A stretch of 64,000 nt of DNA from Candidatus Hebobacterum abditum (lineage in GTDB: Bacteria; Armatimonadota; Hebobacteria; Hebobacterales; Hebobacteraceae), in contig JALGXW010000027.1 of assembly GCA_029821875.1 (NCBI GenBank), positions 6,175 through 70,174 on the forward strand, in the 5' to 3' direction. Both the position numbers and the translations under genes were made by a program. The notes under the pieces were generated by a model. The model saw only the letters and a list, made by a program, of their open reading frames with translations. It was not told the DNA's origin and searched no databases. How positions within the stretch are numbered: the first letter of the stretch is position 1; each line of letters opens with the position of its first letter. Shown piece by piece: positions 1-64,000 of this stretch.

Positions 1-938
1 CAGGGGTCCGGGAGCGGGCGCGCGAGCGATCTCTGCCGCCACATCCAGGACGATGGGCGCGTCATACTGGAACATGACGTAGCTGTAAACCAGGCCCTGT
101 GGCAGGTCGGCGACCAGCGTATGGAGCGTCCAGCCGCTGCGGCTCTCCACGTGCACGGCATCCATGATCGAAGCCACGTGCTCGGCCGTAAGCTCCTCCT
201 GACTCTCGATGCGGCTCAGCATCTCTTCCGCGCGGCTGTAGCGCCAGCAGGGGTACTCCCCGTTCGATGGGTTCGCCACGTTGAAGTTGGTGGAGACGAG
301 GAAGCTATCGCCGTCGGGTTTGCGGGTGAACGCAACCTTGCCGTCAGGTCCGACGCCGATCACAACCGCGTCACCCGTCGCGTCGGCGAAATGCATCTGG
401 TCGTGCATCGCCGTATGCCAGCGGTGCTCCTGGACCCAGGCGATGACCTCTTCCACCGTAGCACACTCGCGCAGGATGTGGAGCAGGTAGCTGGCGTAGC
501 CACCGTGGACGGGTTCTTGGCCGGGGTGAGAGGTCACCGGTACCTTGGGCAGCCCGTTGGCGTCGTAGGCCAACCCCTTCTCGTTGAAGCCCTGCTGGAC
601 GTTGTCGGGTTCCCCGAAGTAGATCGCACCGTAATGAGTGGCGCTCCCCGGATCGACCCAGTAGGTCTGGTCGCGGTTGATGTAGTCGTCGTTAGCGCCA
701 AAGAAGACCCGATTACCCTGGGAGACAGTGAGGATGGTGCAGCGGCGAACGTCTGAGTCGTCGCATGGGGGCGATGGAGACGCTGGCGACGCACGCCCTG
801 ACTGCGCCGGACCACAGATACCCAGGAGCATGGCGCCCAACGCTAAGCAGGCCCCCAAGGCGGGAGCATCGTCCCGACGCCAGTCGGCCCCCTCGGGTTC
901 ACAGTGCCAGCCCCGGCGTCCTCCCTTTCGTCTGCCCA
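1..938 (-). CDS. Secreted Ntn-hydrolase of the choloylglycine hydrolase / linear amide C-N hydrolase type; C-terminus runs off the window
   Basis: Manual reverse-strand translation from ATG at 938: MGRRKGGRRGW...ALGACLALGAMLLGICGPAQ (signal-like), then ...RRCTILTVSQGNRVFFGANDDY, matching the Cys-Thr N-terminal nucleophile plus G-x-N-x-D context of CBAH/penicillin V acylase-type Ntn hydrolases. The frame stays open to nt 1. The plus-strand ORF 121-756 is its antisense artefact. Confidence 0.55.
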
Positions 939-1463
939 TTCTCGTACCTCCCTCCATCGGTCTCTGCGGCACACGCAGAGCGCCAGGATGAGATTCACCC
1001 GTGGGACACGCTGTCCCTGTCAGACAGCGATGGGACACCGCTGACGGTCCTGCTGGTTTGCCTGCGACTCCCGGTCATTCTGCCATGTGCGGCCATTCGG
1101 CGGCGGCCCCGGGCATGGCCTTCTCCTGCCGAGGGTCCTGTTCCGATCAGGGGCCCGTAGCGAGAATGCGAGTGGCCCCAGGATACCGGATCTGGCACCG
1201 CGGTCGGCGGGGGCACGCGCGGCACGAAGGGGAACCGCCATCCACGCGGCAGAGGCACTCCGCCGTGTCAGGTACTGACAGCGCCATCTGGAGATGCTAG
1301 AATTGGGCTGGTTTCAGCTTGCTGAAGGCGAACTGCTGAGTTCGCATCAGACGAGCAAACCCGCGAATGGCGGTGCGCGAAGGGCAAGTGAGCCGAGATG
1401 TGGCATTGCGGTCTCGGATGCTCTACACTGTCATTGTGCGGGAGATCGACACTAGCGGACACG

Positions 1464-1504
1464 GGTGCCGGCGTAGCTCAGTTGGTAGAGCGGCTGATTT
1501 GTAA
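1464..1504 (+). repeat. 41-bp direct repeat (attL-like): 3 nt + first 38 nt of tRNA-Thr(TGT), identical to 7868-7908
   Basis: Exact 41/41 identity (ggtgccggcgtagctcagttggtagagcggctgatttgtaa). Identity ends at the anticodon-loop/3' anticodon-stem boundary, then the sequences diverge (acacca vs tcagta). Confidence 0.85.
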
Positions 1505-1774
1505 ACACCACTCGCGCGTGTTGCTCTTCCCCTCCATTTGCCGCACCATCTGTTCGCCTCCGTGACATCGTCCTGGGCGTACTGCCGAGGTCAAGCATGC
1601 CGGGCGATCCCAGATATACCTGGAATGTCTCTGAGCTGCCCACCGCGCGCGCTGGCCCTCTCAGAACCCGAAGCAGTCAGAGGAGTGGAGCAAACCTTGG
1701 CGCCCGTCAGGCCGGTCTCATCGTCGACTGAGAAGCACCCGGCGTCCCGGAGCCACTGAACGCGCATACAGTGA

Positions 1775-4700
1775 TCATCTCGCCTCCTGCGCTCGGCTCT
1801 GATCCCACCACTGTTGCCACTTGTCTGCATCGGTGCCGAAGTCCTGGCCGGTGATGGCGCGGAGGGCCTTCACCTCCGCGGTGATACTCCTTGGCGTGGG
1901 TTCGCCGCGGCCGAAGTAACGGTCTGCCTCGGCCACATCCTGCCGCAACGCCTCGATCAGCGCAGGCACGGCGGCCGGGTCCCTGAGTCGACCGATGGCT
2001 TCCGCCGCACCCACGCGAGAGGCAGCAAGGCAGTGGTCTGGATCCCGGAGGACGGTGAGGAGTAGCTTCACGGTACGGCGGTCGCCCACCTTGGCGAGCG
2101 CGACGGCGGCCGCGTGCCGGACCTGGCCGTCTGGATCATCCAGGAACGGTGCTATCGCCTCCGCGTTCTGCGGGTCGCCGATCTCGCCCAGCCCGGTAAC
2201 CGCCGCCAGACGGACTCCGACACTGTCGTCCTTCAGCAAGCGCACGAGCACCGGCGTCGCCCTGGGGTCCGCTATCTGGGCCAGCGCGCGGGCCGCGGCG
2301 CGGCGATTGCGCTGATCGGAGTCGCGCGTGAGAGGGAGGATGTCCGGCACCGCGGCTCGCGATCCTATCTCGCCGAGCGCCTTGGCGGCAGCGCGCCGCA
2401 GTCCCATGTCGCTGCTGTGGAGCAGCCCGAGTAGGAATGCCTCCGCGCGCGGGCCGCCGATCCGGCCGAGCGCCCATGTGGCATACCAGGCACCGTCGAA
2501 CTCCAGTCGCTCCAGTGTGCTGATGAGCGGCTCCACCGCCCGCGGATCGACTATCTCACCCAAGACGGATATGGCCGAAACTCGCACCTGCGGGTCGGTG
2601 TCGTGAAGCAGAATGTCGATCACCGGTTCGGTGGCCCGCCGATCCTTGATCCACAATAGGGGACCCAGCGCCTTCAGCCGGACCTTCGGATCCGGGTCGC
2701 TCAGTGCGGCCAGCAACGGCTCGAGAACAGCTTTGTTCTGGGCCTGACGCAGGCCGTCGCCGAGCGCATAGGAGACCCGCCCGCGGACGTACTCATCGGG
2801 GTCGTGGATCATGCCCAGCAGCGGCGTCACCGCGCGCGGATCGCCAATGAGACCGAGCGCCTCCGCAGCAGCGCCGCGGACACTCGGGTTGCTGTCCTTC
2901 AGGGCGGCCAGGAGACACTCCACCGCGTCGGCGGCATTCGGATGACCGAGTGCCCCGGCGGCCAGAGAACGCACCTCGGGGTCTTCGTCGGCGAGGAGAC
3001 CGGAGAGCACGCCAACGGTGCCTGTGCCGTCGAGGACACGGAGCGCGCTCGAGGACGCCCAACGCACCTCCGGGTGTTGATCCTTCAGGGCAGCGGCGAG
3101 TGGCTCAATGCCCTCAGGGTCGCCGAGCGAGCCAAGTGCCGTCGCCGCGGCGGCGCGGACCTCGTAGTCTGGGTCATGCTTGAGGATCGAAGCCAGGGGC
3201 GCGATGGTCTCCTTTCGCCCGAGCTCGCCAATCGCCCGGACCGCGGCGAGGCGAACGCGCCACACGCGGTCGTCCGCCGCTCTCAGGAGCGGATCCAGCC
3301 TCTCCGGCTCGCCGATCCTGCCCAGGGCACGTGCCGATGCCTCCCTCAGTTGCCAGTCGTCATCTCGAAGTGCCAGAAGCAGGTCAGGCACTGCCTTGTC
3401 GGACTGGAGGGCGCCCAGGGCTCTGGCCGCGGCGGCCCGAAGCGCCGGGTCGCCCTCGCGGAGGATCCCGAGGAGTAGCTCTTGGGCCCGTTGATCCCTG
3501 CTATCCCCCAGCGCTCTGATGGCTGCCCGTCGCACGAGCGCCTCGGCATCGCCCAACTGATGGATGAGGGCAGACACTGCCCCCGGGCCTCGCACCCGAC
3601 CGAGTTGCTGAGCGACGCCGAATCGGACGACGGGATCGGCATCGCGCGCGGCCTCTAGCAGGGAGTCCAGCAGGACCCGCTGGGCCTCCGTGCCAGCGAA
3701 CTCCGATCGGGGCCACATCCCCCAGAGCGCAGCATAGCGAACCGCGGGATCGGGATCGCGGAGTGCTGCGGCGCGGGCCCTCCACACCTCCGGCTCGTCG
3801 CGCATCGCGACAAGGTACATCGCCTGCCGGCGGACGGCCGGGTCCTCGTCACGAGCGAGCGGAAGGATCGCGTCCAGGTCGGCGTGCTGCTGCACGCGCG
3901 CGGGACCGCGAAGACCGTAGAGCGCCGCCGCGCGCACCGACGGTACCGGATCCTGCGTGAGTGCAACCAGTGGGGCCACGGCCATGCGCATCACGTTCTC
4001 GTCGTTCGTGTGGCAGAAGGCGGCTGCGCCGCGGGCTCGTACGAGGGCATCGGGTGACTGAAACCCGTCGATCAGCCGTCCGCCCACTTGCTCATCCCCA
4101 TAGTAGCCAAGCCCGAAGGCGGCGCGCCTCCCGACGCGGTCGTCCGCGTCTGCAAGGGCGGCGAAGAGAGCGTCCCTCGCTCGCGAATCGTCAACCAGCG
4201 GGCCGAGCCCTCCCACCGCGAGGAGTCGCACCTCCGGGTCTGGGTCGCGCCCCACCTCCAGGAGTGGCGCCACGGCCTTCGAATCGCGCAGCATGCCGAG
4301 CGTATAGGCCGCAGCCTGACGCACCGAGGGACCGTCATCTCCGAGAGACTCCTCGATCCCCTCTCCTGCCGCGCGGCGAACAGCATCTCCGGAGACCTCC
4401 GCCCTTGCGGGCTCCACCATGGCGGCCAACGCCAGCAGGGCTCCCCGGCGGACGCCCGGGTTCGAGTCGCCCAGTGCGGCCGAGAGCCCGGGAAGCGCCG
4501 GCTCCCCCAATCCCGCCAGCACGCGCACGGCCTGCTCGCCCACAGTCGTATCGCGGGACTGAGACGTCCACCACGGGTCCGGGTCGAGCCGGGCATACAT
4601 GGGGTCGCCCGGCAGCTCCGTATCGTCGGCGAGCATCCCTACGAGCGCAGGGACCGCTGGCGCGACACGGTCGCGGCTCGTCTGCAGGACCGTCGATGCT

Positions 4701-5869
4701 CGGAACCGCGCAAAGGCATCCGGGGAACGAAGCTCCGCCAGCGCCTGCTCCAGATCCGGAGTGAGGCCGTCCGCGCTCAGCTGCACAGCCGCGAAGGCCG
4801 CGGCAGAGAGCAGCAGCACCGCCGCCACCCCCAGCGCCAGCTTGCGGCTCAGCCGCCGCGCTCCATCAGCTCCAGTGATCGCCTCCACACGCTTGAGCAG
4901 TGTCGACTTCCGTTCGGCGACACCGACCGAGACCAATGCGAGCCGAGCATGCGCGCGCCTCGCGGCGGCGGTGAGTGAGCGAGCGTAGCTCGTCGGCTCG
5001 GCTCCCCGCTCCATGACCCAGGCGTCGCAGAGCTGTTCCCTCGCCAGGGAGATGTGCCGGCCAGCGAGCCAGACCACCGGGTGGAAGAACAGTGGTACTG
5101 CCAGCATCCGCTGCACCACGTTGACCAGGAAGTCGTGCCTGACGATGTGCGCCATCTCGTGTGCCAGGAGAGCGTGCAGGTCACTCTCGGAGAGAGACTC
5201 CAGCCACTCCTCCGGGAGCACGATCACCGGCCTCCGCCAACCGTACAGCAGCGGCGCGCCGGCCAGCTCGCTGCTGCGCAACTCCACACGTCTGGCCACG
5301 CCGGACGCGGCGCACAAGTCTTCCAGCATCGCCTGCAACTCGGCGTTCATGACTGGCGCACTGCTCTTGAGCATCATGCGTACCCACCGGTGCCCAAGCA
5401 GCAGCCGGAGCATGACCGCGCCGCAGCCTGTGAGCCAGAGGATGGCGACCAGGCCTGGCACCCCGAGCTGTTCCCAGAGAGACGGCGCCGGAGCCGGGAT
5501 GTCGGGCGAGTCAGGCGGAACCTTCGGGTTCGGAACGGCCGGTAGGCCCGCCACGTCCATCGTGGGCGTGGCGGTTAGCATCGGGGGCGCGATCAGCCGC
5601 GCCACCTGAGCGTCGGTCACGATCTCCGCCGCGGGACGGGGCACGGCGAGCACAACCGCGGCATCGTGGCGCGCCAGCATCACTCGAAGCGGCGTCAGCA
5701 CCAGCGGCGCGAGGAGCACGAACCACCACAGGGCATGCACCGCGTGCGGCTGACGCACGCGGGCAAGCCGCTGCAAGAGCCAGGCGAGCAACCCCAGCAG
5801 GACCAGCTGCCAGGTGATCGACCATCCGATTGCCGACCAGACACGGGATAGGAGGTGTACCAGCCACAT
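1775..5869 (-). CDS. BlaR1-type M56 family membrane metalloprotease fused to ~1000 aa of HEAT (PBS lyase-like) repeats, 1364 aa
   Basis: N-terminal hydrophobic helices (WSITWQLVLLGLLAWLL; LWWFVLLAPLVLTPL; VPGLVAILWLTGCGAVMLRLLLG), HEXXH zinc motif LAHEMAHIVRHD, a further TM (LALGVAAVLLLSAAAFAAVQL), then ~30 tandem ~31-aa repeats of the form DPDxxVRxxAAxALGxIGDPRAVxPLLxxL. Start codon sits 3 bp after the blaI-like stop. Confidence 0.8.
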   Translation of the reverse strand: MWLVHLLSRVWSAIGWSITWQLVLLGLLAWLLQRLARVRQPHAVHALWWFVLLAPLVLTPLRVMLARHDAAVVLAVPRPAAEIVTDAQVARLIAPPMLTATPTMDVAGLPAVPNPKVPPDSPDIPAPAPSLWEQLGVPGLVAILWLTGCGAVMLRLLLGHRWVRMMLKSSAPVMNAELQAMLEDLCAASGVARRVELRSSELAGAPLLYGWRRPVIVLPEEWLESLSESDLHALLAHEMAHIVRHDFLVNVVQRMLAVPLFFHPVVWLAGRHISLAREQLCDAWVMERGAEPTSYARSLTAAARRAHARLALVSVGVAERKSTLLKRVEAITGADGARRLSRKLALGVAAVLLLSAAAFAAVQLSADGLTPDLEQALAELRSPDAFARFRASTVLQTSRDRVAPAVPALVGMLADDTELPGDPMYARLDPDPWWTSQSRDTTVGEQAVRVLAGLGEPALPGLSAALGDSNPGVRRGALLALAAMVEPARAEVSGDAVRRAAGEGIEESLGDDGPSVRQAAAYTLGMLRDSKAVAPLLEVGRDPDPEVRLLAVGGLGPLVDDSRARDALFAALADADDRVGRRAAFGLGYYGDEQVGGRLIDGFQSPDALVRARGAAAFCHTNDENVMRMAVAPLVALTQDPVPSVRAAALYGLRGPARVQQHADLDAILPLARDEDPAVRRQAMYLVAMRDEPEVWRARAAALRDPDPAVRYAALWGMWPRSEFAGTEAQRVLLDSLLEAARDADPVVRFGVAQQLGRVRGPGAVSALIHQLGDAEALVRRAAIRALGDSRDQRAQELLLGILREGDPALRAAAARALGALQSDKAVPDLLLALRDDDWQLREASARALGRIGEPERLDPLLRAADDRVWRVRLAAVRAIGELGRKETIAPLASILKHDPDYEVRAAAATALGSLGDPEGIEPLAAALKDQHPEVRWASSSALRVLDGTGTVGVLSGLLADEDPEVRSLAAGALGHPNAADAVECLLAALKDSNPSVRGAAAEALGLIGDPRAVTPLLGMIHDPDEYVRGRVSYALGDGLRQAQNKAVLEPLLAALSDPDPKVRLKALGPLLWIKDRRATEPVIDILLHDTDPQVRVSAISVLGEIVDPRAVEPLISTLERLEFDGAWYATWALGRIGGPRAEAFLLGLLHSSDMGLRRAAAKALGEIGSRAAVPDILPLTRDSDQRNRRAAARALAQIADPRATPVLVRLLKDDSVGVRLAAVTGLGEIGDPQNAEAIAPFLDDPDGQVRHAAAVALAKVGDRRTVKLLLTVLRDPDHCLAASRVGAAEAIGRLRDPAAVPALIEALRQDVAEADRYFGRGEPTPRSITAEVKALRAITGQDFGTDADKWQQWWDQSRAQEAR

Positions 5870-5872
5870 GGC

Positions 5873-6265
5873 CTACTCCTTTCGCGACCTGCACTCGATG
5901 AGCTGCTGAACGCGAGAGAGCTCGGCCTCCGACAGCTTCTCGTCCTCGAGCAGGCGCATGAGCAGCGCCTCCGGCGAGCCCCGAAAGGTGGTCTGGATGA
6001 GGTCGCGCAGCAGGTTTCGCTTCACCTGTCGCTCCTTCACCTTTGCGTAGTATACGTGCGCCTTGCGGGTCTCGTCCCTGCCGACAAAACCCTTGTCTTG
6101 CATCACGCGGAGCATGGTGAGCACGGTGCTGTAGGCGGGAGTTGGCTTCACCGTCAGTGCCTCAAGCACGTCGCGCACGGTGGAAGGCCCTCGATCCCAG
6201 AGCACGTTCATGATCTGCATCTCCAGGTCCCCGAATCGCGGCCGCTCTCGCTTACGCATTCCCAT
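5873..6265 (-). CDS. BlaI/MecI/CopY family transcriptional repressor (penicillinase repressor fold), 130 aa
   Basis: Protein MGMRKRERPRFGDLEMQIMNVLWDRGPSTVRDVLEAL...AYSTVLTMLRVMQDKGFVGRDETRKAHVYYAKV matches the winged-helix N-terminus of BlaI/MecI/CopY. Immediately upstream of, and translationally coupled to, the M56 protease gene. Confidence 0.85.
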   Translation of the reverse strand: MGMRKRERPRFGDLEMQIMNVLWDRGPSTVRDVLEALTVKPTPAYSTVLTMLRVMQDKGFVGRDETRKAHVYYAKVKERQVKRNLLRDLIQTTFRGSPEALLMRLLEDEKLSEAELSRVQQLIECRSRKE

Positions 6266-6278
6266 CGCTTCCTGTATC

Positions 6279-6294
6279 TACTAATATATTAGCA
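6279..6294. promoter_or_regulatory. AT-rich perfect palindrome CTAATATATTAG (6281-6292; extended near-palindrome TACTAATATATTAGCA) 16 bp upstream of the blaI start, in the divergent blaI/int intergenic region; candidate BlaI operator
   Basis: Seen in sequence. Striking AT island in ~68% GC DNA. BlaI/MecI/CopY operators are AT-rich dyads (TACA/TGTA type). Confidence 0.35.
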
Positions 6295-6386
6295 TAAAGA
6301 GTACTACTCGTCCCTTCGGCTGTCAACAGGTGAACGAGTCTTGATCCCCGGCAGGCTCTTGACGGGCACCCCAACACTCGCTATTG

Positions 6387-6400
6387 TCGTACCACTGATT
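6387..6400 (+). repeat. 14-bp direct repeat TCGTACCACTGATT, copy 1 (upstream of integrase gene)
   Basis: Identical 14-mer at 7770-7783. Adjacent GCTGATT echoes (6411-6417). Confidence 0.4.
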
Positions 6401-6465
6401 GCGGCGTACTGCTGATTTCGGGCGGGATCGTCGCTGAGCACCAGACTCCGGGGCAGGCAGGTAGA

Positions 6466-7659
6466 ATGCCTAGTCCCACAGGGGGAGGCGGCACGACGCC
6501 GGGTCAGGACGATACAGTGGAGAGCCTCAACTGGTCGGCCTTGATAGGGCGCTTTCTGCAAGCGTGGGCCGCTGAGCATCCCGGGCTTCGACCTGCGACC
6601 ACGAAGCACTATCGCGAGCAGCTGGAGACGAGATTGGCCGCCTTCGCGGCGGAACGCGAGATACCGTCGGTTCGGGATTTCACGCGTGAGCATATGCGCG
6701 CGTTTGTTACCTGGCTCGATGAACACGTGACACGACGGGGACCGATGAGCCAGCGCGGGAAGCAGATGGCGTTGAACTCCGCGAAGATGCTACTGCGATG
6801 GTGCTACAGGGAGGGGCTGCTTGCCGAGGACATCAGCAGGAGCGTGAAGGGCTACCGGCTGAACGGGGGATGGAAGCCGCAGGCTACTCGCTCAGATGAC
6901 TTGGATGCTCTCCTCGCTGCCTTCAACGCGGGCACGCCGATGGGTATCCGCAACATAGCGACGATATACATGATGGCGCTGTGCGGGCTGCGCGTCTCTG
7001 AGCTCTGCGGCCTGAACGCTGCCGATCTGAACCCGTGCGAGGGCCTTGTGACCGTGAGATCCGAGACCAGGGGAGGCACTCGCGTCCGGAGTGTTGATCT
7101 ACCTTCCGTGATCCGCGATGGGAGGCTCATGACGCGACCGGAAGTGGCGGAGGTGTTGACGGCCTGGCTGGCTGTTCGCGCGCGTTTCTTCCCCGAACTT
7201 GAGGATGCTGATCCTCTGTTCGTAGCACTTGAGCCCGGGCGCGCCTCAGCTGGTAGCGAGAAACAGGAGCCAGATGCGGGGGGTGCAGGCCGACGGATGA
7301 CCGTTGATGGGGTACGCCTGATGTTGCGGCGGGCGGCGAAGCGAGCAGGCATCGACCCGAAGCGCGTCACGCCTAACCGGCTACGACACCACTTCGGCTT
7401 AAGCGCCACCGCTGCGGGAGTCAACCAGGCGGCTCTTATGGAAGCGATGGGGCACAAGTCTCCTCTGATGACGATGCGATATGCTGCGATCACGGACGAG
7501 GACCGCAGCCGGCAGCTTGCCCGAGCCGACATTGCCGGCGGAGTCAGATTCCCTGATGCCCAGCGTCACCGCCTGCCCACCCGCGAGGATGTGGAAGGGA
7601 CTCTTGAGGAAGAGGCAAGCCTGTCTGAGATAGCGCGGAAGCTGTTCGCCCGAGAGTAG
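6466..7659 (+). CDS. Tyrosine site-specific recombinase / phage-type integrase, 397 aa
   Basis: C-terminal catalytic motifs LRHHFGLSA, MGHKSPLMT, MRYAAI (R-H-R-Y family). N-terminal SAM-like core-binding region. Ends 210 bp from tRNA-Thr. Confidence 0.85.
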   Translation: MPSPTGGGGTTPGQDDTVESLNWSALIGRFLQAWAAEHPGLRPATTKHYREQLETRLAAFAAEREIPSVRDFTREHMRAFVTWLDEHVTRRGPMSQRGKQMALNSAKMLLRWCYREGLLAEDISRSVKGYRLNGGWKPQATRSDDLDALLAAFNAGTPMGIRNIATIYMMALCGLRVSELCGLNAADLNPCEGLVTVRSETRGGTRVRSVDLPSVIRDGRLMTRPEVAEVLTAWLAVRARFFPELEDADPLFVALEPGRASAGSEKQEPDAGGAGRRMTVDGVRLMLRRAAKRAGIDPKRVTPNRLRHHFGLSATAAGVNQAALMEAMGHKSPLMTMRYAAITDEDRSRQLARADIAGGVRFPDAQRHRLPTREDVEGTLEEEASLSEIARKLFARE

Positions 7660-7769
7660 GGTATGGGGCAGCCGACGAGCCCTGCTCACGGTGATGACAA
7701 GCCGATGTCAATCTGGTAGAATCGGCCCTGAATGCGAACAGCAGAATCGGTGTCGCGCACGTACGCTGA

Positions 7770-7783
7770 TCGTACCACTGATT
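7770..7783 (+). repeat. 14-bp direct repeat TCGTACCACTGATT, copy 2 (between integrase stop and tRNA-Thr)
   Basis: Identical to 6387-6400. Candidate arm-type integrase or regulator binding site. Confidence 0.4.
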
Positions 7784-7870
7784 ATTGGATGCTGGAGACG
7801 AAGAGCCGGGTGCCGTAGGTGAGAAAATCGGCTCCTAGCTCAGAAAAAGAGTGTTCTAGGCGAATTGCGG

Positions 7871-7946
7871 TGCCGGCGTAGCTCAGTTGGTAGAGCGGCT
7901 GATTTGTAATCAGTAGGTCGCGGGTTCGAATCCTGCCGCCGGCTCC
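7871..7946 (+). tRNA. tRNA-Thr (anticodon TGT)
   Basis: Cloverleaf folded by hand: acceptor GCCGGCG/CGCCGGC, D-arm GCTC-AGTTGGTA-GAGC, anticodon stem GCTGA/TCAGT with loop TTTGTAA, T-arm GCGGG-TTCGAAT-CCTGC, discriminator T, encoded CCA. Its first 38 nt are duplicated at 1467-1504. Confidence 0.85.
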
Positions 7947-8010
7947 ACTCTTCTCGTTCGCCGGAGGTGGATGAGAAGAGTGACCTCGAGCGAAGTCGAG
8001 GGGCCACGAC

Positions 8011-8349
8011 ATGACCGCCGGCAGCTCACGGCATTTGTACATGGTGCGCTGTTCTGACGGGTCTCTCTACACCGGCATTGCCAGAGACCCCGAGGAGCGG
8101 GCCCGCGTCCACAATCAGGGACAGGGGGCAGACTACACCGCTCGACGTCGCCCTGTAGTGCTGGTCTACTCAGAGCGACATGCACGCACGTCTGCCGCCC
8201 GCGGACGTGAGCTTCAGGTCAAAGCTTGGCGGGCAGAGAAGAAGGAGCATCTTGTGCGCGGGATTCCCTCAGCAGGCTCGGGACAAGCGAATCCTGCCGC
8301 CAGCTCCAGGTGGTTTGCACGCGGCGCGCCCGCGGCGTCACGGAGATAA
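8011..8349 (+). CDS. GIY-YIG nuclease family small protein (UvrC N-terminal-like), ~112 aa
   Basis: YMVRCSDGSLYTGIARDPEERARVHNQGQGADYTARRRPVVLVYSERHARTSAARGRELQVKAWRAEKKEHLV matches the GIY...YIG...R...E...N core. Lies 65 bp after tRNA-Thr. Confidence 0.65.
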   Translation: MTAGSSRHLYMVRCSDGSLYTGIARDPEERARVHNQGQGADYTARRRPVVLVYSERHARTSAARGRELQVKAWRAEKKEHLVRGIPSAGSGQANPAASSRWFARGAPAASRR

Positions 8350-10442
8350 TGCCCCGAAGGAAGGGCCTGCCCCTTGAATCCAGGCGGCGTCCGGCGCCGC
8401 CGCCAGAGACACCTGCCCCGCCGTCCCGCCTTACGCTGGCGGCCTCGGTGGGCGTGTTCGTGTTCCTCCTCCTCGTCTATCACGCGACCCTCATCCGCAC
8501 GGTCATAGATCAAGATAGCGGCGAGCTTGTCGCCGCCGCGCATGTACTCGGGATCGCGCACCCCACTGGCTATCCGCTCTGGGTGCTGCTGGGGCGCGTG
8601 TTCGACTTCCTTCCGGTGGGTGGGACGAGTGCCTACCGGGTGGCCCTGCTGTCCGCCGTGGCGTCCGCTGCGGCCGGCGGGATTCTGGCCGCGCTCGCGA
8701 TGCGGCTGGCGCGGAACGTCGCCGCGGGGGTGCTAGCCGGGGTGGCATTCGGGCTGTGGTTTCCAGTGTGGAGCCAGGCCGTGCGGGCGGAGGTATACGG
8801 GCTGACGGCGCTACTTGCGGCGCTCGCCCTCGCTGCGGCGATCCGATGGGACGCGGATCGCTCGCCCCGCGCGCTGGCGTGGCTCGCCCTCGCCGTCGGC
8901 TTCGTCTCGATGCACCATCGGACCGCGATGCTCGCGGTGGCTCCGGCCTTCGTCGTCGCAGCCCTACTGACCAGGCCGAGACGGACGCGGTGGTACTTGG
9001 CGGCCGCGGGGCTCCTCCTTGCACCGTTCGCCTTCTACTTGTACCTGCCCATTCGCGCGGCCGCGCGGCCGCCGGTCAACTGGACCGACCCAGTGACATG
9101 GGACCGGTTCTGGGAGCACGTGCTGGCAACCCAGTACACGGGGTACGCCTTCTCTCACACCGCTGGGCAGATGGCGGGTCTCTTCGAGCGGCTGCTCCCG
9201 GAGTTGCTCGTGCCCAGCGGGGCCTGGGCTACGGTGCTCGCCCTGATCGCGCTGCCGTTCGCGGCCTGGGGCTGGCGGCAGTGGCTCCGGCGACGGCCGA
9301 CCATCGCGGGCTCCCTGCTGGCGGGGGCGGCGCTGCTGGTGTACTGGGTCCTGCAGTGGGGCGAGACAACTGACCTGAAGGTCTTCTTCGGGCCGGCTGG
9401 AGCGATAGTCGCGCTCTGCGGCGCAGTCGGGATGGGGGCGGGCGGCAGGCACTTGGCCTCGCGAGCAGCGGCGATGGCGGCGGGCGTCGCGGTGTGCGTT
9501 GTCCTGCTCCTTGGCAACTGGGGGCGGGCCGATCTCAGCAATCTCTGGCAGCACCGCGACCGTTGGGTCGCGATGCTGTCATCGCTGGAGCCGGACGCCA
9601 TCTTCATCTCGGACAACGATGTCCCGAGCTTCGCGACGATGTACCTGCAGACCGTGGAGGAGATGCGACCGGACGTGACGCTCATTCGCGTCGTGCCGCT
9701 GCAGATGGACTGGTACGTCGGAACGCTGGCGGATGAGACGATACGGGAGCCGGTGCGCCGATCGTGGGAGGAGACGGAGGCGGCGCTGTCGGGCCTGGCG
9801 GCGAGGGAGCTCACGCGGTACAAGTGGGAGCGGACGGCAGTCTTCGCCTACCTCCTGGCCCAGCGGCTGGATAGACGTCGGCCCGTGTACGCGCTGCACG
9901 GGCCGAGGACCATAGAGTTGACGGGGCCGCCGTACTTCGTCGGGATCAGCGAGGATCTGGTGGCCCTTCGCGCCGCGCGCCCCGGGCCGGTACCGGCCGA
10001 AGCGGGGGAGGCGACGGCCGCGTTCCCAGGCGGCATTGCGCTGACCGAATTCGTACTGGGGCGGAGTGAGGTCGGCACCGGAGAGCTGATGGAGTTTGAG
10101 AGCCGCTGGCGAGTGCCGACACGAGTGCCGGGGCCGGCGCAGTTCGCCGTGCGGCTCGTGCCGCGCGACGTGGAGAAGGAGCGCTTCGCCGAGGAGCTGA
10201 CGCCGAACGGTCGCTTCACTCAGGCCTTCCCGCTGCTGGCGAGCCAATGGGGCCTCGCGCCCCTGGCGGAGGGCACTGAATTCGAGCAGGCGGGGGTGCT
10301 CATCGTGCCTACTAACTGCCCGCCCGGGCCGTGCGCAGTGGAGGTTGGCATCGGGCCGCTGTACAGCCCGGAGAACGTGGGCTGGGCCGAGGTCGCGCAG
10401 ATCGAAGTGGCGCCCCGGCCGCTGCCGTCGAATGCTCCCTAG
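8349..10442 (+). CDS. DUF2723-type polytopic membrane protein (PMT/TMEM260-like glycosyltransferase family)
   Basis: N-terminal TM then DQDSGELVAAAHVLGIAHPTGYPLW motif characteristic of DUF2723. Many TM helices, C-terminal soluble domain. Start chosen at ATG 8349 (MPRRKG...) rather than the ORF-track 8226, which overlaps the GIY-YIG gene. Confidence 0.6.
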   Translation: MPRRKGLPLESRRRPAPPPETPAPPSRLTLAASVGVFVFLLLVYHATLIRTVIDQDSGELVAAAHVLGIAHPTGYPLWVLLGRVFDFLPVGGTSAYRVALLSAVASAAAGGILAALAMRLARNVAAGVLAGVAFGLWFPVWSQAVRAEVYGLTALLAALALAAAIRWDADRSPRALAWLALAVGFVSMHHRTAMLAVAPAFVVAALLTRPRRTRWYLAAAGLLLAPFAFYLYLPIRAAARPPVNWTDPVTWDRFWEHVLATQYTGYAFSHTAGQMAGLFERLLPELLVPSGAWATVLALIALPFAAWGWRQWLRRRPTIAGSLLAGAALLVYWVLQWGETTDLKVFFGPAGAIVALCGAVGMGAGGRHLASRAAAMAAGVAVCVVLLLGNWGRADLSNLWQHRDRWVAMLSSLEPDAIFISDNDVPSFATMYLQTVEEMRPDVTLIRVVPLQMDWYVGTLADETIREPVRRSWEETEAALSGLAARELTRYKWERTAVFAYLLAQRLDRRRPVYALHGPRTIELTGPPYFVGISEDLVALRAARPGPVPAEAGEATAAFPGGIALTEFVLGRSEVGTGELMEFESRWRVPTRVPGPAQFAVRLVPRDVEKERFAEELTPNGRFTQAFPLLASQWGLAPLAEGTEFEQAGVLIVPTNCPPGPCAVEVGIGPLYSPENVGWAEVAQIEVAPRPLPSNAP

Positions 10443-10468
10443 TTGACACGGCAAAGCAACGTGCGACC

Positions 10469-10497
10469 TTGACGCTGGGGAGGCTGCGTGCTAGTAT
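10469..10497 (+). promoter_or_regulatory. Sigma70-type promoter TTGACG-N17-TAGTAT for the tRNA-Tyr/tRNA-Thr operon (a second TTGACA at 10443)
   Basis: Consensus-like -35/-10 hexamers with 17-nt spacer, ~40 bp upstream of tRNA-Tyr. Confidence 0.45.
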
Positions 10498-10538
10498 CGA
10501 CTCAGTCGCGGGTTCCATCTCGCGGCTGTCGTTGTCTC

Positions 10539-10624
10539 GGAGGGGTGCCCGAGCTGGACAAAGGGAGCAGACTGTAAATCTGCCGGCGAAGCCTACGCAG
10601 GTTCGAATCCTGCCCCCTCCACCA
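10539..10624 (+). tRNA. tRNA-Tyr (anticodon GTA), long variable arm
   Basis: Acceptor GGAGGGG/CCCCTCC, anticodon stem-loop GCAGA-CTGTAAA-TCTGC, variable arm CGGCGAAGCCTAC, T-arm GCAGG-TTCGAAT-CCTGC, CCA encoded. Confidence 0.85.
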
Positions 10625-10658
10625 GGCTTCTATGGTATAGAGCGACAGGCGCGCCGAA

Positions 10659-10734
10659 GCCCACATAGCTCAGGTGGCAGAGCGTATCCTTGGTAAGGAT
10701 AAGGTCCCCGGTTCGAATCCGGGTGTGGGCTCCA
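10659..10734 (+). tRNA. tRNA-Thr (anticodon GGT)
   Basis: Acceptor GCCCACA/TGTGGGC, D-arm GCTC-AGGTGGCA-GAGC, anticodon stem-loop TATCC-TTGGTAA-GGATA, T-arm CCCGG-TTCGAAT-CCGGG, CCA encoded. Confidence 0.85.
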
Positions 10735-10740
10735 GACCTG

Positions 10741-10763
10741 AAGCGGGAGCACTGCTCCCGCTT
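10741..10763. terminator. Perfect hairpin AAGCGGGAGC-ACTG-CTCCCGCTT between the tRNA operon (+) and nagA (-); candidate bidirectional terminator
   Basis: 9-10 bp GC-rich stem, 4-nt loop. No strong U-tract. Confidence 0.4.
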
Positions 10764-10783
10764 ACGCCATCTGTCCGTGCGTA

Positions 10784-11935
10784 TCAGGCGCGGTACACGA
10801 CCTGTCCCATCACTATCGTGCTTACAACGTCGAGATCCTCGTCGAGGACGACGATGTCGGCGTCCTTGCCGGGCTCGAGGCTTCCCTTGCGGTCGGCCAC
10901 TCCGATTGAGCGCGCTGGCGTGAGGGTCGCCATCTGGATCGCCTCTGGCAGCGAGGCGATGGTGAACTCGGCGATGTTCCGAACCGCCTGGTCGAGCGTG
11001 AGCGCGCTCCCGGCAAGCGTGCCGTCGGGCAGGCGGACCGCGCCTTCCTTGACCACGACCTTCTGACCGCCCAGCTCGTACTCGCCATCCGGCATGCCGG
11101 CCCCACTGATGGCGTCGGTGATGGCCACGGCTCGCTCGGGACCCTTCAGGCGAACGACCATATCCACGATCGCCGGATGAAGGTGAACTCCGTCGGCGAT
11201 GAACTCGGCGTAGATCTCGTCGAGCAGGAGCACGCCGCCGACGGTGCCGGGCTTGCGGTGATGCAGTCCCTCCATCTGGTTGAAGGTGTGGGTGGCGTGG
11301 TTGAGGCCGTGCTGCACGGCCTCGGCGAGTTCCTCGTAGGTAGCGGATGAGTGGCCGACGACAACGGCCGCGCCCTGGGCCCGAGCGAACGGGATGAGGT
11401 CCCTGTTCTCCTCGATCTCCGGGGCGAGGGTGACAAGCTTGATGTTGCCGAGAGAGAACAGATCCCTGTAGTCGATGGCGGCCGCGTGGGTGATGTGCTG
11501 CTCCGGTTGCGCGCCCTTCTTCTCTGCGTCGATGCAGGGCCCTTCGAGGTGGACGCCGAGGGGCTGCGCGCCGCCCTCGATCGGGTTCTCCATGCAGTCC
11601 TTCACGGCCCGCACGGAAGCCATGATGTCTTCGGTCGGCTGAGTCAGAGTGGTGGGGCAGAACGAGGTGACACCGTGGTTGGCGAAGAACTTCGCCATTC
11701 CCTCAATGGCGTCCCGCGTGGCATCCATCGTATCGTGGCCGGCGCTCCCGTGGACGTGGACGTCGACATAGCCCGGCGCAACGATACGTCCTCTGGCGTC
11801 TATCGTCTCGTCGATGTCGTCTCGCGCAAGGCCGGGGCCGACCGCGAAGATCTTACCGTCTTCGATGATGACATCAGCCTGCTCGAAGACCTCGAGCGGG
11901 GTGAGAACCATACCGGCTCTGATTGCCATTCTCAC
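10784..11935 (-). CDS. nagA: N-acetylglucosamine-6-phosphate deacetylase
   Basis: Amidohydrolase metal-binding signature VDVHVHGSAGHD near the N-terminus. Full-length (~380 aa) similarity pattern of NagA (GVHLEGP, VVVGHS, ITDAISGAG). Confidence 0.85.
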   Translation of the reverse strand: MRMAIRAGMVLTPLEVFEQADVIIEDGKIFAVGPGLARDDIDETIDARGRIVAPGYVDVHVHGSAGHDTMDATRDAIEGMAKFFANHGVTSFCPTTLTQPTEDIMASVRAVKDCMENPIEGGAQPLGVHLEGPCIDAEKKGAQPEQHITHAAAIDYRDLFSLGNIKLVTLAPEIEENRDLIPFARAQGAAVVVGHSSATYEELAEAVQHGLNHATHTFNQMEGLHHRKPGTVGGVLLLDEIYAEFIADGVHLHPAIVDMVVRLKGPERAVAITDAISGAGMPDGEYELGGQKVVVKEGAVRLPDGTLAGSALTLDQAVRNIAEFTIASLPEAIQMATLTPARSIGVADRKGSLEPGKDADIVVLDEDLDVVSTIVMGQVVYRA

Positions 11936-12040
11936 TTTATCTGCTCTGCCTCAGCCACTTAGGTCCTAGAGCAGTGCGACGCACAGCGCTGGATGGACAG
12001 TGTGAGGAGCCGAGCTACACCGAGGCCATGGGGGCACGTA

Positions 12041-12667
12041 CTAGGTGTCCTCTGGCAGCGACAACTCCTCATAGCCGTTCCAGTGGCCGCTTTCATACGG
12101 ACTGTCGGGATGAGGAAACTCCTCTTCCAGCACGAGTCTCTGCTCCCCGGACACAATGTCACTCGCCTTGAGTAGCGCAAGCATCTTCCCCTGGTCCTTG
12201 CATCGCTGCACAGACGGTGCTCGGTCTGCAACTGTGTCATTGTCCAATAGCACTGCCAGACCTACGAATTCGCCGTCAAACCGATGTAGATCATCGAGAG
12301 TAAACTCCAGATGTGATCCGAAGTTAACCACATGATCCACGATCACTGCGCGCTTCTTGCGCGGCGTCCTGGGTGCCCACTCCCGTTGCCGGGCCCGTTC
12401 TGGAAGGTATGCTGTCCAGGGCTTCTGCATATGCTGAGCAACAAGGGCTGAGAAGACCATCGGATCCGCCCATCCGCACGCCATGATAGTGTCAAAATCT
12501 AGACCGAACGCAGAGCCAACCATGTCGCTCAGGGCATGGACAGCTCGGTGCAGCATCGCGGGGTCATCGTACAAGCGCCAGGAGTCCCAAACAAGAAGCC
12601 TGCCCGTTGGATGGGCAAGACAGGTCTTCCGAATGTCCGGCAGCAAGGTGTCGAGCTCAGACGGCAT
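12041..12667 (-). CDS. Hypothetical protein with type I phosphoribosyltransferase (PRTase)-like fold, 208 aa
   Basis: PRPP-binding-loop-like motif RAVIVDHVVNFGSHLEFTL preceded by a hood-like region. No confident family assignment. 11-bp overlap with the upstream gene suggests translational coupling. Confidence 0.45.
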   Translation of the reverse strand: MPSELDTLLPDIRKTCLAHPTGRLLVWDSWRLYDDPAMLHRAVHALSDMVGSAFGLDFDTIMACGWADPMVFSALVAQHMQKPWTAYLPERARQREWAPRTPRKKRAVIVDHVVNFGSHLEFTLDDLHRFDGEFVGLAVLLDNDTVADRAPSVQRCKDQGKMLALLKASDIVSGEQRLVLEEEFPHPDSPYESGHWNGYEELSLPEDT

Positions 12668-13727
12668 GACGGGCTCCTCTCGGCCGGGGGAGCACCAGAG
12701 CGTCTAGCTGAGCCGATGCCTCCAGCACTAGCCTGGCCGCCCTATCGACACGTCCCTCCGCGACTGCGTGAGCCAGGAGGTCCCACTCGAGGGCAGTGCG
12801 GAGAGCGACGATGTCGTTGGCGTTGTATGCACGTGCGGAGGCTGACCGTCCGCGTCTAGTCGTGATCAAGCGGTAGGTGAAGAGAAGGTCGCTTTCATCA
12901 GGCAGATAGCGTGGATACAGATTGGGAGGGCTGCCACGGAAGTCTGTGCCTCCGCCGAAGCGTGAGACGAAAGCTCCCGCTGCGGAGCGAAACGCGGCCG
13001 CGTCTCCGGTCCTTCGGCCAAGGTCATGCAGAGCGTCAGCGAACTCACGGCGCGTGTGGGACGGCGACCCTGACGACCGTCCATCATCTGCCTCAGCGGT
13101 CCAGTATCTAAGGTGGTAGAGGACGTTCGTCGAGGCCCTGATGAAAGCGGAGAACTCTCCGCGGCGGAGGAACTGGATCCCCTCTTGGCTCCAGTTCTCG
13201 AGGGGCGGCGCCTCCTCCGCGTGCTGGAACTGGCGCCAGCGTTCTCCGTAGATCGGCTCTGTCTCGACGCGGAAGAGGCCGAACGTAGTGTATGCCAGGT
13301 CGAGGCGGAACTCAGACTCAGCAGCAACATCGGGATAGTGGCCCAACCAGGCTCGCAGGTGGGCTGCTGCGCCAGCGACGCGACCCCATGCCTTGCCTAA
13401 CTCGATCACGCGCTTCATCCCACTCGGTGCTCGACCGGCCCGCGCGAGCTTCCGGCGCGCGAACCAAACGAAGGCTGAGAGCGCCACCCGGCCAATGACC
13501 AGACGCTCAATGGATGCCGATAGGACTGTTGCGAGGAATAGCCCGAGGATAGCGCCCCCGAACAGCGCCCATGGCATACCCACGTCGGCGCCATTACTGG
13601 CGCGCGCCACGTAGCGATAGGCCAGAGCAAAGAGAACAGGAGAGAACAACAACATAATCACAAGCGCCAGACAGGGACGGAAGGCGCCGAGAAGGTAGCA
13701 TAGACCGTGTCTCTGTCTAGTTATCAT
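12657..13727 (-). CDS. Hypothetical protein, two N-terminal TM helices + ~280-aa soluble domain of unknown function, 356 aa
   Basis: ORF with hydrophobic N-terminus (LALVIMLLFSPVLFALAY; ALFGGAILGLFLATVL). Composition is protein-like. No recognisable motif. Confidence 0.4.
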   Translation of the reverse strand: MITRQRHGLCYLLGAFRPCLALVIMLLFSPVLFALAYRYVARASNGADVGMPWALFGGAILGLFLATVLSASIERLVIGRVALSAFVWFARRKLARAGRAPSGMKRVIELGKAWGRVAGAAAHLRAWLGHYPDVAAESEFRLDLAYTTFGLFRVETEPIYGERWRQFQHAEEAPPLENWSQEGIQFLRRGEFSAFIRASTNVLYHLRYWTAEADDGRSSGSPSHTRREFADALHDLGRRTGDAAAFRSAAGAFVSRFGGGTDFRGSPPNLYPRYLPDESDLLFTYRLITTRRGRSASARAYNANDIVALRTALEWDLLAHAVAEGRVDRAARLVLEASAQLDALVLPRPRGARHAV

Positions 13728-13761
13728 CCATTAACTCGCCTTGACTGCGAACCTGACCCTG

Positions 13762-14304
13762 TCAGCGTGGGCGCCGAGCCACCATGCAAAGGCATGGCCC
13801 GTAGCTGAGCATGAGAGAGAGGATCACGATGGCCGCAAAGACCATGGGTGAGACGGACCAGCCAGGCAGGTCCGGCCCACTGGGTACGATCCCCGCCGCC
13901 ACGCTTAGAAGAAGTAAGTGCCATACGAACACGCCAAACGTGACGAGCCCCTCTCGGACGTCGACGACGCCACGGAACGCGGGCATCTTCGGATAGACCA
14001 TGCTCTGATCTGTGGTCTGCCACACTCCCCCTCCGGCCACGTAGCGCCCGGCGAACACGGTCGCGATCGCCCAGACATCGAACGCGAGCGCGCAGCAGAT
14101 CACTTCCACGTGTAGCGCGGCCCAGGACGGCGTAGGAAACAACGGGGACCCCCACAAGATGGCGTACTTGATGCACGGCACCACAAGCGGCAGAAGAAGG
14201 GCAACGAGTGCTGTGTATGGCTTGATCGCGTTCCGAAGTATCGCCAGTATCGCCGCGAATGCGGTCCGGATACTGCTCCTGCCGCCCGCTGGCCCGTGGC
14301 GCAA
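13762..14304 (-). CDS. Hypothetical polytopic membrane protein (TTG start), 180 aa
   Basis: Several hydrophobic helices. Own promoter-like element upstream. In-frame stop at 14350-14352 limits N-terminal extension. Confidence 0.35.
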   Translation of the reverse strand: MRHGPAGGRSSIRTAFAAILAILRNAIKPYTALVALLLPLVVPCIKYAILWGSPLFPTPSWAALHVEVICCALAFDVWAIATVFAGRYVAGGGVWQTTDQSMVYPKMPAFRGVVDVREGLVTFGVFVWHLLLLSVAAGIVPSGPDLPGWSVSPMVFAAIVILSLMLSYGPCLCMVARRPR

Positions 14305-14408
14305 TGTATCTGCTCCAATGGCGCGCCGAGCCGGCGGCTCGGCGCAGCACTATTCGCACTATTCCAGGAACAGCTACGGCCAGCGACATGGTGCGCTGGC
14401 TGACGCGG

Positions 14409-14437
14409 AAGATAGCACATTGCCTCGCCGCCGTCAA
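14409..14437 (-). promoter_or_regulatory. Sigma70-like promoter on minus strand (TTGACG-N17-TATCTT) upstream of the 13762-14304 membrane protein gene
   Basis: Read on the reverse complement: cTTGACGgcggcgaggcaatgtgcTATCTTccg. Confidence 0.3.
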
Positions 14438-15132
14438 GCCTGCGGCAGGACTCAGGCAGGGCTTAAGTAGTAGAATACCACTCGTTTGCTGTACAGCAGA
14501 GGCTGCGCCTGCCTGGGAGCAGGGCGCCGACGGCGCGAAGGAAAGGCGGGAAGACCCTGGGGGAGGGGTATTCCTGATCAGGATGCTAGGAGACCAGTAG
14601 AAGGTAGGACCGCCATCTGGCCATACTGTGCCAGGCCCAAAGGACGCGTTGCACTCTTCGGGCCCGGCCGGAAGACGCGAACATGTCTGTGGTTCTCTTC
14701 CTGGCCACGGTGTTAGGTCCCCGGCCGCGAGGTGTCTCACCATTGTCCCTAGGTGCCACGCCATAGCCCACTCCCGTGCCAACGATAGCACAGTCAGGCA
14801 GCTTGTCCAGACCGATTGACCGACCATGTGATCGAAAGACAGCGAAGAGGAAACGGCCCGCCGCGGGACGCGCGGGCTTGGCAACGATGGCATCGGCAGA
14901 GAGACTCCCCTCTGGCAGACTAATACCACAGAAAGCAGGTCTGCTCGCATTTCGCCCAGCAGAGTCGTCCTTCGGTCACGAGGGAACATGGTCGCGGTGC
15001 TGCGGCGCGCTGACAGGAGACCAGCGCGCAGATGGCTATGCCCACAGGATGTGGACTCGCCGCGCTGCGGGCACTCCTGACGGACATATCGTGCGGCATA
15101 TAAGGTCGAGGCACGACTGCCGCACAAAGTCG

Positions 15133-17706
15133 CTAGTCGAGCTTCCGCAGCCGCACCACAACGGTGTCCTGCGGAGGCAGAGAGACCTTCAGGAGCAAGT
15201 CACCGGCGGTGTGCTTCACCGGAACAGGCACCGAAGACAGGGCGTCGAGTGCCTCGAACCGATCTCCCGCATCCCAGCCCAAGCCGCTGCACTCGACGGT
15301 CAGCGTCACCGTCCGGGCCTGCTCCGTCGGGTTCCGAAGGGCGTAGTAGAGCTCGCCGGAGGTGCCCGGCCCGTAGCGTTCGAGCCAGACAGCCGGGTCG
15401 TCGACAGTCGCCCACGGCACGGGTTCCCATCCGGCGCGGCTCATGGCCTGCATGAACGGAATGTAACGGCGGTAGAGGGGACGCAGACGTTCGACAGCCG
15501 CCGGGTCGCGAGCGAAGATGCCGGGATAGACATTGTAGAAAAGGAGGAGGCGCAGGCGCGACTCGGCTTCCTCCGGCGAGATGTCGAGCATTCCGGTGTT
15601 GCCGAAGCTCACGCTCTTCTGGAACGCGACACATCGGTCGTGGCTGAGATTCTCGTCCGAAGCGAACGCCGAACCGAAGTTCTCGCCGGCACCGATCATG
15701 TCGAGGTACGGGGCCGCGTACGCGCAGTACTCAGGCCCGGAGTTCGCCATGGTGATGAAGCCCTTCTCACGGATGAACTCCATGTACTCCGACATGGAGG
15801 ATAGGCCCGACACGATCGGCGTTCCAGTGGCGTAGCTGAAGGTCAACGGGAATTGGGTGAACCAGAAATGCTCGACCCGATGGTTCTCGTGCGCGATGTC
15901 GGACCAGTCGCCGGTCGAGTCGAAGTATACGCCATCCACTGTGGCCTGGCCGCGCAGGCAACGAGCTATGTCTGCGAGCGTTTCGTAGCGATAGGAGAGC
16001 AGGCCGCGGTTCATGCCGCCCAGGCGATGGCTCCAGATGCCGGGCAAAGGCGATGTGTTCATCTCGATGAACGTCCCCCCGCCATATGTGCGGACCGCGT
16101 TGATCTGGTATTTGCCGTTCGATCCAACGATGACAGAATTCAGGAACGCGCGCACCGATTCGCGCCTGGGAGCCGGCCAGTAGTCGCCCTCGTCCATGAC
16201 ATCTCCGGGCAAATCCGCGTCGGCCAGGATCTGCGGGAAGTAGTGGGTCAGTGGCTGGGCGAGGGTGACATCTCGCTTCTCGCTGACGCGAATTCGCCAC
16301 ATCCAGGGCTCACTATAGGAGCAGGTGTAGAGGCCCTGCTCGTCGTTCGCCTTCGTTCGCTCTGGCTGGGCGAAGTGAAGCTCGGCGTACTGCAGGCCGA
16401 AGTCCCCGAGGTCCTCGACCTGCTCGCTCGGCCCGATCCACCAGCCTCCCTGCTTGGCATCGCTGGCGAAGTGCTCAGGATGGCCTTCGTAGTATCGCTC
16501 GAGCGCCGCCCGCCCGCCCCAGCGCGGATCGAACACCGCAATGTCGAAGGAGAGCGCCACACTCTGCAGGGCCTCCCAGGCGCGGACTGCGAGCCCGAGA
16601 TCGAACTCCACGCAGAGGAACCCGCGGCTGTCATAGTAGAGCCGGTTCATCGTCGTCGGGGTGAGCGGGACCATCAGGGCCACGCCACGGTCCGGCCCGG
16701 ACACAGCGGCGAGGGGCAACTTCGAGACCTCGCGGAGCTGCCTTCGTCCGATGAGCTGATAGTTGGAGTAATCGCGACCTCCCTCGATGGGCCGCTCCCG
16801 GCGCAGGGAGTCGCCCCACCGCCATCCCGCCGCACTCAGCGGGAGCCGGAAGCCCAAGGTCAGCGCCTGCGGCTGCCGGATGAGCCACCGAGTCGGCGCA
16901 GAGAGCGTGGCATGGACTGTGATCGACTCACCGCGGAGTTCGCACTCAGCATCCAGGGACACTTCAGTCCCGGGTATAGTCCCTGCGAAGAGCGGCCTCG
17001 CTCCACCGGTCCACTCGCCCTCCAGTGGTAGCTCTGGAAGTGCGCGCACCTGGTGGGCAGACAGGCCGCCGATCCAGAAGCGGCCAAGGCCGCGGGGATG
17101 GTGAAGCATGAACGACATGCGCTGGGCGCCGTCGACGGCCGGGATGGCGATGGTCTCCTCTCGCCAGTCGTAGGTGCCGTGGAGAAGCTCAATGTTCTGT
17201 TGGGGGGCGACCCACTTGCCATCGGACCCGAACTGCCGGACGTGGATGATCGGCGGGAAGTCGCCACCGAGGCGCTCTCCCCGGTGCGCGAAGCGCAGCA
17301 GGTAGATGTGGTGAGGCCTGACGTCGTCAAGGAAGAGCTCAAGTTCTCCGGAGTCCGTGAGTTCCTCGTCGGGGAGCTTGATAGCCAGAGTTGGCCTCTC
17401 GCGCCATGTGGCCTGCGCGTCTATCGAGAATCCGGCGGGCAGGGCCTCGGCGACCTCCGCCAGACTCCCGGGGCGGAGGATGTTCGGGCCGGGGCGGGCC
17501 CGGTACGGCTTCACATAGAAGCCGCCCGGCCCGGCGCTCGGAAGATCGGCACCGTCGACCGTCAGACCTGCAAGCTGTCCGTCTCCGAAGCGGAGCTCCA
17601 GGTCGCCGGCAACGCGCGCCTGTGCAGTCAGCGCCGCTGCTAGCACGGTCACGGCAAGCGTCAGCGCGGTGCGCCGACGCATCTTCGGCCGGTGGGAGTG
17701 TCTCAT
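15133..17706 (-). CDS. Large secreted hypothetical protein (~857 aa), candidate polysaccharide-degrading enzyme given KDG-pathway neighbours
   Basis: Start chosen at ATG 17706 preceded by GGGGAGAGA (SD-like). Signal peptide MRRRTALTLAVTVLAAALTAQA. No family recognised by eye. Confidence 0.55.
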   Translation of the reverse strand: MRHSHRPKMRRRTALTLAVTVLAAALTAQARVAGDLELRFGDGQLAGLTVDGADLPSAGPGGFYVKPYRARPGPNILRPGSLAEVAEALPAGFSIDAQATWRERPTLAIKLPDEELTDSGELELFLDDVRPHHIYLLRFAHRGERLGGDFPPIIHVRQFGSDGKWVAPQQNIELLHGTYDWREETIAIPAVDGAQRMSFMLHHPRGLGRFWIGGLSAHQVRALPELPLEGEWTGGARPLFAGTIPGTEVSLDAECELRGESITVHATLSAPTRWLIRQPQALTLGFRLPLSAAGWRWGDSLRRERPIEGGRDYSNYQLIGRRQLREVSKLPLAAVSGPDRGVALMVPLTPTTMNRLYYDSRGFLCVEFDLGLAVRAWEALQSVALSFDIAVFDPRWGGRAALERYYEGHPEHFASDAKQGGWWIGPSEQVEDLGDFGLQYAELHFAQPERTKANDEQGLYTCSYSEPWMWRIRVSEKRDVTLAQPLTHYFPQILADADLPGDVMDEGDYWPAPRRESVRAFLNSVIVGSNGKYQINAVRTYGGGTFIEMNTSPLPGIWSHRLGGMNRGLLSYRYETLADIARCLRGQATVDGVYFDSTGDWSDIAHENHRVEHFWFTQFPLTFSYATGTPIVSGLSSMSEYMEFIREKGFITMANSGPEYCAYAAPYLDMIGAGENFGSAFASDENLSHDRCVAFQKSVSFGNTGMLDISPEEAESRLRLLLFYNVYPGIFARDPAAVERLRPLYRRYIPFMQAMSRAGWEPVPWATVDDPAVWLERYGPGTSGELYYALRNPTEQARTVTLTVECSGLGWDAGDRFEALDALSSVPVPVKHTAGDLLLKVSLPPQDTVVVRLRKLD

Positions 17707-17800
17707 GTCTCTCCCCTCGAAGCGAGGATTGCGCCGGGGGCCGGCGCAATCCTGCAGAGTTGTGTCCTGTACTCGTCTGCTTGTGCGGAGTCCGCCACTA

Positions 17801-18655
17801 CTACCTCTTCTCATCCAGCGGACCCACCCCGGAGTAGATCGCGAACCCGCCGTCCACTGCTATCGTGACCCCGTGGAGGAAGCTCCCGGCATCGGAGATG
17901 AGGAGCACGATCGGCCCGAGCAGTTCTTTGGGGTCGCCGAATCGCCCCAACGGCGTGTTCGCAATGATCGAGTGGCCGCGGGGAGTGAGCGTCTTGTCGT
18001 CCTCCTCGAAGAGCAGCCGATGGTTCTGCGTCGTGTCCAGGAATCCCGGCGCGATCTCGTTGACGCGAATGTCAGCCTCCGGGTAGTCGACCTTGACCTG
18101 TACGGCCAGCCACTGCGTGAAGTTGGTCACGGCAGCCTTGGCGTTGGAGTAGCCCGGCACATTCGTGAGCGGCGCAAACGAACACATCGAGGAGGTGTTG
18201 ACGATGATGCCCTTGCCCTGCTTCGCGAAGTACTTGCAGAAGATCTGTGTCGGCAGGAACGTGCCCTTGTAGTTGAGGGCGAAGACCTTGTCCACCTCTT
18301 CGAGAGACAGATCGGTGAAGACACCGTCGCGCGGCACACTCGCCCCCGGCCGATTGCCACCCGCGCCGTTGATGAGAACATCGACGCGGCCGAAGGACTT
18401 GATGATCGTGTCGAGCGCGGGGGCTATGCTATCGGTGTCTAGCACATTGCACGCAACTCCGATCGCCTCGCCTCCCTCAGCCCTGATCCCGTCTGCTGCC
18501 TCCTGCGCCTTGTCGCCGAGCAGATCGAGGAGGGCGAGCTTAGCGCCTCGCGCGGCAAGGCCCCGCGCAATGGCCCCGTAGATCACCCCGGCTGCACCGG
18601 TAATGGCGACCACCTTGCCGGAAACGCTGAATAACGCGTCTTGCTTCTGGTCCAT
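17801..18655 (-). CDS. Short-chain dehydrogenase/reductase, KduD-like (2-dehydro-3-deoxy-D-gluconate 5-dehydrogenase-like)
   Basis: TGAAGVIYGAI Rossmann motif, NGAGG, YSNAKAAV catalytic Y-x3-K. Start at ATG 18655 (MDQKQDALF); the longer ORF-track N-terminus is low-complexity. Confidence 0.75.
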   Translation of the reverse strand: MDQKQDALFSVSGKVVAITGAAGVIYGAIARGLAARGAKLALLDLLGDKAQEAADGIRAEGGEAIGVACNVLDTDSIAPALDTIIKSFGRVDVLINGAGGNRPGASVPRDGVFTDLSLEEVDKVFALNYKGTFLPTQIFCKYFAKQGKGIIVNTSSMCSFAPLTNVPGYSNAKAAVTNFTQWLAVQVKVDYPEADIRVNEIAPGFLDTTQNHRLLFEEDDKTLTPRGHSIIANTPLGRFGDPKELLGPIVLLISDAGSFLHGVTIAVDGGFAIYSGVGPLDEKR

Positions 18656-18686
18656 GTCGTGGTTCCTGGCGCGTGACGGCACGCGC

Positions 18687-19442
18687 TCAGGCCGTCGAAT
18701 ACGGCCTGAAGTTGGCTTTGAAGTCGGCCAGGGATTCGCGAACTGTGTCCAGATCGCCCGGCTTCTTTCGCTTCCCGACCAGTGCGAGGGGGCTGGACAT
18801 GCCGAGCACGGGCGTCCAGCCGCGCTTGCTGATGTGCTCCTGGAATTGAGGGCCGGTTTCGTAGTTGACGCCGCCGGTCGGCATGAGCATGCGTCCGTTG
18901 TGCCGATCGCGTACGTAGGGCGCCAACAACGCTCCGATGCCGCTCGGGCCGTGCACTCCCGCCGGGAACACCTTGATGCAGTCTGGCTCGAGGCCGTCGT
19001 CGCGCTCGATGAAGTACTGAAGCTCGGTCGGCGAGAGGATAGCGGGCGCAGAGAAGACGTCGGCCTCGCGCGCGATGCGCACGAACTCCTTGCCCTCGCC
19101 GTACCCACCCATCACATTCGCCGGCGCGACGACCATGTCGAAGCCCATTTCGATCGCCGCCTCCAGCTCCTTCGGGTTGATGACACTGCCGACGCCGAGC
19201 ACGAAGGGTTTGTCGGACGGCGCCTGTGCACGCCGCTTCCTCAGCCCCTGCATCGCCTCCTTGATGAGAGCGGCATCGATTCGGAAGGTGCACTCGGCGA
19301 CGTAGCCGGCCTGGCAGACCTCCCACATCGTGGTCACGAGGTCCTCCGCCTTCTTCACATGGTCGCGATTCATCACTACAACCACACCGGATGAGCGAAG
19401 GGCTTTCTCTACGCGGCCCCGGTCTCTCTTGTATTCAGGCAT
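18687..19442 (-). CDS. eda: KDPG / KHG aldolase
   Basis: Family-typical length (251 aa) and motifs (VVVMNRD..., GVGSVINP, FPAG). Adjacent to sugar kinase and KduD-like SDR. Confidence 0.75.
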   Translation of the reverse strand: MPEYKRDRGRVEKALRSSGVVVVMNRDHVKKAEDLVTTMWEVCQAGYVAECTFRIDAALIKEAMQGLRKRRAQAPSDKPFVLGVGSVINPKELEAAIEMGFDMVVAPANVMGGYGEGKEFVRIAREADVFSAPAILSPTELQYFIERDDGLEPDCIKVFPAGVHGPSGIGALLAPYVRDRHNGRMLMPTGGVNYETGPQFQEHISKRGWTPVLGMSSPLALVGKRKKPGDLDTVRESLADFKANFRPYSTA

Positions 19443-19482
19443 CTAGCGTCTACCTCCAGTCGTCCAGCCGTCGCAAGGGGTG

Positions 19483-20610
19483 CTAGCGCAGAGCGCTCAC
19501 GCCGCCGCCCTTGAGCGCGCGCTGGACCTCTTTCTCGACTTCCTTCTGGGTCACCATCGTCGTGTCGCCCGGGGTCTCCTGCACCAGGATGCCGTGCGCC
19601 GCGCCCCACTGCACCGCCGTCGCGGCATCATGTCCTTTCATGAGCGCGGCCGCCACGCCCGACATAAAGGAATCGCCGCCGCCCGTCCGGTCGGCTATCT
19701 CGATGTTCTCTCGCGTCACGGCCAGGTGCATCTTGTCCTCGGCGACCTCATAGAGAACCGCACCCCAGTGGATGCGATCGGCGGTGATGGCCGCTCGAAG
19801 TTGAGTCCCGATAAGCTTCAGGTTCGTGTAGTCCCTCGCGACCTGACGGAGCATCTCCTGGTAGGCGGCAAGCCAGACGTCGAACTCCTCCCTCGGGTGT
19901 ACCTTCTTCGTCTCGTAGCCGAGCGCGTCGAAGAAGTCTCCCTGATTCCCGACCAAGAAGTCAGAGTGCGGCACGATCCCGCGGTTGATGCTGCGGGCCC
20001 TTTCCTTGTCGGGCTCTACCTTGGCGCGGTAGTTCAGGTCGAACGAGCGGAAGACTCCGTGCTCGCCGGCCTTCTGCATTGCTTCGAGGGCCAGCTGGGA
20101 TGACGTCGGTGAGATGAGCGTGTAGATGCCTCCGGTGTGGAACCATCGAACCCCTTCCCCGACGACCGCATCCCAGTCGACATCTCCCGGTTTCAACTCG
20201 CGGACGGGCGCATGCGCGCGGTAGTACTCGGTGACCGAGGGCAGCACGCCCTTCCCGCTCCAGGTGAAGTTGATGCCGTTGTGGAGGGTGCCCTTGGCGT
20301 CGGTCGAGAACCTGCTCCTACCGCCTGTGTCGAACCAGATGATATGAGACGTATCGACTCCGGCCTCCCGTAGCTGGTTCTCTATGTTCCGTCCGATGCC
20401 GTCGTCCACGAGCGCGGTGATGACGGCGGTCCTCAGGCCAAAGCACGCGCTCAGCCCTTCGGCGACATTGGTCTCGCCTCCACCGTGCCAAATGCGGGCG
20501 AAGCGGGCACGGCGCGTGGGGACATCACCCGGATCGATCCGCATCATCACTTCGCCGAGGGCCACCGCGTCGAAGCCGTCTCCCGCCGGCTTGATGCCGA
20601 AATCGCTCAT
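19483..20610 (-). CDS. kdgK: PfkB-family sugar kinase, probable 2-dehydro-3-deoxygluconokinase
   Basis: Ribokinase/PfkB signatures (N-terminal GEVMMRIDPGD; C-terminal DRTGGGDSFMSGVAAAL anion hole). Start taken at MSDFGIKPAG. Confidence 0.75.
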   Translation of the reverse strand: MSDFGIKPAGDGFDAVALGEVMMRIDPGDVPTRRARFARIWHGGGETNVAEGLSACFGLRTAVITALVDDGIGRNIENQLREAGVDTSHIIWFDTGGRSRFSTDAKGTLHNGINFTWSGKGVLPSVTEYYRAHAPVRELKPGDVDWDAVVGEGVRWFHTGGIYTLISPTSSQLALEAMQKAGEHGVFRSFDLNYRAKVEPDKERARSINRGIVPHSDFLVGNQGDFFDALGYETKKVHPREEFDVWLAAYQEMLRQVARDYTNLKLIGTQLRAAITADRIHWGAVLYEVAEDKMHLAVTRENIEIADRTGGGDSFMSGVAAALMKGHDAATAVQWGAAHGILVQETPGDTTMVTQKEVEKEVQRALKGGGVSALR

Positions 20611-20927
20611 GGCCTCCTCCTCCAAGAAGCGCACGCAGCTTTGCGCTGGTCACACTTCTCCCATTGGCGAGGATAGTCCTCCAGTTCGGCCGCGGGCCGA
20701 AAGCGTGACGAGGCTCGGCCGAACAGGCCGGAGGATGTCGGCACGCGCCGCCGGAACGCCGGGGCGTCGATGGGGGGAGCGGGAGCTGGGACGTCGAAGA
20801 CCCGGGTGGGAGATAAGGTGTCCCCTGGAGGACGCCAGGTGCCAAGAGAGAGGCGCCCGGCGCATCAGCCTTTCCGCAGCCTTGGGCGCGCTCTCCTCTG
20901 TGCCTATGGGAGGAGTAGGCGGCAAAC

Positions 20928-23585
20928 ATGACCAGCCGCGATGATGACCCGCGGCTATCGGTAGCGATAGCCGGCGTCACCTTCAAGAACCCGTTCTTCT
21001 TGGCATCCGGGCCGACCACCCATTCCGCCGACCAGCTCGAGCGGGGCTGTGAGCTTGGCTGGTCGGGCGCGTCGATCAAGCTCACCTTCGACCCAGCACC
21101 CTACATCAACAGAGAGCCTCGCTACGCCTACTTCGATCCGGCCGGACTGTTCGCGTTCACCGCCGAAAAGCGGATAGACCTCGGCCAGGCCGTGGACCTC
21201 GTGGAGGAGTCGCGCCGCCGAGTTGCATCCGACTTCGTGATCATGGCGAACTACTCCTATGTCGGTGACAAGGGCGTCGAGGGCTGGGTCGATATGGCGC
21301 GCGCCTTCGAGCAGGCCGGGTGCGACGTGCTCGAAGTCAACATGGGCTGCCCCAACATGTCGTTCAACGTCGCCCTGACCGGCGACGCACACGAGGGCGG
21401 CCCAGAGAGCGGGGCCTCGATGGGTACGGAGCCCGAGCTCGTGGGCGAGGTCGTCGAGGCAACCGTCAAGGCTGTGTCGATCCCTGTCTTCGTGAAGCTG
21501 ACGCCAGAGGGTGGTCGGCTGGGAGAGGTCTCCCAGGCATGCTATGCGGCCGGTGCGGCCGCCACCGGTTCGAATGCGAACCGCCTCGCATTCGCGCCCG
21601 TTGACATATGGAACCCGAGGCAATCTGTCATCCACCTTCAGGAACAGGTGTCGCTCACCTGCATGTCGGGCCCCTGGTGCAAGCCGCTGGCTCTGCGCGA
21701 CATCTTCGAGATCCGGAAGCGAAACGGGCCCGGCGTCCGCGCCACCGCCACCGGCGGATGCGAGACCTGGCAGGACGCGGTGGAGATGGCCTTCTTCGGG
21801 GCCGATCTGGTCGGAGTGTGCACCGCCGTGCTGGTGCATGGCTACGAGATCGTGAAGGGCCTGAAAGAGGGCGTCCTCCGCTACATGGATCGGATGAGCT
21901 TCGACAGATGGGAGGACATGCGCGACCTGCTGGTCAACGAGGTCACGTCATCTGAGAGGCTGACGCTCTACCCGGGTCACGCGCGCATCAAGGACACCGG
22001 CCTGGCCGCGCCGTGCAAGTTCGCCTGCCCGAACCAGGTGCCCGCTCAGGGATACGTTCGGAAGGTGGCCGAGAGGGACTTCCGGGAGGCCTATCGCCTT
22101 ATCACCTCGCGCGACCCCCTACAGTCCGTCTGCGGGTACATCTGCGCGCATCCCTGCGAGGCGACCTGCATCCGCGGCGACGTGGATGATCCAATCCGGA
22201 TTCGGGGCATCAAGCGTTTCGTGCTCGAGTACGCCGACCAGAAGGGCTGGCAGCCCGAGGTTGACAGGCTTCCCTCTTCGGGGAAGAAGGTGGCCGTTGT
22301 AGGAGCCGGTCCTGCGGGGATCGCTTCCGCGTGGGATCTCGCGAGGGCAGGGCACGAGGTAAGTGCCTTCGAGGCCGAGCAGAAGCCTGGCGGCATGCTT
22401 CGCTATGGGATTCCCGCCTTCCGGCTGCCGGAGGCGATCCTGGAGAAGGAGATCGCGGCCCTCGAGGGGGTCGGCGTGAAGATCGAGTGCACGAAGCGGC
22501 TCGGCAAGGACTTCGCGCTGTCGGATCTGAGGTCACAGGGCTTCGACGCCATCTTCCTGGGCCCGGGCGCGCAGGCGGGCAGACCGCTGGATGTCCCCGG
22601 CGAGAACGCGGAGGGAGTCGTATCCGCCGTCGAGTTCCTGCGCGCCGTTCGAAGAGAGGGGACAGCTCCGGTCGGAAGGCGCGTGGCCGTTGTCGGTGGT
22701 GGCTATACGGCGGTCGACGCGGCCCGCACCGCGATCCGCCTTGGCGCTGACGAGGTATTCCTCTGCTACCGCAGGACCAGGGACGAGATGCCGGCAATCC
22801 CGGAGGAGGTGTGGGAGGCGGAGGAAGAGGGGGCGCGGGTCATCTACCTCGTGGCGCCCCTCGAAGTCGTGAATGAGGGGAACCGGGCCACAGGGCTGCG
22901 GATGATCGTGCAGACGCTCGGCGAGCCGGATACCTCGGGGAGGCGCCGGCCCGACGCGGTGTCCGAGGCCGAGTTCGCGCTGCCATGCGACATGATCATC
23001 AACGCCGTCGGCCAAATCGTCGCCGAGAAGACCGAAGGCCTGGCCGTCGCGCCTGATGGCACACTGGCCTGTGACCCCGAGACAGGCGGGACCGCGATCG
23101 ACGGGGTCTTCGTCGGCGGCGACGCGGCGACCGGGACCGATAGCGTGATAGCGGCCGTAGCCTCGGGGCGTCGAGCGGCCATTTCGATCGATCGATTCCT
23201 CTCCGGCGAGAATGCACTTCTGACGTACGATCCTGTGCTGACCGAGGTGGCGCGCGAGCAAGTGCTGGCGCGGGAGCGCGGTGCGCAGCGTGAGCTGAGG
23301 GTGCCGACGTCGATGCGGCCCGCTGGTGAGCGCAAGCGCGACTTCGAGCTGTGCACCTCGACCATGACGGACGAGGAAGCCGTTCGGGAGGCGAACCGCT
23401 GCCTGAGCTGCGGCTGTGGTGCCGGGTGCGGCCTGTGTGCGCGCATATGCTCGAACTTCGCTGTGAACGGCGAGACGGCGGACGGCTTCGCCATCGACGA
23501 AGAGAAGTGTGTGGCGTGCGGAATGTGCTTCCGCCGCTGCCCGAATCAGAACATCGAGATGGTGCGGTTGAAGGGCACCATCTGA
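20928..23585 (+). CDS. Fusion oxidoreductase: dihydroorotate/dihydropyrimidine dehydrogenase-like TIM barrel (PreA-like) + glutamate synthase small-subunit-like FAD/NAD(P) domains + C-terminal 4Fe-4S ferredoxin motifs, 885 aa
   Basis: N-terminal VTFKNPFFLASGP...VKLTP (DHOD/DPD fold); central GKKVAVVGAGPAGIASA and VAVVGGGYTAVDAART dinucleotide-binding motifs; CxxCxxCxxxC clusters near the C-terminus. Confidence 0.75.
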   Translation: MTSRDDDPRLSVAIAGVTFKNPFFLASGPTTHSADQLERGCELGWSGASIKLTFDPAPYINREPRYAYFDPAGLFAFTAEKRIDLGQAVDLVEESRRRVASDFVIMANYSYVGDKGVEGWVDMARAFEQAGCDVLEVNMGCPNMSFNVALTGDAHEGGPESGASMGTEPELVGEVVEATVKAVSIPVFVKLTPEGGRLGEVSQACYAAGAAATGSNANRLAFAPVDIWNPRQSVIHLQEQVSLTCMSGPWCKPLALRDIFEIRKRNGPGVRATATGGCETWQDAVEMAFFGADLVGVCTAVLVHGYEIVKGLKEGVLRYMDRMSFDRWEDMRDLLVNEVTSSERLTLYPGHARIKDTGLAAPCKFACPNQVPAQGYVRKVAERDFREAYRLITSRDPLQSVCGYICAHPCEATCIRGDVDDPIRIRGIKRFVLEYADQKGWQPEVDRLPSSGKKVAVVGAGPAGIASAWDLARAGHEVSAFEAEQKPGGMLRYGIPAFRLPEAILEKEIAALEGVGVKIECTKRLGKDFALSDLRSQGFDAIFLGPGAQAGRPLDVPGENAEGVVSAVEFLRAVRREGTAPVGRRVAVVGGGYTAVDAARTAIRLGADEVFLCYRRTRDEMPAIPEEVWEAEEEGARVIYLVAPLEVVNEGNRATGLRMIVQTLGEPDTSGRRRPDAVSEAEFALPCDMIINAVGQIVAEKTEGLAVAPDGTLACDPETGGTAIDGVFVGGDAATGTDSVIAAVASGRRAAISIDRFLSGENALLTYDPVLTEVAREQVLARERGAQRELRVPTSMRPAGERKRDFELCTSTMTDEEAVREANRCLSCGCGAGCGLCARICSNFAVNGETADGFAIDEEKCVACGMCFRRCPNQNIEMVRLKGTI

Positions 23586-23616
23586 AGTCTGCGGCCGTGG
23601 GAGGGAAGTCAGGTAG

Positions 23617-24585
23617 ATGAAGGTCCTCATAACCGCTACTTCCTTCAGCGAAGTTACGAAGGAGCCCGAGGAGCGACTGATCAAAGCGGGTTACGAGATC
23701 GCCCACAATCCCTACGGGCGGCCGATGACTGCGGAGGAGATGGCACCACTACTGGAGGGCGTCGACGGCTGTGCGGCCGGCGTGGATGACTTCTCCGCTG
23801 CAGCCTTCGCGAGGGCAGATCGGTTGAAGGTGGTCGCCCGCCACGGCGCAGGCATCGACCAGGTGGACATCGCCGAATGTACGAGGCGCGGGATAGTTGT
23901 TGCGAATCTCCCGGGCGCGAATGCAGAGGCCGTGGCCGACATGACGCTGGCACTCATGCTAGCCGTCGCTCGACACATCCCGGAGGGCGACCGCACCACG
24001 AAGGCTGGACAGTGGGTCAACACCTACGGCGTGGATCTGTTCGAAGCGACAGTCGGGATACTCGGGCTGGGGCGTATCGGCAAGGGGGTCGCAAAGCGAT
24101 GCCTTGGGTTCGACGCTCGAGTACTGGCCTACGATCCCTACTTCGATCAGACGTTCGCGGCCCAGCACGCGATAGACCGTGCCGACTCGCTGGAGCAGGT
24201 CATGAAGGAGGCGGACTTCGTCTGCCTCCACATGCCGGTGACCGAGGAGACGCGGCGCATCATCGATGCCGAGAAGATCGGGCTCATGAAGATGACCGCC
24301 ATCCTGGTGAACACGGCGCGGGGCGCGCTTGTGGACGAGGATGCCCTCGCAGACGCGCTGGAGGAGGGCCGCATCTTCGGCGCGGGCATGGACGTCTACG
24401 CTACTGAGCCGCCCGCCGACAGCCGTTTGCTGAACTGCGAGCGGACCGTCACCATGCCGCACGTGTCGTCCAACACCCCCGGCGCGCTGCTGGCGATGGG
24501 CAACGGGGTGGTCGACGCCATCATGGCCGTTTTCAATGGGGAGCGGCCGGAGAGTGTGGTCAACCCCGAGGTCTACGAGAAGTAG
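23617..24585 (+). CDS. D-isomer-specific 2-hydroxyacid dehydrogenase (PGDH/GyaR-like)
   Basis: GILGLGRIGKGVAKR NAD-binding motif; catalytic R/E/H pattern (NTARG, MPHVSS). Confidence 0.8.
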   Translation: MKVLITATSFSEVTKEPEERLIKAGYEIAHNPYGRPMTAEEMAPLLEGVDGCAAGVDDFSAAAFARADRLKVVARHGAGIDQVDIAECTRRGIVVANLPGANAEAVADMTLALMLAVARHIPEGDRTTKAGQWVNTYGVDLFEATVGILGLGRIGKGVAKRCLGFDARVLAYDPYFDQTFAAQHAIDRADSLEQVMKEADFVCLHMPVTEETRRIIDAEKIGLMKMTAILVNTARGALVDEDALADALEEGRIFGAGMDVYATEPPADSRLLNCERTVTMPHVSSNTPGALLAMGNGVVDAIMAVFNGERPESVVNPEVYEK

Positions 24586-24650
24586 GCTTCGATCCCGCGG
24601 CGGCGCAGGTCGTCCGCGGTCGACACGTGTTCCGAGGAGGAGCATGCGCT

Positions 24651-25853
24651 ATGGCGCCAGTTCGCGTTGGCCTTGTTGGCTGCGGATTCTCCGCCAGTCT
24701 TCACATCGAGGGATACAAGAAGCTCCCGCCTGAGCAGTGCCAGGTGGTGGCCGTCTGCGGCGTCCCCAAGCAGATGGCCGAGGACTTCGCGGATGAGCAT
24801 GACATTCCGGCGGCCTACGGGAGCATGGAGGAGCTGCTGGAGAAAGCGGAGGTCGACGCCGTCGATCTCGCCGTGCCCAATCATCTTCATGCGCCCTTCA
24901 TCATCGCGGCGGCCGAGGCCGGCAAGCACTGCCTCTGCGAGAAGCCGCTGACCGGCTACTTCGGCGGACCCGATACGAAGGATGACGAGCTCATCGGCAG
25001 GGCGGTGCCAAAGAGCACGATGTTGGAAGAAGCGAAGCGCGAAGTTGAGCGCGTCATAAAGGCCATCGAATCTGCCGGCATCAAGTTTGGCTACGCGGAG
25101 AACTGGCTCTATGCTCCCTCCTACGTGAAGCTGTGGAATCTGGCGAAGGCGGCCGGCGGCACGATCCTGCGCATCGAGGCCGAGGAGTCCCATTCGGGTT
25201 CACACGCGGAATACGCGAAGCGATGGCGGTCCTCCGGCGGGGGCTCTCTTATGGTGAAGGGCTCGCATCCGCTCGGCGCGGCCCTGCAGCTCAAGTGGTG
25301 GGAGGGGGAGGAGAAGTTCGGCAAGCCAATACGGGCGGCCTCGGTCGTTTGCGAGGTCGGGAACCTCACGTGGATCGATTCCTTTACGAAGGAGCCGACC
25401 CACTATGTCCGCACCGGCTGGCAGGACGTCGAGGACTGGGGCATCATCGTCGTCAGGTTCGAGGACGGGTCCGTGGCCGAAGTCAAGGCCGGGGACACGA
25501 CCCTGGGCGGAGTCCACAACTACCTTGAGGCCTACCTGTCCAACGCACGTCTGAGGGCCAACATCAACCCGAACGATTCCTGCGTGGCCTATGCGCCCGA
25601 GGGGACGATCTTCGAGCCCGAATACATCAGCGAGAAGATAGAGACGAAGGGCGGCTGGACGTTTCCGTCGCCGGACGAGGACTGGCACCAGGGCTATCCG
25701 CAGGAGATCGCGGACTTCGTGGCCGCGATCAGAGAGGACAGGCAGCCGATCTCGGGCGCCGCTCTGGCCCGCGAGGTCACCCTTGTGCTCTACGCGGCCT
25801 ATGTGAGCGCGGAGGAGGGGCGGCGCGTCGACCTCGGCCCGATTCTTGCATGA
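24651..25853 (+). CDS. Gfo/Idh/MocA family oxidoreductase (copy 1)
   Basis: VRVGLVGCGFSASLH N-terminal Rossmann motif, EKPL motif. ~75% identical to the adjacent paralog. Confidence 0.75.
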   Translation: MAPVRVGLVGCGFSASLHIEGYKKLPPEQCQVVAVCGVPKQMAEDFADEHDIPAAYGSMEELLEKAEVDAVDLAVPNHLHAPFIIAAAEAGKHCLCEKPLTGYFGGPDTKDDELIGRAVPKSTMLEEAKREVERVIKAIESAGIKFGYAENWLYAPSYVKLWNLAKAAGGTILRIEAEESHSGSHAEYAKRWRSSGGGSLMVKGSHPLGAALQLKWWEGEEKFGKPIRAASVVCEVGNLTWIDSFTKEPTHYVRTGWQDVEDWGIIVVRFEDGSVAEVKAGDTTLGGVHNYLEAYLSNARLRANINPNDSCVAYAPEGTIFEPEYISEKIETKGGWTFPSPDEDWHQGYPQEIADFVAAIREDRQPISGAALAREVTLVLYAAYVSAEEGRRVDLGPILA

Positions 25854-25889
25854 CGGCGCTGTCGGCTCGGGCGGATCGGAGGTGCTCGA

Positions 25890-27092
25890 ATGGCGAAAGT
25901 GAGGATTGGCCTGGTCGGCTACGGGAACGCCGCGCAATTCCACATGCGGGCATGGCGCCAGCTTGGTGCTGAGGTCGCCGAGGTATCCGCCGTCTGTGGG
26001 CGCTCGGCGGAGCGGGCCTCCGCCTTCGCGCAGGAGTACGGGATCCCAGAGCACTTCGGCACGATGGTGGAGATGCTGTCCGCGGCCGAGGTGGACGCCG
26101 TAGACCTCGCCGTCCCGAATCACGTTCACGCTTCCCTCTCCGTGGAGGCGGCGAAGGCCGGCAAGGACATCATCTGTGAGAAACACCTGACTGGTTACTT
26201 CGGCGAGCCCGATTCTTCGGAAGAGGAGCTGATCGGCAAGACGGTACCGAAACGCGATATGCTTGAGCGGGTGAAACAGGAATGCGATACCATCGGGCGT
26301 GCCGTCCAAGAGGCCGACGTCAAGTTCTGCTACGCAGAGAATTGGGTCTACGCGCCTGCCTTTGCGAAGCTCCGACGCCTGGCCGATGCGGCGGGCGGCA
26401 CCATCATGCGCATCCAGGCGGAGGAGTCGCATTCGGGCTCTCCGTCCGTCTACGCGAAGCAATGGCGTACGTCCGGCGGTGGTTCGCTCGTGCTGAAGGG
26501 CTCGCATCCCCTTGGCGCGGTTCTGCAGCTGAAGCAGTGGGAGGGGGAGAAGAAGTTCGGTCGGCCGATCCGCCCGGCCTCGGTGGTGTGCGAGGTGGGG
26601 AACCTGACCTGGATTGAGTCCCTCAAGCAGGAGCAGGAGCATTACATCAAGATGGACTGGAAGGACGTCGAGGACTGGGGCCTGATGATCCTCAAGTTCG
26701 ACGACGGATCGGTTGCGGAGATCACCGCCGGTGACACAACCCTGGGTGGCGTACACAACTACCTAGAGGCCTACCTGTCGAACGCCCGAATCCGCGCCAA
26801 CATAAACCCCAACGACGCCTGTGTCGCCTATGCACCCGCGCCCGAGGTCTTTGGGGACGAGTATATCACGGAGAAGATCGAGACCAAGGGTGGGTGGACG
26901 TTCCCCTCGCCAGAGGAGGACTGGAACCAGGGCTACCCGCAGGAGATGGCGGACTTCGCCGCCGCCATCTCCGAGGACCGGGAGCCGGTTTCGGGGTTCA
27001 TGCTTGCGCGCGATGTTGCTCTGGTCCTATACTCTGCTTACGTGAGCGCTGAGGAAGGGCGTCGGGTCGATCTCACCCCCGTACTCGCCTGA
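25890..27092 (+). CDS. Gfo/Idh/MocA family oxidoreductase (copy 2, tandem paralog)
   Basis: VRIGLVGYGNAAQFH, EKHL. Long collinear identity with copy 1. Confidence 0.8.
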   Translation: MAKVRIGLVGYGNAAQFHMRAWRQLGAEVAEVSAVCGRSAERASAFAQEYGIPEHFGTMVEMLSAAEVDAVDLAVPNHVHASLSVEAAKAGKDIICEKHLTGYFGEPDSSEEELIGKTVPKRDMLERVKQECDTIGRAVQEADVKFCYAENWVYAPAFAKLRRLADAAGGTIMRIQAEESHSGSPSVYAKQWRTSGGGSLVLKGSHPLGAVLQLKQWEGEKKFGRPIRPASVVCEVGNLTWIESLKQEQEHYIKMDWKDVEDWGLMILKFDDGSVAEITAGDTTLGGVHNYLEAYLSNARIRANINPNDACVAYAPAPEVFGDEYITEKIETKGGWTFPSPEEDWNQGYPQEMADFAAAISEDREPVSGFMLARDVALVLYSAYVSAEEGRRVDLTPVLA

Positions 27093-27168
27093 CACCCAGC
27101 CGGCGGCCGCCCAGGCGCGGCCTGAAGGGAAGTCCGGCAGTGGCGGAGTCGCAGTTCGCGGCCTGCGG

Positions 27169-28809
27169 TTGCCGGCGGTGGCGGGCTACCTCGCTGCGGG
27201 CCTGCTGTTGGGGCCGGGCGTTCTGGGCCTCATCCGCGATTCCGAGATCATCGCCTCCATGGCCGAGCTCGGAGTTGCGCTGCTGATGTTCGCCATCGGA
27301 ATGGAGCTGTCTCTCTCCGTGCTGACTCGGACCAAGCGGGCGACGCTCATCGCGGCTCCCCTCCAGATCCTCGCCACCGTGGCGCTGGGCTATGGCCTTG
27401 GTCGGGCGATTGGGTGGAGCGATGCCGCCTCCATCGTGCTGGGTTTCGCGCTGGCGCTCAGCAGCACCACCGTGGTGGTGAAGCTGCTCTCCGAACGAGG
27501 GGAACTGCATACCCGCCACGGACAGGCCATGGTGGCCATCTTGCTGGTGCAAGACCTGGCCGCTGTGTTGATGGTGGCGACATTCCCGCTGCTGCCCCGG
27601 GTCGGCGCGGGCGGCGGCGCCGACCTTATCGGCGCCATGGCGAGGGCGCTGGCCTTCGTGGCGGCCGTCTTCGTTCTGGCTCGCTGGGTGGCCCCGAAGG
27701 TGATGGAGGCCGTCGCCCGCAGGTACAGCCGCGAGGTCTTCATCGTGATGTCGGCGATGCTGTGCTTCGTGGGCGCGGCCGCCGCCTCTGCCATGGGGTT
27801 CTCCGTTGCGCTCGGCGCCTTCGTGGCGGGGCTGCTGATCAGCGAATCGCACTACCGCTTCCAGATACTGTCCGATGTCACGCCGCTGCGAGACCTGTTC
27901 GGGATGGTGTTCTTCGTGTCGCTGGGTCTGTTGTGGGAGATCGGCGCCCTGCTGGAGCACGGCCCATGGGCGCTGGCGCTGCTGCTAGCGGTCTTCCTCG
28001 GCAAGCCCACCATCGCCGCGTTGAGCGCGCTCGCTGCCCGCTACCATGCGCGGAGCGCTATCGCGACCGGCCTCGGGCTGGCCCAGATAGGGGAGTTCTC
28101 TTTCCTCGTGGTCACGCTGGCCTGGCGCGATGGGGTGATAGGGGATGCGGTGCATTCCATGCTCATCCCCATCGCCGGGATCAGCCTCTTCGCCAGCCCG
28201 GCGTTGATGAAGCTCGGCGGTCTGCTCTACGACCGCATGAGCGCCACCGATATCGGAGACCGGGTAATCGCCCGCCAGGAGCAGAGCCATCAGGGGCCCG
28301 CCGCGAGCCTGGAGAAGCACGCGCTCGTGTGCGGATACGGGAGGGTCGGTCGGTTCCTGGGAGAGGTGCTGCAGGATCAGGAGCAAGCGCAGGCCATCAT
28401 CGACTACGACCATAGCACCATCGCGGACCTGCGCGGGCGCGGCATGGTGGCCGTATATGGGGATGCCAGCCGCCGCAGCGTGCTGCTGGCGGGTGGGGCG
28501 GACCGCGCTCGGCTGGCGGTGATTGCACTGCCGGATGCAGCGACGGCGGTGGCTGCGGTGACCGAGCTGCGCGGCATCAACCCCGGCCTGAGGATCGTCG
28601 CCCGGGGTCACCAGCCGAGTGAGTTGAACGATCTGTTCCGCGCCGGCGCCGACCGAGTTGTCTACGCCGAATACGAGGCCGGACTCGAGATCGTGCGCCA
28701 CGCGCTGCTCCTGCTAGACCTCGGGGCTGAGGATGCCAATGGGCTCGTCGAGAGCCTGCGTGCGAGCCACTACGCGCGCTCCGCGCGCGGGGATGAGCGG
28801 CCCTCCTGA
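27169..28809 (+). CDS. CPA2-family monovalent cation:proton antiporter with C-terminal RCK/TrkA-N domain (KefB/KefC-like)
   Basis: Many TM helices, then ALVCGYGRVGRFLGEVL Rossmann (RCK). TTG start per the ORF track. Confidence 0.75.
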   Translation: MPAVAGYLAAGLLLGPGVLGLIRDSEIIASMAELGVALLMFAIGMELSLSVLTRTKRATLIAAPLQILATVALGYGLGRAIGWSDAASIVLGFALALSSTTVVVKLLSERGELHTRHGQAMVAILLVQDLAAVLMVATFPLLPRVGAGGGADLIGAMARALAFVAAVFVLARWVAPKVMEAVARRYSREVFIVMSAMLCFVGAAAASAMGFSVALGAFVAGLLISESHYRFQILSDVTPLRDLFGMVFFVSLGLLWEIGALLEHGPWALALLLAVFLGKPTIAALSALAARYHARSAIATGLGLAQIGEFSFLVVTLAWRDGVIGDAVHSMLIPIAGISLFASPALMKLGGLLYDRMSATDIGDRVIARQEQSHQGPAASLEKHALVCGYGRVGRFLGEVLQDQEQAQAIIDYDHSTIADLRGRGMVAVYGDASRRSVLLAGGADRARLAVIALPDAATAVAAVTELRGINPGLRIVARGHQPSELNDLFRAGADRVVYAEYEAGLEIVRHALLLLDLGAEDANGLVESLRASHYARSARGDERPS

Positions 28810-28815
28810 AGCAGG

Positions 28816-29904
28816 ATGCAGGCGTGCGGGAGCAGAACAAGCGCAAGCATGACACCCGCCCGAGAGAGAATTCCATTGAGGGAGCTGCGGAGGTCAGCCC
28901 GGCAGCTATGGGTCGTGCTCGCGCTGCTCTTTGTCGTCATGGCAGGAGCAGTCTTCTTCTATCTCTTCACCGAGAGCGAGCGGAGCGGCATCGAGTGGAC
29001 GGTCGTGGACTGTATGTACATGGCCGTCCTCACACTCACGACCATCGGCTTCGAGGAAGTTCATCCTCTCAGCCAAACCGGCCGCCTCTTCACGACGGCC
29101 TTCGCCATCACGGGACTTGCGCTGGTGGCTCTCGCCGTGCGCACCGCCGCCACGCTTCTCGTCGGTCAGCAACTAAGCGCCGGAGTTCAGCGCAGAAGGA
29201 GGCTGCGGGCCTTGAAGGAGATGCGGGATCACTACATCGTCTGCGGATACGGGCGGATGGGCCAAGAGACCGTCCATCAGCTCCGCCGCCGCGGCCTGCC
29301 CGTGGTCGTCATCGAGCAGGATCCGGAGGCGATTGAGCAGCTACAGGAGATGGATGTGCCGTGTGTTGAGGGCAATGCTACCCAGGACGAGCATCTCGAC
29401 GCGGCGGGAGTGGAGCGCGCACGATCTCTGATCGCGGCCGTCGCCACCGACGAGGACAACCTGTTCATCGTAATGAGCGCGCGTGTTCTCAACCCAAGTC
29501 TGTACATCGTCGCCAGGGCGAGTCGCGAGGAGACCGTGAACAAGCTGCAGCGCGCGGGCGCGAACAGCGTGCACTCGCCGTATGTGGGGGGCGGCCGTGA
29601 TCTAGCCTACGCGGCCGTTGAGCCGGGAGTCGTTCACTTCCTCGAGCAAGTCCTGCACCAGGAAGCCTTCGACGTCGACTTCCGGTCCGTCCCGCTTCCC
29701 GACGACTCGCCCGTATTGGGGAAGCCGATGCTTGGCTCGGGCGTGATGCAGGAGGGCGGGGCGATGGTCTTGGCCGTCCTCTCCAAGGACAACGAATTGC
29801 GCACGAACCCGCGCCCGAACACGACTGTCAATCAGGGCGACACATTGATCGCCATGGGGACTCGGGAGCAGATCGCGCAGCTTGAGCAGGCTGTGCGGGG
29901 GTAG
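28816..29904 (+). CDS. 2-TM K+-channel-like protein with RCK (TrkA-N + TrkA-C) domains; non-canonical selectivity filter TIGFEE
   Basis: Pore-helix/filter segment CMYMAVLTLTTIGFEEV (29041-29058 encode TIGFEE) followed by HYIVCGYGRMGQETV RCK motif. Confidence 0.7.
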   Translation: MQACGSRTSASMTPARERIPLRELRRSARQLWVVLALLFVVMAGAVFFYLFTESERSGIEWTVVDCMYMAVLTLTTIGFEEVHPLSQTGRLFTTAFAITGLALVALAVRTAATLLVGQQLSAGVQRRRRLRALKEMRDHYIVCGYGRMGQETVHQLRRRGLPVVVIEQDPEAIEQLQEMDVPCVEGNATQDEHLDAAGVERARSLIAAVATDEDNLFIVMSARVLNPSLYIVARASREETVNKLQRAGANSVHSPYVGGGRDLAYAAVEPGVVHFLEQVLHQEAFDVDFRSVPLPDDSPVLGKPMLGSGVMQEGGAMVLAVLSKDNELRTNPRPNTTVNQGDTLIAMGTREQIAQLEQAVRG

Positions 29905-29921
29905 TTTCAGGGCCGACGGGT

Positions 29922-30830
29922 TCACCGCTTCCAGGGGGGCATTTCGGGCAGGATCGCCTCGAACTCGGCAATGAGCTTCTTCTCATAGTCGCCCGCGTAC
30001 GATCCTGAGAAGAACCTGTCCAGGGCCTCCTCGTAGAACCGCTGCCACGACTCCTCTTCGGCCCCTGGCTTGATCGGGTAGAACAGGAAGCTGTTCGCGC
30101 GGGCGGCCTTCAGGTCGCCGGGCGCATCCCCGATCATGAGGGCATGATCCTTGGGATACTTCCCGGCCGCGGCGATCTCGAGGTGCTCCCTCTTGCTGCC
30201 CATCTCCTGGCCCGCGATGACGCAGCAGTGCTTCGCGATGTCGTGCTCTTTCCACTCCCGCTGCAGCGCCTCACCTGGAGTGGCCGAAACCACGATGGCA
30301 TCGGCCTGCTGGCAGATTCTCTCCAGCGACTCTCCCATGTATGGGAAGGGCGGGATCCCATGGACCATGTCACCTATGGCGGCATTGACGGCCTCGCTCC
30401 ACAACAGGGCCTGCTTCAGCACCGGGTCCTCGCCCTTCCCGACAGCCGCCTTCAGCGCCGGGTTCCCGAGCCTCGTCTCCGAGTCCACCCACCGGCGCAA
30501 GGAAGGGACCTCTGGCATCCTCACTCCGCGCCGCTGCACCTCTGCCCGGTCGGCCAAGAGGTCGAACACCATGAGCAGGGCCGGGAACCGGTTTATCCCC
30601 CGCCACTTGGAGTAGAGATTCACGAACTCGCCGGCCTCGCGGGCGTACTTCGAGACGGGCTGCAGGCCCCAGTGCTTGATGATGTTCGGGATGAAGCACT
30701 CCTTGTGCTTGATCTCCATCGTGTCGAAGGCGCAGCCATCGGAGTCGATGCCGACGAAGAACTCATGCTGGGGCTCGAAGTTCTTCAGCGGGGCTTGCGG
30801 GTCAGCGGCGGTCATAGGAGGCTCCTCCAT
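29922..30830 (-). CDS. HAD-superfamily hydrolase
   Basis: Motif I VGIDSDGCAFDT (DxD), motif IV IGDAPGD. Confidence 0.65.
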   Translation of the reverse strand: MEEPPMTAADPQAPLKNFEPQHEFFVGIDSDGCAFDTMEIKHKECFIPNIIKHWGLQPVSKYAREAGEFVNLYSKWRGINRFPALLMVFDLLADRAEVQRRGVRMPEVPSLRRWVDSETRLGNPALKAAVGKGEDPVLKQALLWSEAVNAAIGDMVHGIPPFPYMGESLERICQQADAIVVSATPGEALQREWKEHDIAKHCCVIAGQEMGSKREHLEIAAAGKYPKDHALMIGDAPGDLKAARANSFLFYPIKPGAEEESWQRFYEEALDRFFSGSYAGDYEKKLIAEFEAILPEMPPWKR

Positions 30831-30852
30831 TCAGCGTGTTCCGGCTTCCATG

Positions 30853-32430
30853 CTAGCCGGCCCGTGCGAACGGGCGGACGTGGCGCTCGATGTGGGCGCG
30901 GACTGTATCGTAGTGGATCTCCTCGTTCTCCTCCAGTGCGCGCATCAGGCGGTCCCTGAAGCGAGGCGTGCCGCCCACCTGTGCGGTGAGGACTGACCCG
31001 AAGGTGACATGGAGCACTTCCCGCGCATCAAACTGGTCGAGGACGGCAGACAGGTCGGAGTCTTTGAGTCCTTCGGGCGCGGGCACTTTACCGAGGTCGG
31101 CCGACACGTGGTAGGAGGCACGATCCTCGGGATATCGCTCGATGGCGAAGGCGAGTATCTCCCGGAAGAGAGCGGGATCGATGGTCGCGATGGCCCTCAA
31201 GGCCTCGAGGTAGCTCGTGCCCGCTGTCTTCAGGTGGACGAGATCGCCGGCGAGCCGCGCCGCGATGGGATAGATCGAGAACTTGTCGCTGCCGGAGTGA
31301 ATGCTGATCTTGTAGGGCCCGAAGTGCCGAGCGACCGCGACGTGGCTGGCGAAGCTCCTCTCGAACGCGGCTAGATCGCCGATGTAGTCGACGCCTTTCT
31401 CGAACTCGCCCACGAATCGCGGCGCCAGGCTTACCCATTCGACCCCAAGTCTCCTCAACTCGCCAGCCACGAAGACATGCTCCTCGACCGATGTCGGTGT
31501 GGCCGTCTCATCGACGGACATCTCCAGCTCGAACGGCCGGCCGCCCATCTTCGCCTTCAGATGTCGGTACATCTGCGCCGTGTGCGCGAGCGCGCGGCCG
31601 TACTTGGCTGCGGCGCGAAAGAACGCTTCTTCGTCTAGCGTGACAACGCTGTCATCGGGAAGGCGGCAGCTCTGGCCGATGAAGCGCCGGCACAGGTCCT
31701 CGGAGTTGATCCTCAATGCCGGCCAGGGCAGGGCCGCGAGCTTCTCGCTAAGGAGGGGCATGTTCGCGGCCTCGGCGGCGTTGTCTACGTGATCCCCCGG
31801 GTCGATGGTGAACATCGTGAAACCGGCCGCCACCGTCAAGTTGATGTCCTCTTTCGTCTTCAGGTGATCGGCGTCCGCGCCGAAGCCCTCCCGCCAGCCT
31901 TCCTGGAACACGCCAAAGGTGGCGCTATCCATCACCTGCTCGGGAGTGCGTCCGGTGCGCGTCATCTCGCGAATTGACTGCTGCGCGAAGAAGGGCCGCA
32001 TGTCTGACGCCCGAACGGATCGGACATGGGCGGGGGTCGCCAGGCCAAGCCGGTCCCCGGCCCCGAAGGATGGCTGCACGCCGATCAGCCGCGGCCGCGT
32101 GAACGAGAAGTGCTTCCGCAGGCCCTCGGCGTTCATATGATCGAGATAGCCGGCCTGCCCGGCCAGCTTCACGCCGTCGATCTCGGCTGACACCTGCTCC
32201 CTGCAGAAGTCCGAGACGAGATCCGGCTGCGAACCCTCCCTCCAGAGGAGGCAGAGGCGCTTCTCCGTGCCGCGGCGCGCGAGGAAGGCGACGACCCCGC
32301 CTGTTGCCGCGATGGATTGCGGATAGGGCTGCCAGCCTGTCGCCTCAGCGATCTGTCCGGCTAACTCCCCGGCTTTTGCGTCGGGAAGTGGGGGAGTTAT
32401 GTGTCGGCTTTCAAGAAGAGTGGAGAGCAT
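30853..32430 (-). CDS. Tagaturonate/fructuronate epimerase-like protein (UxaE family), 525 aa
   Basis: Length and overall pattern resemble UxaE-type hexuronate epimerases. Family assignment from memory only, so moderate confidence. Context with LarA-like, gnd, KDG genes. Confidence 0.45.
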   Translation of the reverse strand: MLSTLLESRHITPPLPDAKAGELAGQIAEATGWQPYPQSIAATGGVVAFLARRGTEKRLCLLWREGSQPDLVSDFCREQVSAEIDGVKLAGQAGYLDHMNAEGLRKHFSFTRPRLIGVQPSFGAGDRLGLATPAHVRSVRASDMRPFFAQQSIREMTRTGRTPEQVMDSATFGVFQEGWREGFGADADHLKTKEDINLTVAAGFTMFTIDPGDHVDNAAEAANMPLLSEKLAALPWPALRINSEDLCRRFIGQSCRLPDDSVVTLDEEAFFRAAAKYGRALAHTAQMYRHLKAKMGGRPFELEMSVDETATPTSVEEHVFVAGELRRLGVEWVSLAPRFVGEFEKGVDYIGDLAAFERSFASHVAVARHFGPYKISIHSGSDKFSIYPIAARLAGDLVHLKTAGTSYLEALRAIATIDPALFREILAFAIERYPEDRASYHVSADLGKVPAPEGLKDSDLSAVLDQFDAREVLHVTFGSVLTAQVGGTPRFRDRLMRALEENEEIHYDTVRAHIERHVRPFARAG

Positions 32431-32450
32431 GTACGCGCACCTGCGGTGAT

Positions 32451-33752
32451 CTACGAATCCGCGCCCTTCCCGCCCAACTCTGGCGGCGCGTTCTTCAGTC
32501 GGTACAGTATCTCGCCCCCCTTCGGAACATAGAGGACTCCCTCATCTTCGCGGTCAGCATAGTCCGCCGGGTCAATGGTCGCCGGGTCCATATACCCGAG
32601 ACTGATCTTCGCGCATGTCTCCGGGGGGATCTGGGTGGCGAGGACGACGTCGACCCGCGGCTTCTCGGCCTCGTCCTCCATACACCCGATGCCTCGCACA
32701 TGCGTGCTGTGGGCGAGCACACCCCATGGATAGTGCTGGAACCGATCCCAGTTCCGCAGGAAGTAGTCCCGCGTATGGTAGCCAACCTCCTCGAGTATGT
32801 GGCCGTGGCTGACGGAGATGTCCTTGACGTGGGGGGCATAGATGATGAGCGTGCCGCCCTCGGCCACCACCGGCTCCAGCTTGTACATGCACTTGCCCGC
32901 GGTCCAGATGTCGTCGTACATCTCCGGCGCGCAGGACAGCACGGTGTGGAATGGCCGGTCCTTGCAGACGATGTGAAGCTTCTGCGAGAGATCGGCCGCC
33001 CGTGACCAGGAGTCCTCCGGTCGGCCGAAGTACAGCCCCGCGAGGTCCTCGCCCTTCACGACAAGAGAGAGGGAAAGCTTGGGCGTCTCCACCATGGCCG
33101 CGGCGCGGTCAACAACCTTGCGCACGGGCGTCCACTTGTTGCCGATGATGACCGGATTCGTGATGACCGCGCCGAGCCAATGGAAGAAGTCGATGATCCG
33201 CTGGCCGGCGATCCCGGGGAAGAGATACTTGTTGCCTCCGGAGAAGCCAACGACCTCGTGCGGGAAGACCGGCCCGACGATGAGGAGCAGGTCATAGTCG
33301 AAGACGAGCCGATTTACCGTAATCGGCACCCCTAGTTCGAACAGCCCGTCCGTGATCTCGCCGATCTCCGCTGCGCTGATGACGCCGATCTCGGTCAGCG
33401 CCTCCGGGTCCCTCCACAGGTGATTGAGGAAGCGCGTGTTGGCGAATGTCGTCCGGCGCTCCCCGGGCGACATGTCCAGGCGGTGCAGGATCATCTCGTC
33501 CGACATCGGCGGATGTGTACCGAGGGCAATGAGACAGTCGAGCCGATCCGCCTCGGGCGACCAGGCCTCGTGAATCAGGCGGAAGAGCTGTCCGATTGGC
33601 GCGGTGCGCGTATGGTCCGGGATAATGAGGAGCACTCGCAGGCCCGCGACATCGACCTGGCCGAGCGAGTCGAGGACCGTCGAGCGGACCTGCTCGTCGG
33701 AGAGAAGCCGTTCCTCGTGGCCCGTGCCGGTTACCTGCTGCGGGAGTTCCAC
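32451..33752 (-). CDS. LarA-family (lactate racemase-like, DUF2088) nickel-pincer-dependent racemase/epimerase homolog
   Basis: N-terminal LarA domain pattern (RVLLIIPDHTRTAP ... ALGTHPPMS ... SGGNKYLFPG) and C-terminal domain. 433 aa. Confidence 0.65.
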   Translation of the reverse strand: MELPQQVTGTGHEERLLSDEQVRSTVLDSLGQVDVAGLRVLLIIPDHTRTAPIGQLFRLIHEAWSPEADRLDCLIALGTHPPMSDEMILHRLDMSPGERRTTFANTRFLNHLWRDPEALTEIGVISAAEIGEITDGLFELGVPITVNRLVFDYDLLLIVGPVFPHEVVGFSGGNKYLFPGIAGQRIIDFFHWLGAVITNPVIIGNKWTPVRKVVDRAAAMVETPKLSLSLVVKGEDLAGLYFGRPEDSWSRAADLSQKLHIVCKDRPFHTVLSCAPEMYDDIWTAGKCMYKLEPVVAEGGTLIIYAPHVKDISVSHGHILEEVGYHTRDYFLRNWDRFQHYPWGVLAHSTHVRGIGCMEDEAEKPRVDVVLATQIPPETCAKISLGYMDPATIDPADYADREDEGVLYVPKGGEILYRLKNAPPELGGKGADS

Positions 33753-33758
33753 GCGGCC

Positions 33759-35168
33759 CTACTTCGTCCACTCCGTGTGGAAGGTGCCTTCCCTGTCAAC
33801 GCGCTGGTAGGTGTGCGCGCCGAAGTAGTCGCGCTGAGCCTGGATGAGGTTCGCTGGAAGCCTCCCGCGCCGATACGCGTCGAAGTAGGAGAGCGCAGAG
33901 CTGAAGGCTGGAATCGGGTAGCCCAAGTTAGTGGCCGTGACGACGACGTGGCGCCATTTCTCCTGCGACCCCTCTAGCACATCTTCGAAGAAGGGATCCA
34001 GCATCAGGTTGGCCAGACCGGGATTCCGCTCGTAGGCCGCCGTGATGTGGCGGAGGAAGCGAGCTCGGATGATACAGCCGCCCCGCCAGATCTTCGCGAT
34101 CCGGCCGAACTTCAGGTTCCAACCATACTCCTTGCCGGCCTCTCGCATGAGAGCGAATCCCTGCGCGTAGGAGCAGATCTTGGAGGCGTAGAGGGCCTGG
34201 CGGATGGCCTCGATGAACTCGTCCTTGTCGCCGTCGTACGTGCCGCTGGGACCGCTGAGAACCTCGGAGGCTGCGACCCGCTCATCTTTCACGGCCGACA
34301 TGCAGCGGGCAAAGACGGCCTCGGCGATGGTTGGAGCCGCGATGCCGAGGTCGAGCGCGCTCTGGGAGGTCCACTTGCCGGTGCCCTTCTGGCCGGCCCT
34401 GTCGAGGATGATGTCCACCATGGGCTTCCCGGTCTCCTCGTCCTTGCGGGCGAAGATGTCGCGCGTGATCTCTATCAGGTAGGAGTCGAGCTCGCCTTCG
34501 TTCCATCGCGCGAACACGTCGTGCAGGTTCTCCGCCGACAGGCCGAGGGCGTGCGCCATGATGTAGTAGGCCTCGACGATGAGCTGCATGTCGCCGTACT
34601 CTATGCCGTTGTGCACCATCTTCACATAGTGCCCGGCCCCGTCGGGCCCGATGTAGGTGCAGCACGGCTCGGCGTCAACCTGCGCGGCGATTGTCGTAAG
34701 AATGGACTCGACCAGCTGATAGGCTTGCGGCTGGCCGCCGGGCATGATGCTCGGGCCGTGGAGAGCGCCCTCCTCGCCGCCGGAGACGCCCGTGCCGATA
34801 TAGAGGATTCCCTTCTCAGCCAGCATCTTGTTGCGGCGGATGGTGTCCGGAAAGTGAGAGTTGCCGCCGTCGATGATGAGATCGCCCTTGTCGAGGAGCG
34901 GCAGGAGTTGCTCAACGAAGTCGTCCACCGGCTGACCGGCCTTCACCATCAACATGATCTTGCGCGGACGCTTCAGGGCGGCGACAAAGTCCTCGAGCTT
35001 CTCCGGCCCGACGAAGTTCTTGCCCTTGGCGCGTTCCGCCATGAACTCCTGGGTCCGGGCCGTCGTCCGGTTGTAGACGGCCACCGAGAAGCCCTTGCTC
35101 TCGATGTTGAGGGCCAGATTCTGGCCCATGACTGCAAGTCCGATAAGCCCGAAGTCCTGCGCGGCCAT
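33759..35168 (-). CDS. gnd: 6-phosphogluconate dehydrogenase, decarboxylating
   Basis: [19 protein letters not shown] motif and full-length Gnd pattern ([24 protein letters not shown]). Confidence 0.9.
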
Positions 35169-35336
35169 GGTCCTGCTCCTGGTGAACGGCCTTGCCCGGG
35201 CTGGTGGGACGCGAACCTACGCGGCCGGGCTTCACAAGGCTCTTGGACTCGCAGACCCGCTCCTCCTTCTGTGAGGGTCATGCCGCGTCGCGCTCACTTG
35301 ACAGCGCCCACATGACGCTCTAGCATCGACGGCAGA

Positions 35337-35891
35337 GTGAAACGGCCGCCGCAACTGGAGATGGAGCGTTCGTGCTCAGAGGCCCTACCCGAGGTCCGCA
35401 CGGCGACGGGCTACTCGCTTCGCACCTTTCGGCCGGGCGATGAGGCCGCCTGGTGTCGCTTGGTGAACGAGTGCATCGGCGGCGAGTACACGCCGGAGAC
35501 GATGCGTGAGAGTCTCCTGTCACAGCCGTGGCTCGAGGAGCATGATCTCTTCTTTGCGGAGAAGGAGAGGCTGACTATAGGCACCGCCTGTGCACAGCGT
35601 GAGCGTGTCGCACAGGAGCGGATCGGAATGGTACACATGCTCGCGGTCGATCCAGCACATCGTGGCCTAGGCCTTGGTCGGGCCCTGCTTGCGGCCACAC
35701 TGCGCCGACTGAGAGACGTTGGATGCCAAGCAGCAGCCCTGAGCACGGATGATTACCGGTTGAGTGCCATTCACCTCTACCTTCACTTCGGATTCAGGCC
35801 GCACTTCACGCATGACAGCCACGCTCGCCGGTGGCGGGAGGTCTTCGGACGACTTGGGCTGTCTGTGGATGACGTAGCGGGCGCGCGATAG
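35337..35891 (+). CDS. GNAT family N-acetyltransferase
   Basis: Acetyl-CoA motif A HRGLGLGRALL and GNAT fold order. Confidence 0.7.
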   Translation: MKRPPQLEMERSCSEALPEVRTATGYSLRTFRPGDEAAWCRLVNECIGGEYTPETMRESLLSQPWLEEHDLFFAEKERLTIGTACAQRERVAQERIGMVHMLAVDPAHRGLGLGRALLAATLRRLRDVGCQAAALSTDDYRLSAIHLYLHFGFRPHFTHDSHARRWREVFGRLGLSVDDVAGAR

Positions 35892-35934
35892 AATCCAGGC
35901 CAACCAGACAGGCAGAGAGGAGCCATAGGGGCGG

Positions 35935-37281
35935 GTGGCGGAACGCGATTTGAGAACACTGGAAGCGCAGCTCGACAGCTTCGACCCGGCCGAGCGCTCG
36001 AAGGCCTTGAGCGCCTTGCAGGAGGAGATGCGACGGGGGCGCGTCGCGCTGGCCGATCCGGGACCGGACGTCAACCTCCACTGCCACACCTTCTTCTCCT
36101 ACAACACCTATGGCTACTCACCGACGAAGATCGCCTGGCTGGGGCGCAAGTCGGGCTGGGGGGCGGCCGGCATCGCTGACTTCGATGTCTTGGATGGGGC
36201 GGAGGAGTTCCTATCGGCGAGCGCGGCGCTGAACCTAAGGGCCTCCGCCGGCATGGAGACCAGAGTCTACGTCCCGGAGTTCGCCGACTTGGTCATCAAC
36301 TCGCCGGGGGAGCCGGGGATCTCCTATCACATGGGAGTAGGCTTCCCAGCCTCGCAACTTGGAGGGGCTTCTGGCGATTTCATCGAGCGTCTGCGCGGCC
36401 TATCGGAGGACAGGAACCGCGGCCTCGTCGAGCGAGTCAACCGCTATCTCTCGCCCGTATCGCTGGACTACGGCCACGACGTTCTGCCGCTCACGCCCAG
36501 CGGCAACGCAACGGAGCGGCATATCTGCCTGGCCTACGCGCGCAAAGCACGTTGCACCTTCTCGCATAGCTCGGCCCTCGGCCGGTTCTGGGCGGATAAG
36601 CTGGGCACGGAGCCCGATGCGCTTGACCTGCCCGAAGGGCCCGGCCTGCAGTCGCTGATACGGCTGAAGACGATGAAGCGCGGCGGCGTCGGCTACGTGC
36701 AGCCGGATACTGGTTCGTTCCCGAGACTGGAAGAGACGAATCGCTGGATTCTCGGGGCCGGCGGCATCCCCGTCCAGACATGGCTGGACGGCACTTCCGA
36801 CGGCGAACAACGCATGCGGGAGCTGCTGGAAGTCGGAATGAGCACAGGCGTCGCCGCGATCAACGTGATTCCGGACCGAACGTACGGAACGGGCGCCGGC
36901 GACGAGAAACCAGCGAACCTCCGCCGCGTCCTGGACCTAGCGCAGGAGCTGAGCCTGCTCGTCGTCGTGGGGACCGAGATGAACAGCCCTGGCCAGCGGC
37001 TTGTGGACGACTTCGAATCTCCCGAGCTGCGCGACTTCGTGCCTCTGTTCCTCGACAGCGCGCATGCCATCTACGCCCATTCGGTACTCCAGCGGAAGGC
37101 GGAGCTTGGCTACGGCAGCGATTGGGCGAGGCAGCACTTCCCAGACATGACCTCCCAAAAGGGGTTCTTCCAAACGGTAGGCGGCCGTCTTGAGCCGAGA
37201 CTGGAGCATCTGCTTGACGGTCTGCCTCAGGACCCCTCGCCAGCAGATGTCGTAGCACGCGTTGAGGAGGATTCGCCGTGA
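35935..37281 (+). CDS. PHP (polymerase/histidinol-phosphatase) domain metal-dependent phosphoesterase-like protein
   Basis: NLHCHTFFS N-terminal His motif typical of PHP domains. Remainder unassigned. Confidence 0.5.
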   Translation: MAERDLRTLEAQLDSFDPAERSKALSALQEEMRRGRVALADPGPDVNLHCHTFFSYNTYGYSPTKIAWLGRKSGWGAAGIADFDVLDGAEEFLSASAALNLRASAGMETRVYVPEFADLVINSPGEPGISYHMGVGFPASQLGGASGDFIERLRGLSEDRNRGLVERVNRYLSPVSLDYGHDVLPLTPSGNATERHICLAYARKARCTFSHSSALGRFWADKLGTEPDALDLPEGPGLQSLIRLKTMKRGGVGYVQPDTGSFPRLEETNRWILGAGGIPVQTWLDGTSDGEQRMRELLEVGMSTGVAAINVIPDRTYGTGAGDEKPANLRRVLDLAQELSLLVVVGTEMNSPGQRLVDDFESPELRDFVPLFLDSAHAIYAHSVLQRKAELGYGSDWARQHFPDMTSQKGFFQTVGGRLEPRLEHLLDGLPQDPSPADVVARVEEDSP

Positions 37282-37306
37282 GCCGTCTCCGCGGGCGTGT
37301 GCCGTG

Positions 37307-38974
37307 ATGGAAACCTTGCCCCGCGTCCAGCGTGCCGTGGAGCTCGTAGGCCCCGGTGAGCTTCGGCTGAACGCCGAGAAGCCCGTGCACCCCCCCGGGC
37401 CTCATCAGGTGCTCTGCCGCGTGGAGGCGGTCGGCCTCTGCTTCTCAGACCTCAAACTGGTGAAGCAGTTTTCGGATCACCCGCGCAAATCTGAGGTCAC
37501 TGGCGGCATCGACAGGCGGGCGCTAGCCGAGATCCCCAGCTACGTCCCGGGAAAGCGGTCCACGGTCCCGGGCCACGAGGCCGTCGTCCGGGTCGCTGCC
37601 GTCGGGGATGGAGTTACGACATTCCGTCCGGGCCGGCGCTATCTGGTGCAGACCGACTACAGGTGGCTTCCCACCGCGGGCGCGAACGCCGCCCTCGGCT
37701 ACAACTTCGAGGGGGCCCTTCAAGAGTACGTGTTGATGGACGAGCGCGTGATCACTTCCCCCGAGGGGGAGAGCATGCTCATTCCGGCCCCCGAGGACCT
37801 GTCTGCGTCGGCCATTGCTCTCGTCGAGCCCTGGGCATGTGTTGAGGCCGCCTACTCCGTTCAGGAGCGCCAGCGGCTGACGGAGGGCGGCAGGCTCCTC
37901 GTTGTCACTGACGTGGCGCTGCCGAACGGCGGAGTCTCCGGCCTTGTCCCGCGCCTGGGCAGGCCGTCCGAAGTCCTCTGGATCGGGCCGGCAGCCGAGC
38001 CGCCCCTTCCAGGCATCGCTGCATCTCGCGTGTCATCGCTGTCCGAGGTGAGCGAGGCGAGCTGCGATGATGTCGTCTACTTCGGGCACAGCGAGGACGC
38101 TGTCGAGAAGCTGTTCCCGCTCCTCGCGCCACACGGTCTCCTCAACATCGTCCTCTGTGGCGGGAGATTCCTGCGCCACGTCGCCGTGGCCGTGGGGCGA
38201 GTGCATTACGCCGGCATCCGTCTGGTCGGGACAGGGGGCTCTGATGCCGCCGCGTCGATGGCGACAGTCCCCCACTCCGGCGAAACACGCGAGGGTGCCC
38301 GCGTTCACGTCGTTGGCGCTGGCGGGCCTATGGGCGCGATGCACGTAATCAGGGCCCTCTCCTCGCGGATCCCGGGGCTGGACATCGCAGCGAGCGACAT
38401 CGACCGCGACCGGCTCTCCAGTCTCACCCGGGTCGCCGCGCCGCTGGCTGCGGCGAACGGGCATTCCTTCTGCGCCTACAACGTGAAGGAGAAGGCCCCG
38501 CCAGGGATCTTCGACTACCTGGCCATCATGGTCCCGAGCCCGGGCCTCGTGACCGAAGCGGTCGAGCAGGCTGCCGTGGGTGCAGTCATCAACGTCTTCG
38601 CCGGCATCCCGGCCGATGTGAACGCGAACCTCGACCTCAACGCTTACATCGAGAAAGGATGCTATCTCATCGGCACGAGTGGGTCGGCGCTGGAAGATAT
38701 GAACACCGTGCTGGCGAAGGTGGAAGCAGGCGTCCTCAATACGAATCTGTCGGTAGCTGCCGTGGGAGGCATGGAGGCCGCCATCGACGGGCTTCAGGCC
38801 GTGGCGGAGCGGAAGGTCGGAGGGAAAGTGGTAATCTATCCGTCCTGTCGCGGGCTGCGCCTGAGAAGTCTCGACGAGCTGGAGGCAGACCTGCCGGAGG
38901 TCGCGGCCCTGCTGCATGACGGCGTCTGGAGCCACGAAGCAGAAACGGCGTTGCTGGAGAGATATGGCGCGTAG
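37307..38974 (+). CDS. Zinc-type alcohol dehydrogenase (MDR) family protein with extra C-terminal Rossmann domain
   Basis: GroES-like N-domain (VLCRVEAVGLCFSDLKL, PGHEAVVRV) and VHVVGAGGPMGAMHV dinucleotide motif. Confidence 0.55.
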   Translation: METLPRVQRAVELVGPGELRLNAEKPVHPPGPHQVLCRVEAVGLCFSDLKLVKQFSDHPRKSEVTGGIDRRALAEIPSYVPGKRSTVPGHEAVVRVAAVGDGVTTFRPGRRYLVQTDYRWLPTAGANAALGYNFEGALQEYVLMDERVITSPEGESMLIPAPEDLSASAIALVEPWACVEAAYSVQERQRLTEGGRLLVVTDVALPNGGVSGLVPRLGRPSEVLWIGPAAEPPLPGIAASRVSSLSEVSEASCDDVVYFGHSEDAVEKLFPLLAPHGLLNIVLCGGRFLRHVAVAVGRVHYAGIRLVGTGGSDAAASMATVPHSGETREGARVHVVGAGGPMGAMHVIRALSSRIPGLDIAASDIDRDRLSSLTRVAAPLAAANGHSFCAYNVKEKAPPGIFDYLAIMVPSPGLVTEAVEQAAVGAVINVFAGIPADVNANLDLNAYIEKGCYLIGTSGSALEDMNTVLAKVEAGVLNTNLSVAAVGGMEAAIDGLQAVAERKVGGKVVIYPSCRGLRLRSLDELEADLPEVAALLHDGVWSHEAETALLERYGA

Positions 38975-40850
38975 CGGGAGCAGAAGCAGAAAGAGGCAGT
39001 CGGATCAAGTGCTCGCCAACTTGATCCACATCTGCGCGGCACTTGGCAAGGAGCTGTCCGTCGCCACGAGGCGACACGCTGTGGTCTCGGTGAAGAGCCC
39101 TGGCGGGGACGAGATGCTCGTGACCGAGGCCGGTTGCGATCTCCTCGAGGTGGATGACAAGCGCGGGTGGGCGCGCGTGTGCCTCTCCTCGGCCGCGCGG
39201 GGTGCTATGGCTTCCCGCGACGGCGGCGCGCAGGTGTCCGCTGAGTGGCCCGCGCACGCCTTGCTGGGCCGCTGTGTCGCCCAGATCTGTCCGCCCGCAG
39301 TTGGGGGTTACGTGTGCTCAAAGGGGGGCGAGGCGGCCCTCAGCAAGATCTTCTCCGGCGAGAAGCGCCCGCGGGCGTGGGTGCCATATGCCGATCCCGG
39401 CGAGCAGCTTGCGCGCCGGATCGAACGTGTCATCGCGCAGCACCAAGCTGCCCACGAATGGAAGCCGACAGCTTTCTTCGTGGCGAAGCGGGGGCTCCTG
39501 GTGTCGGCTGACACGCCGAGACGTCTGCTCTCGTCAGTCCGTCGCCTCATCTCAGAGTGTGAGGCGGGGCTGCCCAAACCAGGCGGGGCGCCCCTCTCAC
39601 TTTCGCCCGAGGCTGTGGCGGGGGCGAAGCTGGCTGTTCGCCGCGCCGTGTTCCGTTCGCTGGGAGAGCATGTCCTCGTCGAGCACTCGGTCAGCCCAGC
39701 GGTGGCGTGGTATCTGCGGCGCAGAGATGCCAAGGAGCTCGTCCGCCCAGCCGCGGTGAACGAGATCGAGCTGGTGTACGCGGGCGGGGGCCCCACCTGG
39801 CTCGAACAGGCCGCTGGGAAGTCGGTTGAGGCGAAGCTGAGCCGGGCGAAGAATCGGGGCGAGCGGGCCGGGAGCTTGCTGGTCAAAGGGCTCGGGCTGT
39901 TCATCGCCGGCCAGGGAAGTGACCTCGGGGCGGCTCGAGAGGCGACCGAGACGTCTCTTCTGACACGCGCCTACGCCGCCGGTCTCGGCGGGGTCAATCC
40001 GCTCACGCAGCGCCAGCGGAGCGTCCTGGCGTCTGCACGGCCGGACACGCGAGCGGAGCTGGCCGGCCGCATCGCGGTCGTCACCGGGGCCGGCAGCGGC
40101 CTCGGCCGCAGCATCGCCACCGGCCTTGCCAAGGCGGGCGCCGCGGTGGCTCTGCTCGACCTGGACTTGCCGTCGGCGCGGAAGAGCGAGGAGCTTATCC
40201 GACAGCGAGTGCCAGACGCGGCGGCCAGCGCCATCCGGTGCGACGTGACCGATGAGCGAGAGGTGGAACGGGCTTGCGATTCCGTGCTCGACGCCTGGGG
40301 CGGCCTCGACATCCTGGTCAATGCCGCAGGCATCGCCCCGTCCTACCCGCTTGTCGACCTATCGCCCGACAAGTGGCGTGCGGCGCTAGAGGTCAACTTG
40401 ACAGGCTACTTCCTCATGGCTCAGGCCGCCGCGCGCATCATGATACGGCAGGGCATTGGCGGCAGCATCATCAACCTGAGTTCGAAGTCGGGACTTGAAG
40501 CAAGCAGAGATAACACGGCCTACAACGCGACGAAGGCAGGCGAGATCCACATGGCCCGGGGCTGGGCGGTGGAGCTCGGCGATCACGGCATCCGTGTTAA
40601 CTCGGTGGCGCCGGGTAACGTGTTCGAGGGATCGAAGATCTGGAATCCCGAGTACATACGATCGTGCGCCAAGAAGTACGGCATCAAGCCTGAAGAGGTC
40701 ATTCCCTACTACATCGATAAGACGGCGCTCAAGCGCGACATCAAGGGCACAGATGTGGCCGACGCAGTCGTCTTCCTCTGCTCGGAAAGGGCCCGTAGCA
40801 TCACCGGTCAGACACTGGTCGTCGACAGCGGACAGGTGATGGTCCGCTAG
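38964..40850 (+). CDS. Bifunctional class II aldolase/adducin-domain + SDR protein (rhamnulose-1-phosphate aldolase/alcohol dehydrogenase-type fusion)
   Basis: C-terminal SDR (VVTGAGSGLGRSIA, YNATKAG) fused to ~400-aa N-terminal aldolase-like region. ATG 38964 preceded by GGAGAG. Confidence 0.65.
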   Translation: MARSGSRSRKRQSDQVLANLIHICAALGKELSVATRRHAVVSVKSPGGDEMLVTEAGCDLLEVDDKRGWARVCLSSAARGAMASRDGGAQVSAEWPAHALLGRCVAQICPPAVGGYVCSKGGEAALSKIFSGEKRPRAWVPYADPGEQLARRIERVIAQHQAAHEWKPTAFFVAKRGLLVSADTPRRLLSSVRRLISECEAGLPKPGGAPLSLSPEAVAGAKLAVRRAVFRSLGEHVLVEHSVSPAVAWYLRRRDAKELVRPAAVNEIELVYAGGGPTWLEQAAGKSVEAKLSRAKNRGERAGSLLVKGLGLFIAGQGSDLGAAREATETSLLTRAYAAGLGGVNPLTQRQRSVLASARPDTRAELAGRIAVVTGAGSGLGRSIATGLAKAGAAVALLDLDLPSARKSEELIRQRVPDAAASAIRCDVTDEREVERACDSVLDAWGGLDILVNAAGIAPSYPLVDLSPDKWRAALEVNLTGYFLMAQAAARIMIRQGIGGSIINLSSKSGLEASRDNTAYNATKAGEIHMARGWAVELGDHGIRVNSVAPGNVFEGSKIWNPEYIRSCAKKYGIKPEEVIPYYIDKTALKRDIKGTDVADAVVFLCSERARSITGQTLVVDSGQVMVR

Positions 40851-40874
40851 GGACCGGGAGGACCACTGCTGACC

Positions 40875-41714
40875 ATGGCTGAGGGTGAACTGACTGTCAC
40901 GCGAGAGAGGATTGCTCACGATCTCTCCGCTATCGGATTGCACACGGGAGACGTGGTCTTCTTCCACAGCTCGCTGAGAAGTCTCGGATGGGTCGAAGGC
41001 GGTCCCGACGCAGTGATAGACGCGTTCCTCGATGTTGTGGGAGCAGATGGCCTGGTCGTGGTCCCGACGCTGACCTTCACCTTCGCGAACGAGGTGCACG
41101 CCTATGCCTTCGACCCGAAGGAGACACCCTCCCGCGTCGGCGCGATCAGCGACCGCCTTTGGCGCCGGCCGAATGCCCACCGGAGTGCCCATCCGACACA
41201 CTGCATAGCGGCCATCGGGAGGCGAGCGGCCGAGCTGGTCGAGGGCCACGACAGGACATCGACCTTCGGCAAGGAGGGCCCCTATGGGCGGTACGTCGCC
41301 TGGGGTGCGAAGATACTGTTCCTGGGCGTCACCAATCGAAGCAATACGACGCTCCACGCGGTGGAGGATTGGCTCGACATGCCCTACCTCCAGACGGATC
41401 GGGCGTTGGCGAAGGGACCTGACGGCCGGCCTCTTGTCGTCGAGGTGACAAAGTCCCCGAGCGGCGATCGGGACTTCTACTCAAAGGACTCGAAGGTGGA
41501 GCGCCTCCTGGAGCGGAGTGGGATCATCCGCCGGGGGAAGGTAGGCGCGGCCGATAGCCTGTGGATGCCCTCGCAGGAGATGGTCGACGTGGTGGTGAAG
41601 GGCATCTACGAGGAGCCGACGCTGCTGCTGTGCGACGATGAAGGCTGCACCTTCTGCAGCAAGTACCGCCAGCCGACCATCGACCACATCAGAGACAATC
41701 GGCCCCAGATCTGA
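40875..41714 (+). CDS. Aminoglycoside N3-acetyltransferase (AAC(3)) family protein
   Basis: HSSLRSLGWVEGGPDAVIDA...VVVPTLTF matches the Antibiotic_NAT (AAC(3)) N-terminal signature. Confidence 0.65.
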   Translation: MAEGELTVTRERIAHDLSAIGLHTGDVVFFHSSLRSLGWVEGGPDAVIDAFLDVVGADGLVVVPTLTFTFANEVHAYAFDPKETPSRVGAISDRLWRRPNAHRSAHPTHCIAAIGRRAAELVEGHDRTSTFGKEGPYGRYVAWGAKILFLGVTNRSNTTLHAVEDWLDMPYLQTDRALAKGPDGRPLVVEVTKSPSGDRDFYSKDSKVERLLERSGIIRRGKVGAADSLWMPSQEMVDVVVKGIYEEPTLLLCDDEGCTFCSKYRQPTIDHIRDNRPQI

Positions 41715-41733
41715 ATCCGGGAGACAGCTCCTG

Positions 41734-42504
41734 ATGTCCGTTCTCGATCTCTTCCGACTCGATGGCCGCGTCGCGCTTGTGACCGGCGGCAATCGCGGCC
41801 TTGGCCGCGCGATTGCGCAGGCCTTGGCCGAGGCCGGCGCGTCGGTCGCAGTCACAAGCCGCGATGCCGAGCGCGCCCGATCCGCAGCAGGGGAGATAGA
41901 GAAGGAGACAGGAGCGAAGACTCTCGGCCTTGCCCTCGATGTGCGCGATGGCGCCCAGGTTGACGTTGCGATCCAGCAAGTGCTGACAGACCTGGGGGGG
42001 CTCCACATCCTCGTGAACAATGCTGGAATCAATATCCGCGAGAGCATCTTCGATCTGAAGGACGAGAGCTGGGAGACCGTCGTCGAGACCAACCTCGTCG
42101 GCGCCATGAGATGCAGCCGGGCCGTGGCCGGCCACATGAAAGATAAGGGCTGGGGCCGGATCATCAACATGGGGTCCATCCTCAGCTTCGTGGGGATAGC
42201 GGAGCGCGCCGCTTATGCCTCGTCGAAGGCCGGGCTTCTGGGGCTGACCCGAGCGATGGCCCTCGACCTCGCGCCCTATGGTGTGACGGTGAACGCGCTC
42301 TGCCCGGGGGTCTTCAAGACCGAGATCAACCGGCCCATCCTGGACGATCCGGACTACCTCGCTCGCTTTCTCCAGCAGGTCCCTCTCGGCCAGCTCGGCG
42401 AGCCGGCCCAACTCAAAGGGGCCGCGCTGTTTCTCGCCTCCGAGGCGAGCTCCTACGTGACCGGGGTGGCGCTGATGGTGGACGGTGGGTGGACGGTGAA
42501 GTAA
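41734..42504 (+). CDS. SDR family oxidoreductase (gluconate-5-dehydrogenase / KduD-like)
   Basis: VTGGNRGLGRAIA, NNAG, YASSKAG catalytic triad region. Confidence 0.8.
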   Translation: MSVLDLFRLDGRVALVTGGNRGLGRAIAQALAEAGASVAVTSRDAERARSAAGEIEKETGAKTLGLALDVRDGAQVDVAIQQVLTDLGGLHILVNNAGINIRESIFDLKDESWETVVETNLVGAMRCSRAVAGHMKDKGWGRIINMGSILSFVGIAERAAYASSKAGLLGLTRAMALDLAPYGVTVNALCPGVFKTEINRPILDDPDYLARFLQQVPLGQLGEPAQLKGAALFLASEASSYVTGVALMVDGGWTVK

Positions 42505-42518
42505 GGCGAGGAGGTCGG

Positions 42519-43889
42519 CTACTGGTCGTATAGCTTCTCGATCTGCCGCTCGGCCCGCGCCAGGGCTTCTTCTGCGGAGATGTCCTCGTCCAGGTACTTC
42601 TGGAACTCGATTCCCACGATATCGCGGACGCGATTCCACCTCAGCGGATCGGGCACACAGTAGCCGAGCTCGACCGTCGGCCGCAGCGACAACATCCAGT
42701 CTGGCACGCGGTAGGAGCCGTCAACTAGCTCCCGCAGTCCCGCGATTGTCGGTGGCACGGGCTCCGGGTCGTAGCCGGAGGTCTGGCGATCATAGATATG
42801 CTTGATGGTCGACATCTTGCCAGCCTTGACGATGCCGGGCTGTAGATCGAAGCAGATCGCCTCGAGCAGCACCTGCGCGGCCTCGCGGGGGACTGGCGAC
42901 GCCTTCGGTATCACGCCGATGTAGTGCGCGATGAGGGAGCCGACCTCCCTGCTGCCGGGGCACGGGCCGATCCCTATCCGCTTCTCACCCTCCTCCATCC
43001 CTTTGATCGCCCAGAACCCGCGGGACTGCCAGTTCGGGAACAGCACGGCGATCTTCGCCCGGAAGTCGTCGGCCGCCTGATAGGGTGTGAGCGCGCCCGC
43101 CGGCATCAGGCCTTCTTCGTACCAACGCTTCAGCGTCTCGAAGGTCGCAACCGCCTCGGGGCTGGCGACATCGAGCCGGCCATTCGCGTCCTCTATGGTC
43201 CCGGCGATGGTCCGGAGAAGCGGCACGTACGCGTTCTGGGTGAAGAAGTTCATGGACAGGTCGAAGGTCATGCCGTACTGCTGCGCGGCCGGGTCGCGGA
43301 GCTCGCGGCAGATCTGCTCGAACTCCTCCCAGGTGTTGGGCAGGTCGTCCGTGGAGAGACCTCTCTCCGCCAGCACGTCTTTCCTGTAGTTGAGAGCGTG
43401 GATCTCGCCCATGAAGGGAAGGCCGTAGACGTGCTCCTCTCCTGTCCGCGGGTCCTCGAGTCGGCAGTTTTCGAGATACCCGGGCAGGAACTCATCCAGC
43501 AAGCCGGCCTCGAGTTCGGGTGCGAGGTGCTGTTCGAGCGGCTCGAGGAATCCACCCTCCACGTTCTGAACAATCGACATGCTGTTGACGAGCAGAAGCA
43601 GGTCGAAGGGAGTTGTGTTTGCCCGCCAGGGGAGCATTAACGTGATCTCGTTCCCCTCTGGCATGATGCGAAGGTCGATGTCGATCTCCGGGTGGCGGGC
43701 CTCGAAGGCCTCAATGGCACGTTCGAGATCTCTGTCCGGGTCCTGGAACTCCGAATACTGCCAGGAGGCGACGAGCACGCGCACCTTCGTGACACCGCCC
43801 TGATGAGGAGCATACGCGTTCAGGCGTCGCTCGGCGATGAAGCCGACTGCGGCCAGGCCCACCAGCCCCAATGCAATCCACTTCTGCAT
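42519..43889 (-). CDS. Carbohydrate ABC transporter substrate-binding protein (family 1 SBP)
   Basis: Signal peptide/anchor MQKWIALGLVGLAAVGF, SBP_bac_1-like length and pattern. Confidence 0.8.
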   Translation of the reverse strand: MQKWIALGLVGLAAVGFIAERRLNAYAPHQGGVTKVRVLVASWQYSEFQDPDRDLERAIEAFEARHPEIDIDLRIMPEGNEITLMLPWRANTTPFDLLLLVNSMSIVQNVEGGFLEPLEQHLAPELEAGLLDEFLPGYLENCRLEDPRTGEEHVYGLPFMGEIHALNYRKDVLAERGLSTDDLPNTWEEFEQICRELRDPAAQQYGMTFDLSMNFFTQNAYVPLLRTIAGTIEDANGRLDVASPEAVATFETLKRWYEEGLMPAGALTPYQAADDFRAKIAVLFPNWQSRGFWAIKGMEEGEKRIGIGPCPGSREVGSLIAHYIGVIPKASPVPREAAQVLLEAICFDLQPGIVKAGKMSTIKHIYDRQTSGYDPEPVPPTIAGLRELVDGSYRVPDWMLSLRPTVELGYCVPDPLRWNRVRDIVGIEFQKYLDEDISAEEALARAERQIEKLYDQ

Positions 43890-43892
43890 TGG

Positions 43893-44747
43893 CTATCCCT
43901 TGACCGCGCCGGCCGTGAGGCCGCGCATGAACGTCTTCTGGAGCAGCAAGAAGAGGATGATCACAGGCAAGAATGACAGCATGACCGAGGAGAAGAGCAC
44001 ACCGTAGTCCCAGTGCTGCCACTGGCCCTGGAGCAGTTGAATCCCGACCGTCAGCGTGCGCGCCTCATCGGTCCAGTTGTTCATGGTGAGCGCGAAGATG
44101 AATTCGTTCCAGGCGTTCAAGAACACGAGCGTCCCGGCCGCAGCGAGGCCGCTCGCACCCATGGGAACCATGATCCGCCAGAATGTCTCCCACCAGCTGC
44201 ACCCGTCCACGCGGGCTGCGTCGAGCATCTCCTGCGGGACAGACGCGAAGACACCACGCATGATGAAGATCGTCAGAGCGAGGTTGAAGGCCGTGTAGCT
44301 CAGCGTCAGGCCCGTCAGCGTGTTGAGCAGCTTGTAGGCGCTGAGGAGCTCGTACTGGCCGATCAGCCCGACTTCGCCCGGCACCATGATGGTGCCGAGG
44401 AACACCAGGAAGATGACCTGATCGCCCTTGAACCGGAAGCGCGAGAGCGCATAGGCGGCCAGGCTGCCGGCGAAGAGCGTAAGGATGACGGTCCCGAACG
44501 AGACGAGGATGCTGTTGCGGTAGTAGAAGCCGAACCCCACCATGCGCTCGAACATCTTGAGGTAGTTCTCGAGCGTGTAGTGCTGCGGGAAGAAGGTCAG
44601 GTGCTTGCTGTAGAGCTCGTCGTGGGGTTTCAGGGAAGACAATATGATCCAGACGAACGGCAGCACGCTCATCACGCTGACCACAATCAGCACGAGGTAC
44701 AGAGAAGCGCTGTTGCCCCAGCGTTTCGCCTTGTCGGCAGTCATCAT
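43893..44747 (-). CDS. Carbohydrate ABC transporter permease (MalG-like)
   Basis: Six TM segments, EAA-loop region (DAARVDGCSWWETFWRIMVP). ATGA overlap with the upstream permease gene. Confidence 0.8.
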   Translation of the reverse strand: MMTADKAKRWGNSASLYLVLIVVSVMSVLPFVWIILSSLKPHDELYSKHLTFFPQHYTLENYLKMFERMVGFGFYYRNSILVSFGTVILTLFAGSLAAYALSRFRFKGDQVIFLVFLGTIMVPGEVGLIGQYELLSAYKLLNTLTGLTLSYTAFNLALTIFIMRGVFASVPQEMLDAARVDGCSWWETFWRIMVPMGASGLAAAGTLVFLNAWNEFIFALTMNNWTDEARTLTVGIQLLQGQWQHWDYGVLFSSVMLSFLPVIILFLLLQKTFMRGLTAGAVKG

Positions 44748-45757
44748 CGCCGCTCCCTCGTGAGGCGAAACGCGACGAGCGTCACCAAGAAGATGAAGGC
44801 CGCCAGCGACCACGCGATGGCGGAGGCGTAGCCGAAGCGGAAGCGACCGTAGGAGAAGGCGACGTTGTACAGATAGAGCACGACGGAGAGCGTGGAATCG
44901 CCGGGGCCGCCCTGAGTCATGATGAACATCTGGCCGAAGACTTTGAGCGCGCCGATAGCGGCGAGCAGCCCCACCAGGAAGATCGTCGGCTTGAGCAGAG
45001 GAAGCGTTATCGTCGTGAACGCCTTGAAGCCCGTCGCGCCGTCCACCCGGGCGGCCTCGGCGATCTCGGTCGGTATCCGTTGGAGGCCCACCAGGTACAG
45101 CAGCATGTTGAAGCCGAGCCCGTGCCACACGGCCATAATGACGATGGCAGGCATGGCGAGGGACCGGTCAGAGAGCCATGTGTAGCCGGCCTCGCCGCCG
45201 AGAAATGCTCTAAGCAGCGTGTTCGCAACGCCGTACTCGGGGTGGTAGATCCACATCCAGATGATCGAGATGACGGCGACCGATACGACGATTGGGATGA
45301 AGTTCAGGGTGCGGAAGAGCGTCGAGAGCCGCCCCGCCCGCTCCACCAGCACTGCCAGGATCAGTGGGAGGATGATCGCGGGTGGCACGTACATGAGCGT
45401 GAAACGGATGGTGTTCCAGAACGCGCCGCCGGGGGAGTTGACGGTGAGCCAGAGCACGACGAAGGGATAGAACACGATCTCCCAGACCGAAAGCGGCCCC
45501 TCCGGCCGAACCAGGCCGGGCCAGCCCATGATCCTCTCGTCGCCGAGGATCTCCCGGTAGTTGCCTAGCCCGAGCCAGCGCATCTCCTCTGGTCGGAGGA
45601 ACTCGTAGTGGAAGAAGCTCAGGTAGAAGGAGCGCAGGATCGGATAGAGCGCGAACATCCCAAAGATGATGATCGCGGGTATGACGAAGGCGTAGGGGCC
45701 GTCCAGACCCCTCCACGCGTGCCGGCCGGAGATCCTCTGCTCCTCAACCACGCTCAC
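44744..45757 (-). CDS. Carbohydrate ABC transporter permease (MalF-like)
   Basis: TM helices, EAA motif EAARVDGATGFKAFTTITLP. Confidence 0.8.
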   Translation of the reverse strand: MSVVEEQRISGRHAWRGLDGPYAFVIPAIIIFGMFALYPILRSFYLSFFHYEFLRPEEMRWLGLGNYREILGDERIMGWPGLVRPEGPLSVWEIVFYPFVVLWLTVNSPGGAFWNTIRFTLMYVPPAIILPLILAVLVERAGRLSTLFRTLNFIPIVVSVAVISIIWMWIYHPEYGVANTLLRAFLGGEAGYTWLSDRSLAMPAIVIMAVWHGLGFNMLLYLVGLQRIPTEIAEAARVDGATGFKAFTTITLPLLKPTIFLVGLLAAIGALKVFGQMFIMTQGGPGDSTLSVVLYLYNVAFSYGRFRFGYASAIAWSLAAFIFLVTLVAFRLTRERR

Positions 45758-45791
45758 GTTGCTCCCCTAGATCGCCCGCGCAGCGGTGCCC

Positions 45792-47693
45792 TCAGGTCAG
45801 GCGGTCCTCGAATGACTTCGCCGTCTCAGCCGGAGGGAGGCCGTCCTCGCTCCAGCCGCGCCTCTGATAGTAGAGGTCCAGCAGCTCCTCGTATTGCCCG
45901 CGATCCACGACTCTCCCCGCGTACTGCCCCCCTTCGATGGGGCGGTCGAACATCCGGGGGGCCGGATAGTCATCCTTTCGACTGATGCCGCGCGACACGC
46001 TGATGAGACGGGTCAGATCCCAGAGGGCACGCGACCTCTCGAGCAGTTCGTCCAGCCTATGCGGCACTCCGGTCACAGCGCTGTAGTACTCAGCGTATCG
46101 CTGCTCATCGAACCCTAACTCTATCCACGGCAGTCGACAGACGCCCAGCATGTCGAACAGCGGCCGGATCGTCTGATGGTACATGACGATGTTCACCCGG
46201 TCCTCGTTTGTCCACTTGGCGCCCAGCTCCAGCTCCTTGCCAACCGTCCAGGCGCGCGTGTGGTGCGCCCCGATATCAGAAGTTCCGTAGGCCAGCGCCA
46301 TGGAGATCGTCGCACGTGCGTCGTAGGCCGACTGTTCCATGCCCTTCGTCTGCACCAGGATCGGGTCGAGCTGCGGCCACTTCTCGAGGACCGCCTTCGA
46401 GCCGCCGGCCAACACGTCGCCGACGCCTTCGCGGTTCGCTATCTTCTCCAGGAGGGTCGTGATCTGGTCGGAGTTCCCCCACTCCAGCTTCATGCCGTCG
46501 ACGTCGCTGGGACGCAACAGCCCAGTGTCCACGGCCTCGATCATGGTCCCGACCAGCACCCCGGCCGAGATCGTGTCGATGCCAAGCTCGTCGCAGAGCT
46601 GATTGCCCTTGAGGATGGCCGCGAAGTCCGACACGCCGAGATTGGATCCGAGCGTGCAGGCGCTCTCGTATTCCGGCCCCTCGGTGATGGTGCCCTTGTA
46701 CTTGCCGTTCTTCACCAAGCAGATATTGCCGCACGACATCGGGCACCCGAAGCAGGCGGTGTCGCCGATCTTGAATTCCCGCTCCATCTTGAAGCCGTCA
46801 ATCTGCTCGGCGTGCTCGAAGACGTTCTGCTGGAAGTTGCGCGTGGGCAGGCCCCCGGCCGTGTTCAGGTAGTCCACGACCGACATCAGGCCCTGTTGCT
46901 GCCAGAACTCGAATAGGGGATGATCTGACAGGTCCCTCAGCGACGTCTCGGTCAGAAGCCGCAGCTCGGACGCGTCGGCGACGGGGAGGTCCTGCCCGCC
47001 GCGCACGGCGATGGCCTTGATGTTCTTCGACCCGAGCACCGCGCCCATACCACAGCGGCCGGCGTTTCGGCCCCAATCGCAGTTGATGCTGGCGAAGCGG
47101 ACCAGCTTCTCGCCCGCCGGTCCTATTGCAGCGACGCGCACCTCCTCGCTCTGCAGCGCCTCCTTTACGGCGCGTTCGGTGTCGAGCGCGCCCTTGCCGG
47201 CCAGGTCGGGAGCGGGCACGAGTTCCACGTCATCGTCGTCGATCCAGAGGTAGCTCAGCTTCTCGGCGCGGCCGGTGAGCACCAACGCATCGTAGCCCGC
47301 CTGGCGAAGCTCCGACCCGAAGTTGCCACCCATGTTGCTGTCGCCGTAGATGCCTGTCAGCGGCGCAAGGGCAACGAGGTGAGTCTTCGCCGCGCCCGGC
47401 AGGAAGAGCCCCGTGAGGGGGCCGGGCGCAATGGTGAGGATGTTCTCCGGCCCCAGCGGGTCCTTGATCTTGCCCAGGTGGTCGTAGAGTATCTTTGCGC
47501 CGAAGCCGCGGCCGCCCATGTACTTCAGGGCGAAGTCGTCGCCGAAGGGCACGATTCGGCTCTCGCCGGAGGTGAGGTCGACCCAGAGGATCCGGCGATG
47601 GTAGCCGCCCTGCAGCTGGGGACTAGTCGCTTTGCTCGCGGCCGATTTCCGCGTAGCGGAGCTTCTTCCGCTCGCCTTTCTCGACATATTCAA
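45792..47693 (-). CDS. Aldehyde:ferredoxin oxidoreductase (tungsten/molybdopterin AOR family); true start probably internal to the ORF-track start
   Basis: GYHRRILWVDLTSGE N-terminal AOR signature; C-terminal domains. ORF-track start overlaps the ferredoxin gene by 70 nt. Confidence 0.75.
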   Translation of the reverse strand: MNMSRKASGRSSATRKSAASKATSPQLQGGYHRRILWVDLTSGESRIVPFGDDFALKYMGGRGFGAKILYDHLGKIKDPLGPENILTIAPGPLTGLFLPGAAKTHLVALAPLTGIYGDSNMGGNFGSELRQAGYDALVLTGRAEKLSYLWIDDDDVELVPAPDLAGKGALDTERAVKEALQSEEVRVAAIGPAGEKLVRFASINCDWGRNAGRCGMGAVLGSKNIKAIAVRGGQDLPVADASELRLLTETSLRDLSDHPLFEFWQQQGLMSVVDYLNTAGGLPTRNFQQNVFEHAEQIDGFKMEREFKIGDTACFGCPMSCGNICLVKNGKYKGTITEGPEYESACTLGSNLGVSDFAAILKGNQLCDELGIDTISAGVLVGTMIEAVDTGLLRPSDVDGMKLEWGNSDQITTLLEKIANREGVGDVLAGGSKAVLEKWPQLDPILVQTKGMEQSAYDARATISMALAYGTSDIGAHHTRAWTVGKELELGAKWTNEDRVNIVMYHQTIRPLFDMLGVCRLPWIELGFDEQRYAEYYSAVTGVPHRLDELLERSRALWDLTRLISVSRGISRKDDYPAPRMFDRPIEGGQYAGRVVDRGQYEELLDLYYQRRGWSEDGLPPAETAKSFEDRLT

Positions 47694-48225
47694 CCTCTTT
47701 CATGTGGGCGTAGCGTAGCACCGCAGCGACCCTGTTGGCCTCGCCGAGTTCGTGCTCCGGCACATACTGAAGGGCGCCCTTCGGACACTGCTGAGCGCAC
47801 TGGGGATGTCCGCCGCAAAGGTCGCATTTGAACGGCACCGGGATATCATCGTGAACGAATATCGCACCGAATGGACAGGAAATCACGCACTGACGACAAG
47901 AGACACACATCTCGCCGTCGATCCGGACGACCCCGTCCTCCAGGGTGATGGCATCTGTCGGGCAGTTCTCCCGGCACTTCGGCTGCGCGCACTGCCGGCA
48001 GGCAACCGGCATGCGGATGACAGGGTGCGGGTAGAGCGCAATCACGCGAATCGCCGACTTCTTGGGGTTGCTGACACCGAAATGCTGCAACGCGCACACA
48101 GACTCGCAGAGCCGACAGCCCGAACACCGCTCGGGAACAACGCTCAGTCTCTTCGGCACCGGTTTCTCCTGCCACGGGGAAGTCCATCGGCCGGGGAAAC
48201 GCCCGGTCACGGCCGCACCCAACAC
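47623..48225 (-). CDS. 4Fe-4S dicluster ferredoxin-type electron-transfer subunit (AOR partner)
   Basis: Multiple CxxCxxCxxxCP motifs (CSGCRLCESVC, CRQCAQPKCRENCP, CVSCRQCVISCP). Confidence 0.7.
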   Translation of the reverse strand: MLGAAVTGRFPGRWTSPWQEKPVPKRLSVVPERCSGCRLCESVCALQHFGVSNPKKSAIRVIALYPHPVIRMPVACRQCAQPKCRENCPTDAITLEDGVVRIDGEMCVSCRQCVISCPFGAIFVHDDIPVPFKCDLCGGHPQCAQQCPKGALQYVPEHELGEANRVAAVLRYAHMKEVEYVEKGERKKLRYAEIGREQSD

Positions 48226-48436
48226 CCTCCCGCAGAGTAGTTCTTCCTACGCGGGAGAATCCCCTTGCGGGCGCGGCCTTGGCAGGCAGCATGTCATCCG
48301 CTGGAGACTGAGGTGGGGCTGAGAGCAACGCGCCCCGGCCGCGCCGGGGGCGCGACCTTGCAGGGAAGGCTTCGGGCCCGTGGAACGCCAAGCGAGTGGC
48401 GGGGAGACTCTACTCGTATGTCGTGGAGGATCATTG

Positions 48437-50035
48437 ATGCAGTGCTGGCTGTCTAGTTCGCTCTTGAGGCACTACCCTTCGTCCCGCCCGCGTCGTCGGC
48501 AGACCCTGAGCATACACGCGGCGCGCGGCGAGCAGGTCTCCTTTCAGTGTGTCTTTCGGACTGGCGACGATCCCCAGGAGGTGACGGCCGCCGCCGAAGC
48601 TGAGTCACTCGATGTGCAGGTGCGTCGAGTGGGCTATGTGCCGGTTCCTCACTTCAATGCCGAGACGCCACTGGAGGAGCGGGATGGAGTCGGCCACGTG
48701 CCAGGGTACGTCCCCGACCCGCTGTTTCCAGACTCTACGCTCCAGGCCGGGCCGCACGAAACCAACGCGTTCTGGGTAACCGTTCGCGTCCCAAAGGAGG
48801 CGAAGCCGGGCGTCCATCGGGTGCCGATCACGTTGACGCCCAAGGGCGGGGAGGCGTGCACTTTGACGCCCTCCGTCCGAGTGCATCAGGCGACCATCCA
48901 GCCGCGGCGGGACTTCCCCGTCACGCACTGGTTCTATGCCGACGCGCTGTGCGACTGGTATCGCGTCGAGCCTTTCGAAGCAGACTTCTGGCCCATCGTC
49001 GAGAAATACCTCGCCGATCTGGCCGCACACAATCTCGATGTCTCTCACACACCGCTATTCACACCACCGACCGATGGCGTGAAGCGGCCCAACCAGCTCC
49101 TGGACGTCCGCCGCGATGGCGACGGTTACGTGTTCGAGTGGTCACTTGTGCGGAAGTGGGTGAAGACGGCGAGGAAGCAGGGACTGAAGTACTTCGAGTG
49201 GCCGCACCTCTTCACCCAGTGGGGCGCGAAGCACGCCATCCGCATCTACGAGGGACAGGGCGGCAGCGAGAACCTGCTCTGGGACCCGGATACGATGGGG
49301 GTATCGCCGACGTATCACAGCTTCCTCAGCCAGTTCCTCCCCGAGTTCAAGCGCTTTCTGGAGACTGAGGATCTGATGGATGTGAGCTTCTTTCACCTCT
49401 CGGATGAGCCGCACGGAGAGGAGGCGCTGCAAAACTACCGTGGTGCGCGGCAGATGCTTCGCGAGCTCGCCCCCTGGATGATGATGATGGACGCGCTGTC
49501 CGACATCACATTCGCCCGCGAGGGCCTCACCGACATCCCGATCCCGCTTATCGCACGAGCGCCGGAGTTCCTGCAGGAGGGCTATCCGGCCTGGGTGTAC
49601 CACTGGGGCGGCCCGAAGGGCCGGTACGCTCAGCGGCTGCTCGACACCCCGCTGGCCAAGACACGGATGTTTGGCTGGCTTTTCTACCGCACCGGAGCGC
49701 GAGGCTTCCTCCAGTGGGGCTACAACTACTGGTACAAGAGCCAGACCCGCGAGATGATCGATCCCTTCCAGGTCACCGATGCGCTCCGGTGGCCCGACTG
49801 GTCTTACGGCGATCCCTTCATGGTCTATCCGGGCGACGACGGGCCGATAGACTGTCTTCGTTGGGAAGTCTTCGCAGAGTCACTCCAGGACTACGCGCTG
49901 CTGCAGACGGCCGGCGTCGACCCCGATGATGAACTGCTGGCCGACCTCAAAGACTATGCCGACTTCCCGCGCGAGGAGTCCTGGCTTCGCGATCGGCGGA
50001 GGCGACTGCTCGCCGCCCTCGATGAGGGGTCATAG
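48437..50035 (+). CDS. Hypothetical glycoside-hydrolase-like protein (DUF4091-like)
   Basis: Long soluble ORF with protein-like composition. Family guess from memory, low specificity. Confidence 0.45.
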   Translation: MQCWLSSSLLRHYPSSRPRRRQTLSIHAARGEQVSFQCVFRTGDDPQEVTAAAEAESLDVQVRRVGYVPVPHFNAETPLEERDGVGHVPGYVPDPLFPDSTLQAGPHETNAFWVTVRVPKEAKPGVHRVPITLTPKGGEACTLTPSVRVHQATIQPRRDFPVTHWFYADALCDWYRVEPFEADFWPIVEKYLADLAAHNLDVSHTPLFTPPTDGVKRPNQLLDVRRDGDGYVFEWSLVRKWVKTARKQGLKYFEWPHLFTQWGAKHAIRIYEGQGGSENLLWDPDTMGVSPTYHSFLSQFLPEFKRFLETEDLMDVSFFHLSDEPHGEEALQNYRGARQMLRELAPWMMMMDALSDITFAREGLTDIPIPLIARAPEFLQEGYPAWVYHWGGPKGRYAQRLLDTPLAKTRMFGWLFYRTGARGFLQWGYNYWYKSQTREMIDPFQVTDALRWPDWSYGDPFMVYPGDDGPIDCLRWEVFAESLQDYALLQTAGVDPDDELLADLKDYADFPREESWLRDRRRRLLAALDEGS

Positions 50036-50080
50036 GCAGCGGCGCCGATCCCAGGCCGCTGGACGAGTTGAGGAGAGAAG

Positions 50081-51142
50081 ATGCCCTACCCCAACTTCGT
50101 GCCCTCTCCAGACTTCGGACGGTTGGAGAAGACGCTGGCCAGAGGAGTGCCCGACCGGGTGCCGTTCATTGAACTCTTCATCGACGAGGAGGTCATGATC
50201 GCCATCCGAGAGGCGCCCTTCTCTGGTGACCCGCGGCAGCGCTGTCGTGAGATGGCGGAGCTCTATCTCCGTCTTGGGTATGACTACGTGCCAGCCGGGA
50301 TCTACTTCGGGTTCCCCTACCGGACCGTGACAGTTGCCGACACCGCGCGGCTGTCGCGAGGGGAAAGGGCGTGGGTGGACGAGAGTCACGGCGCGATCGA
50401 GACCTGGGATGACTTCGAGCGCTACGCGTGGCCGACGCCGACTGACGAAACCTACGCGCCCCTCGACCATGCGGCCAAGGCTCTGCCCGAAGGGATGAAG
50501 CTGATCCCGCACGGGCCGGGCGGTGTCCTGGAGAACGTCATGTGGCTCATGGGATACGAGCCGATGAGCTACGCGATGGCCGATCAGGCCGACCTTGTAC
50601 AGGCCATGTTCGACCGGGTGGGAGACATACTCGTCGGGATCTTCGGCACCATGGCCAGCCACGAGGCAGTTGGTGCCGTGTTCCTGGGAGATGACATGGG
50701 GTTCAAGACGCAGCCGATGATCTCTCCCGCCGACCTGCGAAAGTACGTCTTCCCGTGGCAGCGCAAGATCGCGCAGGCCGTTCACGCGCATGGCAAGCCA
50801 TTTCTTCTTCATGCCTGTGGCAATCTCGAATCCGTCATGGATGATCTGATCGATGATGTCGGCATCGATGGCAAGCACAGCTTCGAAGACGTTATCGTGC
50901 CGGTGACGAAGGCCAAGGAGCGTTGGGGAGATCGCATAGCGGTGCTTGGGGGCATAGACATCGACTTTCTGACCCGCGCTGACCCAGACGCAGTCCGAAC
51001 CAGGACGCGGGAAGTGCTGGCGGCGTGCATGCCGAAAGGCGGATATGCTCTCGGGAGCGGGAACTCGGTCGCCAACTACGTCCCGGTGGAGAACTACCTC
51101 GCCATGCTCGAAGAGGGCTGGTGCGCCGGCGTCTACGCATAG
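50081..51142 (+). CDS. Uroporphyrinogen decarboxylase (URO-D)-fold protein, MtaA/CmuA-like
   Basis: Strong SD AGGAGAG. URO-D family length and conserved region (GDDMGFKTQPMISP). Confidence 0.7.
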   Translation: MPYPNFVPSPDFGRLEKTLARGVPDRVPFIELFIDEEVMIAIREAPFSGDPRQRCREMAELYLRLGYDYVPAGIYFGFPYRTVTVADTARLSRGERAWVDESHGAIETWDDFERYAWPTPTDETYAPLDHAAKALPEGMKLIPHGPGGVLENVMWLMGYEPMSYAMADQADLVQAMFDRVGDILVGIFGTMASHEAVGAVFLGDDMGFKTQPMISPADLRKYVFPWQRKIAQAVHAHGKPFLLHACGNLESVMDDLIDDVGIDGKHSFEDVIVPVTKAKERWGDRIAVLGGIDIDFLTRADPDAVRTRTREVLAACMPKGGYALGSGNSVANYVPVENYLAMLEEGWCAGVYA

Positions 51143-51151
51143 GGGCCGAAC

Positions 51152-51826
51152 TTGGTGGGAGATAAGGGTGTGATAGCGAAACCCAAGCTCGAACGCTGCG
51201 CGATCGGTTTGCCCTTCGCCCTCATCTCGGCCCTCGCTGCGACGTCAGCGTGGCCGCGCCCGTGGCTTCTCATAGTTTGTGTGCTCGTCTCGGCCGCGGC
51301 CGCTACGCTATGTGCGGCCATCTACGCTATCCGCCGATGGCTGCGGGGATGGGTGCACTGGGCTGCGGGACTCTGCCTGGCGCCCGTCCCTGTCGCGACA
51401 TGGGTCGCGGCGGGCGCTCGCCTCGAGTTGGCGCCGCTCCTGCTGGCCGGCGCGCTCGTGTTCTGGGTGGCCGGGTTCGACATCATCTATGCATGCGACA
51501 GCGCTCAGGTCGATCGCGAGAGAGGGATCTTCACTGTGCCCGCACGCTGGGGCGCACGCAAGTCGCTGGTGCTCGCATTGCTGAATCATGTAATCGCCCT
51601 GTGGCTGCTCGCCTTGTTCGGGTGGATCGGACCCGTAGGATGGCTCTTCCTGGTTGGAGTGATCGTGATCTCTTTCGGTCTCTACCTCCTCCACCGCACA
51701 CTTCGCCCGGAGCGCTTCCCGGGAGCAGCCTCGAGCGCGGCTCTGATGAGTCTTGTGCTGAGTCTGATATTGCTGGCCTTCACGGCCGCCGCCGTCCTGG
51801 TCATCGGTGGACCTGTGCTGATCTAG
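51152..51826 (+). CDS. UbiA-prenyltransferase-like membrane protein lacking the N-terminal Asp-rich motif (truncated or divergent)
   Basis: Second UbiA motif region FDIIYACDSAQVDRERGIFTVP present. Only 224 aa, TTG start 10 bp after the UroD-like stop. Confidence 0.4.
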   Translation: MVGDKGVIAKPKLERCAIGLPFALISALAATSAWPRPWLLIVCVLVSAAAATLCAAIYAIRRWLRGWVHWAAGLCLAPVPVATWVAAGARLELAPLLLAGALVFWVAGFDIIYACDSAQVDRERGIFTVPARWGARKSLVLALLNHVIALWLLALFGWIGPVGWLFLVGVIVISFGLYLLHRTLRPERFPGAASSAALMSLVLSLILLAFTAAAVLVIGGPVLI

Positions 51827-52046
51827 CGGATGCGCGGCCCTGGATGCGGTCGCTCCCGGAATGGTATTCCTCAGTGGACGGCCGGCCCGGCGAATGTGCA
51901 GAGAGATGTTCAGGGAGTAGGATTCTGCTGTATCCCGAAGAGAATAACGTAGACTCACTCTCGCCGGCTCGGCCCGGCGGCGACCAGGCATCCGAACCGG
52001 AACGCTGGCTTGCTGGTGGATCTGGACGATGGTTGAGAGGGGCAGC

Positions 52047-52922
52047 ATGGTACCGCAAGATACGTTTGCGCTGATCGGAGGCAGCGGGGCGCTGGAACTC
52101 CTCCGGGAGTACCAACATAACTGCAAGCGGCTCGGCCCGGCGCCGACGCCGTTTGGCCTCTCGGCAGTGCTCTACCGGGTGCGCATTCAGGACGCACATT
52201 TCGTCTTCTTGCCTCGCCACGGTGAGTTCGGACACGAGCTCGCTGCGCCGTGGGTGAACTACCGGGCGAACATCTATGCTCTCCGGGAGCAGGGCGTCTT
52301 CCGCGTCTTCGCGTGGTCCGGTTCGGCCGCGATCAACCTCTCTTTGTCAGTGGGCCAGTATGTGCTCCCCCATGATCTCATCGACGACACGAGAGGGCGC
52401 GAGACCTCCTTCTTCAAGGGGACGCGCTTGGGCGCCATTCGCCAGCACCCTGTCTTCTGCGGCGAGATGAGGGCCGCGACCGAGAGCGTGCTGCGGATGG
52501 CGCAGATGCCCCATCAGGACCACGGCACCTATGTGTGTGCGCAAGGCCCGCGTCTCGAGACACCGGCTGAGGTCCGCCGAGCGCGATCCTGGGGCGGCGA
52601 TCTCGCGGGGATGACCCTCGCCCCTGAGGCGTTCCTGGCTCGAGAACTCGAGATGTGCTACCTCCCGCTGTGCTACGTTGCTCGGCACGCCGAAGGGATC
52701 AAGGAGCGGGAGAAGCGGCCAGGGGAGCTTCTCGGGGAGGTGCTGGAGGAGGCCGAAACAGAAGCGGCCGAGGAGGCGCGGGCACGCTTCTTTGGGCTCG
52801 CAGCCGCGGTGTCCCGCGCGCTCCCGGACGAGCGCGGCTGCCAATGCGGCGCCATCATGGATCAGTATCGAGAAGAGGGCCGCCTCGAAGAGGACTGGCA
52901 CACATGGCTCGGCAAGCCGTGA
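52047..52922 (+). CDS. mtnP: S-methyl-5'-thioadenosine / purine nucleoside phosphorylase (PNP_UDP_1 family)
   Basis: FALIGGSG N-terminus, phosphate-binding pattern. ATG 52047 preceded by GAGAGGGG. Confidence 0.7.
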   Translation: MVPQDTFALIGGSGALELLREYQHNCKRLGPAPTPFGLSAVLYRVRIQDAHFVFLPRHGEFGHELAAPWVNYRANIYALREQGVFRVFAWSGSAAINLSLSVGQYVLPHDLIDDTRGRETSFFKGTRLGAIRQHPVFCGEMRAATESVLRMAQMPHQDHGTYVCAQGPRLETPAEVRRARSWGGDLAGMTLAPEAFLARELEMCYLPLCYVARHAEGIKEREKRPGELLGEVLEEAETEAAEEARARFFGLAAAVSRALPDERGCQCGAIMDQYREEGRLEEDWHTWLGKP

Positions 52923-54013
52923 AACACCGCGACGTTGACTGGGACTTCGCTGACCTGGGCATGAAGGAGACCCAGGCCTCGACGCACTTCTTCCACCACT
53001 GGACGGCGAAGTTCATCCCGCAGATCCCAAGGCGCCTGATCGAGATGTATGCGCGGCCGGGGGATGTCGTGCTCGACCCGTTCATGGGCTGTGGCACGAC
53101 GCTGGTGGAGGCGGCCAGGCTTGGACACGATACGTGGGGCACCGACATCAACCCCCTGGCGGTGAAGATCGCGCGGGCAAAGACGGCCGGCATCCGGCAC
53201 AAGGTAGTTGGCGAATTCATCGAATGGCTCGACGAGGCCGCCGGGCGCCCTGAGCGTCACCTCGCGAGGTCGCGACACCTTTTCGACGGCAGCGACGAAT
53301 GGTTTCGGGAGGATGTTGCCCGCGCCATCAAGGCCATCCTGAACCGCGCGCGGCGTCTCGGCGGAAACACGCGCAACTTCGTCGAGGTCGGCCTATCCGA
53401 CCTGCTCAAGGGCATGAGCAACGCGCGAATGGATCGGACGATGCCGACACTCCCGGACAGCCCGCGCTATCGTGACAAGAAACACTACCACCGTCCCGTT
53501 GACAACGACACGCGGGAGGTAAATGTCTTCGCTCGCGTGCGAGCCCAGCTTCGTCGGATGGAGCATGCTCTCCGCGAGTTCAGAGACGAGGCGACGGGGA
53601 GTGCTGCCCCGGTCCAGCATGACGCGCGCCGTCTCTGTTCGCTGGGACGAACGGCCCAGGTGGCGATCACCTCCCCGCCGTACTGGAGCGCCCAGAACTA
53701 CCAGAAGCTGCACTCACTCTCGTTTAGGACGCTTGGCCTAAAAGAGCCGGGCCGGGCCGAGATCGGACGGCGCGCACACGACTACCTGCCCGACATGGGC
53801 TCGGTCGTCGAGCAGTTGACCCAGGTGCTGGATGGCTACTTCGCGCTCGTCATCGGGGAATCCCAGGACGGCATACACGAGGCTGTGCGCGACCAGTGCC
53901 TGAGCGCTGGAATGCGGTTGGTGGACACGTCTACCCGGCGTCTGTCGAACCAGGCCTTCTTCGCCAAGGCCGTCAAGCGCGAACTCGTGTACGTGTTCGC
54001 CTGCAGTCGCTAA
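52904..54013 (+). CDS. N4/N6 DNA methyltransferase-like protein (orphan), motif I before motif IV
   Basis: HHWTAKFIPQIPRRLIEMYARPGDVVLDPFMGCGTTLVEA (motif X-I, AdoMet binding, 53085-53111) near the N-terminus and ITSPPYWSAQNY (motif IV, 53672-53683) ~200 aa later. Overlaps mtnP by 19 nt. Confidence 0.6.
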   Translation: MARQAVKHRDVDWDFADLGMKETQASTHFFHHWTAKFIPQIPRRLIEMYARPGDVVLDPFMGCGTTLVEAARLGHDTWGTDINPLAVKIARAKTAGIRHKVVGEFIEWLDEAAGRPERHLARSRHLFDGSDEWFREDVARAIKAILNRARRLGGNTRNFVEVGLSDLLKGMSNARMDRTMPTLPDSPRYRDKKHYHRPVDNDTREVNVFARVRAQLRRMEHALREFRDEATGSAAPVQHDARRLCSLGRTAQVAITSPPYWSAQNYQKLHSLSFRTLGLKEPGRAEIGRRAHDYLPDMGSVVEQLTQVLDGYFALVIGESQDGIHEAVRDQCLSAGMRLVDTSTRRLSNQAFFAKAVKRELVYVFACSR

Positions 54014-55104
54014 TCGGCGGCCCGCCCGCGCCGGACCCTCATCATCTCCTCGAAGCGTTTCTTCGCAAGCTGAGGATTGAGGCGCTCGACCGCCAGGATG
54101 AACCAGTGAGTGGAGGCGCCTGGCTGGTCGAGGGCGATATCGCAGAGCCCGCGGAAGTAGGCCGGTAAGAAGTCGCGCGTGAAGCGTTCGGCGGCAATGC
54201 GCAGAGGCTCGCGCGCCTCCTCATAGCGCCCGCAATCGAACAGCGACGCGCCGAGGGGCAGCGCGATGTCGGCCTCCGCGCGGACCTCCTGAGGGAGGCG
54301 CAGGAACTGCTCGGCCGCGGCCTGCGGATTGCGGGCCTCCAGATAGGCCATCCCCAATCCGGCCGCCGTGTCTTGGAGGTCCGCGCCGGCTTTCTCCGCC
54401 TCCTGCAGCGCGGCTATCGCTTTGTCCCAGTCACGTACGGAGAAGGCTTCCTCTGCCTGCAGCCTCCACCACGCAGCCGGCCCGCGCAGCCGAGCGACGG
54501 GCCACAGCAGGATCCTCCTGACGGCGGAGGCGAATTGGAGCCCTAAGCCGGCGGGGCCCTCCTCCCGCGCGCCTTCGTCCGGCGTGAGCTGCTCGTCGAG
54601 TGATCGCGCCTCATCCGTATGGTCCCACAGGTACTGCTCCGCGAGGGTGAGGAGTCTGGCCTCGAGGCCCTCGTAGCCGTAGAGCATATGCGCGTCGATG
54701 AGCAGAGCGCCCTCTTCAATCCGGCCTGTCGCCAGCATGGCGAGCCCCAAATAGGACCGGACGAGGCGATTCTCCGGGTCAAGCTTGGCGGCAGCGGCGA
54801 ACCCCTTGCGCGCCTCTTCGTAACGCCCGGCGTCGTACTGGATCTGGCCGAGTACGAGCATCGGAGCGTGGCTCCCCGGCGCGAGCTCCACCGCCTGCCT
54901 CGCGGCTCCCACCGCTTCGCCCACCCGTCCCGCTGCGGCGAGCGCCTTCGCACGCTGCACATGTGCGCGGGCGTGCTTCGGGAAGATGGACAGAACGTCA
55001 TCGAAGGCCCTCGCGGCCTCGCCCCCCTTGCCGGAGCGTAGGAGCGAAGTCCCCTTGAAGTAGCGCCGGTCAGCTCGCAGCCAGTCGCTCAGACGCCGGG
55101 TCAT
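54010..55104 (-). CDS. TPR-repeat protein
   Basis: Repeated A-x-x-Y/L...G...EA TPR-like helical repeats. Start chosen at MTRRLSDW (ATG 55104). Confidence 0.55.
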   Translation of the reverse strand: MTRRLSDWLRADRRYFKGTSLLRSGKGGEAARAFDDVLSIFPKHARAHVQRAKALAAAGRVGEAVGAARQAVELAPGSHAPMLVLGQIQYDAGRYEEARKGFAAAAKLDPENRLVRSYLGLAMLATGRIEEGALLIDAHMLYGYEGLEARLLTLAEQYLWDHTDEARSLDEQLTPDEGAREEGPAGLGLQFASAVRRILLWPVARLRGPAAWWRLQAEEAFSVRDWDKAIAALQEAEKAGADLQDTAAGLGMAYLEARNPQAAAEQFLRLPQEVRAEADIALPLGASLFDCGRYEEAREPLRIAAERFTRDFLPAYFRGLCDIALDQPGASTHWFILAVERLNPQLAKKRFEEMMRVRRGRAAD

Positions 55105-55219
55105 GGTCCCCGGCCTTCGGCGCTCCTCGCCCCCACTCCCCCCGAGGGCCGCCGGCCCCCCGCGAATATTCGTTTGGTGAGGGGTCTCTTGATGTGGCAT
55201 AACAGACCGGGAGTGGAAC

Positions 55220-56590
55220 ATGAGCCGGTCCACGCGAGCGCGCCGCGGTTCCATGCCGCGGCTTCTTCTGTCTGTGATAGCCTGCTTCTGCGTGGCCCTG
55301 TGCAGCGGTGCCTCAGCGCTTGCCGCGCGCACGGTGACGGCCGTCGAGGTGAGAAGCGAGGCCCACGGCGCCGTAGTAGCCATCTCGACGGCCGAGGCCG
55401 GCAAGCTGGAGCTCGATTCCTTCGTCCTCACCGAGCCACCGAGACTGGTGTTCGATCTCCCGAGTGCCATGCTCGACCCCGAGTTGCCGGATACGCTCCC
55501 CGTCGAGTCACTTCGCTTCAACCAGATCCGTCTTGGTCAGTTCAGCGTCGAGCCGGAGGTGGCACGGCTGGTCGTGGATCTGAGCCGCCGCGATCCGCCG
55601 GTTACCTGGGAGCTTCTGCCGGGAGACGGGGAATGTGAATCGCTCTTGTTGCTCCACGATCCAGAGGTCACGATGCTCGCCGAGCCTGTGGTCTCGCTCT
55701 CCGAGGGAGCGCTGCTGGTTCGCGTGCCGGGGGCGGGAGCGCTCGAGCGTTCCGTTGGCGAAGCGGACGATCCGCCCAGGATATACCTTGACCTGACTGG
55801 CGGAGCCGTAGGGGAGGGGCTGGAAGTCGACTGCATACAGGAGCCACTGCGCCAGATTCGCTCGGGCCAGCAGGAACCGGTTGAGGGCCGCCCGGTCGCG
55901 CGGATCGTGCTCGAATTCGGCACTCGGCAGGCCTATGCCGTCTTCTCAGAAGAGGCCGACTTAGTGATCGCGGCCGGCCCTCATGCCTGGGCTCTGCCGC
56001 TGCCCAAGTACGAGGGCACCGGCAAGCTCCGCCGGAAGAAGATCGTTCTTGACCCAGGGCACGGAGGCGACGACATCGGCGCGCCCGCGGCATTCGGCTC
56101 GCCGCCCGGCGGCCCCTACGAGAAGGATATCGTGCTCGACATCGGACATCGGCTCGCCCGGCTTCTGGAGACGGAGGGCGCCCGCGTGACGATGACCCGG
56201 AAAGACGACAGCTACATCTCGCTCCACGAGAGAGCCGCCATCCCGAACCGGCTGAGGGCGGACGCGCTCGTCAGCATTCACTGCAATTCCTATGACCGCC
56301 CGAACACGCTCTGCGGAACCAGCGTCTACTACGATCATCGCCACAGCATACGCTTCGCAGAACTGGTCCACGAAGAGCTCATAGCAGCACTGGGCACGGA
56401 AAGCAAGGGTGTGCGGAACGCCAACTACGCGGTCATTCGCCGGGCGAAGGTCCCGGGCGTTCTCGTCGAGACCGCCTACATCAACCACGACGAAGATCGG
56501 GAGCGGCTCGTCCATCCCAACTTCCGCGAGCGAGCGGCCCGGGCGATACTGCAGGGGCTGATTCGCTTCCTGTGCGGGGAGTCTGGCTGA
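55220..56590 (+). CDS. N-acetylmuramoyl-L-alanine amidase (Amidase_3, AmiC-like) with N-terminal AMIN-like domains
   Basis: IVLDPGHGGDD, ISIHCNS, VLVETAYINH zinc-amidase motifs. Signal peptide. Confidence 0.8.
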   Translation: MSRSTRARRGSMPRLLLSVIACFCVALCSGASALAARTVTAVEVRSEAHGAVVAISTAEAGKLELDSFVLTEPPRLVFDLPSAMLDPELPDTLPVESLRFNQIRLGQFSVEPEVARLVVDLSRRDPPVTWELLPGDGECESLLLLHDPEVTMLAEPVVSLSEGALLVRVPGAGALERSVGEADDPPRIYLDLTGGAVGEGLEVDCIQEPLRQIRSGQQEPVEGRPVARIVLEFGTRQAYAVFSEEADLVIAAGPHAWALPLPKYEGTGKLRRKKIVLDPGHGGDDIGAPAAFGSPPGGPYEKDIVLDIGHRLARLLETEGARVTMTRKDDSYISLHERAAIPNRLRADALVSIHCNSYDRPNTLCGTSVYYDHRHSIRFAELVHEELIAALGTESKGVRNANYAVIRRAKVPGVLVETAYINHDEDRERLVHPNFRERAARAILQGLIRFLCGESG

Positions 56591-57204
56591 GGGGGCATAG
56601 CGTGAGTGGCCCGCGCAGGGAACTCTCAGCCTACCGTGTCGGGCTGGCTCTGCTCGCCGCCGCCGTCCTCGTGCTGGGCATGGCTCTCTGGCGAATCTAC
56701 CCCGAGTATCGCAGCCTGAAGGCGGAGAAGCCCGTCGCTCCCGCTCCCGCCGACAAGACCGAACGGACTGAGGCGAGCAAGCCCGTCGTCGCGCAGCTCT
56801 ACTTCGCTCGCGTGGTGGATGGCAAGCAGCGGATGGTCGCGATCTCGCGGGAGCTGCCGCCCGGACTCGGTGTGGCGCGCTCAACGCTGGAGGAGCTGCT
56901 GCGCGGGGAAGTCCCGCGAGGGTGTGATCGGCCGCTGCCGCCCGGCACGGAGCTGCTTGGCATCAGTATCGAGGAGGAAGTGGCCACGCTCGACTTCAGT
57001 GGCGAACTGCGCGAGGGGTTCAGAGGCGGCTCCGACAACGAGCAAGTGACGGTCTACTCAATCGTCAACACACTCACGTCGCTGCCCACCATCGAGCGCG
57101 TCCGCATCCTGGTGGAAGGCCGAAGCATCAACACGCTCGGCGGCCATCACGACATCAGCAGGCCGCTCGCCTTCGACGATGAGCTCGTCGCGCCGCACTC
57201 CTGA
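56572..57204 (+). CDS. GerMN-domain protein (membrane-anchored)
   Basis: TM anchor then GerMN-like region (VYSIVNTLTSLPTIERVRILVEG). Typical amidase neighbour. Confidence 0.6.
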   Translation: MRGVWLRGHSVSGPRRELSAYRVGLALLAAAVLVLGMALWRIYPEYRSLKAEKPVAPAPADKTERTEASKPVVAQLYFARVVDGKQRMVAISRELPPGLGVARSTLEELLRGEVPRGCDRPLPPGTELLGISIEEEVATLDFSGELREGFRGGSDNEQVTVYSIVNTLTSLPTIERVRILVEGRSINTLGGHHDISRPLAFDDELVAPHS

Positions 57205-57222
57205 CCTGCCGGGCCGGGCAGG

Positions 57223-58557
57223 TCACGCCTCGCCGCTAGCCACGCGTGCCGAGGCCACGCGGATCGTGGGCAGCACCATCCCCGGTTCTTTCCGGTAGTC
57301 CGAGGAGATGGCGTCGATGCGGGCGAGCATCTCGAGCGCATGACCTGCCACCATCGTGTTCTGGAGTGGATAGGTCAGCTCCCCCTTCTCGATCTTGAAC
57401 CCCGCGTCCACCAGAGCGGATATCTGGCCGGAGGCAGTGTCGGGTGATGGGTTTCCGAGAACGACGTAGATGCCCTCCTCCACTTCGCCAATCAACTCCG
57501 CAGCGGCCCTCCCCCCGAGTTTCGGGCGGATGTTGGTGGGGGCAATTCCAACGCGAGTGGCGTGGCCGGTGTTATGCTCCCCCGACTTGTTCGCGGTGTA
57601 GTGACTGTGCAGGTATGTCTTGAGGATCCCGCCGTCCACGAGTGTCACCTGCTTGTGCGGAAAGCCGTCGCCGTCGAATGGGGATGACGATAGTCCGCCC
57701 GGGATCAGAGGATCATCAACCAGCGTGAGGTGCTCGGAGGCGATTCTGTCGCCTCGCCTCCCGACCAGGAAGGATCGCTTGCGCTGGACATCCTCCGCGC
57801 TGGCCGCCCCGCAGAGCCCGAGAATGAGGCCGCGACCGGCCAGCGGGCCGAAGATGACGGGAAGCGTAGCAGTCCGGATCGGCCGGCTCCTCAAGTACCT
57901 GGCAGCCTCGGCGGCGGCGCGTGCACCCAGTTCACCAGGCTCCAGGTCCTTCAAGCGGCGGGCGGCATCCCACTCGTAGAAGGACCCCACGTCCCCGTTG
58001 CGCCTGATGACGACCTGCACGGACACGGAAGCGTGGGTAGCCTGCTCCGTAGCCTTAACGCCTAGGGAGTTGACAAGCGCCGCCTGCCGCCAGCTCGATT
58101 CCGCCCAGCCGCTCACAATGGCATCAGACGCGAATGAGAGTGCAGAGTCGATGTTCTGGGTTATCCAGGAGGCGACTTCAGGAGCGCTGAGCGAGGCCAC
58201 CTTCTCGTCATAGAGCCCGGCCACCTCCGGGTAGGATGCCGGGCCGACAAGGGACACGAAATCCGGGTCGGGCTCTGCGCCCTTGGCAAGCTCGGCCGCC
58301 TTCAGCCCGGCCTCCTCCGCGTTCGCCTCCGAAGTGGCGGAGACGCTCCACCACCCGGTCCCGCCCGAGACGAAGGCGCGAACCGACACAGACGCTGTGC
58401 TCCGCGCCTCGGTCGAGTCGACAGCATTCTTCTCCACCGACACCGATAGGTCCCGGCCCCTCTCGACCAAGACATCCGCGAACTCCGCGCCGGCCTTGAC
58501 CGCTCTGTCGCACGCGATCTCAGCGGTTCTCAGCAGATCATCCATAAGATGCTCCAC
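57223..58557 (-). CDS. TldE/PmbA family metallopeptidase modulator
   Basis: PmbA_TldD family length/pattern. Start ATG abuts the TldD stop. Confidence 0.7.
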   Translation of the reverse strand: MEHLMDDLLRTAEIACDRAVKAGAEFADVLVERGRDLSVSVEKNAVDSTEARSTASVSVRAFVSGGTGWWSVSATSEANAEEAGLKAAELAKGAEPDPDFVSLVGPASYPEVAGLYDEKVASLSAPEVASWITQNIDSALSFASDAIVSGWAESSWRQAALVNSLGVKATEQATHASVSVQVVIRRNGDVGSFYEWDAARRLKDLEPGELGARAAAEAARYLRSRPIRTATLPVIFGPLAGRGLILGLCGAASAEDVQRKRSFLVGRRGDRIASEHLTLVDDPLIPGGLSSSPFDGDGFPHKQVTLVDGGILKTYLHSHYTANKSGEHNTGHATRVGIAPTNIRPKLGGRAAAELIGEVEEGIYVVLGNPSPDTASGQISALVDAGFKIEKGELTYPLQNTMVAGHALEMLARIDAISSDYRKEPGMVLPTIRVASARVASGEA

Positions 58558-60081
58558 TCACGCCTGGCCCCCGACGACGATCTCGCGGACCTTTATGTAC
58601 GGCCCCCCACCGTTGACGGGCATCCCCTGGCCGTTCTTGCCGCAGTTGCCCGGCATGTCCAGCTCGAAGTCGCGACTGACCGCCAACGCGTTCGCGAGCG
58701 TCGCCAGCACCAGGCCGGACACTGACACGTCTCTGACTTGCTCCGCGAGCTGTCCGTTGCGCACCATGATGCCTTCGCCCGCGTGGCACGTGTATTGCCC
58801 CTTTTCGCACCAGACGTAGCCCCACTGCCCGGCCTGTAGGAGAACACCCAGATCGATATCGCGGATCAGCTCTCCCAGCGATGACTCGCCGGGCAAGATC
58901 ATCGTGTTGCTCATGCGGACGATCGGTCGGTGAGAGAATCCGTCGGCGCGAGCAGAGCCCGTCGGCTCGACCCCCATCTTGCCCGCCGTCTCCAGTGAGT
59001 GCAGGAACCCCTTCAGCACGCCCTTCTCCACCAGCACCCGACGCCGGCCGGGCGTTCCCTCGGAGTCGTAGTGATAGGAACCCCAGGAGCCAGGCACATC
59101 TGAGTCGTCCACCACGGTTATGCAGTCGGCGGCAACCTGGGATCCGAGCTTCCCCTCGAGGATGGACTGGCCGGCCAGGACGTGGTCGGCCTCTATGTTA
59201 TGTCCCAGTGCCTCGTGCACAAGCAGCCCGGCGATCGAAGGGTGGAAGACGGCCGGGAAGTTCCCGGCGGGAGCTGGCGGCGCCGACAGCAGCGACACCG
59301 CCCGGTCGGCCGCCTTCACGCTCAACTCCTGCGCGGGGGTGCGCTCCACGATCTCGAAACCGGCCTGTCCGGCGCGGGTCTCGCGGCTCCGCTGTCGCAG
59401 ATCGCCATCTTGCGCGGTAATCGCATGCCAGACGAGAGTCCTCACGGTCTCGGAGGAGACAAGCGTGCCGCGAGTGTTGCACACGATCTCCACCTGCCGG
59501 GCGTCGTTGTACCCAGTCATGAGGTTGGCGACCGAGTCCCCGGCGCGCTTCGCCGACGCTTCTTCGTACCCGCGTACGGCGGCCAGCTTCCGGTCGAGGG
59601 AAACGCCGGTCGGGTCGATGTCGAAGCTCGTCGTGGTGTCATCGGTCACCGCCTCGGCCTCCGGGAGAACGACGGGCTCTTCCAACCGAGAGGCCGTGAC
59701 CCTGGCCATGTCGAGCGCATCGCCGAGACTCGACAGCCAGTCGGACTCGGAGAGGGATTCGGTGCTGCCAAACCCCCAGGCCCCGGCCGACAGGACGCGC
59801 ACTCCCATCCCGGCGCGTCTACCGGCCCCCACGCGGTCAGCGCGACCGTCCTGCAGCATCAGGCCACTATGGTTCGCGGCCGCGTACCGGACCTCAGCGA
59901 ACTCGACCTCCCTGCGGAGGGCCTCGTCGCGGACACGTTCGAGTTGCTTCTTGGCAAGGTCAGTGTTCATCTGCGCGCCCCGACGAGTACTACTGCGCCC
60001 GACGGCGCTTTCCCTACCTCTCGGAGTTCGGGTAACATAGGGCTGAAGGCATAGGAGGGATACTAGGTGCGGTATATCCAT
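58558..60081 (-). CDS. tldD: TldD family metalloprotease
   Basis: HEALGHNIEAD zinc-binding motif. C-terminal GxC...GG pattern. Confidence 0.8.
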   Translation of the reverse strand: MDIPHLVSLLCLQPYVTRTPRGRESAVGRSSTRRGAQMNTDLAKKQLERVRDEALRREVEFAEVRYAAANHSGLMLQDGRADRVGAGRRAGMGVRVLSAGAWGFGSTESLSESDWLSSLGDALDMARVTASRLEEPVVLPEAEAVTDDTTTSFDIDPTGVSLDRKLAAVRGYEEASAKRAGDSVANLMTGYNDARQVEIVCNTRGTLVSSETVRTLVWHAITAQDGDLRQRSRETRAGQAGFEIVERTPAQELSVKAADRAVSLLSAPPAPAGNFPAVFHPSIAGLLVHEALGHNIEADHVLAGQSILEGKLGSQVAADCITVVDDSDVPGSWGSYHYDSEGTPGRRRVLVEKGVLKGFLHSLETAGKMGVEPTGSARADGFSHRPIVRMSNTMILPGESSLGELIRDIDLGVLLQAGQWGYVWCEKGQYTCHAGEGIMVRNGQLAEQVRDVSVSGLVLATLANALAVSRDFELDMPGNCGKNGQGMPVNGGGPYIKVREIVVGGQA

Positions 60082-60089
60082 CTTGGAGG

Positions 60090-60824
60090 ATGGCCATGCG
60101 TCTCATTCAAGTCATGCTGCTGTTGATCTCTCTGTGCCTCGTGGGTGGCTGCGAGAACCCGCTGGAGATCGATCGAGAGACGGAGATCGAGATCGGGCGC
60201 CAGGGCGCGGCCGACATCGAGGCCAAGTACGGCGTAGTCAAGAACGCCGAGATGCAGCAGAGACTCGACTCGATCGGGCCGCGCGTGGCCGCCGTCTCGC
60301 AGGACCCGTCGCTCCCCTGGACCTTCAAGATACTCAACACGAATGAGGTGAACGCGGCTGCGCTTCCCGGCGGGTTCATCTACGCCACGAAGGGGATGAT
60401 GCAGTATGTCAAGAACGATGACCAGCTCGCTGGGGTGATGGCACATGAGGTTGTGCACGCGGACCACCACCACGCCAAGTCGGCCATTGAGGAGCACATG
60501 ACGCAGGCCCTGCTCGTGGAGTTGATCACGCAGAAGAGTTCGGACTCGATCCGCCAGGCCGCCGCCATCGCCCTCGACCTCGACCTGCGGCAGGGGTACC
60601 GCGAGAAGGAGTACGAGGCAGATCGGTTCGGCACCGAGTACGCGTTTCGAGCCGGCTATCGAGCGAATGGGCTGCGCGATCTCCTCGAGTCGATGCACGA
60701 GGATGAGGGCGACCCAGCGCGCATCACCTGGCTCCTCCAAAGTCACCCGCCGCTGTCAAAGCGCATTCAACGGCTGAACGAGCACATCCCGACACTGACA
60801 GGGAAGCCCGTGGCGGGCACCTGA
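60090..60824 (+). CDS. M48-family zinc metallopeptidase lipoprotein (LoiP/BepA-like)
   Basis: Lipobox-like LVGGC, HEVVHADHHH zinc motif, downstream E. Confidence 0.75.
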   Translation: MAMRLIQVMLLLISLCLVGGCENPLEIDRETEIEIGRQGAADIEAKYGVVKNAEMQQRLDSIGPRVAAVSQDPSLPWTFKILNTNEVNAAALPGGFIYATKGMMQYVKNDDQLAGVMAHEVVHADHHHAKSAIEEHMTQALLVELITQKSSDSIRQAAAIALDLDLRQGYREKEYEADRFGTEYAFRAGYRANGLRDLLESMHEDEGDPARITWLLQSHPPLSKRIQRLNEHIPTLTGKPVAGT

Positions 60825-60826
60825 GC

Positions 60827-61093
60827 CTACGTGTGTCCGGCCTCCTCCTCGTGTTCGACCTCCTGACTGCGCTCTATGAAGGCAGTCTCTCGCTGCCATC
60901 CCTGCATGGGGTAGAACTCGACGGGCTTCGAACCTCGGTAGCACACGATGCCAGCCGTACCGTTCTCGAGCGATACGTAGAGCGTCTTGGGGGAGCATGC
61001 CGTCTCCCTGAGCTCAATGCTGGCCGCCTTCGCCAGCCGGACACCGCTCCTCCATGAGGAGACACAGCAAAGCGCCGCGGAGCACGGCTCCAC
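60827..61093 (-). CDS. Small hypothetical protein (88 aa)
   Basis: ORF only. Protein-like composition (KTLYVSLENGTAGIVCYRGSKPVEFY). Tandem with the GyrA-CTD-like ORF. Confidence 0.2.
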   Translation of the reverse strand: MEPCSAALCCVSSWRSGVRLAKAASIELRETACSPKTLYVSLENGTAGIVCYRGSKPVEFYPMQGWQRETAFIERSQEVEHEEEAGHT

Positions 61094-61162
61094 GGCGCCA
61101 GAACATCCGCCCGGATGTTTGCCGGGTCGGATCCTGCCTACACTCCGTTGGGGCGCTCTGCT

Positions 61163-61456
61163 CTACAGAGCTGTGGCTGCGACGACCTTGTCGCCCTCCT
61201 TCAGCCGGATGCCGCGGACGCCCTGGGCGCCCCGGCCCATGCTCCGCAGGTCGCTGGCCGCAAACTTGATAGCGGTGCCACCGGCGGTCACGACCATCAC
61301 GCTCTGCTCCGTCGCCAGCTTGACCGCAGCCACCACCCGGTCACCGGGTGCGACCCCCATAGCAGTGATCCCGCCCCCTCCGCGGCCCTGCTGACGGAAC
61401 TCGTCGGCAGAGGTCCGCTTGACCATGCCGTTCGCCGTCACGATCACGACGTCCAT
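61163..61456 (-). CDS. Mini-protein with two DNA gyrase/topo IV C-terminal beta-pinwheel blade motifs (GyrA-CTD-like), 97 aa
   Basis: RQQGRGGGGITAMGV and SMGRGAQGVRGIRLKEGDKVV resemble the Q(G)RGGKG-V-x-G blade signature of GyrA C-terminal repeats. Confidence 0.45.
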   Translation of the reverse strand: MDVVIVTANGMVKRTSADEFRQQGRGGGGITAMGVAPGDRVVAAVKLATEQSVMVVTAGGTAIKFAASDLRSMGRGAQGVRGIRLKEGDKVVAATAL

Positions 61457-61802
61457 TTTCGCACGCCTCCTTTTCGGGGTCTTCTGCCCCCTGTGTTCCG
61501 CAGAGAAGCTACCACACGGCTCCAGAACGTTCTAACGCCGATTTCGACGTATTTCGGCTCAGAAGGGCGTTTCCAGGGCGCCTCAGCGTTCGAACGCCCG
61601 CGGCGCTGGCTCCGCGCTCTGACGGCAGAACGGGAAGCAGGTTCGAGCCTGGATGCGCTCGGGGAGCAGGGCCTCCGGCGGCCCGTTTCTCCAGAACGCC
61701 CCCAGAACGCCCTCAGAGCGCTTCTTCGACTTCTTCCGCAGGTGCGGCCGATCCCGACGAAGAAGCACAGCGGCATCAACAGCAGCCTCAGGAGCAGCCC
61801 AA

Positions 61803-62378
61803 ATGACCTCCAGACGGGGAGAGCGGTACGTGGGCCCCTACGAAGTACTGATGTCGCGCCCGGTCTATGAGAATCCCTGGATTCGGGTCCGGGAGGACCA
61901 GGTCAGGCACAGATCCGGTGAGGAGGCGACGTATGGTGTCGTGGCCATGAAACCGGGCGTCACCGTCCTTCCGATGGAGGATGACGGTAGCGTCCACCTC
62001 GTCAGGGAGTTCAAGTACGCTGTGGGGCAGTCGACCTTGGAAGCCGTGAGCGGGGCCATCGAGTCCGGCGAGACGCCCGAACAGGCCGGCCTGCGTGAGA
62101 TCGGGGAGGAGGTCGGCCTGGTCGCCTCGGAATGGGTCGATATGGGGCTGGTCCACCCGTTCACGACCGTGGTCCATTCGGCCAATCACATGTTCCTCGC
62201 CCGGAAGCTCTCCAGGATCCGCCGGCACACGCAGACCCAGGAGGAGATCCAGGCCGTGAAGATGCCGTTCGAGGAAGCCCTGGAGGCAGTGCTGAAGGGG
62301 GAGATAGTCCACGGCGCGTCGTGTGTGCTGGTTCTGAAGACGCACCTGTACCTGAGTGGTTCTCCGCGTAGGCAGTAG
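61803..62378 (+). CDS. NUDIX hydrolase
   Basis: Nudix box GAIESGETPEQAGLREIGEEVG (GX5EX7REUXEEXGU). Confidence 0.75.
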   Translation: MTSRRGERYVGPYEVLMSRPVYENPWIRVREDQVRHRSGEEATYGVVAMKPGVTVLPMEDDGSVHLVREFKYAVGQSTLEAVSGAIESGETPEQAGLREIGEEVGLVASEWVDMGLVHPFTTVVHSANHMFLARKLSRIRRHTQTQEEIQAVKMPFEEALEAVLKGEIVHGASCVLVLKTHLYLSGSPRRQ

Positions 62379-62407
62379 AGGGAGTGCGCCGGCGGGTGCC
62401 TGGCGTG

Positions 62408-62995
62408 CTAGGAGCCGCGGAGGCCGGTCTGCCGTGCGAGCGCCGCGCCCCGCGCCAGAGCCTCGCGGTTGACGTCGAGGAGGTGCTCCCGGGATCTGCC
62501 GGCGACAGACCGAGCGGCATGCAATCGGACGGCGTCCACTACGCTATCGGACGCCACCACCGGCCGGATTTCGAGGAAGGCCCCCAACATGATGACGTTG
62601 GCGACTCTGGCATCGCCGAGGTCCTCGGCGACTTCGTTCGCCGGCACTTCGAGGAGACTGAAGGAATCCAGGCTCGGCGGCGCCTTCACCAGGGAGCTAT
62701 TCAGCACGAGCAGGCCATCGGGTTTCATGCGAGAGCTGAACTCCTGTAGGGAGGCGGCGTCCATTATCAGCAGCGAATCGGCCTGGGAGACTTCGGGAGA
62801 GCCGATGCGGCGAGAGGACACGATGATCGTGCAGTGCACGGGCCCGCCTCGCATCTCGGGGCCGTAGGAGGGCGCCCACACCACCTCTCTCCCCTCGGCG
62901 AGCGCGGCACTCGCAAGCAGGTTGCCGGCCAGGACCACTCCCTGGCCGCCGAATCCCGCGATGAGGATCTCGTGGTACATGGGACCGCCGCTCAC
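62408..62995 (-). CDS. 2-oxoacid:ferredoxin oxidoreductase gamma subunit
   Basis: ILIAGFGGQGVVLAG N-terminal motif of POR/KOR gamma. Confidence 0.8.
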   Translation of the reverse strand: MSGGPMYHEILIAGFGGQGVVLAGNLLASAALAEGREVVWAPSYGPEMRGGPVHCTIIVSSRRIGSPEVSQADSLLIMDAASLQEFSSRMKPDGLLVLNSSLVKAPPSLDSFSLLEVPANEVAEDLGDARVANVIMLGAFLEIRPVVASDSVVDAVRLHAARSVAGRSREHLLDVNREALARGAALARQTGLRGS

Positions 62996-63765
62996 GTGCT
63001 GCCTCGGAGGTCCTCAGACACGACAAACTCCCTCAAGGGGTAGTAGGGCACCATGTGCTCTTCGAGCCAGTCGAGGGCGTCCTGGGGCCGCATGCCCCAG
63101 CGTGTGGGACACGTGGACAGCACCTCCACGAGCGCGAATCCCAATCCTTTGAGTTGCGCCTGAAACGCCTTGCGGATCCCCTGCTTCGACTCCCGCACCC
63201 GGCGGGGGTCGGTCACGGCGACTCGCGCCAGATAAGCCGGTCCATCGAGAGCAGCGAGCAGCTCGCAGACGCGAATCGGATTGCCCGCCGCCTTTGCCTC
63301 GCGGCCGTAGGGAGTGGTGCTCGTCACCATGCCGGGCAGTGTCGTCGGGGCCATCTGTCCGCCGGTCATGCCGTAGACGGCGTTGTTGATGAAGACGATG
63401 CTGATGTTCTCCGCGCGGGCGGCGGCGTGAATCGTTTCGGCGATGCCGATGGAGGCCAGGTCGCCGTCGCCTTGGTAGGTGAACGTGAACAAGTCGGGTC
63501 GCACCCTCTTGACCCCGGTTGCGACGGCGGGTGCACGGCCGTGTGCCGCCTCGATCATATCGCAGGTGAAGTAGTTGTAGGCGAAAACGGCGCACCCAAC
63601 TGGAGCAACGCCCACGGCTCGCTCGGCCAGCTCGAGCTCGTCCATGACCTCCGCGACGAGGCGGTGCACGATGCCGTGCGTGCAGCCCGGGCAGTAGTGC
63701 ATGCGAACCGGCTCCAGGGCCTGAGGGCGGTGGAAGAGAGCTGATTCCTGCTTCTGGACTGCCAT
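62992..63765 (-). CDS. 2-oxoacid:ferredoxin oxidoreductase beta subunit (TPP-binding)
   Basis: CPGCTHG ... GDGD TPP motifs. ATGA overlap with gamma. Confidence 0.85.
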   Translation of the reverse strand: MAVQKQESALFHRPQALEPVRMHYCPGCTHGIVHRLVAEVMDELELAERAVGVAPVGCAVFAYNYFTCDMIEAAHGRAPAVATGVKRVRPDLFTFTYQGDGDLASIGIAETIHAAARAENISIVFINNAVYGMTGGQMAPTTLPGMVTSTTPYGREAKAAGNPIRVCELLAALDGPAYLARVAVTDPRRVRESKQGIRKAFQAQLKGLGFALVEVLSTCPTRWGMRPQDALDWLEEHMVPYYPLREFVVSEDLRGST

Positions 63766-63767
63766 CT

Positions 63768-64000
63768 CTACCCTCGGGTCTCGTCGACAAGCCGTCTCAG
63801 GGCCTCGACCACCTCGCGCGGTGTGATGACGACGCCGCCCGAACGTCCCAGGAGATGGACGGGACAGCGTCCGGCGACCGCCAGTCGGACGTCTTCCACG
63901 AACTGCCCGAGGCTGAGCTCTGCCACGAGGATCGCCTTGACGCGGTCGGCCAGGGAGGCGATCTCGCCTGCTGGGAAGGGATAGAGGCTGATCGGCCGCA
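63768..64000 (-). CDS. 2-oxoacid:ferredoxin oxidoreductase alpha subunit, C-terminal fragment (truncated by window end)
   Basis: Manual reverse translation ...LYPFPAGEIASLADRVKAILVAELSLGQFVEDVRLAVAGRCPVHLLGRSGGVVITPREVVEALRRLVDETRG* ends 2 nt before the beta start. Confidence 0.6.
   Translation of the reverse strand, partial: RPISLYPFPAGEIASLADRVKAILVAELSLGQFVEDVRLAVAGRCPVHLLGRSGGVVITPREVVEALRRLVDETRG

Follow-up and report, generated by a model that had tools for sequence, protein, structure and literature searches.

The tRNA repeat, the integrase and their promoters

In the window (the whole 64,000-nucleotide stretch of DNA analysed here, from Candidatus Hebobacterum abditum), a 41-bp direct repeat brackets three genes, which encode a Peptidase_M56 protein with HEAT repeats, a Penicillinase_R repressor and a Phage_integrase protein (Table 1). 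Self-comparison of the window gave 41 of 41 matches between the two repeat copies, with identity stopping abruptly on both sides. The preliminary description had identified this repeat correctly as 3 leader nucleotides plus nt 1–38 of tRNA-Thr(UGU), ending at the end of the anticodon loop, and had placed the second copy one base off, at 7868–7908 instead of 7869–7909. With up to 3 mismatches allowed, the 38-nt tRNA part has two matches in the 64 kb and none in 100 shuffles. ARAGORN and Rfam both call a single intact tRNA-Thr(tgt). The upstream copy (1467–1504 for tRNA nt 1–38), whose final base is the last of the anticodon loop, is not a tRNA, because when extended it scores just 18.7 bits in Rfam against a threshold of 29. 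Rfam searches of the whole window, together with a permissive run on 800–1800, returned tRNAs only, the 165-nt leader matching no known RNA. The locus has the configuration that marks integration into a tRNA gene, namely direct repeats derived from the target tRNA, one copy of which lies in the intact gene.

Table 1. Features of the element, its cargo and its attachment sites (window coordinates).
Feature	Position	Strand	Evidence
Chromosomal tRNA promoter, CTGACA-17-TAGAAT with TG, now ahead of the displaced 5' half	1275–1303	+	Promoter scan
attL core, 3 nt plus displaced chromosomal tRNA-Thr nt 1–38, non-functional tRNA	1464–1504	+	41/41 identity, shuffles, Rfam
CGTACTGCCGA, core-half-site-like repeat, putative P'-side integrase-binding site	1578–1588	+	Motif scan
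blaR1-like metalloprotease, putative signal transducer, 1364 aa	1775–5869	-	Pfam Peptidase_M56 111 bits (cut-off 31), HEAT_2 463 bits
blaI-like winged-helix repressor, 130 aa	5873–6265	-	Pfam Penicillinase_R 105.6 bits (cut-off 22.6)
Palindrome TGCTAATATATTAGTA, putative BlaI operator, across the expected transcription start	6279–6294	-	Read from sequence
blaI promoter region, -35 TTGACA (6321–6326), -10 TACTCT (6298–6303)	6279–6326	-	Read from sequence
Integrase promoter TTGACG-17-TATTGT, then two 13-nt direct repeats	6359–6417	+	Promoter and repeat scans
13-nt direct repeats CGTACCACTGATT and CGTACTGCTGATT	6388–6400; 6405–6417	+	Repeat scans
Xer-like tyrosine integrase, subfamily B, 397 aa	6466–7659	+	Pfam Phage_integrase 81.3 bits (cut-off 27.1)
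Element-borne promoter ATGACA-17-TAGAAT with TG, now the tRNA's	7694–7722	+	Promoter scan
CGTACGCTGAT then CGTACCACTGATT, P-side repeats	7759–7783	+	Repeat scans, B alignment
attR core, element-derived 41-bp copy, 5' half of the working tRNA	7869–7909	+	41/41 identity
Chimeric intact tRNA-Thr(UGU), nt 1–38 from the element and nt 39–76 from the chromosome	7872–7947	+	ARAGORN, Rfam 75 bits

The integrase gene ends 212 bp from the tRNA start. Its product has two domains, without a lambda-type arm-binding domain, and belongs to the tyrosine recombinases (PF00589): the domain scores above threshold, and Y339, which aligns with XerD Y279, is invariant in 14 sequences, as are both catalytic arginines. 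The catalytic set in the alignment is R176, N304, R307, H308, H330 and Y339. The protein had first been read as an R-H-R-Y recombinase; alignment bears out the catalytic tyrosine, and the tetrad is R-N-R-Y rather than the canonical one, with N304 at the histidine of the HxxR box (box II), a column that holds H, N or R in this family. The HxxR histidine of Cre tolerates substitution. The protein does not classify as a XerC/XerD chromosome-dimer resolvase: the XerC and XerD NCBIfam models score 80–87 bits on it, under equivalog cut-offs of 279–335; the nearest XerD-type matches are 26–28% identical.

Judged by sequence, the integrase family is Xer-like and undescribed. The family numbers about 150 metagenomic relatives, and we located 92 of its genes. 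tRNA-Thr(tgt) or its nt 1–38 fragment lies downstream on the same strand for 60 of the 92, and a further 28 have <3 kb of downstream sequence in their contigs. Within subfamily B, all 12 integrase genes are intact and lie 188–228 bp from the core, with dN/dS of 0.11–0.26 (0.11–0.20 for the window integrase against its 11 relatives).

Each tRNA copy is preceded by a promoter. The chromosomal one is followed by a leader (1304–1463) that can be aligned with the leader borne by A-type elements, and 1273–1463 is 89% identical to the sequence directly 5' of the intact tRNA in a related genome, L002. The second promoter, between int and the tRNA, was initially proposed to be donated by the element, and TGACA-17-TGnTAnAAT is indeed invariant and in the same position in 11 of 11 aligned B elements. 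The motif CGTACYRCYGA is found in 4 copies in 64 kb against 0.21 expected, all on the + strand and all within the element, and recurs in relatives. One copy lies 74 bp inside attL. The P-side pair lies 86–110 bp ahead of the core, with columns CGTAC..C.GAT invariant across 11 aligned B elements, and the int promoter with its repeat pair recurs 5' of int in most B units examined. The CGTACYRCYGA(TT) repeats, which flank the core on either side and also cover the integrase promoter, resemble the core half-site, the reverse complement of tRNA nt 37–45 being CTACTGATT, and are probably accessory integrase-binding and autoregulatory sites. Among the small ORFs in the non-coding parts of the element, nothing convincingly resembled an excisionase, and the three genes between the repeats include no transfer genes.

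A blaI/blaR1-like operon as cargo

The remaining content is a 4.7-kb blaI/blaR1-like operon that separates the core-proximal repeat from the integrase promoter. GC3 periodicity is that of one gene spanning the entire blaR1-like frame. By hydropathy, its product has 4 TM helices, with HEMAH at residue 237 in a TM3–TM4 loop containing 25 K/R, and residues 370–1364 form a HEAT-repeat domain whose predicted location is outside the membrane. The protein thus shares with BlaR1 and MecR1 an M56 domain with HExxH in the cytoplasmic loop of a 4-TM protein, and lacks their C-terminal penicillin-binding (class D beta-lactamase-like) sensor: NCBIfam and Pfam found no penicillin-binding domain in it, and its NCBIfam scores were 84 bits against 400 for blaR1_generic and 24 against 1200 for sensor_BlaR1. 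The repressor has the Penicillinase_R winged-helix domain of the BlaI/MecI family, and the NCBIfam BlaI/MecI/CopY models all fall below their equivalog cut-offs on it. As the blaI-like stop lies 3 bp ahead of the blaR1-like start, the two genes probably form one operon. Domain searches agree with the original account of the cargo as only a BlaI-family repressor and a 1364-aa M56 HEAT-sensor protein, and the window holds no BlaI/BlaR1 paralogues.

The blaI promoter escaped the promoter scan because its -10 is weak. The palindrome at its start is unique in the window, and a near-identical one, TGCTATTATATTAGTA, lies at the promoter of a 64%-identical homologue (L011). By family analogy, the operon would be autoregulated and the cargo would signal by proteolysis as a self-contained pair, with BlaI sitting on the palindrome at its own promoter and the membrane M56 zinc protease cutting BlaI once the outward HEAT domain senses a non-beta-lactam signal. 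In this arrangement the pair resembles the BlaI/BlaR1 and MecI/MecR1 systems known from staphylococci and Bacillus, in which one operon, with a palindromic operator (putative here) at its own promoter, encodes first a Penicillinase_R repressor and then a 4-TM M56 zinc protease whose C-terminal sensor lies outside the membrane (predicted here). Unlike those systems, the window pair has a sensor of ~1,000 aa of HEAT repeats in place of a penicillin-binding domain, has no beta-lactamase or PBP target gene in the window, and scores far under the NCBIfam cut-offs.

The same two genes might instead form the induction switch of the element, with a signal received by the HEAT domain leading to repressor cleavage, int expression and excision, much as in ImmR/ImmA of ICEBs1. 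In ICEBs1, int adjoins genes for a repressor and for the metalloprotease that cleaves it, and the window reproduces that layout, with blaI and int as divergent neighbours whose -35 boxes are 32 bp apart. We nevertheless regard this role as very unlikely. The sole BlaI-type palindrome is the one at the blaI start, 64 bp ahead of the int -35, with no second copy; the int promoter and CGTAC repeats are the same in units without blaI/blaR1; and BlaI and M56 domains are absent from 93 other fetched loci except L001 (same population) and the BlaR1-homologue loci L011–L014. None of the closest BlaR1 N-domain homologues (47–64%) has an integrase close by; their surroundings are ordinary chromosomal ones or, in one case, a 3.5-kb contig.

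The cargo is flanked by no repeats of at least 8 nt, whether target-site duplication or inverted ends. A PADLOC search for defence systems gave only generic HEAT-repeat matches for the BlaR1-like protein; BlaI and the integrase matched nothing. GC content and codon usage, suggested earlier as a composition test, revealed no foreignness: GC is 0.668 in the element and 0.652 in the window, and in codon usage blaR1 scores -1.05 and int -1.14, inside the host range (-1.06 +/- 0.18).

Empty and occupied sites in related genomes

In L002, a MAG of a related member of Candidatus Hebobacteria (Armatimonadota), the left flank runs through an intact tRNA into the right flank without interruption, at ~89% identity to the window. 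Window 1273–1507 maps to L002 2080–2314 and window 7869–11904 to L002 2271–6305, with the two alignments overlapping exactly on the core. L002 is the 1 empty-site relative found; the joining of both flanks through one core is the outcome that the preliminary description had proposed looking for, and it backs the claim of site-specific integration into tRNA-Thr(UGU). The half-tRNA could alternatively be a local duplication unconnected with the neighbouring recombinase, tRNA fragments also arising in other ways, and this is a bare possibility of negligible weight: the same nt 1–38 fragment, with the same end point, accompanies the integrase family in dozens of independent contigs, and what L002 lacks is exactly the sequence between the window's repeats. 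Fragment and tRNA are mismatched at D-loop nt 20 in L005, L009 and L010, and in two of these three relatives (L005 and L009) the fragment carries A, the base of the empty site in L002, in support of the earlier claim that the element donates the 5' half of the tRNA.

Three states of the site occur among relatives sharing 86–89% identity. In another relative, L003, this tRNA is occupied by a different element, which belongs to the sister subfamily and carries a Gabija defence system. Overall, the site is found empty, with a bare integrase unit, with a unit plus cargo, or with larger defence-carrying elements, one of them ~48 kb; the defence genes of the sister elements comprise Gabija, a CBASS E1-E2 protein and a PifA-like KAP NTPase. 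Subfamily B usually takes the form of such bare units, which, measured from fragment through int to tRNA (n=7), span 1,648–1,726 bp and contain the integrase alone, with the conserved tRNA-directed promoter and the CGTACYRCYGA repeats. The window holds the sole B unit found with cargo, and its description as a 'minimal' island gives way to these smaller 1.65-kb, integrase-only relatives. Local alignment of window 1505–1775 with the core-to-int spacer of cargo-less units was no better than with shuffles, so our claim of shared parts is confined to the repeat at 1578 and to the block of promoter and repeats next to int. Separately, a 61-nt similarity links window 1660–1720 to L002 829–889; it is unique within the window and has no significant fold.

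The element might be an immobilised relic of a past integration that has lost excision, its integrase kept for another role (for example, resolving or rearranging the element array at a hot spot) and its blaI/blaR1 genes now ordinary chromosomal genes. The exchange of the active-site His for Asn, the lack of an excisionase and of transfer genes, and the host-like codon usage would all fit such a history, as would L019 and L022, in which a B integrase lies by the tRNA with no fragment in the 10 kb upstream, among upstream genes that look chromosomal and, in L022, an IS. We consider it unlikely, however, as several observations speak against it. The 41/41 repeat is exact, and unit fragments in relatives remain 95–100% identical to tRNA nt 1–38 although the neighbouring integrase genes have dS of 0.2–1.8 and the adjacent non-coding sequence has 55% mean column identity. 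The site varies between its three states among these relatives, and Asn at the box-II position is common to several otherwise conserved family members. Furthermore, in L017 two distinct B units that share 87% identity lie in tandem, and B is tRNA-proximal in 4 of 4 A-fragment-B-tRNA arrays (L005, L009, L010 and L015), consistent with B arriving last. L017 was also considered as a circular form and rejected, the two int copies being merely 87% identical. Counting against the integrative-element reading, a viral contig collection yielded 0 matches to the attL/attP-type pattern and 0 integrase relatives by protein search, and neither search revealed an excised circle or attP junction.

Proposed integration and its relation to known elements

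We interpret 1505–7868 plus one core as an integrative element inserted by its tyrosine recombinase, and assign a probability of roughly 80% to this reading jointly with the roles given to the module, the integrase family and the cargo. From its sequence, we infer that the element is currently mobile. The attP site would bring tRNA nt 1–38 behind its own promoter, and the family would be dedicated to the tRNA-Thr(UGU) site. Crossover would fall between nt 21 and nt 38 of the tRNA, with the 7-nt anticodon loop, bounded by a CTGA/TCAG stem dyad, as the likeliest place. After insertion, the working tRNA would be chimeric, with 5' half and promoter from the element and 3' half from the chromosome, and the chromosomal 5' half with its own promoter would be stranded at the opposite end of the element, no longer functional. 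The predicted circle junction, attP, is GCGAATTGC-GGTGCCGGCGTAGCTCAGTTGGTAGAGCGGCTGATTTGTAA-ACACCACTCGCG, in which 7860–7909 is joined to 1505 onward (7868|core|1505), and the predicted empty attB is AGCGGACACG-[core]-TCAGTAGGTCGCGG, running from 1463 through the core to 7910 onward.

Williams reportedly described, in 2002, the anticodon-loop sublocation of tRNA-targeting tyrosine integrases. The window element resembles tRNA-targeting islands in having an integrase beside an intact tRNA, repeats of a tRNA segment that end in the anticodon loop, an element copy that restores tRNA function and relatives in tandem arrays at one tRNA. Unlike the usual islands, it replaces the 5' half and promoter rather than the 3' half, and its integrase lies upstream of the tRNA, is Xer-like and has no arm-binding domain.

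The preliminary description's view that this is not a described element class does not hold, as both 5'-side integration (PMC6563490) and integrase-plus-cargo islands (PMC10121019) are known. Recombination in the 5' part of tRNA genes is rare but documented, being 'considerably less frequent' in the wording of PMC6563490, which cites Zhao & Williams 2002. The polarity is reversed there too, and the element must supply the 5' end of its target gene. As that case is described, ours differs in integrase family, target (tRNA-Thr UGU) and phylum (Armatimonadota), and in that a whole family, numbering ~150 metagenomic relatives, has the reversed polarity. E. coli islands comprising an integrase and cargo without other mobility genes have been described (Hochhauser et al. 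2023, PMC10121019). These 'integrase-only' islands are like the window element in pairing an integrase with small cargo and no other mobility genes, and the sister elements here carry defence; unlike them, the window cargo is a signalling pair matching no known defence system, and B units are usually cargo-less. Prochlorococcus tycheposons, tyrosine-recombinase elements that stack at few tRNA genes (bioRxiv 10.1101/2020.12.28.424599), likewise leave partial tRNAs between units and build variable islands, whereas the elements here have no helicase/primase replication module and differ in host, integrase family and polarity.

More tentatively, the 1.65-kb B units may be autonomous, moving elements that take over transcription of tRNA-Thr(UGU), enter defence-island arrays last and capture genes, a proposal that we hold to be possible rather than probable. 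If true, B units would count among the smallest bacterial integrative elements that are self-contained and use a tyrosine recombinase, and the window would present the first observed cargo capture, with a signalling pair where sister elements hold anti-phage systems.

The window element lies in the genome of an uncultured sediment bacterium. Its integrase family, not recorded before, is documented here in class Ca. Hebobacteria of the little-known phylum Armatimonadota and uses the rare 5'-side polarity, its elements carrying the promoter and front half of the tRNA-Thr(UGU) gene. The Islander and TIGER island finders have a 2-kb lower size limit; units of 1.65 kb fall under it, and similar elements may therefore go unnoticed elsewhere. 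The BlaR1-like protein, with its giant HEAT sensor, is a mobile example among many uncharacterised non-beta-lactam M56 signalling pairs. With relatives as small as the 1.65-kb integrase-only units and others that are large islands of anti-phage defence, the 6.4-kb window element belongs to a single tRNA site in several occupancy states, which makes it a good system for studying cargo gain and the spread of integrase-only elements.

Integration at the 5′ half of tRNA-Thr(UGU)

We confirmed the 41-bp direct repeat proposed in the preliminary description. Window positions 1464-1504 and 7869-7909 (the latter interval corrected here by one base) are identical at 41/41 positions, and identity ends sharply with no extension on either side. 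The tRNA part of this core, 38 nt, matches just 2 sites in the 64-kb window with 3 mismatches tolerated, and gave 0 matches in 100 shuffles. A single intact tRNA-Thr(UGU) lies at 7872-7947 (75 bits; ARAGORN, Rfam), whereas the upstream copy comprises tRNA nt 1-38, ends on the last anticodon-loop base and, when extended, reaches only 18.7 bits (threshold 29); it is therefore not a tRNA. Three genes lie between the repeat copies.

Features of the window, and A-type elements with anti-phage systems at the same tRNA in related loci
Feature	Position	Strand	Remark
Hydrolase gene related to acyl-CoA:6-APA acyltransferases (Pfam AAT)	left flank, past window start	-	
CGTACYRCYGA	1578, 6388, 6405, 7771	+	all inside element
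Peptidase_M56 + HEAT protein, 1364 aa	1775-5869	-	element gene
Penicillinase_R repressor	5873-6265	-	element gene
Phage_integrase protein	6466-7659	+	element gene
Element-borne tRNA promoter	7694-7722		conserved TGACA-17-TGnTAnAAT
GIY-YIG gene, TMEM260-like glycosyltransferase, tRNA-Tyr, tRNA-Thr(GGU)	right flank		
A-type element	L003 221-7786		anti-phage system
A-type element	L033 4428-6260		anti-phage system
A-type element	L030 11130-14723		anti-phage system
A-type element	L006 5409-8527		anti-phage system
A-type element	L025 11207-12259		anti-phage system

Using the TMEM260-like protein as query, we retrieved three related loci. L002, from a Candidatus Hebobacteria MAG (class Hebobacteria, phylum Armatimonadota), aligns at 2080-2314 with window 1273-1507 (89% identity) and at 2271-6305 with window 7869-11904 (90% identity). 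The two flank alignments overlap exactly at the core, identifying L002 as the uninterrupted site sought in related genomes; the window has 6,405 bases more here. L003, whose TMEM260-like protein is 86% identical to the window's, carries at the same tRNA another integrase (51% identical to the window's) with Gabija (GajA 4e-65, GajB 6e-84) and a NERD/SEC-C protein as cargo. L001, an NCBI MAG contig 99% identical to the window and beginning within the HEAT repeats, is no independent evidence; it breaks at window 4315, inside those repeats of blaR1. One site is thus seen in three states among three close relatives, and the proposed integration into a tRNA gene, promoter donation included, is well supported.

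Other traces mark this region. Contigs L007, L008, L016 and L021 start <100 bp upstream of the tRNA fragment (the displaced, dead copy of nt 1-38), suggesting assembly breaks from population heterogeneity at the site. A 21-nt copy of the tRNA 3′ end (nt 56-76) lies at window 8288-8308, 341 bp downstream of the tRNA, and recurs at L002 2690-2710, L003 8502-8522 and L024 11754-11770. Between tRNA and copy there is almost only a 112-aa GIY-YIG gene (8011-8349); in L007, which lacks that gene, a similar copy of 22 nt follows the tRNA after 42 nt. The copy may be a relic of classical 3′-side integration or of GIY-YIG gene insertion. Farther right, three successive ORFs at 12041-15127 (- strand) have GC3 of 0.58-0.68, below most window genes, and the matching genes have no Pfam hit in the MAG annotation; this is possibly another acquired segment.

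The integrase family and its attachment region

A search of 5.8 billion proteins returned only 16 close relatives of the window integrase (51-100% identity), followed by XerD-like proteins at 26-28% identity, and the viral contig collection searched held no relative. A metagenome scan added 150 relatives, from which 80 loci were kept. The family comprises two subfamilies: B, which includes the window integrase and whose members are 58-83% identical to it, and A (45-53%). The window integrase has SAM-like and catalytic domains without a lambda-type arm-binding domain; in B members a conserved tail, ...SLSEIARKLF, extends the C terminus. The catalytic residues of the window integrase are R176, R307, H308, H330 and Y339; the R-H-R-Y constellation described earlier does not hold, the box-II His being replaced by N304, and family members have H, N or R in this column. 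Each of the 12 B integrase genes is intact, with dN/dS of 0.11-0.26 at dS 0.2-1.8.

Among 92 integrase genes located across 94 loci, 60 have tRNA-Thr(tgt) or its nt 1-38 fragment downstream on the same strand, 28 have <3 kb of downstream sequence available, and 4 have no core within 3 kb or more downstream on that strand. The usual end point of the fragment is nt 38; a few loci have nt 37 or 39 instead. These non-functional fragments keep 95-100% identity to the tRNA while the adjoining spacer has a mean column identity of 55%, reflecting either recent integration each time or upkeep as a recombination site. D-loop nt 20 differs between fragment and tRNA in L005, L009 and L010, and in L005 and L009 the fragment has A, as in the empty site L002. 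This pattern is consistent with a fragment that stems from the host, a tRNA 5′ half that stems from the element, and a crossover 3′ of nt 20. Since identity also stops at nt 38, exchange would fall between nt 21 and 38; the clear candidate for the overlap region there is the anticodon loop, 7 nt long and enclosed by the CTGA/TCAG stem arms. The element may still be mobile.

A TGACA-17-TGnTAnAAT promoter between integrase and tRNA is common to all 11 aligned B elements, so the element brings a promoter for the tRNA, as had been guessed, while the chromosomal promoter (1275-1303) still stands before the dead fragment. The motif CGTACYRCYGA occurs 4 times in the 64-kb window against 0.21 expected by chance. 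In B units (fragment-integrase-tRNA stretches), two copies 17-18 bp apart lie directly downstream of the integrase promoter and one between integrase and core; in L005 and L010 just one of the two upstream copies meets the strict motif. Since CTACTGATT is common to the 13-mer and the reverse complement of tRNA nt 37-45, the 13-mer looks like an extra copy of the core half-site. Binding by the integrase would be the likely role of these repeats.

The chromosomal tRNA leader (window 1273-1463, especially 1326-1350; L002 2080-2270) can be aligned with the leader found within A-type elements (alignment A5). Common to both leaders are the promoter and a dyad of the form GACCnGCTGA-N7-TCAGCnGGTC, which reads CTGA-GTTCGCA-TCAG in the window. 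The dyad imitates both the anticodon stem-loop and the core's right half-site, and might be a site for the integrase or a signal for RNA processing. Two origins are conceivable: the elements took over a copy of the native leader, or the 'native' leader is itself what remains of an A-type element.

Bare units, arrays and defence cargo

The integrase-to-core distance is 188-228 bp in all B elements (12/12). In seven contigs (L005, L007, L009, L010, L015, L020, L021), a fragment also lies ~200-265 bp upstream of the B integrase, giving complete units of 1,648-1,726 bp with the integrase as sole content. In L017 two distinct B units, sharing 87% identity, stand in tandem, and each of the four A-fragment-B-tRNA arrays (L005, L009, L010, L015) has B as its tRNA-proximal unit. 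L019 and L022 have no fragment within 10 kb upstream of the B integrase and chromosomal-looking genes there. A-type integrases had no core in 10 kb upstream at the 14 loci with that much sequence. On the 56-kb contig Ga0315277_10000609 (L071 and L086), a fragment at L071 7791 and the tRNA at L086 14403 lie ~48 kb apart, implying a very large element or array. This contig and Ga0315289_10000434 (L030, L032) each carry two family integrases tens of kb apart.

A-type cargo includes Gabija (GajA/GajB), a CBASS E1-E2 protein (1.6e-200), a PifA-like KAP NTPase, PIN (PIN_12) and NTase/HEPN. In this lineage, defence islands have a hot spot on the 5′ side of tRNA-Thr(UGU).

The signalling operon and comparison with known elements

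The core-to-integrase spacer is 4,961 bp in the window versus ~200-265 bp in cargo-less units. Only its integrase-proximal part is demonstrably homologous to theirs (6378-6420, 84% identical to L007); the rest has no significant similarity to their spacers, and no repeats were found flanking the insert. The BlaR1-like protein has transmembrane helices at 14-32, 45-65, 140-158 and 344-366, and HEMAH at residue 237 in a loop whose 25 K/R residues mark it as cytoplasmic. A location outside the membrane is predicted for residues 370-1364, which contain at least 15 HEAT_2 matches and would sense the signal. The protein has no penicillin-binding domain and scores far under the NCBIfam BlaR1 cut-offs.

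The blaI promoter is TTGACA-17-TACTCT, and a palindrome unique in the window, TGCTAATATATTAGTA, spans the expected start site; a near-identical palindrome occurs at the promoter of a 64%-identical homologue in L011. The palindrome lies 64 bp from the start of the integrase promoter, and units without blaI have the same integrase promoter, so there is no evidence that BlaI controls the integrase. The closest homologues of the BlaR1 N-domain (47-64% identity) have chromosomal surroundings or come from a short contig, and no other integrase-family locus has such blaI/blaR1-like genes. PADLOC returned generic HEAT hits only, and the genes of the element have a codon usage like the host's. Just 3′ of blaR1, a 61-nt stretch (window 1660-1720) is 79% identical to L002 829-889, just 3′ of an ECF-sigma-like gene neighbouring the empty site; the stretch occurs once in the window, shows no significant fold and was found in none of the other 93 loci.

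Usual tRNA-targeting islands replace the 3′ part, recombination in the 5′ part being 'considerably less frequent' (PMC6563490), with a bacterial precedent in Zhao & Williams 2002 as cited there. The dusA integrases likewise target a 5′ end, there of a protein gene (PMC4482086), and tycheposons likewise accrete in tandem at tRNA genes, a partial tRNA separating one unit from the next. Islander and TIGER have a minimum size of 2 kb, so 1.65-kb units would escape both. We met no account of this integrase family, or of cargo-less units keeping both att sites, in the limited literature covered, an absence that does not prove novelty. A new element class, as claimed in the preliminary description, is not supported: E. 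coli defence islands with integrase and cargo but no other mobility genes are already described, with a satellite lifestyle proposed (PMC10121019). What is new is a family of Xer-like integrases in Armatimonadota that specialises in the 5′ half of tRNA-Thr(UGU), the bare 1.65-kb form of its B elements and one member, that of the window, with an acquired BlaI/BlaR1-HEAT signalling operon.

Follow-up and report, generated by a model that had tools for sequence, protein, structure and literature searches.

In the BlaR1/BlaI and MecR1/MecI systems of S. aureus, a four-TM M56 zinc protease carries HEXXH and EXXXD motifs in the cytoplasmic loop between TM3 and TM4 and an outer domain past TM4. The gene for a winged-helix repressor of the BlaI/MecI type lies in the same operon, and a palindromic operator is found at the promoter of the pair. 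All of these features recur at the locus described here, the operator as a candidate. Three differences concern the repressor, the profile scores and the neighbouring genes, and are given below; the fourth is that about 1000 residues of HEAT repeats take the place of the penicillin-binding/transpeptidase-like sensor. For the M56 family, 254 architectures have been described, about 6% of them with a beta-lactam-binding transpeptidase domain (PMC13492132, 2026), and about 96% of M56 proteins have a linked BlaI-like gene according to the literature.

Non-canonical BlaIR pairs, namely CenIR (C. difficile), PetRP (Synechocystis, copper), PvmSR (P. aeruginosa) and Mycobacterium BlaIR, likewise combine an M56 protease with a BlaI-family repressor, lack a beta-lactam-binding domain and respond to inputs other than beta-lactams. 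The BlaR-like proteins CenR, PetP and PvmS act as, or have been inferred to be, regulators in BlaI-type pairs, the most direct case being PetP with its control over PetR levels. CenIR and PetRP act on targets that are not linked to the pair, and PvmSR is located on a genomic island, as is the present pair. The outer domains of these proteins are short, disordered or absent, whereas that of the present protein is among the largest structured ones of the M56 proteins examined in this analysis. The same 31-residue repeat, DPxVRxxAAxALGxIGDPRAVxPL, is known from the alphaRep/PBS-lyase HEAT-like proteins (CpcE/F, NblB; artificial binders 6FSQ, 4ZV6 and 6BZX), whose repeats stack into a curved alpha-solenoid presenting a variable binding surface. 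These are either cytoplasmic or artificial and contain 4-11 repeats, whereas the present array of about 30 repeats is fused to a membrane protease and is predicted to be exported.

The locus lies in a window of 64 kb (the whole stretch of DNA that was analysed), with the following features:

1464..1507, (+): left island boundary, orphan 5' half of tRNA-Thr(UGU), 44-nt direct repeat
1775..5869, (-): blaR-like gene, M56 sensor-protease with C-terminal HEAT array, 1364 aa
1778..4780, (-): region predicted to be extracytoplasmic, residues 364-1364, HEAT repeats and C-terminal cap ending ITGQDFGTDADKWQQWW
4781..5869, (-): M56 module, residues 1-363 (hydropathy, charge, phmmer, AF2)
5147..5161, (-): codons H237-E238-M-A-H241, zinc-binding HEXXH, aligned to the HEXXH/EXXXD of BlaR1
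5873..6265, (-): blaI-like repressor gene (Penicillinase_R), upstream of the blaR-like gene
6279..6294, no strand: candidate BlaI operator, 16-bp palindrome TACTAATATATTAGCA, TACTAA-N4-TTAGCA, just downstream of the -10
6298..6326, (-): promoter-like site for blaI-blaR read from the sequence, TTGACA (6326-6321), 17 nt, TACTCT (6303-6298)
6466..7659, (+): tyrosine integrase, divergent from blaI (Phage_integrase, E 9.5e-23; PHROG 1 integrase, E 1e-34)
7869..7947, (+): right island boundary (7869-7912) inside the intact tRNA-Thr(UGU) gene (7872-7947)

The M56 protease module

The protein encoded by the blaR-like gene is identical to P0001 in NCBI/JGI. Pfam Peptidase_M56 (PF05569) matched residues 17-331 over profile positions 5-296 of 296, with E 8e-32 and 111 bits against a cut-off of 31. 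The zinc-binding motif LAHEMAHIVRHD contributes H237, E238 and H241, and E278-xxx-D282, located 37 residues past the HEXXH, completes the gluzincin zinc site of HEXXH and downstream EXXXD. In alignments of 38 and 41 relatives, H237, E238, H241, D246, E278, D282 and R327 were invariant. By phmmer, residues 139-327 were aligned to residues 104-294 of S. aureus BlaR1 with the HEXXH, the EXXXD and the KSTLLKR/KKSLLKRR stretch matched, and KSTLLK-R327 was placed on KKSLLKR-R294, R293-R294 being the autocleavage site of BlaR1. The AF2 model of the module had a pLDDT of 82.4 and a pTM of 0.75. BlaR1 was the best PDB match by both sequence and fold (cryo-EM 8EXP-8EXT), and all of the top six Foldseek matches to the model were BlaR1 cryo-EM structures (8exq, 8ext, 8exp, 8exs, 8exr; E 2e-7 to 1e-4). 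The TM-scores were modest (0.35-0.54), which is to be expected for a monomer model set against a domain-swapped dimer. These data support the presence of a complete M56/BlaR1-type module that has both the catalytic motifs and, by prediction, the topology of BlaR1, in agreement with a preliminary description of this DNA, which had assigned a BlaR1-type M56 N-terminus to the protein.

Past TM4 the protein departs from BlaR1. In the Pfam search no penicillin-binding/transpeptidase sensor of the PF00905 type was matched after TM4, where only HEAT repeats were found. The NCBIfam BlaR1/MecR1 models scored far below their cut-offs: blaR1_generic reached 84 bits against 400, over residues 141-357 only, and sensor_BlaR1 24 bits against 1200.

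The HEAT array and its predicted location

The C-terminal region matched HEAT_2 (E 4e-142, 15 stretches), HEAT (5.6e-83) and HEAT_PBS (8e-59) in Pfam, so that all three of the families named in the preliminary description, Peptidase_M56, HEAT_2 and HEAT_PBS, gave significant matches. With a repeat HMM derived from this protein's own sequence, 29-30 units of the PBS/alphaRep type were detected in residues 380-1305, which accords with the earlier estimate of about 30 HEAT repeats in place of a PBP-type sensor. The period is strictly 31 residues over 741-1271, with the consensus LRDPDPEVRRAAARALGELGDPRAVEPLL, in agreement with the consensus given in the preliminary description. No tandem repeat was present at the DNA level in the array, which must therefore be old and diverged. 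An AF2 model made without an alignment was all-helical. Its confidence was partial, with a mean pLDDT of 68.7, values above 80 over residues ~783-1273 only, and poor prediction over protein residues 344-444 and parts of 480-760. The best fold matches were CAND1, karyopherins, PP2A-A and the alphaRep binders, the last with 33-42% identity. The equivalog models CpcE, CpcF, CpeY and NblB all remained below cut-off (NblB 220 against 300, CpcE 195 against 330), and the matches to phycobilin lyases and NblB are due to repeat similarity.

Hydropathy revealed four hydrophobic segments (14-32, 43-65, 140-158 and 344-362), and their positions place the HEXXH in the loop between TM3 and TM4. The module thus reads TM1-TM2, an acidic, Pro-rich outer loop L2 (66-135), TM3, a basic L3 (159-342) and TM4 (344-362), the arrangement of TM helices, HEXXH loop and further TM that had been suggested. 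L1 (QRLARVRQPH) is basic, as is L3 (pI 9.9), with RRLSRK just ahead of TM4, whereas the pI is acidic for L2 (4.6) and for the HEAT part (5.2), and this charge arrangement is that of BlaR1. The AF2 helices and the positive-inside charges agree in predicting four TM segments, a cytoplasmic protease loop and a C-terminal domain outside. The HEXXH is accordingly predicted to face the cytoplasm, as it does in BlaR1. The solenoid is predicted to lie outside the cytoplasm from the charge distribution, the homology with BlaR1 and a stand-alone relative bearing a putative signal peptide: the HEAT-array homologue P0009 shares the C-terminal motif and has a signal-peptide-like hydrophobic N-terminus. Similar N-termini were seen in the HEAT matches P0020, P0028, P0030 and P0045.

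The repressor, the promoter and the candidate operator

The product of the upstream gene matched Penicillinase_R (PF03965), a winged-helix and dimerisation domain, with E 2.5e-30 and 105.6 bits against a cut-off of 22.6. It aligns end to end with its closest solved relatives, MecI (1SD6/1OKR), Rv1846c (2G9W) and BlaI (1SD4). Since its homologues begin at MRKRE, translation probably starts at the ATG at 6259. The scissile pair N101-F102 of MecI/BlaI is not conserved and corresponds to R104-L105, and the known cleavage site can therefore not be transferred to this repressor. A CopY-type repressor was considered and rejected: the C-terminus, ...QQLIECRSRKE, has one Cys and no CxCxxxxCxC, and TIGR02698 gave 58.5 bits against a cut-off of 122. 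Between the blaI stop codon and the blaR ATG there are 3 bp (GCC), with AAGGAG within the last blaI codons. A 3-nt gap is kept in 3/3 orthologous loci, so that the BlaI-family partner at a 3-bp distance, already seen in the preliminary description, is a conserved trait.

The dyad at 6279-6294 is a candidate operator at the pair's own promoter, and its position is conserved. Its core, CTAATATATTAG, is a perfect palindrome, and the dyad occurs once in the 64 kb, with 0 copies expected. A TACTAA...TTAGTA dyad takes the corresponding position ahead of blaI in six related loci, including L001-L005, where it follows a TTGACA-17-TAnnnT promoter, and in 7/9 metagenome loci matching the 19-mer the dyad lies 25-42 nt upstream of a blaI homologue. 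L001 and L005 are examples of this promoter spacing. The autoregulatory operator was the only one detected, both in the 64 kb and up to 10 kb from each related locus, so that no output of the system beyond autoregulation is seen.

The island and its neighbourhood

The pair and the integrase form a small mobile island inserted in tRNA-Thr(UGU). The 44-nt repeats at 1464-1507 and 7869-7912 are 98% identical and their flanks diverge. Between them lie 6.4 kb, in which blaI, blaR and the tyrosine integrase are the only identifiable genes; blaI-blaR and int are divergent and share a 200-bp control region. As in other tRNA-integrated islands with tyrosine integrases, the integrase is next to a tRNA gene and the element is bounded by direct repeats that copy a portion of the tRNA. 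The usual island of this kind replaces the 3' part of the tRNA, whereas here the 5' half is duplicated, with the integrase upstream of the intact tRNA gene, so that both the promoter region and the 5' half come from the island. A further difference is the cargo, which consists here of a sensor-repressor pair only. Unlike the surroundings of BlaR1 and MecR1, the neighbouring genes, which were scanned as far as window position ~19,100, included no recognised beta-lactamase or PBP2a; besides the integrase they comprised a TMEM260-like glycosyltransferase, an amidohydrolase, a short-chain dehydrogenase and six (2 + 4) proteins without a family match.

Orthologues and relatives

Among 1.84 billion representative proteins, only three collinear orthologues were found (P0001, P0002 and P0112). 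Their HEAT arrays are 36-40% identical in register and 16-26% identical when shifted by whole repeats, and the C-terminal cap is conserved. The preliminary description had asked whether such fusions always accompany BlaI and often lie near integrases. The pairing held in all three orthologues, whereas the integrase proved particular to the present copy: the two other orthologous pairs (L001 and L005) have no integrase or tRNA nearby, and the island exists for the present copy only.

Among close M56 relatives, homology stops right after TM4, and unrelated outer folds follow (CarboxypepD_reg, Big_1, TPR and Secretin_N). M56-HEAT fusions are already present in public databases (IMG) under a combined annotation (P0031, P0041 and P0081). 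Since replacement of the beta-lactam sensor is the rule among M56 proteins and such fusions have been annotated, the architecture is less surprising than it might appear. A BlaR1-type protease with a HEAT sensor of about 1000 residues is a rare variant of a family already known for many sensor domains. No paper on an M56-HEAT fusion or its ligand was found in full-text searches covering open-access PMC and bioRxiv.

Proposed mechanism and alternative explanations

The pair is probably a non-canonical BlaI/BlaR (BlaIR-family) signalling system acting by regulated proteolysis. The sensor-protease would reside in the inner membrane, with its gluzincin M56 site in the cytoplasmic TM3-TM4 loop and an alpha-solenoid of about 1000 residues and 30 repeats exposed to the periplasm after TM4, where BlaR1 has its penicillin-binding domain. 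An extracytoplasmic ligand would bind the solenoid, the long repeat surface of which makes a protein, a peptide or an envelope polymer the most likely ligand. TM4 and the outer loop L2 would relay the signal to the protease, which, once active, would cleave the dimeric BlaI-like repressor. Transcription would be derepressed when the repressor leaves its palindromic operator, which lies just past the blaI-blaR promoter, and any unlinked sites that it may occupy. The identities of the domains, the conservation of the catalytic residues, the predicted topology, the coupling of the genes, the conserved place of the operator and the ends of the island come from the present analysis; the cleavage step and the role of the HEAT array as ligand-binding input are inferred, and a ligand and a regulon are likewise presumed.

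The solenoid could instead be a periplasmic scaffold, ruler or tether with the same BlaI/M56 output, for example one reporting envelope spacing or integrity, or one whose degradation by envelope proteases triggers M56 in the manner of site-1/site-2 cascades. The great length and regularity of the array, the Pro-rich or poorly predicted linkers in L2 and residues 364-444, and the disordered, non-ligand-like outer domains of other non-canonical BlaR proteins, for which tethers or probes were proposed by the authors, all fit such a role. However, repeat conservation in register and the conserved cap favour a specific surface over a generic spacer, and the swapped folds of close M56 relatives are better explained by interchangeable recognition modules than by a ruler, making a scaffold unlikely. 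More improbable still is a cytoplasmic array in an inverted or different topology, serving as an intracellular protein-binding platform like eukaryotic and NACHT-HEAT proteins, with M56 acting on other substrates. Characterised HEAT proteins are mostly intracellular, and many of the top HEAT-only matches were cytoplasmic NACHT/STAND fusions (P0005-P0007, P0040 and P0050), but the positive-inside pattern over the four TM segments is clear, the BlaR1-homologous L3 must share a side with its DNA-binding substrate, the number of TM helices between L3 and the array is odd, and five HEAT relatives have the signal-peptide-like N-termini mentioned above. This arrangement is therefore given very little credence.

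The gene content of the island and the shared control region could also point to a switch of the island itself, comparable to ImmR/ImmA of ICEs and phages, in which an outside signal would control integrase expression and excision; the repressor matches a PHROG transcription-regulator family (E 6e-11). Against this, L001 and L005 occur away from integrases and tRNAs, the sole operator overlaps only the blaI promoter and is ~65 nt from a promoter-like site before int, 6266-6470 contains no second dyad or half-site, and no excisionase was recognised. A switch of this kind is quite improbable, though less so than the cytoplasmic array.

Within the regulated-proteolysis reading, a more speculative and rather doubtful extension is that the island is a self-contained sensory cassette that moves horizontally. 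Its giant periplasmic HEAT receptor for a macromolecule (for instance a protein that is secreted or displayed on a surface, part of a phage, or an envelope polymer) might feed an existing BlaI regulon, in an M56 clade that swaps whole outer domains at the TM4 boundary. Since the BlaI of the island shares the TACTAA...TTAGTA operator family with resident paralogues, the island would add an extracellular input to that regulon. The M56 clade would be a modular receptor family exchanging its outer domains at this boundary.

Protease module and predicted topology

The ORF 1775-5869 (minus strand) encodes a protein of 1364 residues (P0001), for which the preliminary description had claimed an M56 metalloprotease carrying about 30 HEAT repeats. 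Both parts of the claim were borne out, with significant Pfam matches to M56 as well as to HEAT_2 and HEAT_PBS. The Peptidase_M56 match covers residues 17-331 (E 8e-32, 111 bits versus a gathering score of 31), and the sole phmmer match among PDB sequences was S. aureus BlaR1, residues 104-294 of which were aligned to residues 139-327 of the window protein. In this alignment H237-E238-xx-H241 falls on the HEXXH of BlaR1, E278-xxx-D282 on EXXXD, and KSTLLKR327 on KKSLLKRR294, the stretch with the BlaR1 autocleavage arginines. Since H237, E238, H241, D246, P264, E278, D282 and R327 are invariant both among the 38 close relatives aligned and among the 41 broader ones, the M56 protease appears to be active. 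Residues 1-392, modelled by AF2 with the 41-sequence alignment as input, gave a pLDDT of 82.4 and a pTM of 0.75. The best six PDB matches of this model were BlaR1 cryo-EM chains, with Ste24 and BepA next.

Four TM segments were found by hydropathy (14-32, 43-65, 140-158 and 344-362). Of the connecting segments, the short one between TM1 and TM2 is basic, as is the 184-residue HEXXH loop (pI 9.9, with RRLSRK directly before TM4); the 70-residue Pro-rich TM2-TM3 loop (pI 4.6) and all sequence past TM4 (pI 5.2) are acidic. The topology predicted from hydropathy and loop charge, a check proposed in the preliminary description, is that of BlaR1, with the HEXXH cytoplasmic and the C-terminal domain, and thus the repeats, outside.

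HEAT array

The array was matched by HEAT_2 in 15 stretches (E 4e-142), by HEAT (6e-83) and by HEAT_PBS (8e-59). A repeat profile trained on the window protein itself resolved 29-30 units between residues 380 and 1305, with a strict 31-residue period from 741 to 1271 and the consensus LRDPDPEVRRAAARALGELGDPRAVEPLL, which agrees with the number and consensus described before. No tandem repeat was detectable at the DNA level in the blaR gene; the array is therefore old and diverged, and neither an artefact of assembly nor the result of a recent expansion. Modelling of the HEAT part by AF2 without an alignment yielded an all-helical solenoid with a mean pLDDT of 68.7; confidence was above 80 over roughly 783-1273 and poor in the first 100 residues past TM4. 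The Foldseek matches of this model were CAND1, karyopherins and the PP2A A subunit, together with artificial alphaRep binders (33-42% identity), which were designed from the same 31-residue PBS-HEAT repeat as is found in the window array. Identity as a bilin lyase was rejected, as NCBIfam NblB, CpcE and CpcF all scored below their cut-offs and reflected repeat similarity only, and PADLOC defence-system models gave nothing beyond generic HEAT similarity.

Orthologues and exchange of the outer domain

When 1.84 billion representative proteins were scanned in full by HMMER with residues 1-372 as the query, 75,892 M56 proteins were found. At least three HEAT units were present in only 5 of the 150 best matches; this share, like that of 2/37 with HEAT, comes from a biased sample. 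Among these five are P0001 itself and two full-length orthologues, P0002 and P0112, which are collinear with it from end to end (1347-1367 aa, 42-44% identity), including the C-terminal cap. Where the array is regular, identity was 36-40% in register versus 16-26% when the repeats were offset by one to three, which indicates that the individual repeats are orthologous and that the array of roughly 30 repeats predates the split of the three proteins. The two parts are out of step in their divergence from the window protein: P0002 shows 67% identity in M56 versus 35-36% in HEAT, and P0112 44% versus 40-42%.

The M56 module also occurs with other outer domains. In P0003 (774 aa) it is 65% identical to window residues 1-372, and similarity ends right past the TM4 motif AFAAVQ, where an unrelated repetitive Gly/Arg/Trp-rich domain without a Pfam match follows; comparison of the two proteins marks a clean sensor-swap junction at TM4. 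Among the 38 closest M56 relatives, Pfam identified the outer domains HEAT (4), CarboxypepD_reg (7), Big_1 (3), TPR (2) and Secretin_N (2), and the alignment consensus of these relatives collapses directly past TM4. Because the relatives differ in their outer domains and the consensus breaks at this point, the outer domain is an exchangeable cassette, with HEAT one option among many. Shorter HEAT arrays (P0031, P0041, P0079 and P0081) occur in more distant M56 proteins, as do LRR, TPR, WD40, ankyrin, TonB_C and M23 domains. HEAT was seemingly recruited to M56 proteins more than once.

Repressor and candidate operator

The upstream ORF, 5873-6265 (minus strand), encodes a Penicillinase_R/BlaI-family protein (E 2.5e-30). 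Only GCC separates the blaI TAG from the blaR ATG, and AAGGAG lies inside the last blaI codons, so the 3-bp gap and coupling to BlaI described earlier were found as stated; with the Pfam domains and the repeat profile, they confirm the original observation and support its interpretation. The repressor can be aligned over its whole length with MecI, M. tuberculosis Rv1846c and BlaI, has R104-L105 at the position of the MecI/BlaI scissile pair N101-F102, and lacks the CopY cysteine motif. The JGI gene call for it (P0233, 115 aa) begins at Met16. Homologues of 128-130 aa begin at MRKRE, so that translation probably starts at the ATG at 6259.

Two features lie ahead of the gene:
upstream of blaI, blaI-blaR promoter-like site, TTGACA, 17 nt, TACTCT
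6279-6294, candidate operator, a 16-bp palindrome five nt after TACTCT, with a perfect 12-bp core CTAATATATTAG

The palindrome is single in the 64-kb window (65% G+C; 0 copies expected), and no further copy was found there with up to 3 mismatches allowed. At the locus of the closest orthologue, L001, TATCAATATATTAGTA occupies the same position. The second orthologous pair, L005, and L002-L004, M56 relatives from genomes that include an Armatimonadota MAG and a 'Ca. Hebobacteria' MAG, each have a single TACTAACAAnnnATTAGTA immediately ahead of blaI. The spacer is 4 nt in the window and L001 versus 7 nt in the other dyad loci. Metagenome contigs were scanned for exact matches to the 19-mer, which gave nine loci. 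The start of a blaI homologue lies 25-42 nt downstream in seven of them; both others are AT-rich, have no related genes and are probably chance matches. Since the dyad recurs upstream of blaI in related and metagenome loci, we regard it as a clade-wide candidate BlaI operator in an autoregulatory position.

Island at tRNA-Thr

The pair lies in a putative mobile element with these features:
6466-7659, tyrosine integrase gene, divergent from blaI (Phage_integrase E 1e-22; PHROG 1 E 1e-34)
7872-7947, intact tRNA-Thr(UGU)
7869-7912 and 1464-1507, 44-nt direct repeats, the first 41 nt of the tRNA plus 3 nt upstream, one mismatch

The sequences flanking the repeats diverge on either side, and the 6.4 kb between them contain only blaR, blaI and the integrase gene. 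Small ORFs at the left end of the island (1452-1830) and those of the left flank had no family match, and no excisionase was found among them. A promoter-like xTGACA-17-TAGAAT occurs at 7694-7722 and again at 1275-1303. Because the island has, on its side of the right repeat, a separate and diverged copy of the sequence upstream of the tRNA, the element seems to provide the promoter and the 5' half of the tRNA and not to replace its 3' end; this polarity is the less usual one for tRNA-integrated elements. The remainder of the window holds ordinary metabolism and transport genes.

Two other repeats were seen here. At 6388-6422, between the promoter-like site (6359-6387) and the ATG (6466) of the integrase gene, are two tandem 17-nt direct repeats, CGTAC(C/T)(A/G)CTGATT(G/T)CGG, possibly the site of a regulator or an arm-type site for the integrase. 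The last 21 nt of tRNA-Thr (7927-7947) recur 361 nt downstream at 8288-8308 (20/21 identical), near the nominal start of a TMEM260-like ORF (8226-10442), which is matched by Pfam only from residue 97 onward; this repeat may be the scar of a second integration at tRNA-Thr.

Proposed mechanism and alternatives

Regulated proteolysis of the BlaIR type is the best-supported reading of the locus. The analysis shows its parts, their conservation, their sidedness as predicted, the coupling and the candidate operator. An extracytoplasmic signal would act at the HEAT solenoid, the cytoplasmic M56 site would be activated in response, and the BlaI-like repressor would then be cleaved, leading to derepression of transcription. 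Repressor cleavage, the receptor role of the array and its ligand are what we infer. The ligand is most likely macromolecular (a protein, peptide or polymer), because the fold is known as a protein-binding surface and its conservation is repeat-specific. A less likely alternative is that the array serves as a scaffold or ruler, or as a degradable tether.

A cytoplasmic array would conflict with the predicted topology. An exported location for arrays of this kind is supported by P0009, a stand-alone HEAT protein of 1058 residues that has the C-terminal cap in common with the window protein (SITGQNFGEDAAKWREWW versus AITGQDFGTDADKWQQWW), since its N-terminus, like those of several further HEAT-only matches, is hydrophobic and signal-peptide-like. 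The blaI-blaR pair could also be an excision switch of the island, with whose integrase gene it is enclosed. However, no dyad or half-site is present near the integrase promoter-like site, so control of the integrase by BlaI was rejected, and the orthologous pairs at L001 and L005 adjoin neither integrases nor tRNAs (the neighbour at L001 is an ABC-ATPase-like fragment). The island is a feature of the window copy and not of the family.

Relation to known systems

According to a 2026 study of CenIR (PMC13492132), about 15,000 InterPro M56 proteins fall into 254 architectures; a domain that binds beta-lactams is present in only about 6%, and about 96% have a linked BlaI-like gene. The characterised non-canonical pairs include PetRP (copper), PvmSR (virulence, on a genomic island) and mycobacterial BlaIR. 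Unlike the window protein, neither these nor CenIR have a large structured outer domain. The locus belongs to the M56 and BlaI families without being a beta-lactam sensor of the BlaR1/MecR1 kind. Searches of open-access full text (PMC, bioRxiv) found no paper that describes an M56-HEAT fusion, yet IMG already labels such proteins 'beta-lactamase regulating signal transducer with metallopeptidase domain/HEAT repeat protein'; the locus is for these reasons a rare architectural variant within the BlaIR kind, at present a catalogue-level variant and no new principle. New here are the predicted outside array, a family of three orthologues conserved repeat by repeat, the TM4 swap junction, the conserved candidate operator and the tRNA-Thr island.

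BlaIR-type regulated proteolysis is now seen as a broad signalling family, mostly uncharacterised, with hardly any of its signals known. For this family the locus offers a defined test case, combining a large outer domain, predicted to be folded and of a type known for good protein binders (alphaRep), with a clean swap junction, a conserved candidate operator and a compact mobile context. If a ligand of the solenoid were found, no other BlaR-type sensor among the literature systems compared would have been shown earlier to respond to a macromolecule, and the case would illustrate how bacteria rewire one protease-repressor chassis to many inputs.

Output and neighbouring genes

Apart from the blaI promoter, no operator target was found in the 64-kb window, the related loci or the metagenome scan, and the output regulon is presumably unlinked to the pair, as for CenIR and PetRP. 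At L005 (6779-9997) and the related locus L015 (10394-13112), the gene immediately ahead of blaI has the same orientation and encodes a protein of 378-387 aa; an AraC-type regulator gene comes before it. The upstream protein of L005 has a weak CarboxypepD_reg match and the regulator there has AraC-family Pfam matches; the resemblance of the L015 counterpart was judged from translations only. This neighbourhood, absent from the window, is possibly conserved.

The P0009 gene (L016 8001-11177), whose product has the same cap, ITGQxFGxDxxKWxxWW, as the window protein, is followed at 11191-19177 by two giant ORFs (1663 aa and >1228 aa) without a Pfam match. In L015 (12663-14174) the M56 gene after blaI is reduced to 101 codons, and behind it come two short ORFs (106 and 112 aa) that overlap and whose translations resemble a nucleotidyltransferase/HEPN-type toxin-antitoxin pair, which suggests that an insertion inactivated the sensor.

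Follow-up and report, generated by a model that had tools for sequence, protein, structure and literature searches.

In the 64-kb stretch of DNA analysed here (the window), an AT-rich palindrome lies between a gene for a BlaI-like repressor and a divergently transcribed integrase gene (int). The locus raises the question of whether BlaI bound at this palindrome would control its own operon only, or would also repress int, directly or via the shared divergent region, with cleavage of BlaI leading to int expression and excision. The second possibility was the proposal of an earlier note on this DNA. Its description of the flanking genes was borne out: they encode a BlaI-family repressor (PF03965), a protein combining an M56 domain with HEAT repeats, and a Phage_integrase recombinase.

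We first consider the palindrome itself. CTAATATATTAG, at 6281-6292, is its own reverse complement over all 12 bp, and both its position and its self-complementarity agree with the original description. Perfect 12-bp palindromes number 21 in the window, against about 26 in mononucleotide shuffles. CTAATATATTAG (10/12 A/T) is the sole one among them with at least 10 A/T positions; such palindromes are expected 0.025 times per window and were seen in one of 40 shuffles. Measured over 12, 20 or 35 nt, the AT content of the 64 kb is highest at this site, and a search for the motif allowing up to two mismatches returned one occurrence in the window. The GC content of the window had been put at ~68%; measured values were 0.60-0.71, mostly 0.64-0.66 (about 65%). 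Extended on both sides, the palindrome becomes a 16-bp dyad, TACTAA-TATA-TTAGCA (6279-6294), in which one pair is mismatched. Scanning the window for BlaI-type dyads gave none near the int promoter and none elsewhere upstream of blaI besides 6279-6294; the remaining matches, at 15.3 and 38.7 kb, are at chance level.

The blaI-like gene (5873-6265, minus strand) encodes a member of the BlaI/MecI/CopY family, matching Pfam PF03965 (Penicillinase_R) with an E value of 2.5e-30 and a score of 105.6 bits for a cut-off of 22.6. NCBIfam CopY/BlaI/MecI models also matched, all under their equivalog cut-offs, hence we treat the protein as a family member and not as a named protein. The start of the 130-aa reading (6265) differs from database calls. 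The probable start is the ATG at 6259 (Met3), giving 128 aa and a protein that begins MRKRE as in all orthologues, with a ribosome-binding site, AGGAAG (6273->6268), 8 nt upstream. With this start the palindrome is 22 nt from blaI, and not 16 bp as counted from 6265. No blaI paralogue was found in the window. The next gene, blaR (1775-5869, minus strand), begins 3 nt past the blaI stop, indicating that the two genes form an operon. Its 1364-aa product is a BlaR1-like membrane metalloprotease (Pfam PF05569 and HEAT_2). The Peptidase_M56 domain (PF05569, E 8.2e-32) covers residues 17-331, and the HExxH motif, HEMAH at residue 237, is located between the third and fourth of four hydrophobic segments, which are followed by ~1000 aa of HEAT repeats (HEAT_2, E 4e-142). 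The repressor gene is thus accompanied, in the same operon, by the gene of a cognate M56 zinc protease with HExxH.

For this operon, a promoter was deduced from conservation in four loci: it would lie at 6298-6326 on the minus strand, with TTGACA (6326->6321), a 17-nt spacer and TACTCT (6303->6298). It has 9/12 consensus matches, and its weak -10 matches at just 3 of 6 positions, which explains why it was missed by the promoter scan. In the blaI direction, the order is TTGACA, 17 nt, TACTCT, ttatg, CTAATATATTAGTA, ..., AGGAAG, ..., ATG. The dyad begins 4 nt past the -10 and spans about -3 to +13 of the proposed promoter. Since it is placed between the -10 hexamer and the ribosome-binding site, it would cover the expected transcription start. 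An inverted repeat with the features of an operator would in this way overlap the repressor's own promoter.

Is this arrangement conserved? Three BlaI orthologues (P0002, P0003 and P0005) are 79-81% identical to the window protein, and downstream of each gene comes an M56 gene. Further orthologues, P0006-P0031, have 57-76% identity. Their upstream regions share a common layout: TTGACA, 16-17 nt, TATGCT or TACGCT (TAYNCT), 6-7 nt, TCAATATATTAGTA, a ribosome-binding site and ATG. A (T/C)(C/T)AATATATTAGTA block is kept at the same position in loci L082 and L083-86, with an imperfect left half-site, TATCAA. Outside the promoter and the AATATATTAGTA block, the intergenic DNA is unalignable among the orthologue loci. 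The upstream neighbours of the orthologous blaI genes are CorA or other genes. Conservation of the palindrome, which the earlier note had suggested looking for in orthologous islands, was observed upstream of orthologous blaI genes, and the palindrome is absent from all integrase-only relatives described below.

An alternative reading of the AT-rich block is that of a promoter feature, either an easily melted start or an alternative -10 (TATATT), and not a repressor site. Indeed, the block contains TATATT, with 5/6 matches to the -10 consensus, and the -10 of L087, spaced 17 nt from TTGACA, is overlapped by a related site. However, the distance between TTGACA and the block is 29-31 nt in L082, L083 and the window itself, too far for the block to serve as the -10, and no -35 precedes it at proper spacing. 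Moreover, the conserved part includes TTAGTA, and the dyad symmetry fits the class found at most BlaI promoters (below). We consider this reading quite unlikely. Another possibility is that the dyad is bound by an AT-targeting regulator, a nucleoid-associated protein or xenogeneic silencer, while BlaI acts elsewhere; the dyad is after all the most AT-rich spot of the 64 kb, in horizontally acquired DNA. Against this, it is the specific sequence and not AT content alone that is conserved with blaI across orthologues, the AT island of ~35 nt is short for silencer nucleation, and no alternative BlaI-type dyad is present upstream of blaI. This makes such a regulator very improbable.

We then compared the dyad with the wider family, using 81 upstream regions of BlaI homologues (38-49% identical) from 80 genomes of Acidobacteriota, Planctomycetota and others. 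A TAC..GTA dyad of 6-N4-6 geometry, with at most one mismatched pair, was present in 71 of the 81 regions, compared with 5 of 1498 control segments of 120 nt. Two such dyads were found in 46 of the 81. In the usual arrangement, TACGAA-N4-TTCG is fused to the -35 TTGACA and a second dyad, TACGAA-N4-TTCGTA, lies over the -10. The dominant half-site TACGAA and the window half-site TACTAA differ at one position, with the change mirrored in the other half. Several lineages have TACTAA or CTAA-N4-TTAG variants, the latter for instance in L006-8, L046 and L066. Taken with the position and sequence kept in orthologues, this shared geometry supports the suggestion that the palindrome is a BlaI-type operator at the blaI promoter.

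Compared with the double-dyad promoters (loci L001-L080; Acidobacteriota, Planctomycetota and others), the window has a repressor of the same protein family, an M56 protease gene following it and the same 6-N4-6 geometry, with one symmetric change (G to T) in the half-site. Two differences characterise the window clade. Its dyad centre and half-sites are entirely A/T, unlike those of L001-L080, and it carries a single dyad after the -10 and not dyads over the -35 and -10: one dyad per promoter was counted in the window, L082 and L083, while L087 may have two. The repression geometry in this clade would hence be unlike that of the majority.

BlaI, MecI and CopY bind TACA/TGTA-type dyads that overlap the promoters of their own genes; for the cop operator, the definition has been revised to a site of 16 nt (PMC7253601). 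With the bla and mec operators of Staphylococcus and Bacillus and with the cop boxes, the window locus shares the repressor family, the operon with an M56 HExxH protease, and, at the promoter of the repressor gene itself, an inverted repeat of ~16 bp that has TAC.../...GTA ends. The half-site is different: TACTAA with a 4-nt centre, and not TACA-NN-TGTA. The canonical core TACA-NN-TGTA (RNYKACANNYGTMRNY; consensus from PMC7253601) is not matched by TACTAA-TATA-TTAGCA, which resembles the canonical box solely in its TAC/GTA-type ends and its span of 16 nt. Judged by its sequence, the window dyad belongs to a divergent specificity class and is not a Firmicute box; it is a putative further member of the BlaI/MecI/CopY operator class. 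Other differences concern the number of operators, one dyad downstream of the -10 where the known systems have two, and the sensor, which consists of ~1000 aa of HEAT repeats instead of the penicillin-binding domain of BlaR1/MecR1. Furthermore, the window has no beta-lactamase, PBP2a or copper ATPase output gene, and the divergent neighbour is an integrase. A literature search for HEAT-type BlaR1 proteins or BlaI-controlled integrases found nothing.

On the other side of the intergenic region, int (6466-7659, plus strand) encodes a tyrosine recombinase, an Xer-like integrase (Pfam PF00589, E 9.5e-23; PHROG 1 integrase, E 1e-34). Its start is ambiguous: ATG 6466, GTG 6517 (the NCBI call, with AGGA 7 nt upstream) or that of a 341-aa JGI call. 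The catalytic motifs GLRVSE (Arg-I), NRLRH (xRLRH, Arg-II) and GHKSPLMTMRY (GHxSPLMTxRY, His/Tyr) are conserved in the family, and the His-II position varies (N, H or R). Five relatives with enough DNA were available (L089, L090, L091/92, L106 and L108/109; 63-78% identity). Closer relatives were sought elsewhere: metagenome contigs contained distant ones only (25-42% identity), a protein scan of viral contigs gave none, and identity in phage and plasmid records was at most 28%.

The integrase has its own promoter at 6359-6387 (plus strand), composed of TTGACG (6359-6364), a 17-nt spacer and TATTGT (6382-6387); the promoter scan found this one site against 0.2 expected. It is directly abutted by two tandem boxes, CGTACCACTGATT (6388-6400) and CGTACTGCTGATT (6405-6417), on the plus strand. 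A third CGTACCACTGATT box, preceded by a CGTACG half-box, lies at 7771-7783 (plus strand), ~90 nt upstream of a tRNA gene. The promoter, in the form cTTGACG-17-TAYTRT, is kept upstream of int in L089, L090, L091, L106 and L108, and the two tandem CGTACYACYGATT boxes plus a third box ~90 nt before tRNA-Thr(TGT) recur in all five relatives. These CGTACYACYGATT-type tandem boxes probably bind Int or another regulator. The intergenic region was correctly assumed to hold the int promoter; this promoter is a separate module, kept in five relatives that are devoid of blaI.

The boxes had also been considered in another light. A 14-bp perfect repeat, TCGTACCACTGATT (6387-6400 and 7770-7783), flanks int and could be taken for a target duplication of an integrase cassette. 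This was rejected because in every relative the boxes, two plus one, are conserved but non-identical. A metagenome search for the empty site predicted from this duplication, that is from a wrong boundary hypothesis, gave 0 matches.

The boundaries of the element are instead marked by a tRNA gene. An intact tRNA-Thr(TGT) is located at 7872-7947 (plus strand; ARAGORN; Rfam tRNA, 75 bits), and 7869-7909 (attR) is identical at 41/41 nt to 1464-1504 (attL, plus strand), which contains a displaced, truncated 5' half of the same tRNA. The truncated half itself (1467-1504) ends in the anticodon loop (...CTGATTTGTAA). These 41-bp direct repeats, in the same orientation, bracket int, and none is expected by chance. 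They place blaR, blaI and int together in a 6405-bp segment, in agreement with the earlier view that the genes belong to an integrative element. An Rfam scan of 1-12000 detected three tRNAs and nothing else. As read from these repeats, the segment is a 6.4-kb integrative element, predicted to have inserted in the anticodon loop of tRNA-Thr(TGT) and to replace the 5' half of the tRNA together with its promoter. An element-borne promoter for the restored tRNA-Thr, ATGACA, 17 nt, (TG)TAGAAT, was found at 7694-7722 (plus strand; promoter scan 10/12, extended -10), and TGACA...TCTGnTAGAATC (TGACA-17-TGnTAGAAT) is invariant in five loci.

The same att geometry was observed in the relatives L089, L090, L091, L106 and L108/109, where units of 1648-1675 bp (1.65 kb) carry int alone and sit in differing left-hand contexts. 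The intact tRNA copy and the truncated one differ at tRNA position 20 in L089, L090 and L106, which may reflect genuine heterologous integrations whose crossover fell within the anticodon stem-loop. In tandem arrays found in four relatives, a paralogous integrase (~49% identity) immediately adjoins the truncated half on its left. Only the window element has cargo, ~4.7 kb with blaIR, its promoter and the candidate operator, located between attL and the int promoter. The left arm aligns too weakly with the relatives for the junctions of the blaIR insertion to be located. If the boxes were arm-type sites, one might speculate that the insertion placed them 4.8 kb away from the core, with mobility perhaps crippled as a result. 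We also derived the junctions that excision would produce. For attB, native upstream DNA (...GGACACGGGT) is predicted to be joined to the full tRNA through ...TTTGTAATCAG, and for attP the prediction is ...GAATTGCGGT-GCCGGCG...TTTGTAA-ACACCACTCG. A search of viral contigs for the attP junction gave 0 matches.

The presence of a recombinase raises the possibility that the palindrome is a recombination site or a junction scar, either an integrase core-type site or the boundary of the blaIR insertion. Core sites of tyrosine recombinases are inverted repeats, and the palindrome is close to the right-hand limit of the DNA that the integrase-only relatives lack. This reading was rejected and has, in our view, a next to negligible probability: the same motif is found upstream of orthologous blaI genes with neither integrase nor tRNA nearby, and it is missing from every integrase-only relative. 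In addition, the actual att repeats are tRNA-Thr 5' halves, and the two junction regions of the blaIR insertion share no repeats.

The element resembles Islander-type tRNA islands in having the integrase inside, an intact tRNA and a displaced fragment as direct repeats, and tandem arrays. The Islander database filter accepts a 5' fragment upstream of a tRNA gene as island geometry (PMC4383910). The window element differs in supplying the 5' half of the tRNA and a promoter, and not the usual 3' end, and its relatives, of just 1.65 kb, carry int alone. It likewise resembles dusA-specific elements, which replace the 5' end of a gene (PMC4482086). As to the cargo, SCCmec and the Macrococcus McRImecD islands carry a MecI/BlaI-MecR1/BlaR1 module and their own recombinase (PMC5341023). 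The window element similarly bears a repressor-protease module on a site-specific element with its own recombinase, but the recombinases and targets differ, and a resistance gene is under the control of the SCCmec/McRImecD module, which is not known to act on the recombinase.

Does BlaI then gate the integrase? Several observations would be compatible with such control: blaI, blaR and int share one element bounded by att repeats, the -35 hexamers of blaI and int are just 32 bp apart, and a weak promoter-like sequence on the plus strand, TTCCCA-17-TAATAT (6259-6287; 8/12 matches), overlaps the candidate operator. An output gene of the BlaI system other than its own operon is not evident locally, which leaves room for int as an output. 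However, the operator is ~72 bp from the conserved int promoter, whose start region is held by boxes that are found in blaI-less relatives. Its centre (6286.5) is at about -108 relative to the expected int start, which is not a repressing position, and the intergenic region contains no second BlaI-type dyad. The dyad does not overlap the int promoter. Moreover, the same operator is present in orthologues without any integrase.

The linkage of the two genes was examined from both sides. When the integrase was searched by tblastn against all 87 BlaI loci (826 kb), the only matches were to the window's own copy, and blaI was found in 0 of the five integrase relatives. The linkage is thus seen in 1 of 87 BlaI loci and is not conserved among related elements. 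Since int modules occur without blaI and blaI genes occur with other neighbours, we regard it as a one-off juxtaposition. Repression of int by BlaI bound at the palindrome accordingly appears quite unlikely. The int promoter module appears to be independent of BlaI, and the operator would be fully explained by blaI autoregulation.

The gating proposal had also been presented as a new kind of switch. Proteolytic inactivation of a repressor is known to induce element excision in systems such as ImmR/ImmA of ICEBs1 and those of CI/SetR type. The proposed switch would share with ImmR/ImmA a repressor and a dedicated metalloprotease carried on an integrative element beside int. ImmR/ImmA-type systems have operators that overlap the promoter for excision or transfer, and the linkage is maintained from element to element. 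The window operator, in contrast, lies off the promoter of int, and its linkage to this gene is confined to a single locus. Control of int by BlaI, against which the evidence speaks, would have as its novelty a new input, BlaR1-type sensing, to the known logic of protease-cleaved repressors. The broader scenario, in which the element is still mobile and capture of blaI-blaR1(HEAT) beside the int promoter couples an extracytoplasmic signal to int, resulting in signal-gated excision, seems highly unlikely to us. Two routes of coupling are conceivable: the weak plus-strand promoter overlapping the operator (6259-6287), or supercoiling and RNA-polymerase interplay between the back-to-back promoters.

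The reading that we retain is ordinary autorepression: 6279-6294 is probably the autoregulatory BlaI operator of blaI-blaR1, with int driven independently. It is favoured by the dyads of the orthologues and of the family at large and by the hallmarks of the M56 partner. In this model, BlaI made from the adjoining gene would bind the single operator at 6279-6294, and the bound dimer would block initiation or promoter escape, holding the blaI-blaR1 operon low. By analogy with BlaR1/MecR1, the HEAT-repeat domain of the M56 protease would sense a signal and activate the zinc-protease loop; the activated protease would cleave BlaI and derepress the operon. Independently of BlaI, int would run from its own conserved promoter, with its start region under the two CGTACYACYGATT boxes. 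As cargo, the blaIR operon would have been inserted between attL and the int promoter of an element whose family otherwise consists of 1.65-kb, integrase-only units.

For the biology of mobile elements the interest of the locus is modest: integrase-only units target the anticodon loop of tRNA-Thr(UGU), and one of them gained a signalling operon as cargo. For the repressor family, the proposed operator TACTAA-N4-TTAGTA departs at one position from the widespread TACGAA-N4-TTCGTA and could serve as a starting point for predicting regulons. Together with the promoter map, it would be useful for BlaI/BlaR1-like systems with non-penicillin sensors, a large and uncharacterised class in soil bacteria.

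The public gene calls disagree on the start codons of both the repressor gene blaI (window 5873-6265) and the integrase gene int (6466-7659). In the JGI call blaI begins at Met16, giving a product of 115 aa, and int encodes 341 aa; the NCBI call starts int at GTG 6517 and gives 380 aa. Judging from the N-termini of its orthologues, we favour ATG 6259 as the blaI start.

We observed a near-universal promoter architecture about 100 nt upstream of the BlaI homologues (loci L001-L080), which come from metagenome-assembled genomes of Acidobacteriota, Planctomycetota, Verrucomicrobiota and Gemmatimonadota. It comprises two dyads, TACGAA-N4-TTCG fused to the -35 element TTGACA and TACGAA-N4-TTCGTA over the -10, with lineage-specific half-site variants such as TACGAC, TACTAC and CTAA. 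Upstream of the blaI orthologue of locus L087 (about 540-575), two adjoining sites are apparently present, TATTATATTAGTA over the -10 followed by CCAATAAATTGAG, whereas the window clade carries a single site.

Around int, the window contains three CGTACYACYGATT boxes, two directly 3′ to the int -10 (6388-6400 and 6405-6417) and one about 90 nt ahead of the tRNA (7771-7783), accompanied by a CGTACG motif (7760-7765). These boxes are kept in all the integrase relatives and contain CTGATT, which also occurs in the anticodon stem-loop of tRNA-Thr. They could be arm-type sites of the integrase or an operator.

On the other side of tRNA-Thr(TGT), the last 21 nt of the tRNA (window 7927-7947) recur with one mismatch 361 bp downstream (8288-8308), and the two copies enclose a GIY-YIG ORF of 112 aa (8011-8349). 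In L091, a locus of an integrase relative, a 3′-end repeat lies just about 40 nt past the tRNA and the GIY-YIG gene is absent. The window arrangement suggests a second insertion of very small size, or what is left of one, at the same tRNA. The order int, tRNA-Thr(TGT), TMEM260 is common to L091 and the window, where a pair of tRNA genes (10539-10734), tRNA-Tyr(GTA) and tRNA-Thr(GGT), separated by 35 nt, lies downstream of the TMEM260-like glycosyltransferase gene.

The relatives carry a family of integrase-only units of 1.65 kb (L089 7751-9488, L090 3843-5593, L091 88-1815, L106 3936-5616 and L108 1238-2965). Every unit is bounded by a 38-nt truncated 5′ half of tRNA-Thr(TGT) and the intact tRNA, whose 5′ half is part of the unit, as is a conserved tRNA promoter of the unit's own; truncated and intact copies differ at tRNA position 20 in L089, L090 and L106. 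Directly left of the truncated half lies a paralogous integrase of about 49% identity in four loci (L089 3021-4205, L090 1627-2763, L106 2592-3722 and L108 1-1062). In L089, three cargo genes are located between this paralogue and the tRNA fragment; among their products are a protein with HEAT repeats and one with an FGE-sulfatase domain. Since the paralogous integrase adjoins the truncated tRNA half, the elements therefore form tandem arrays.
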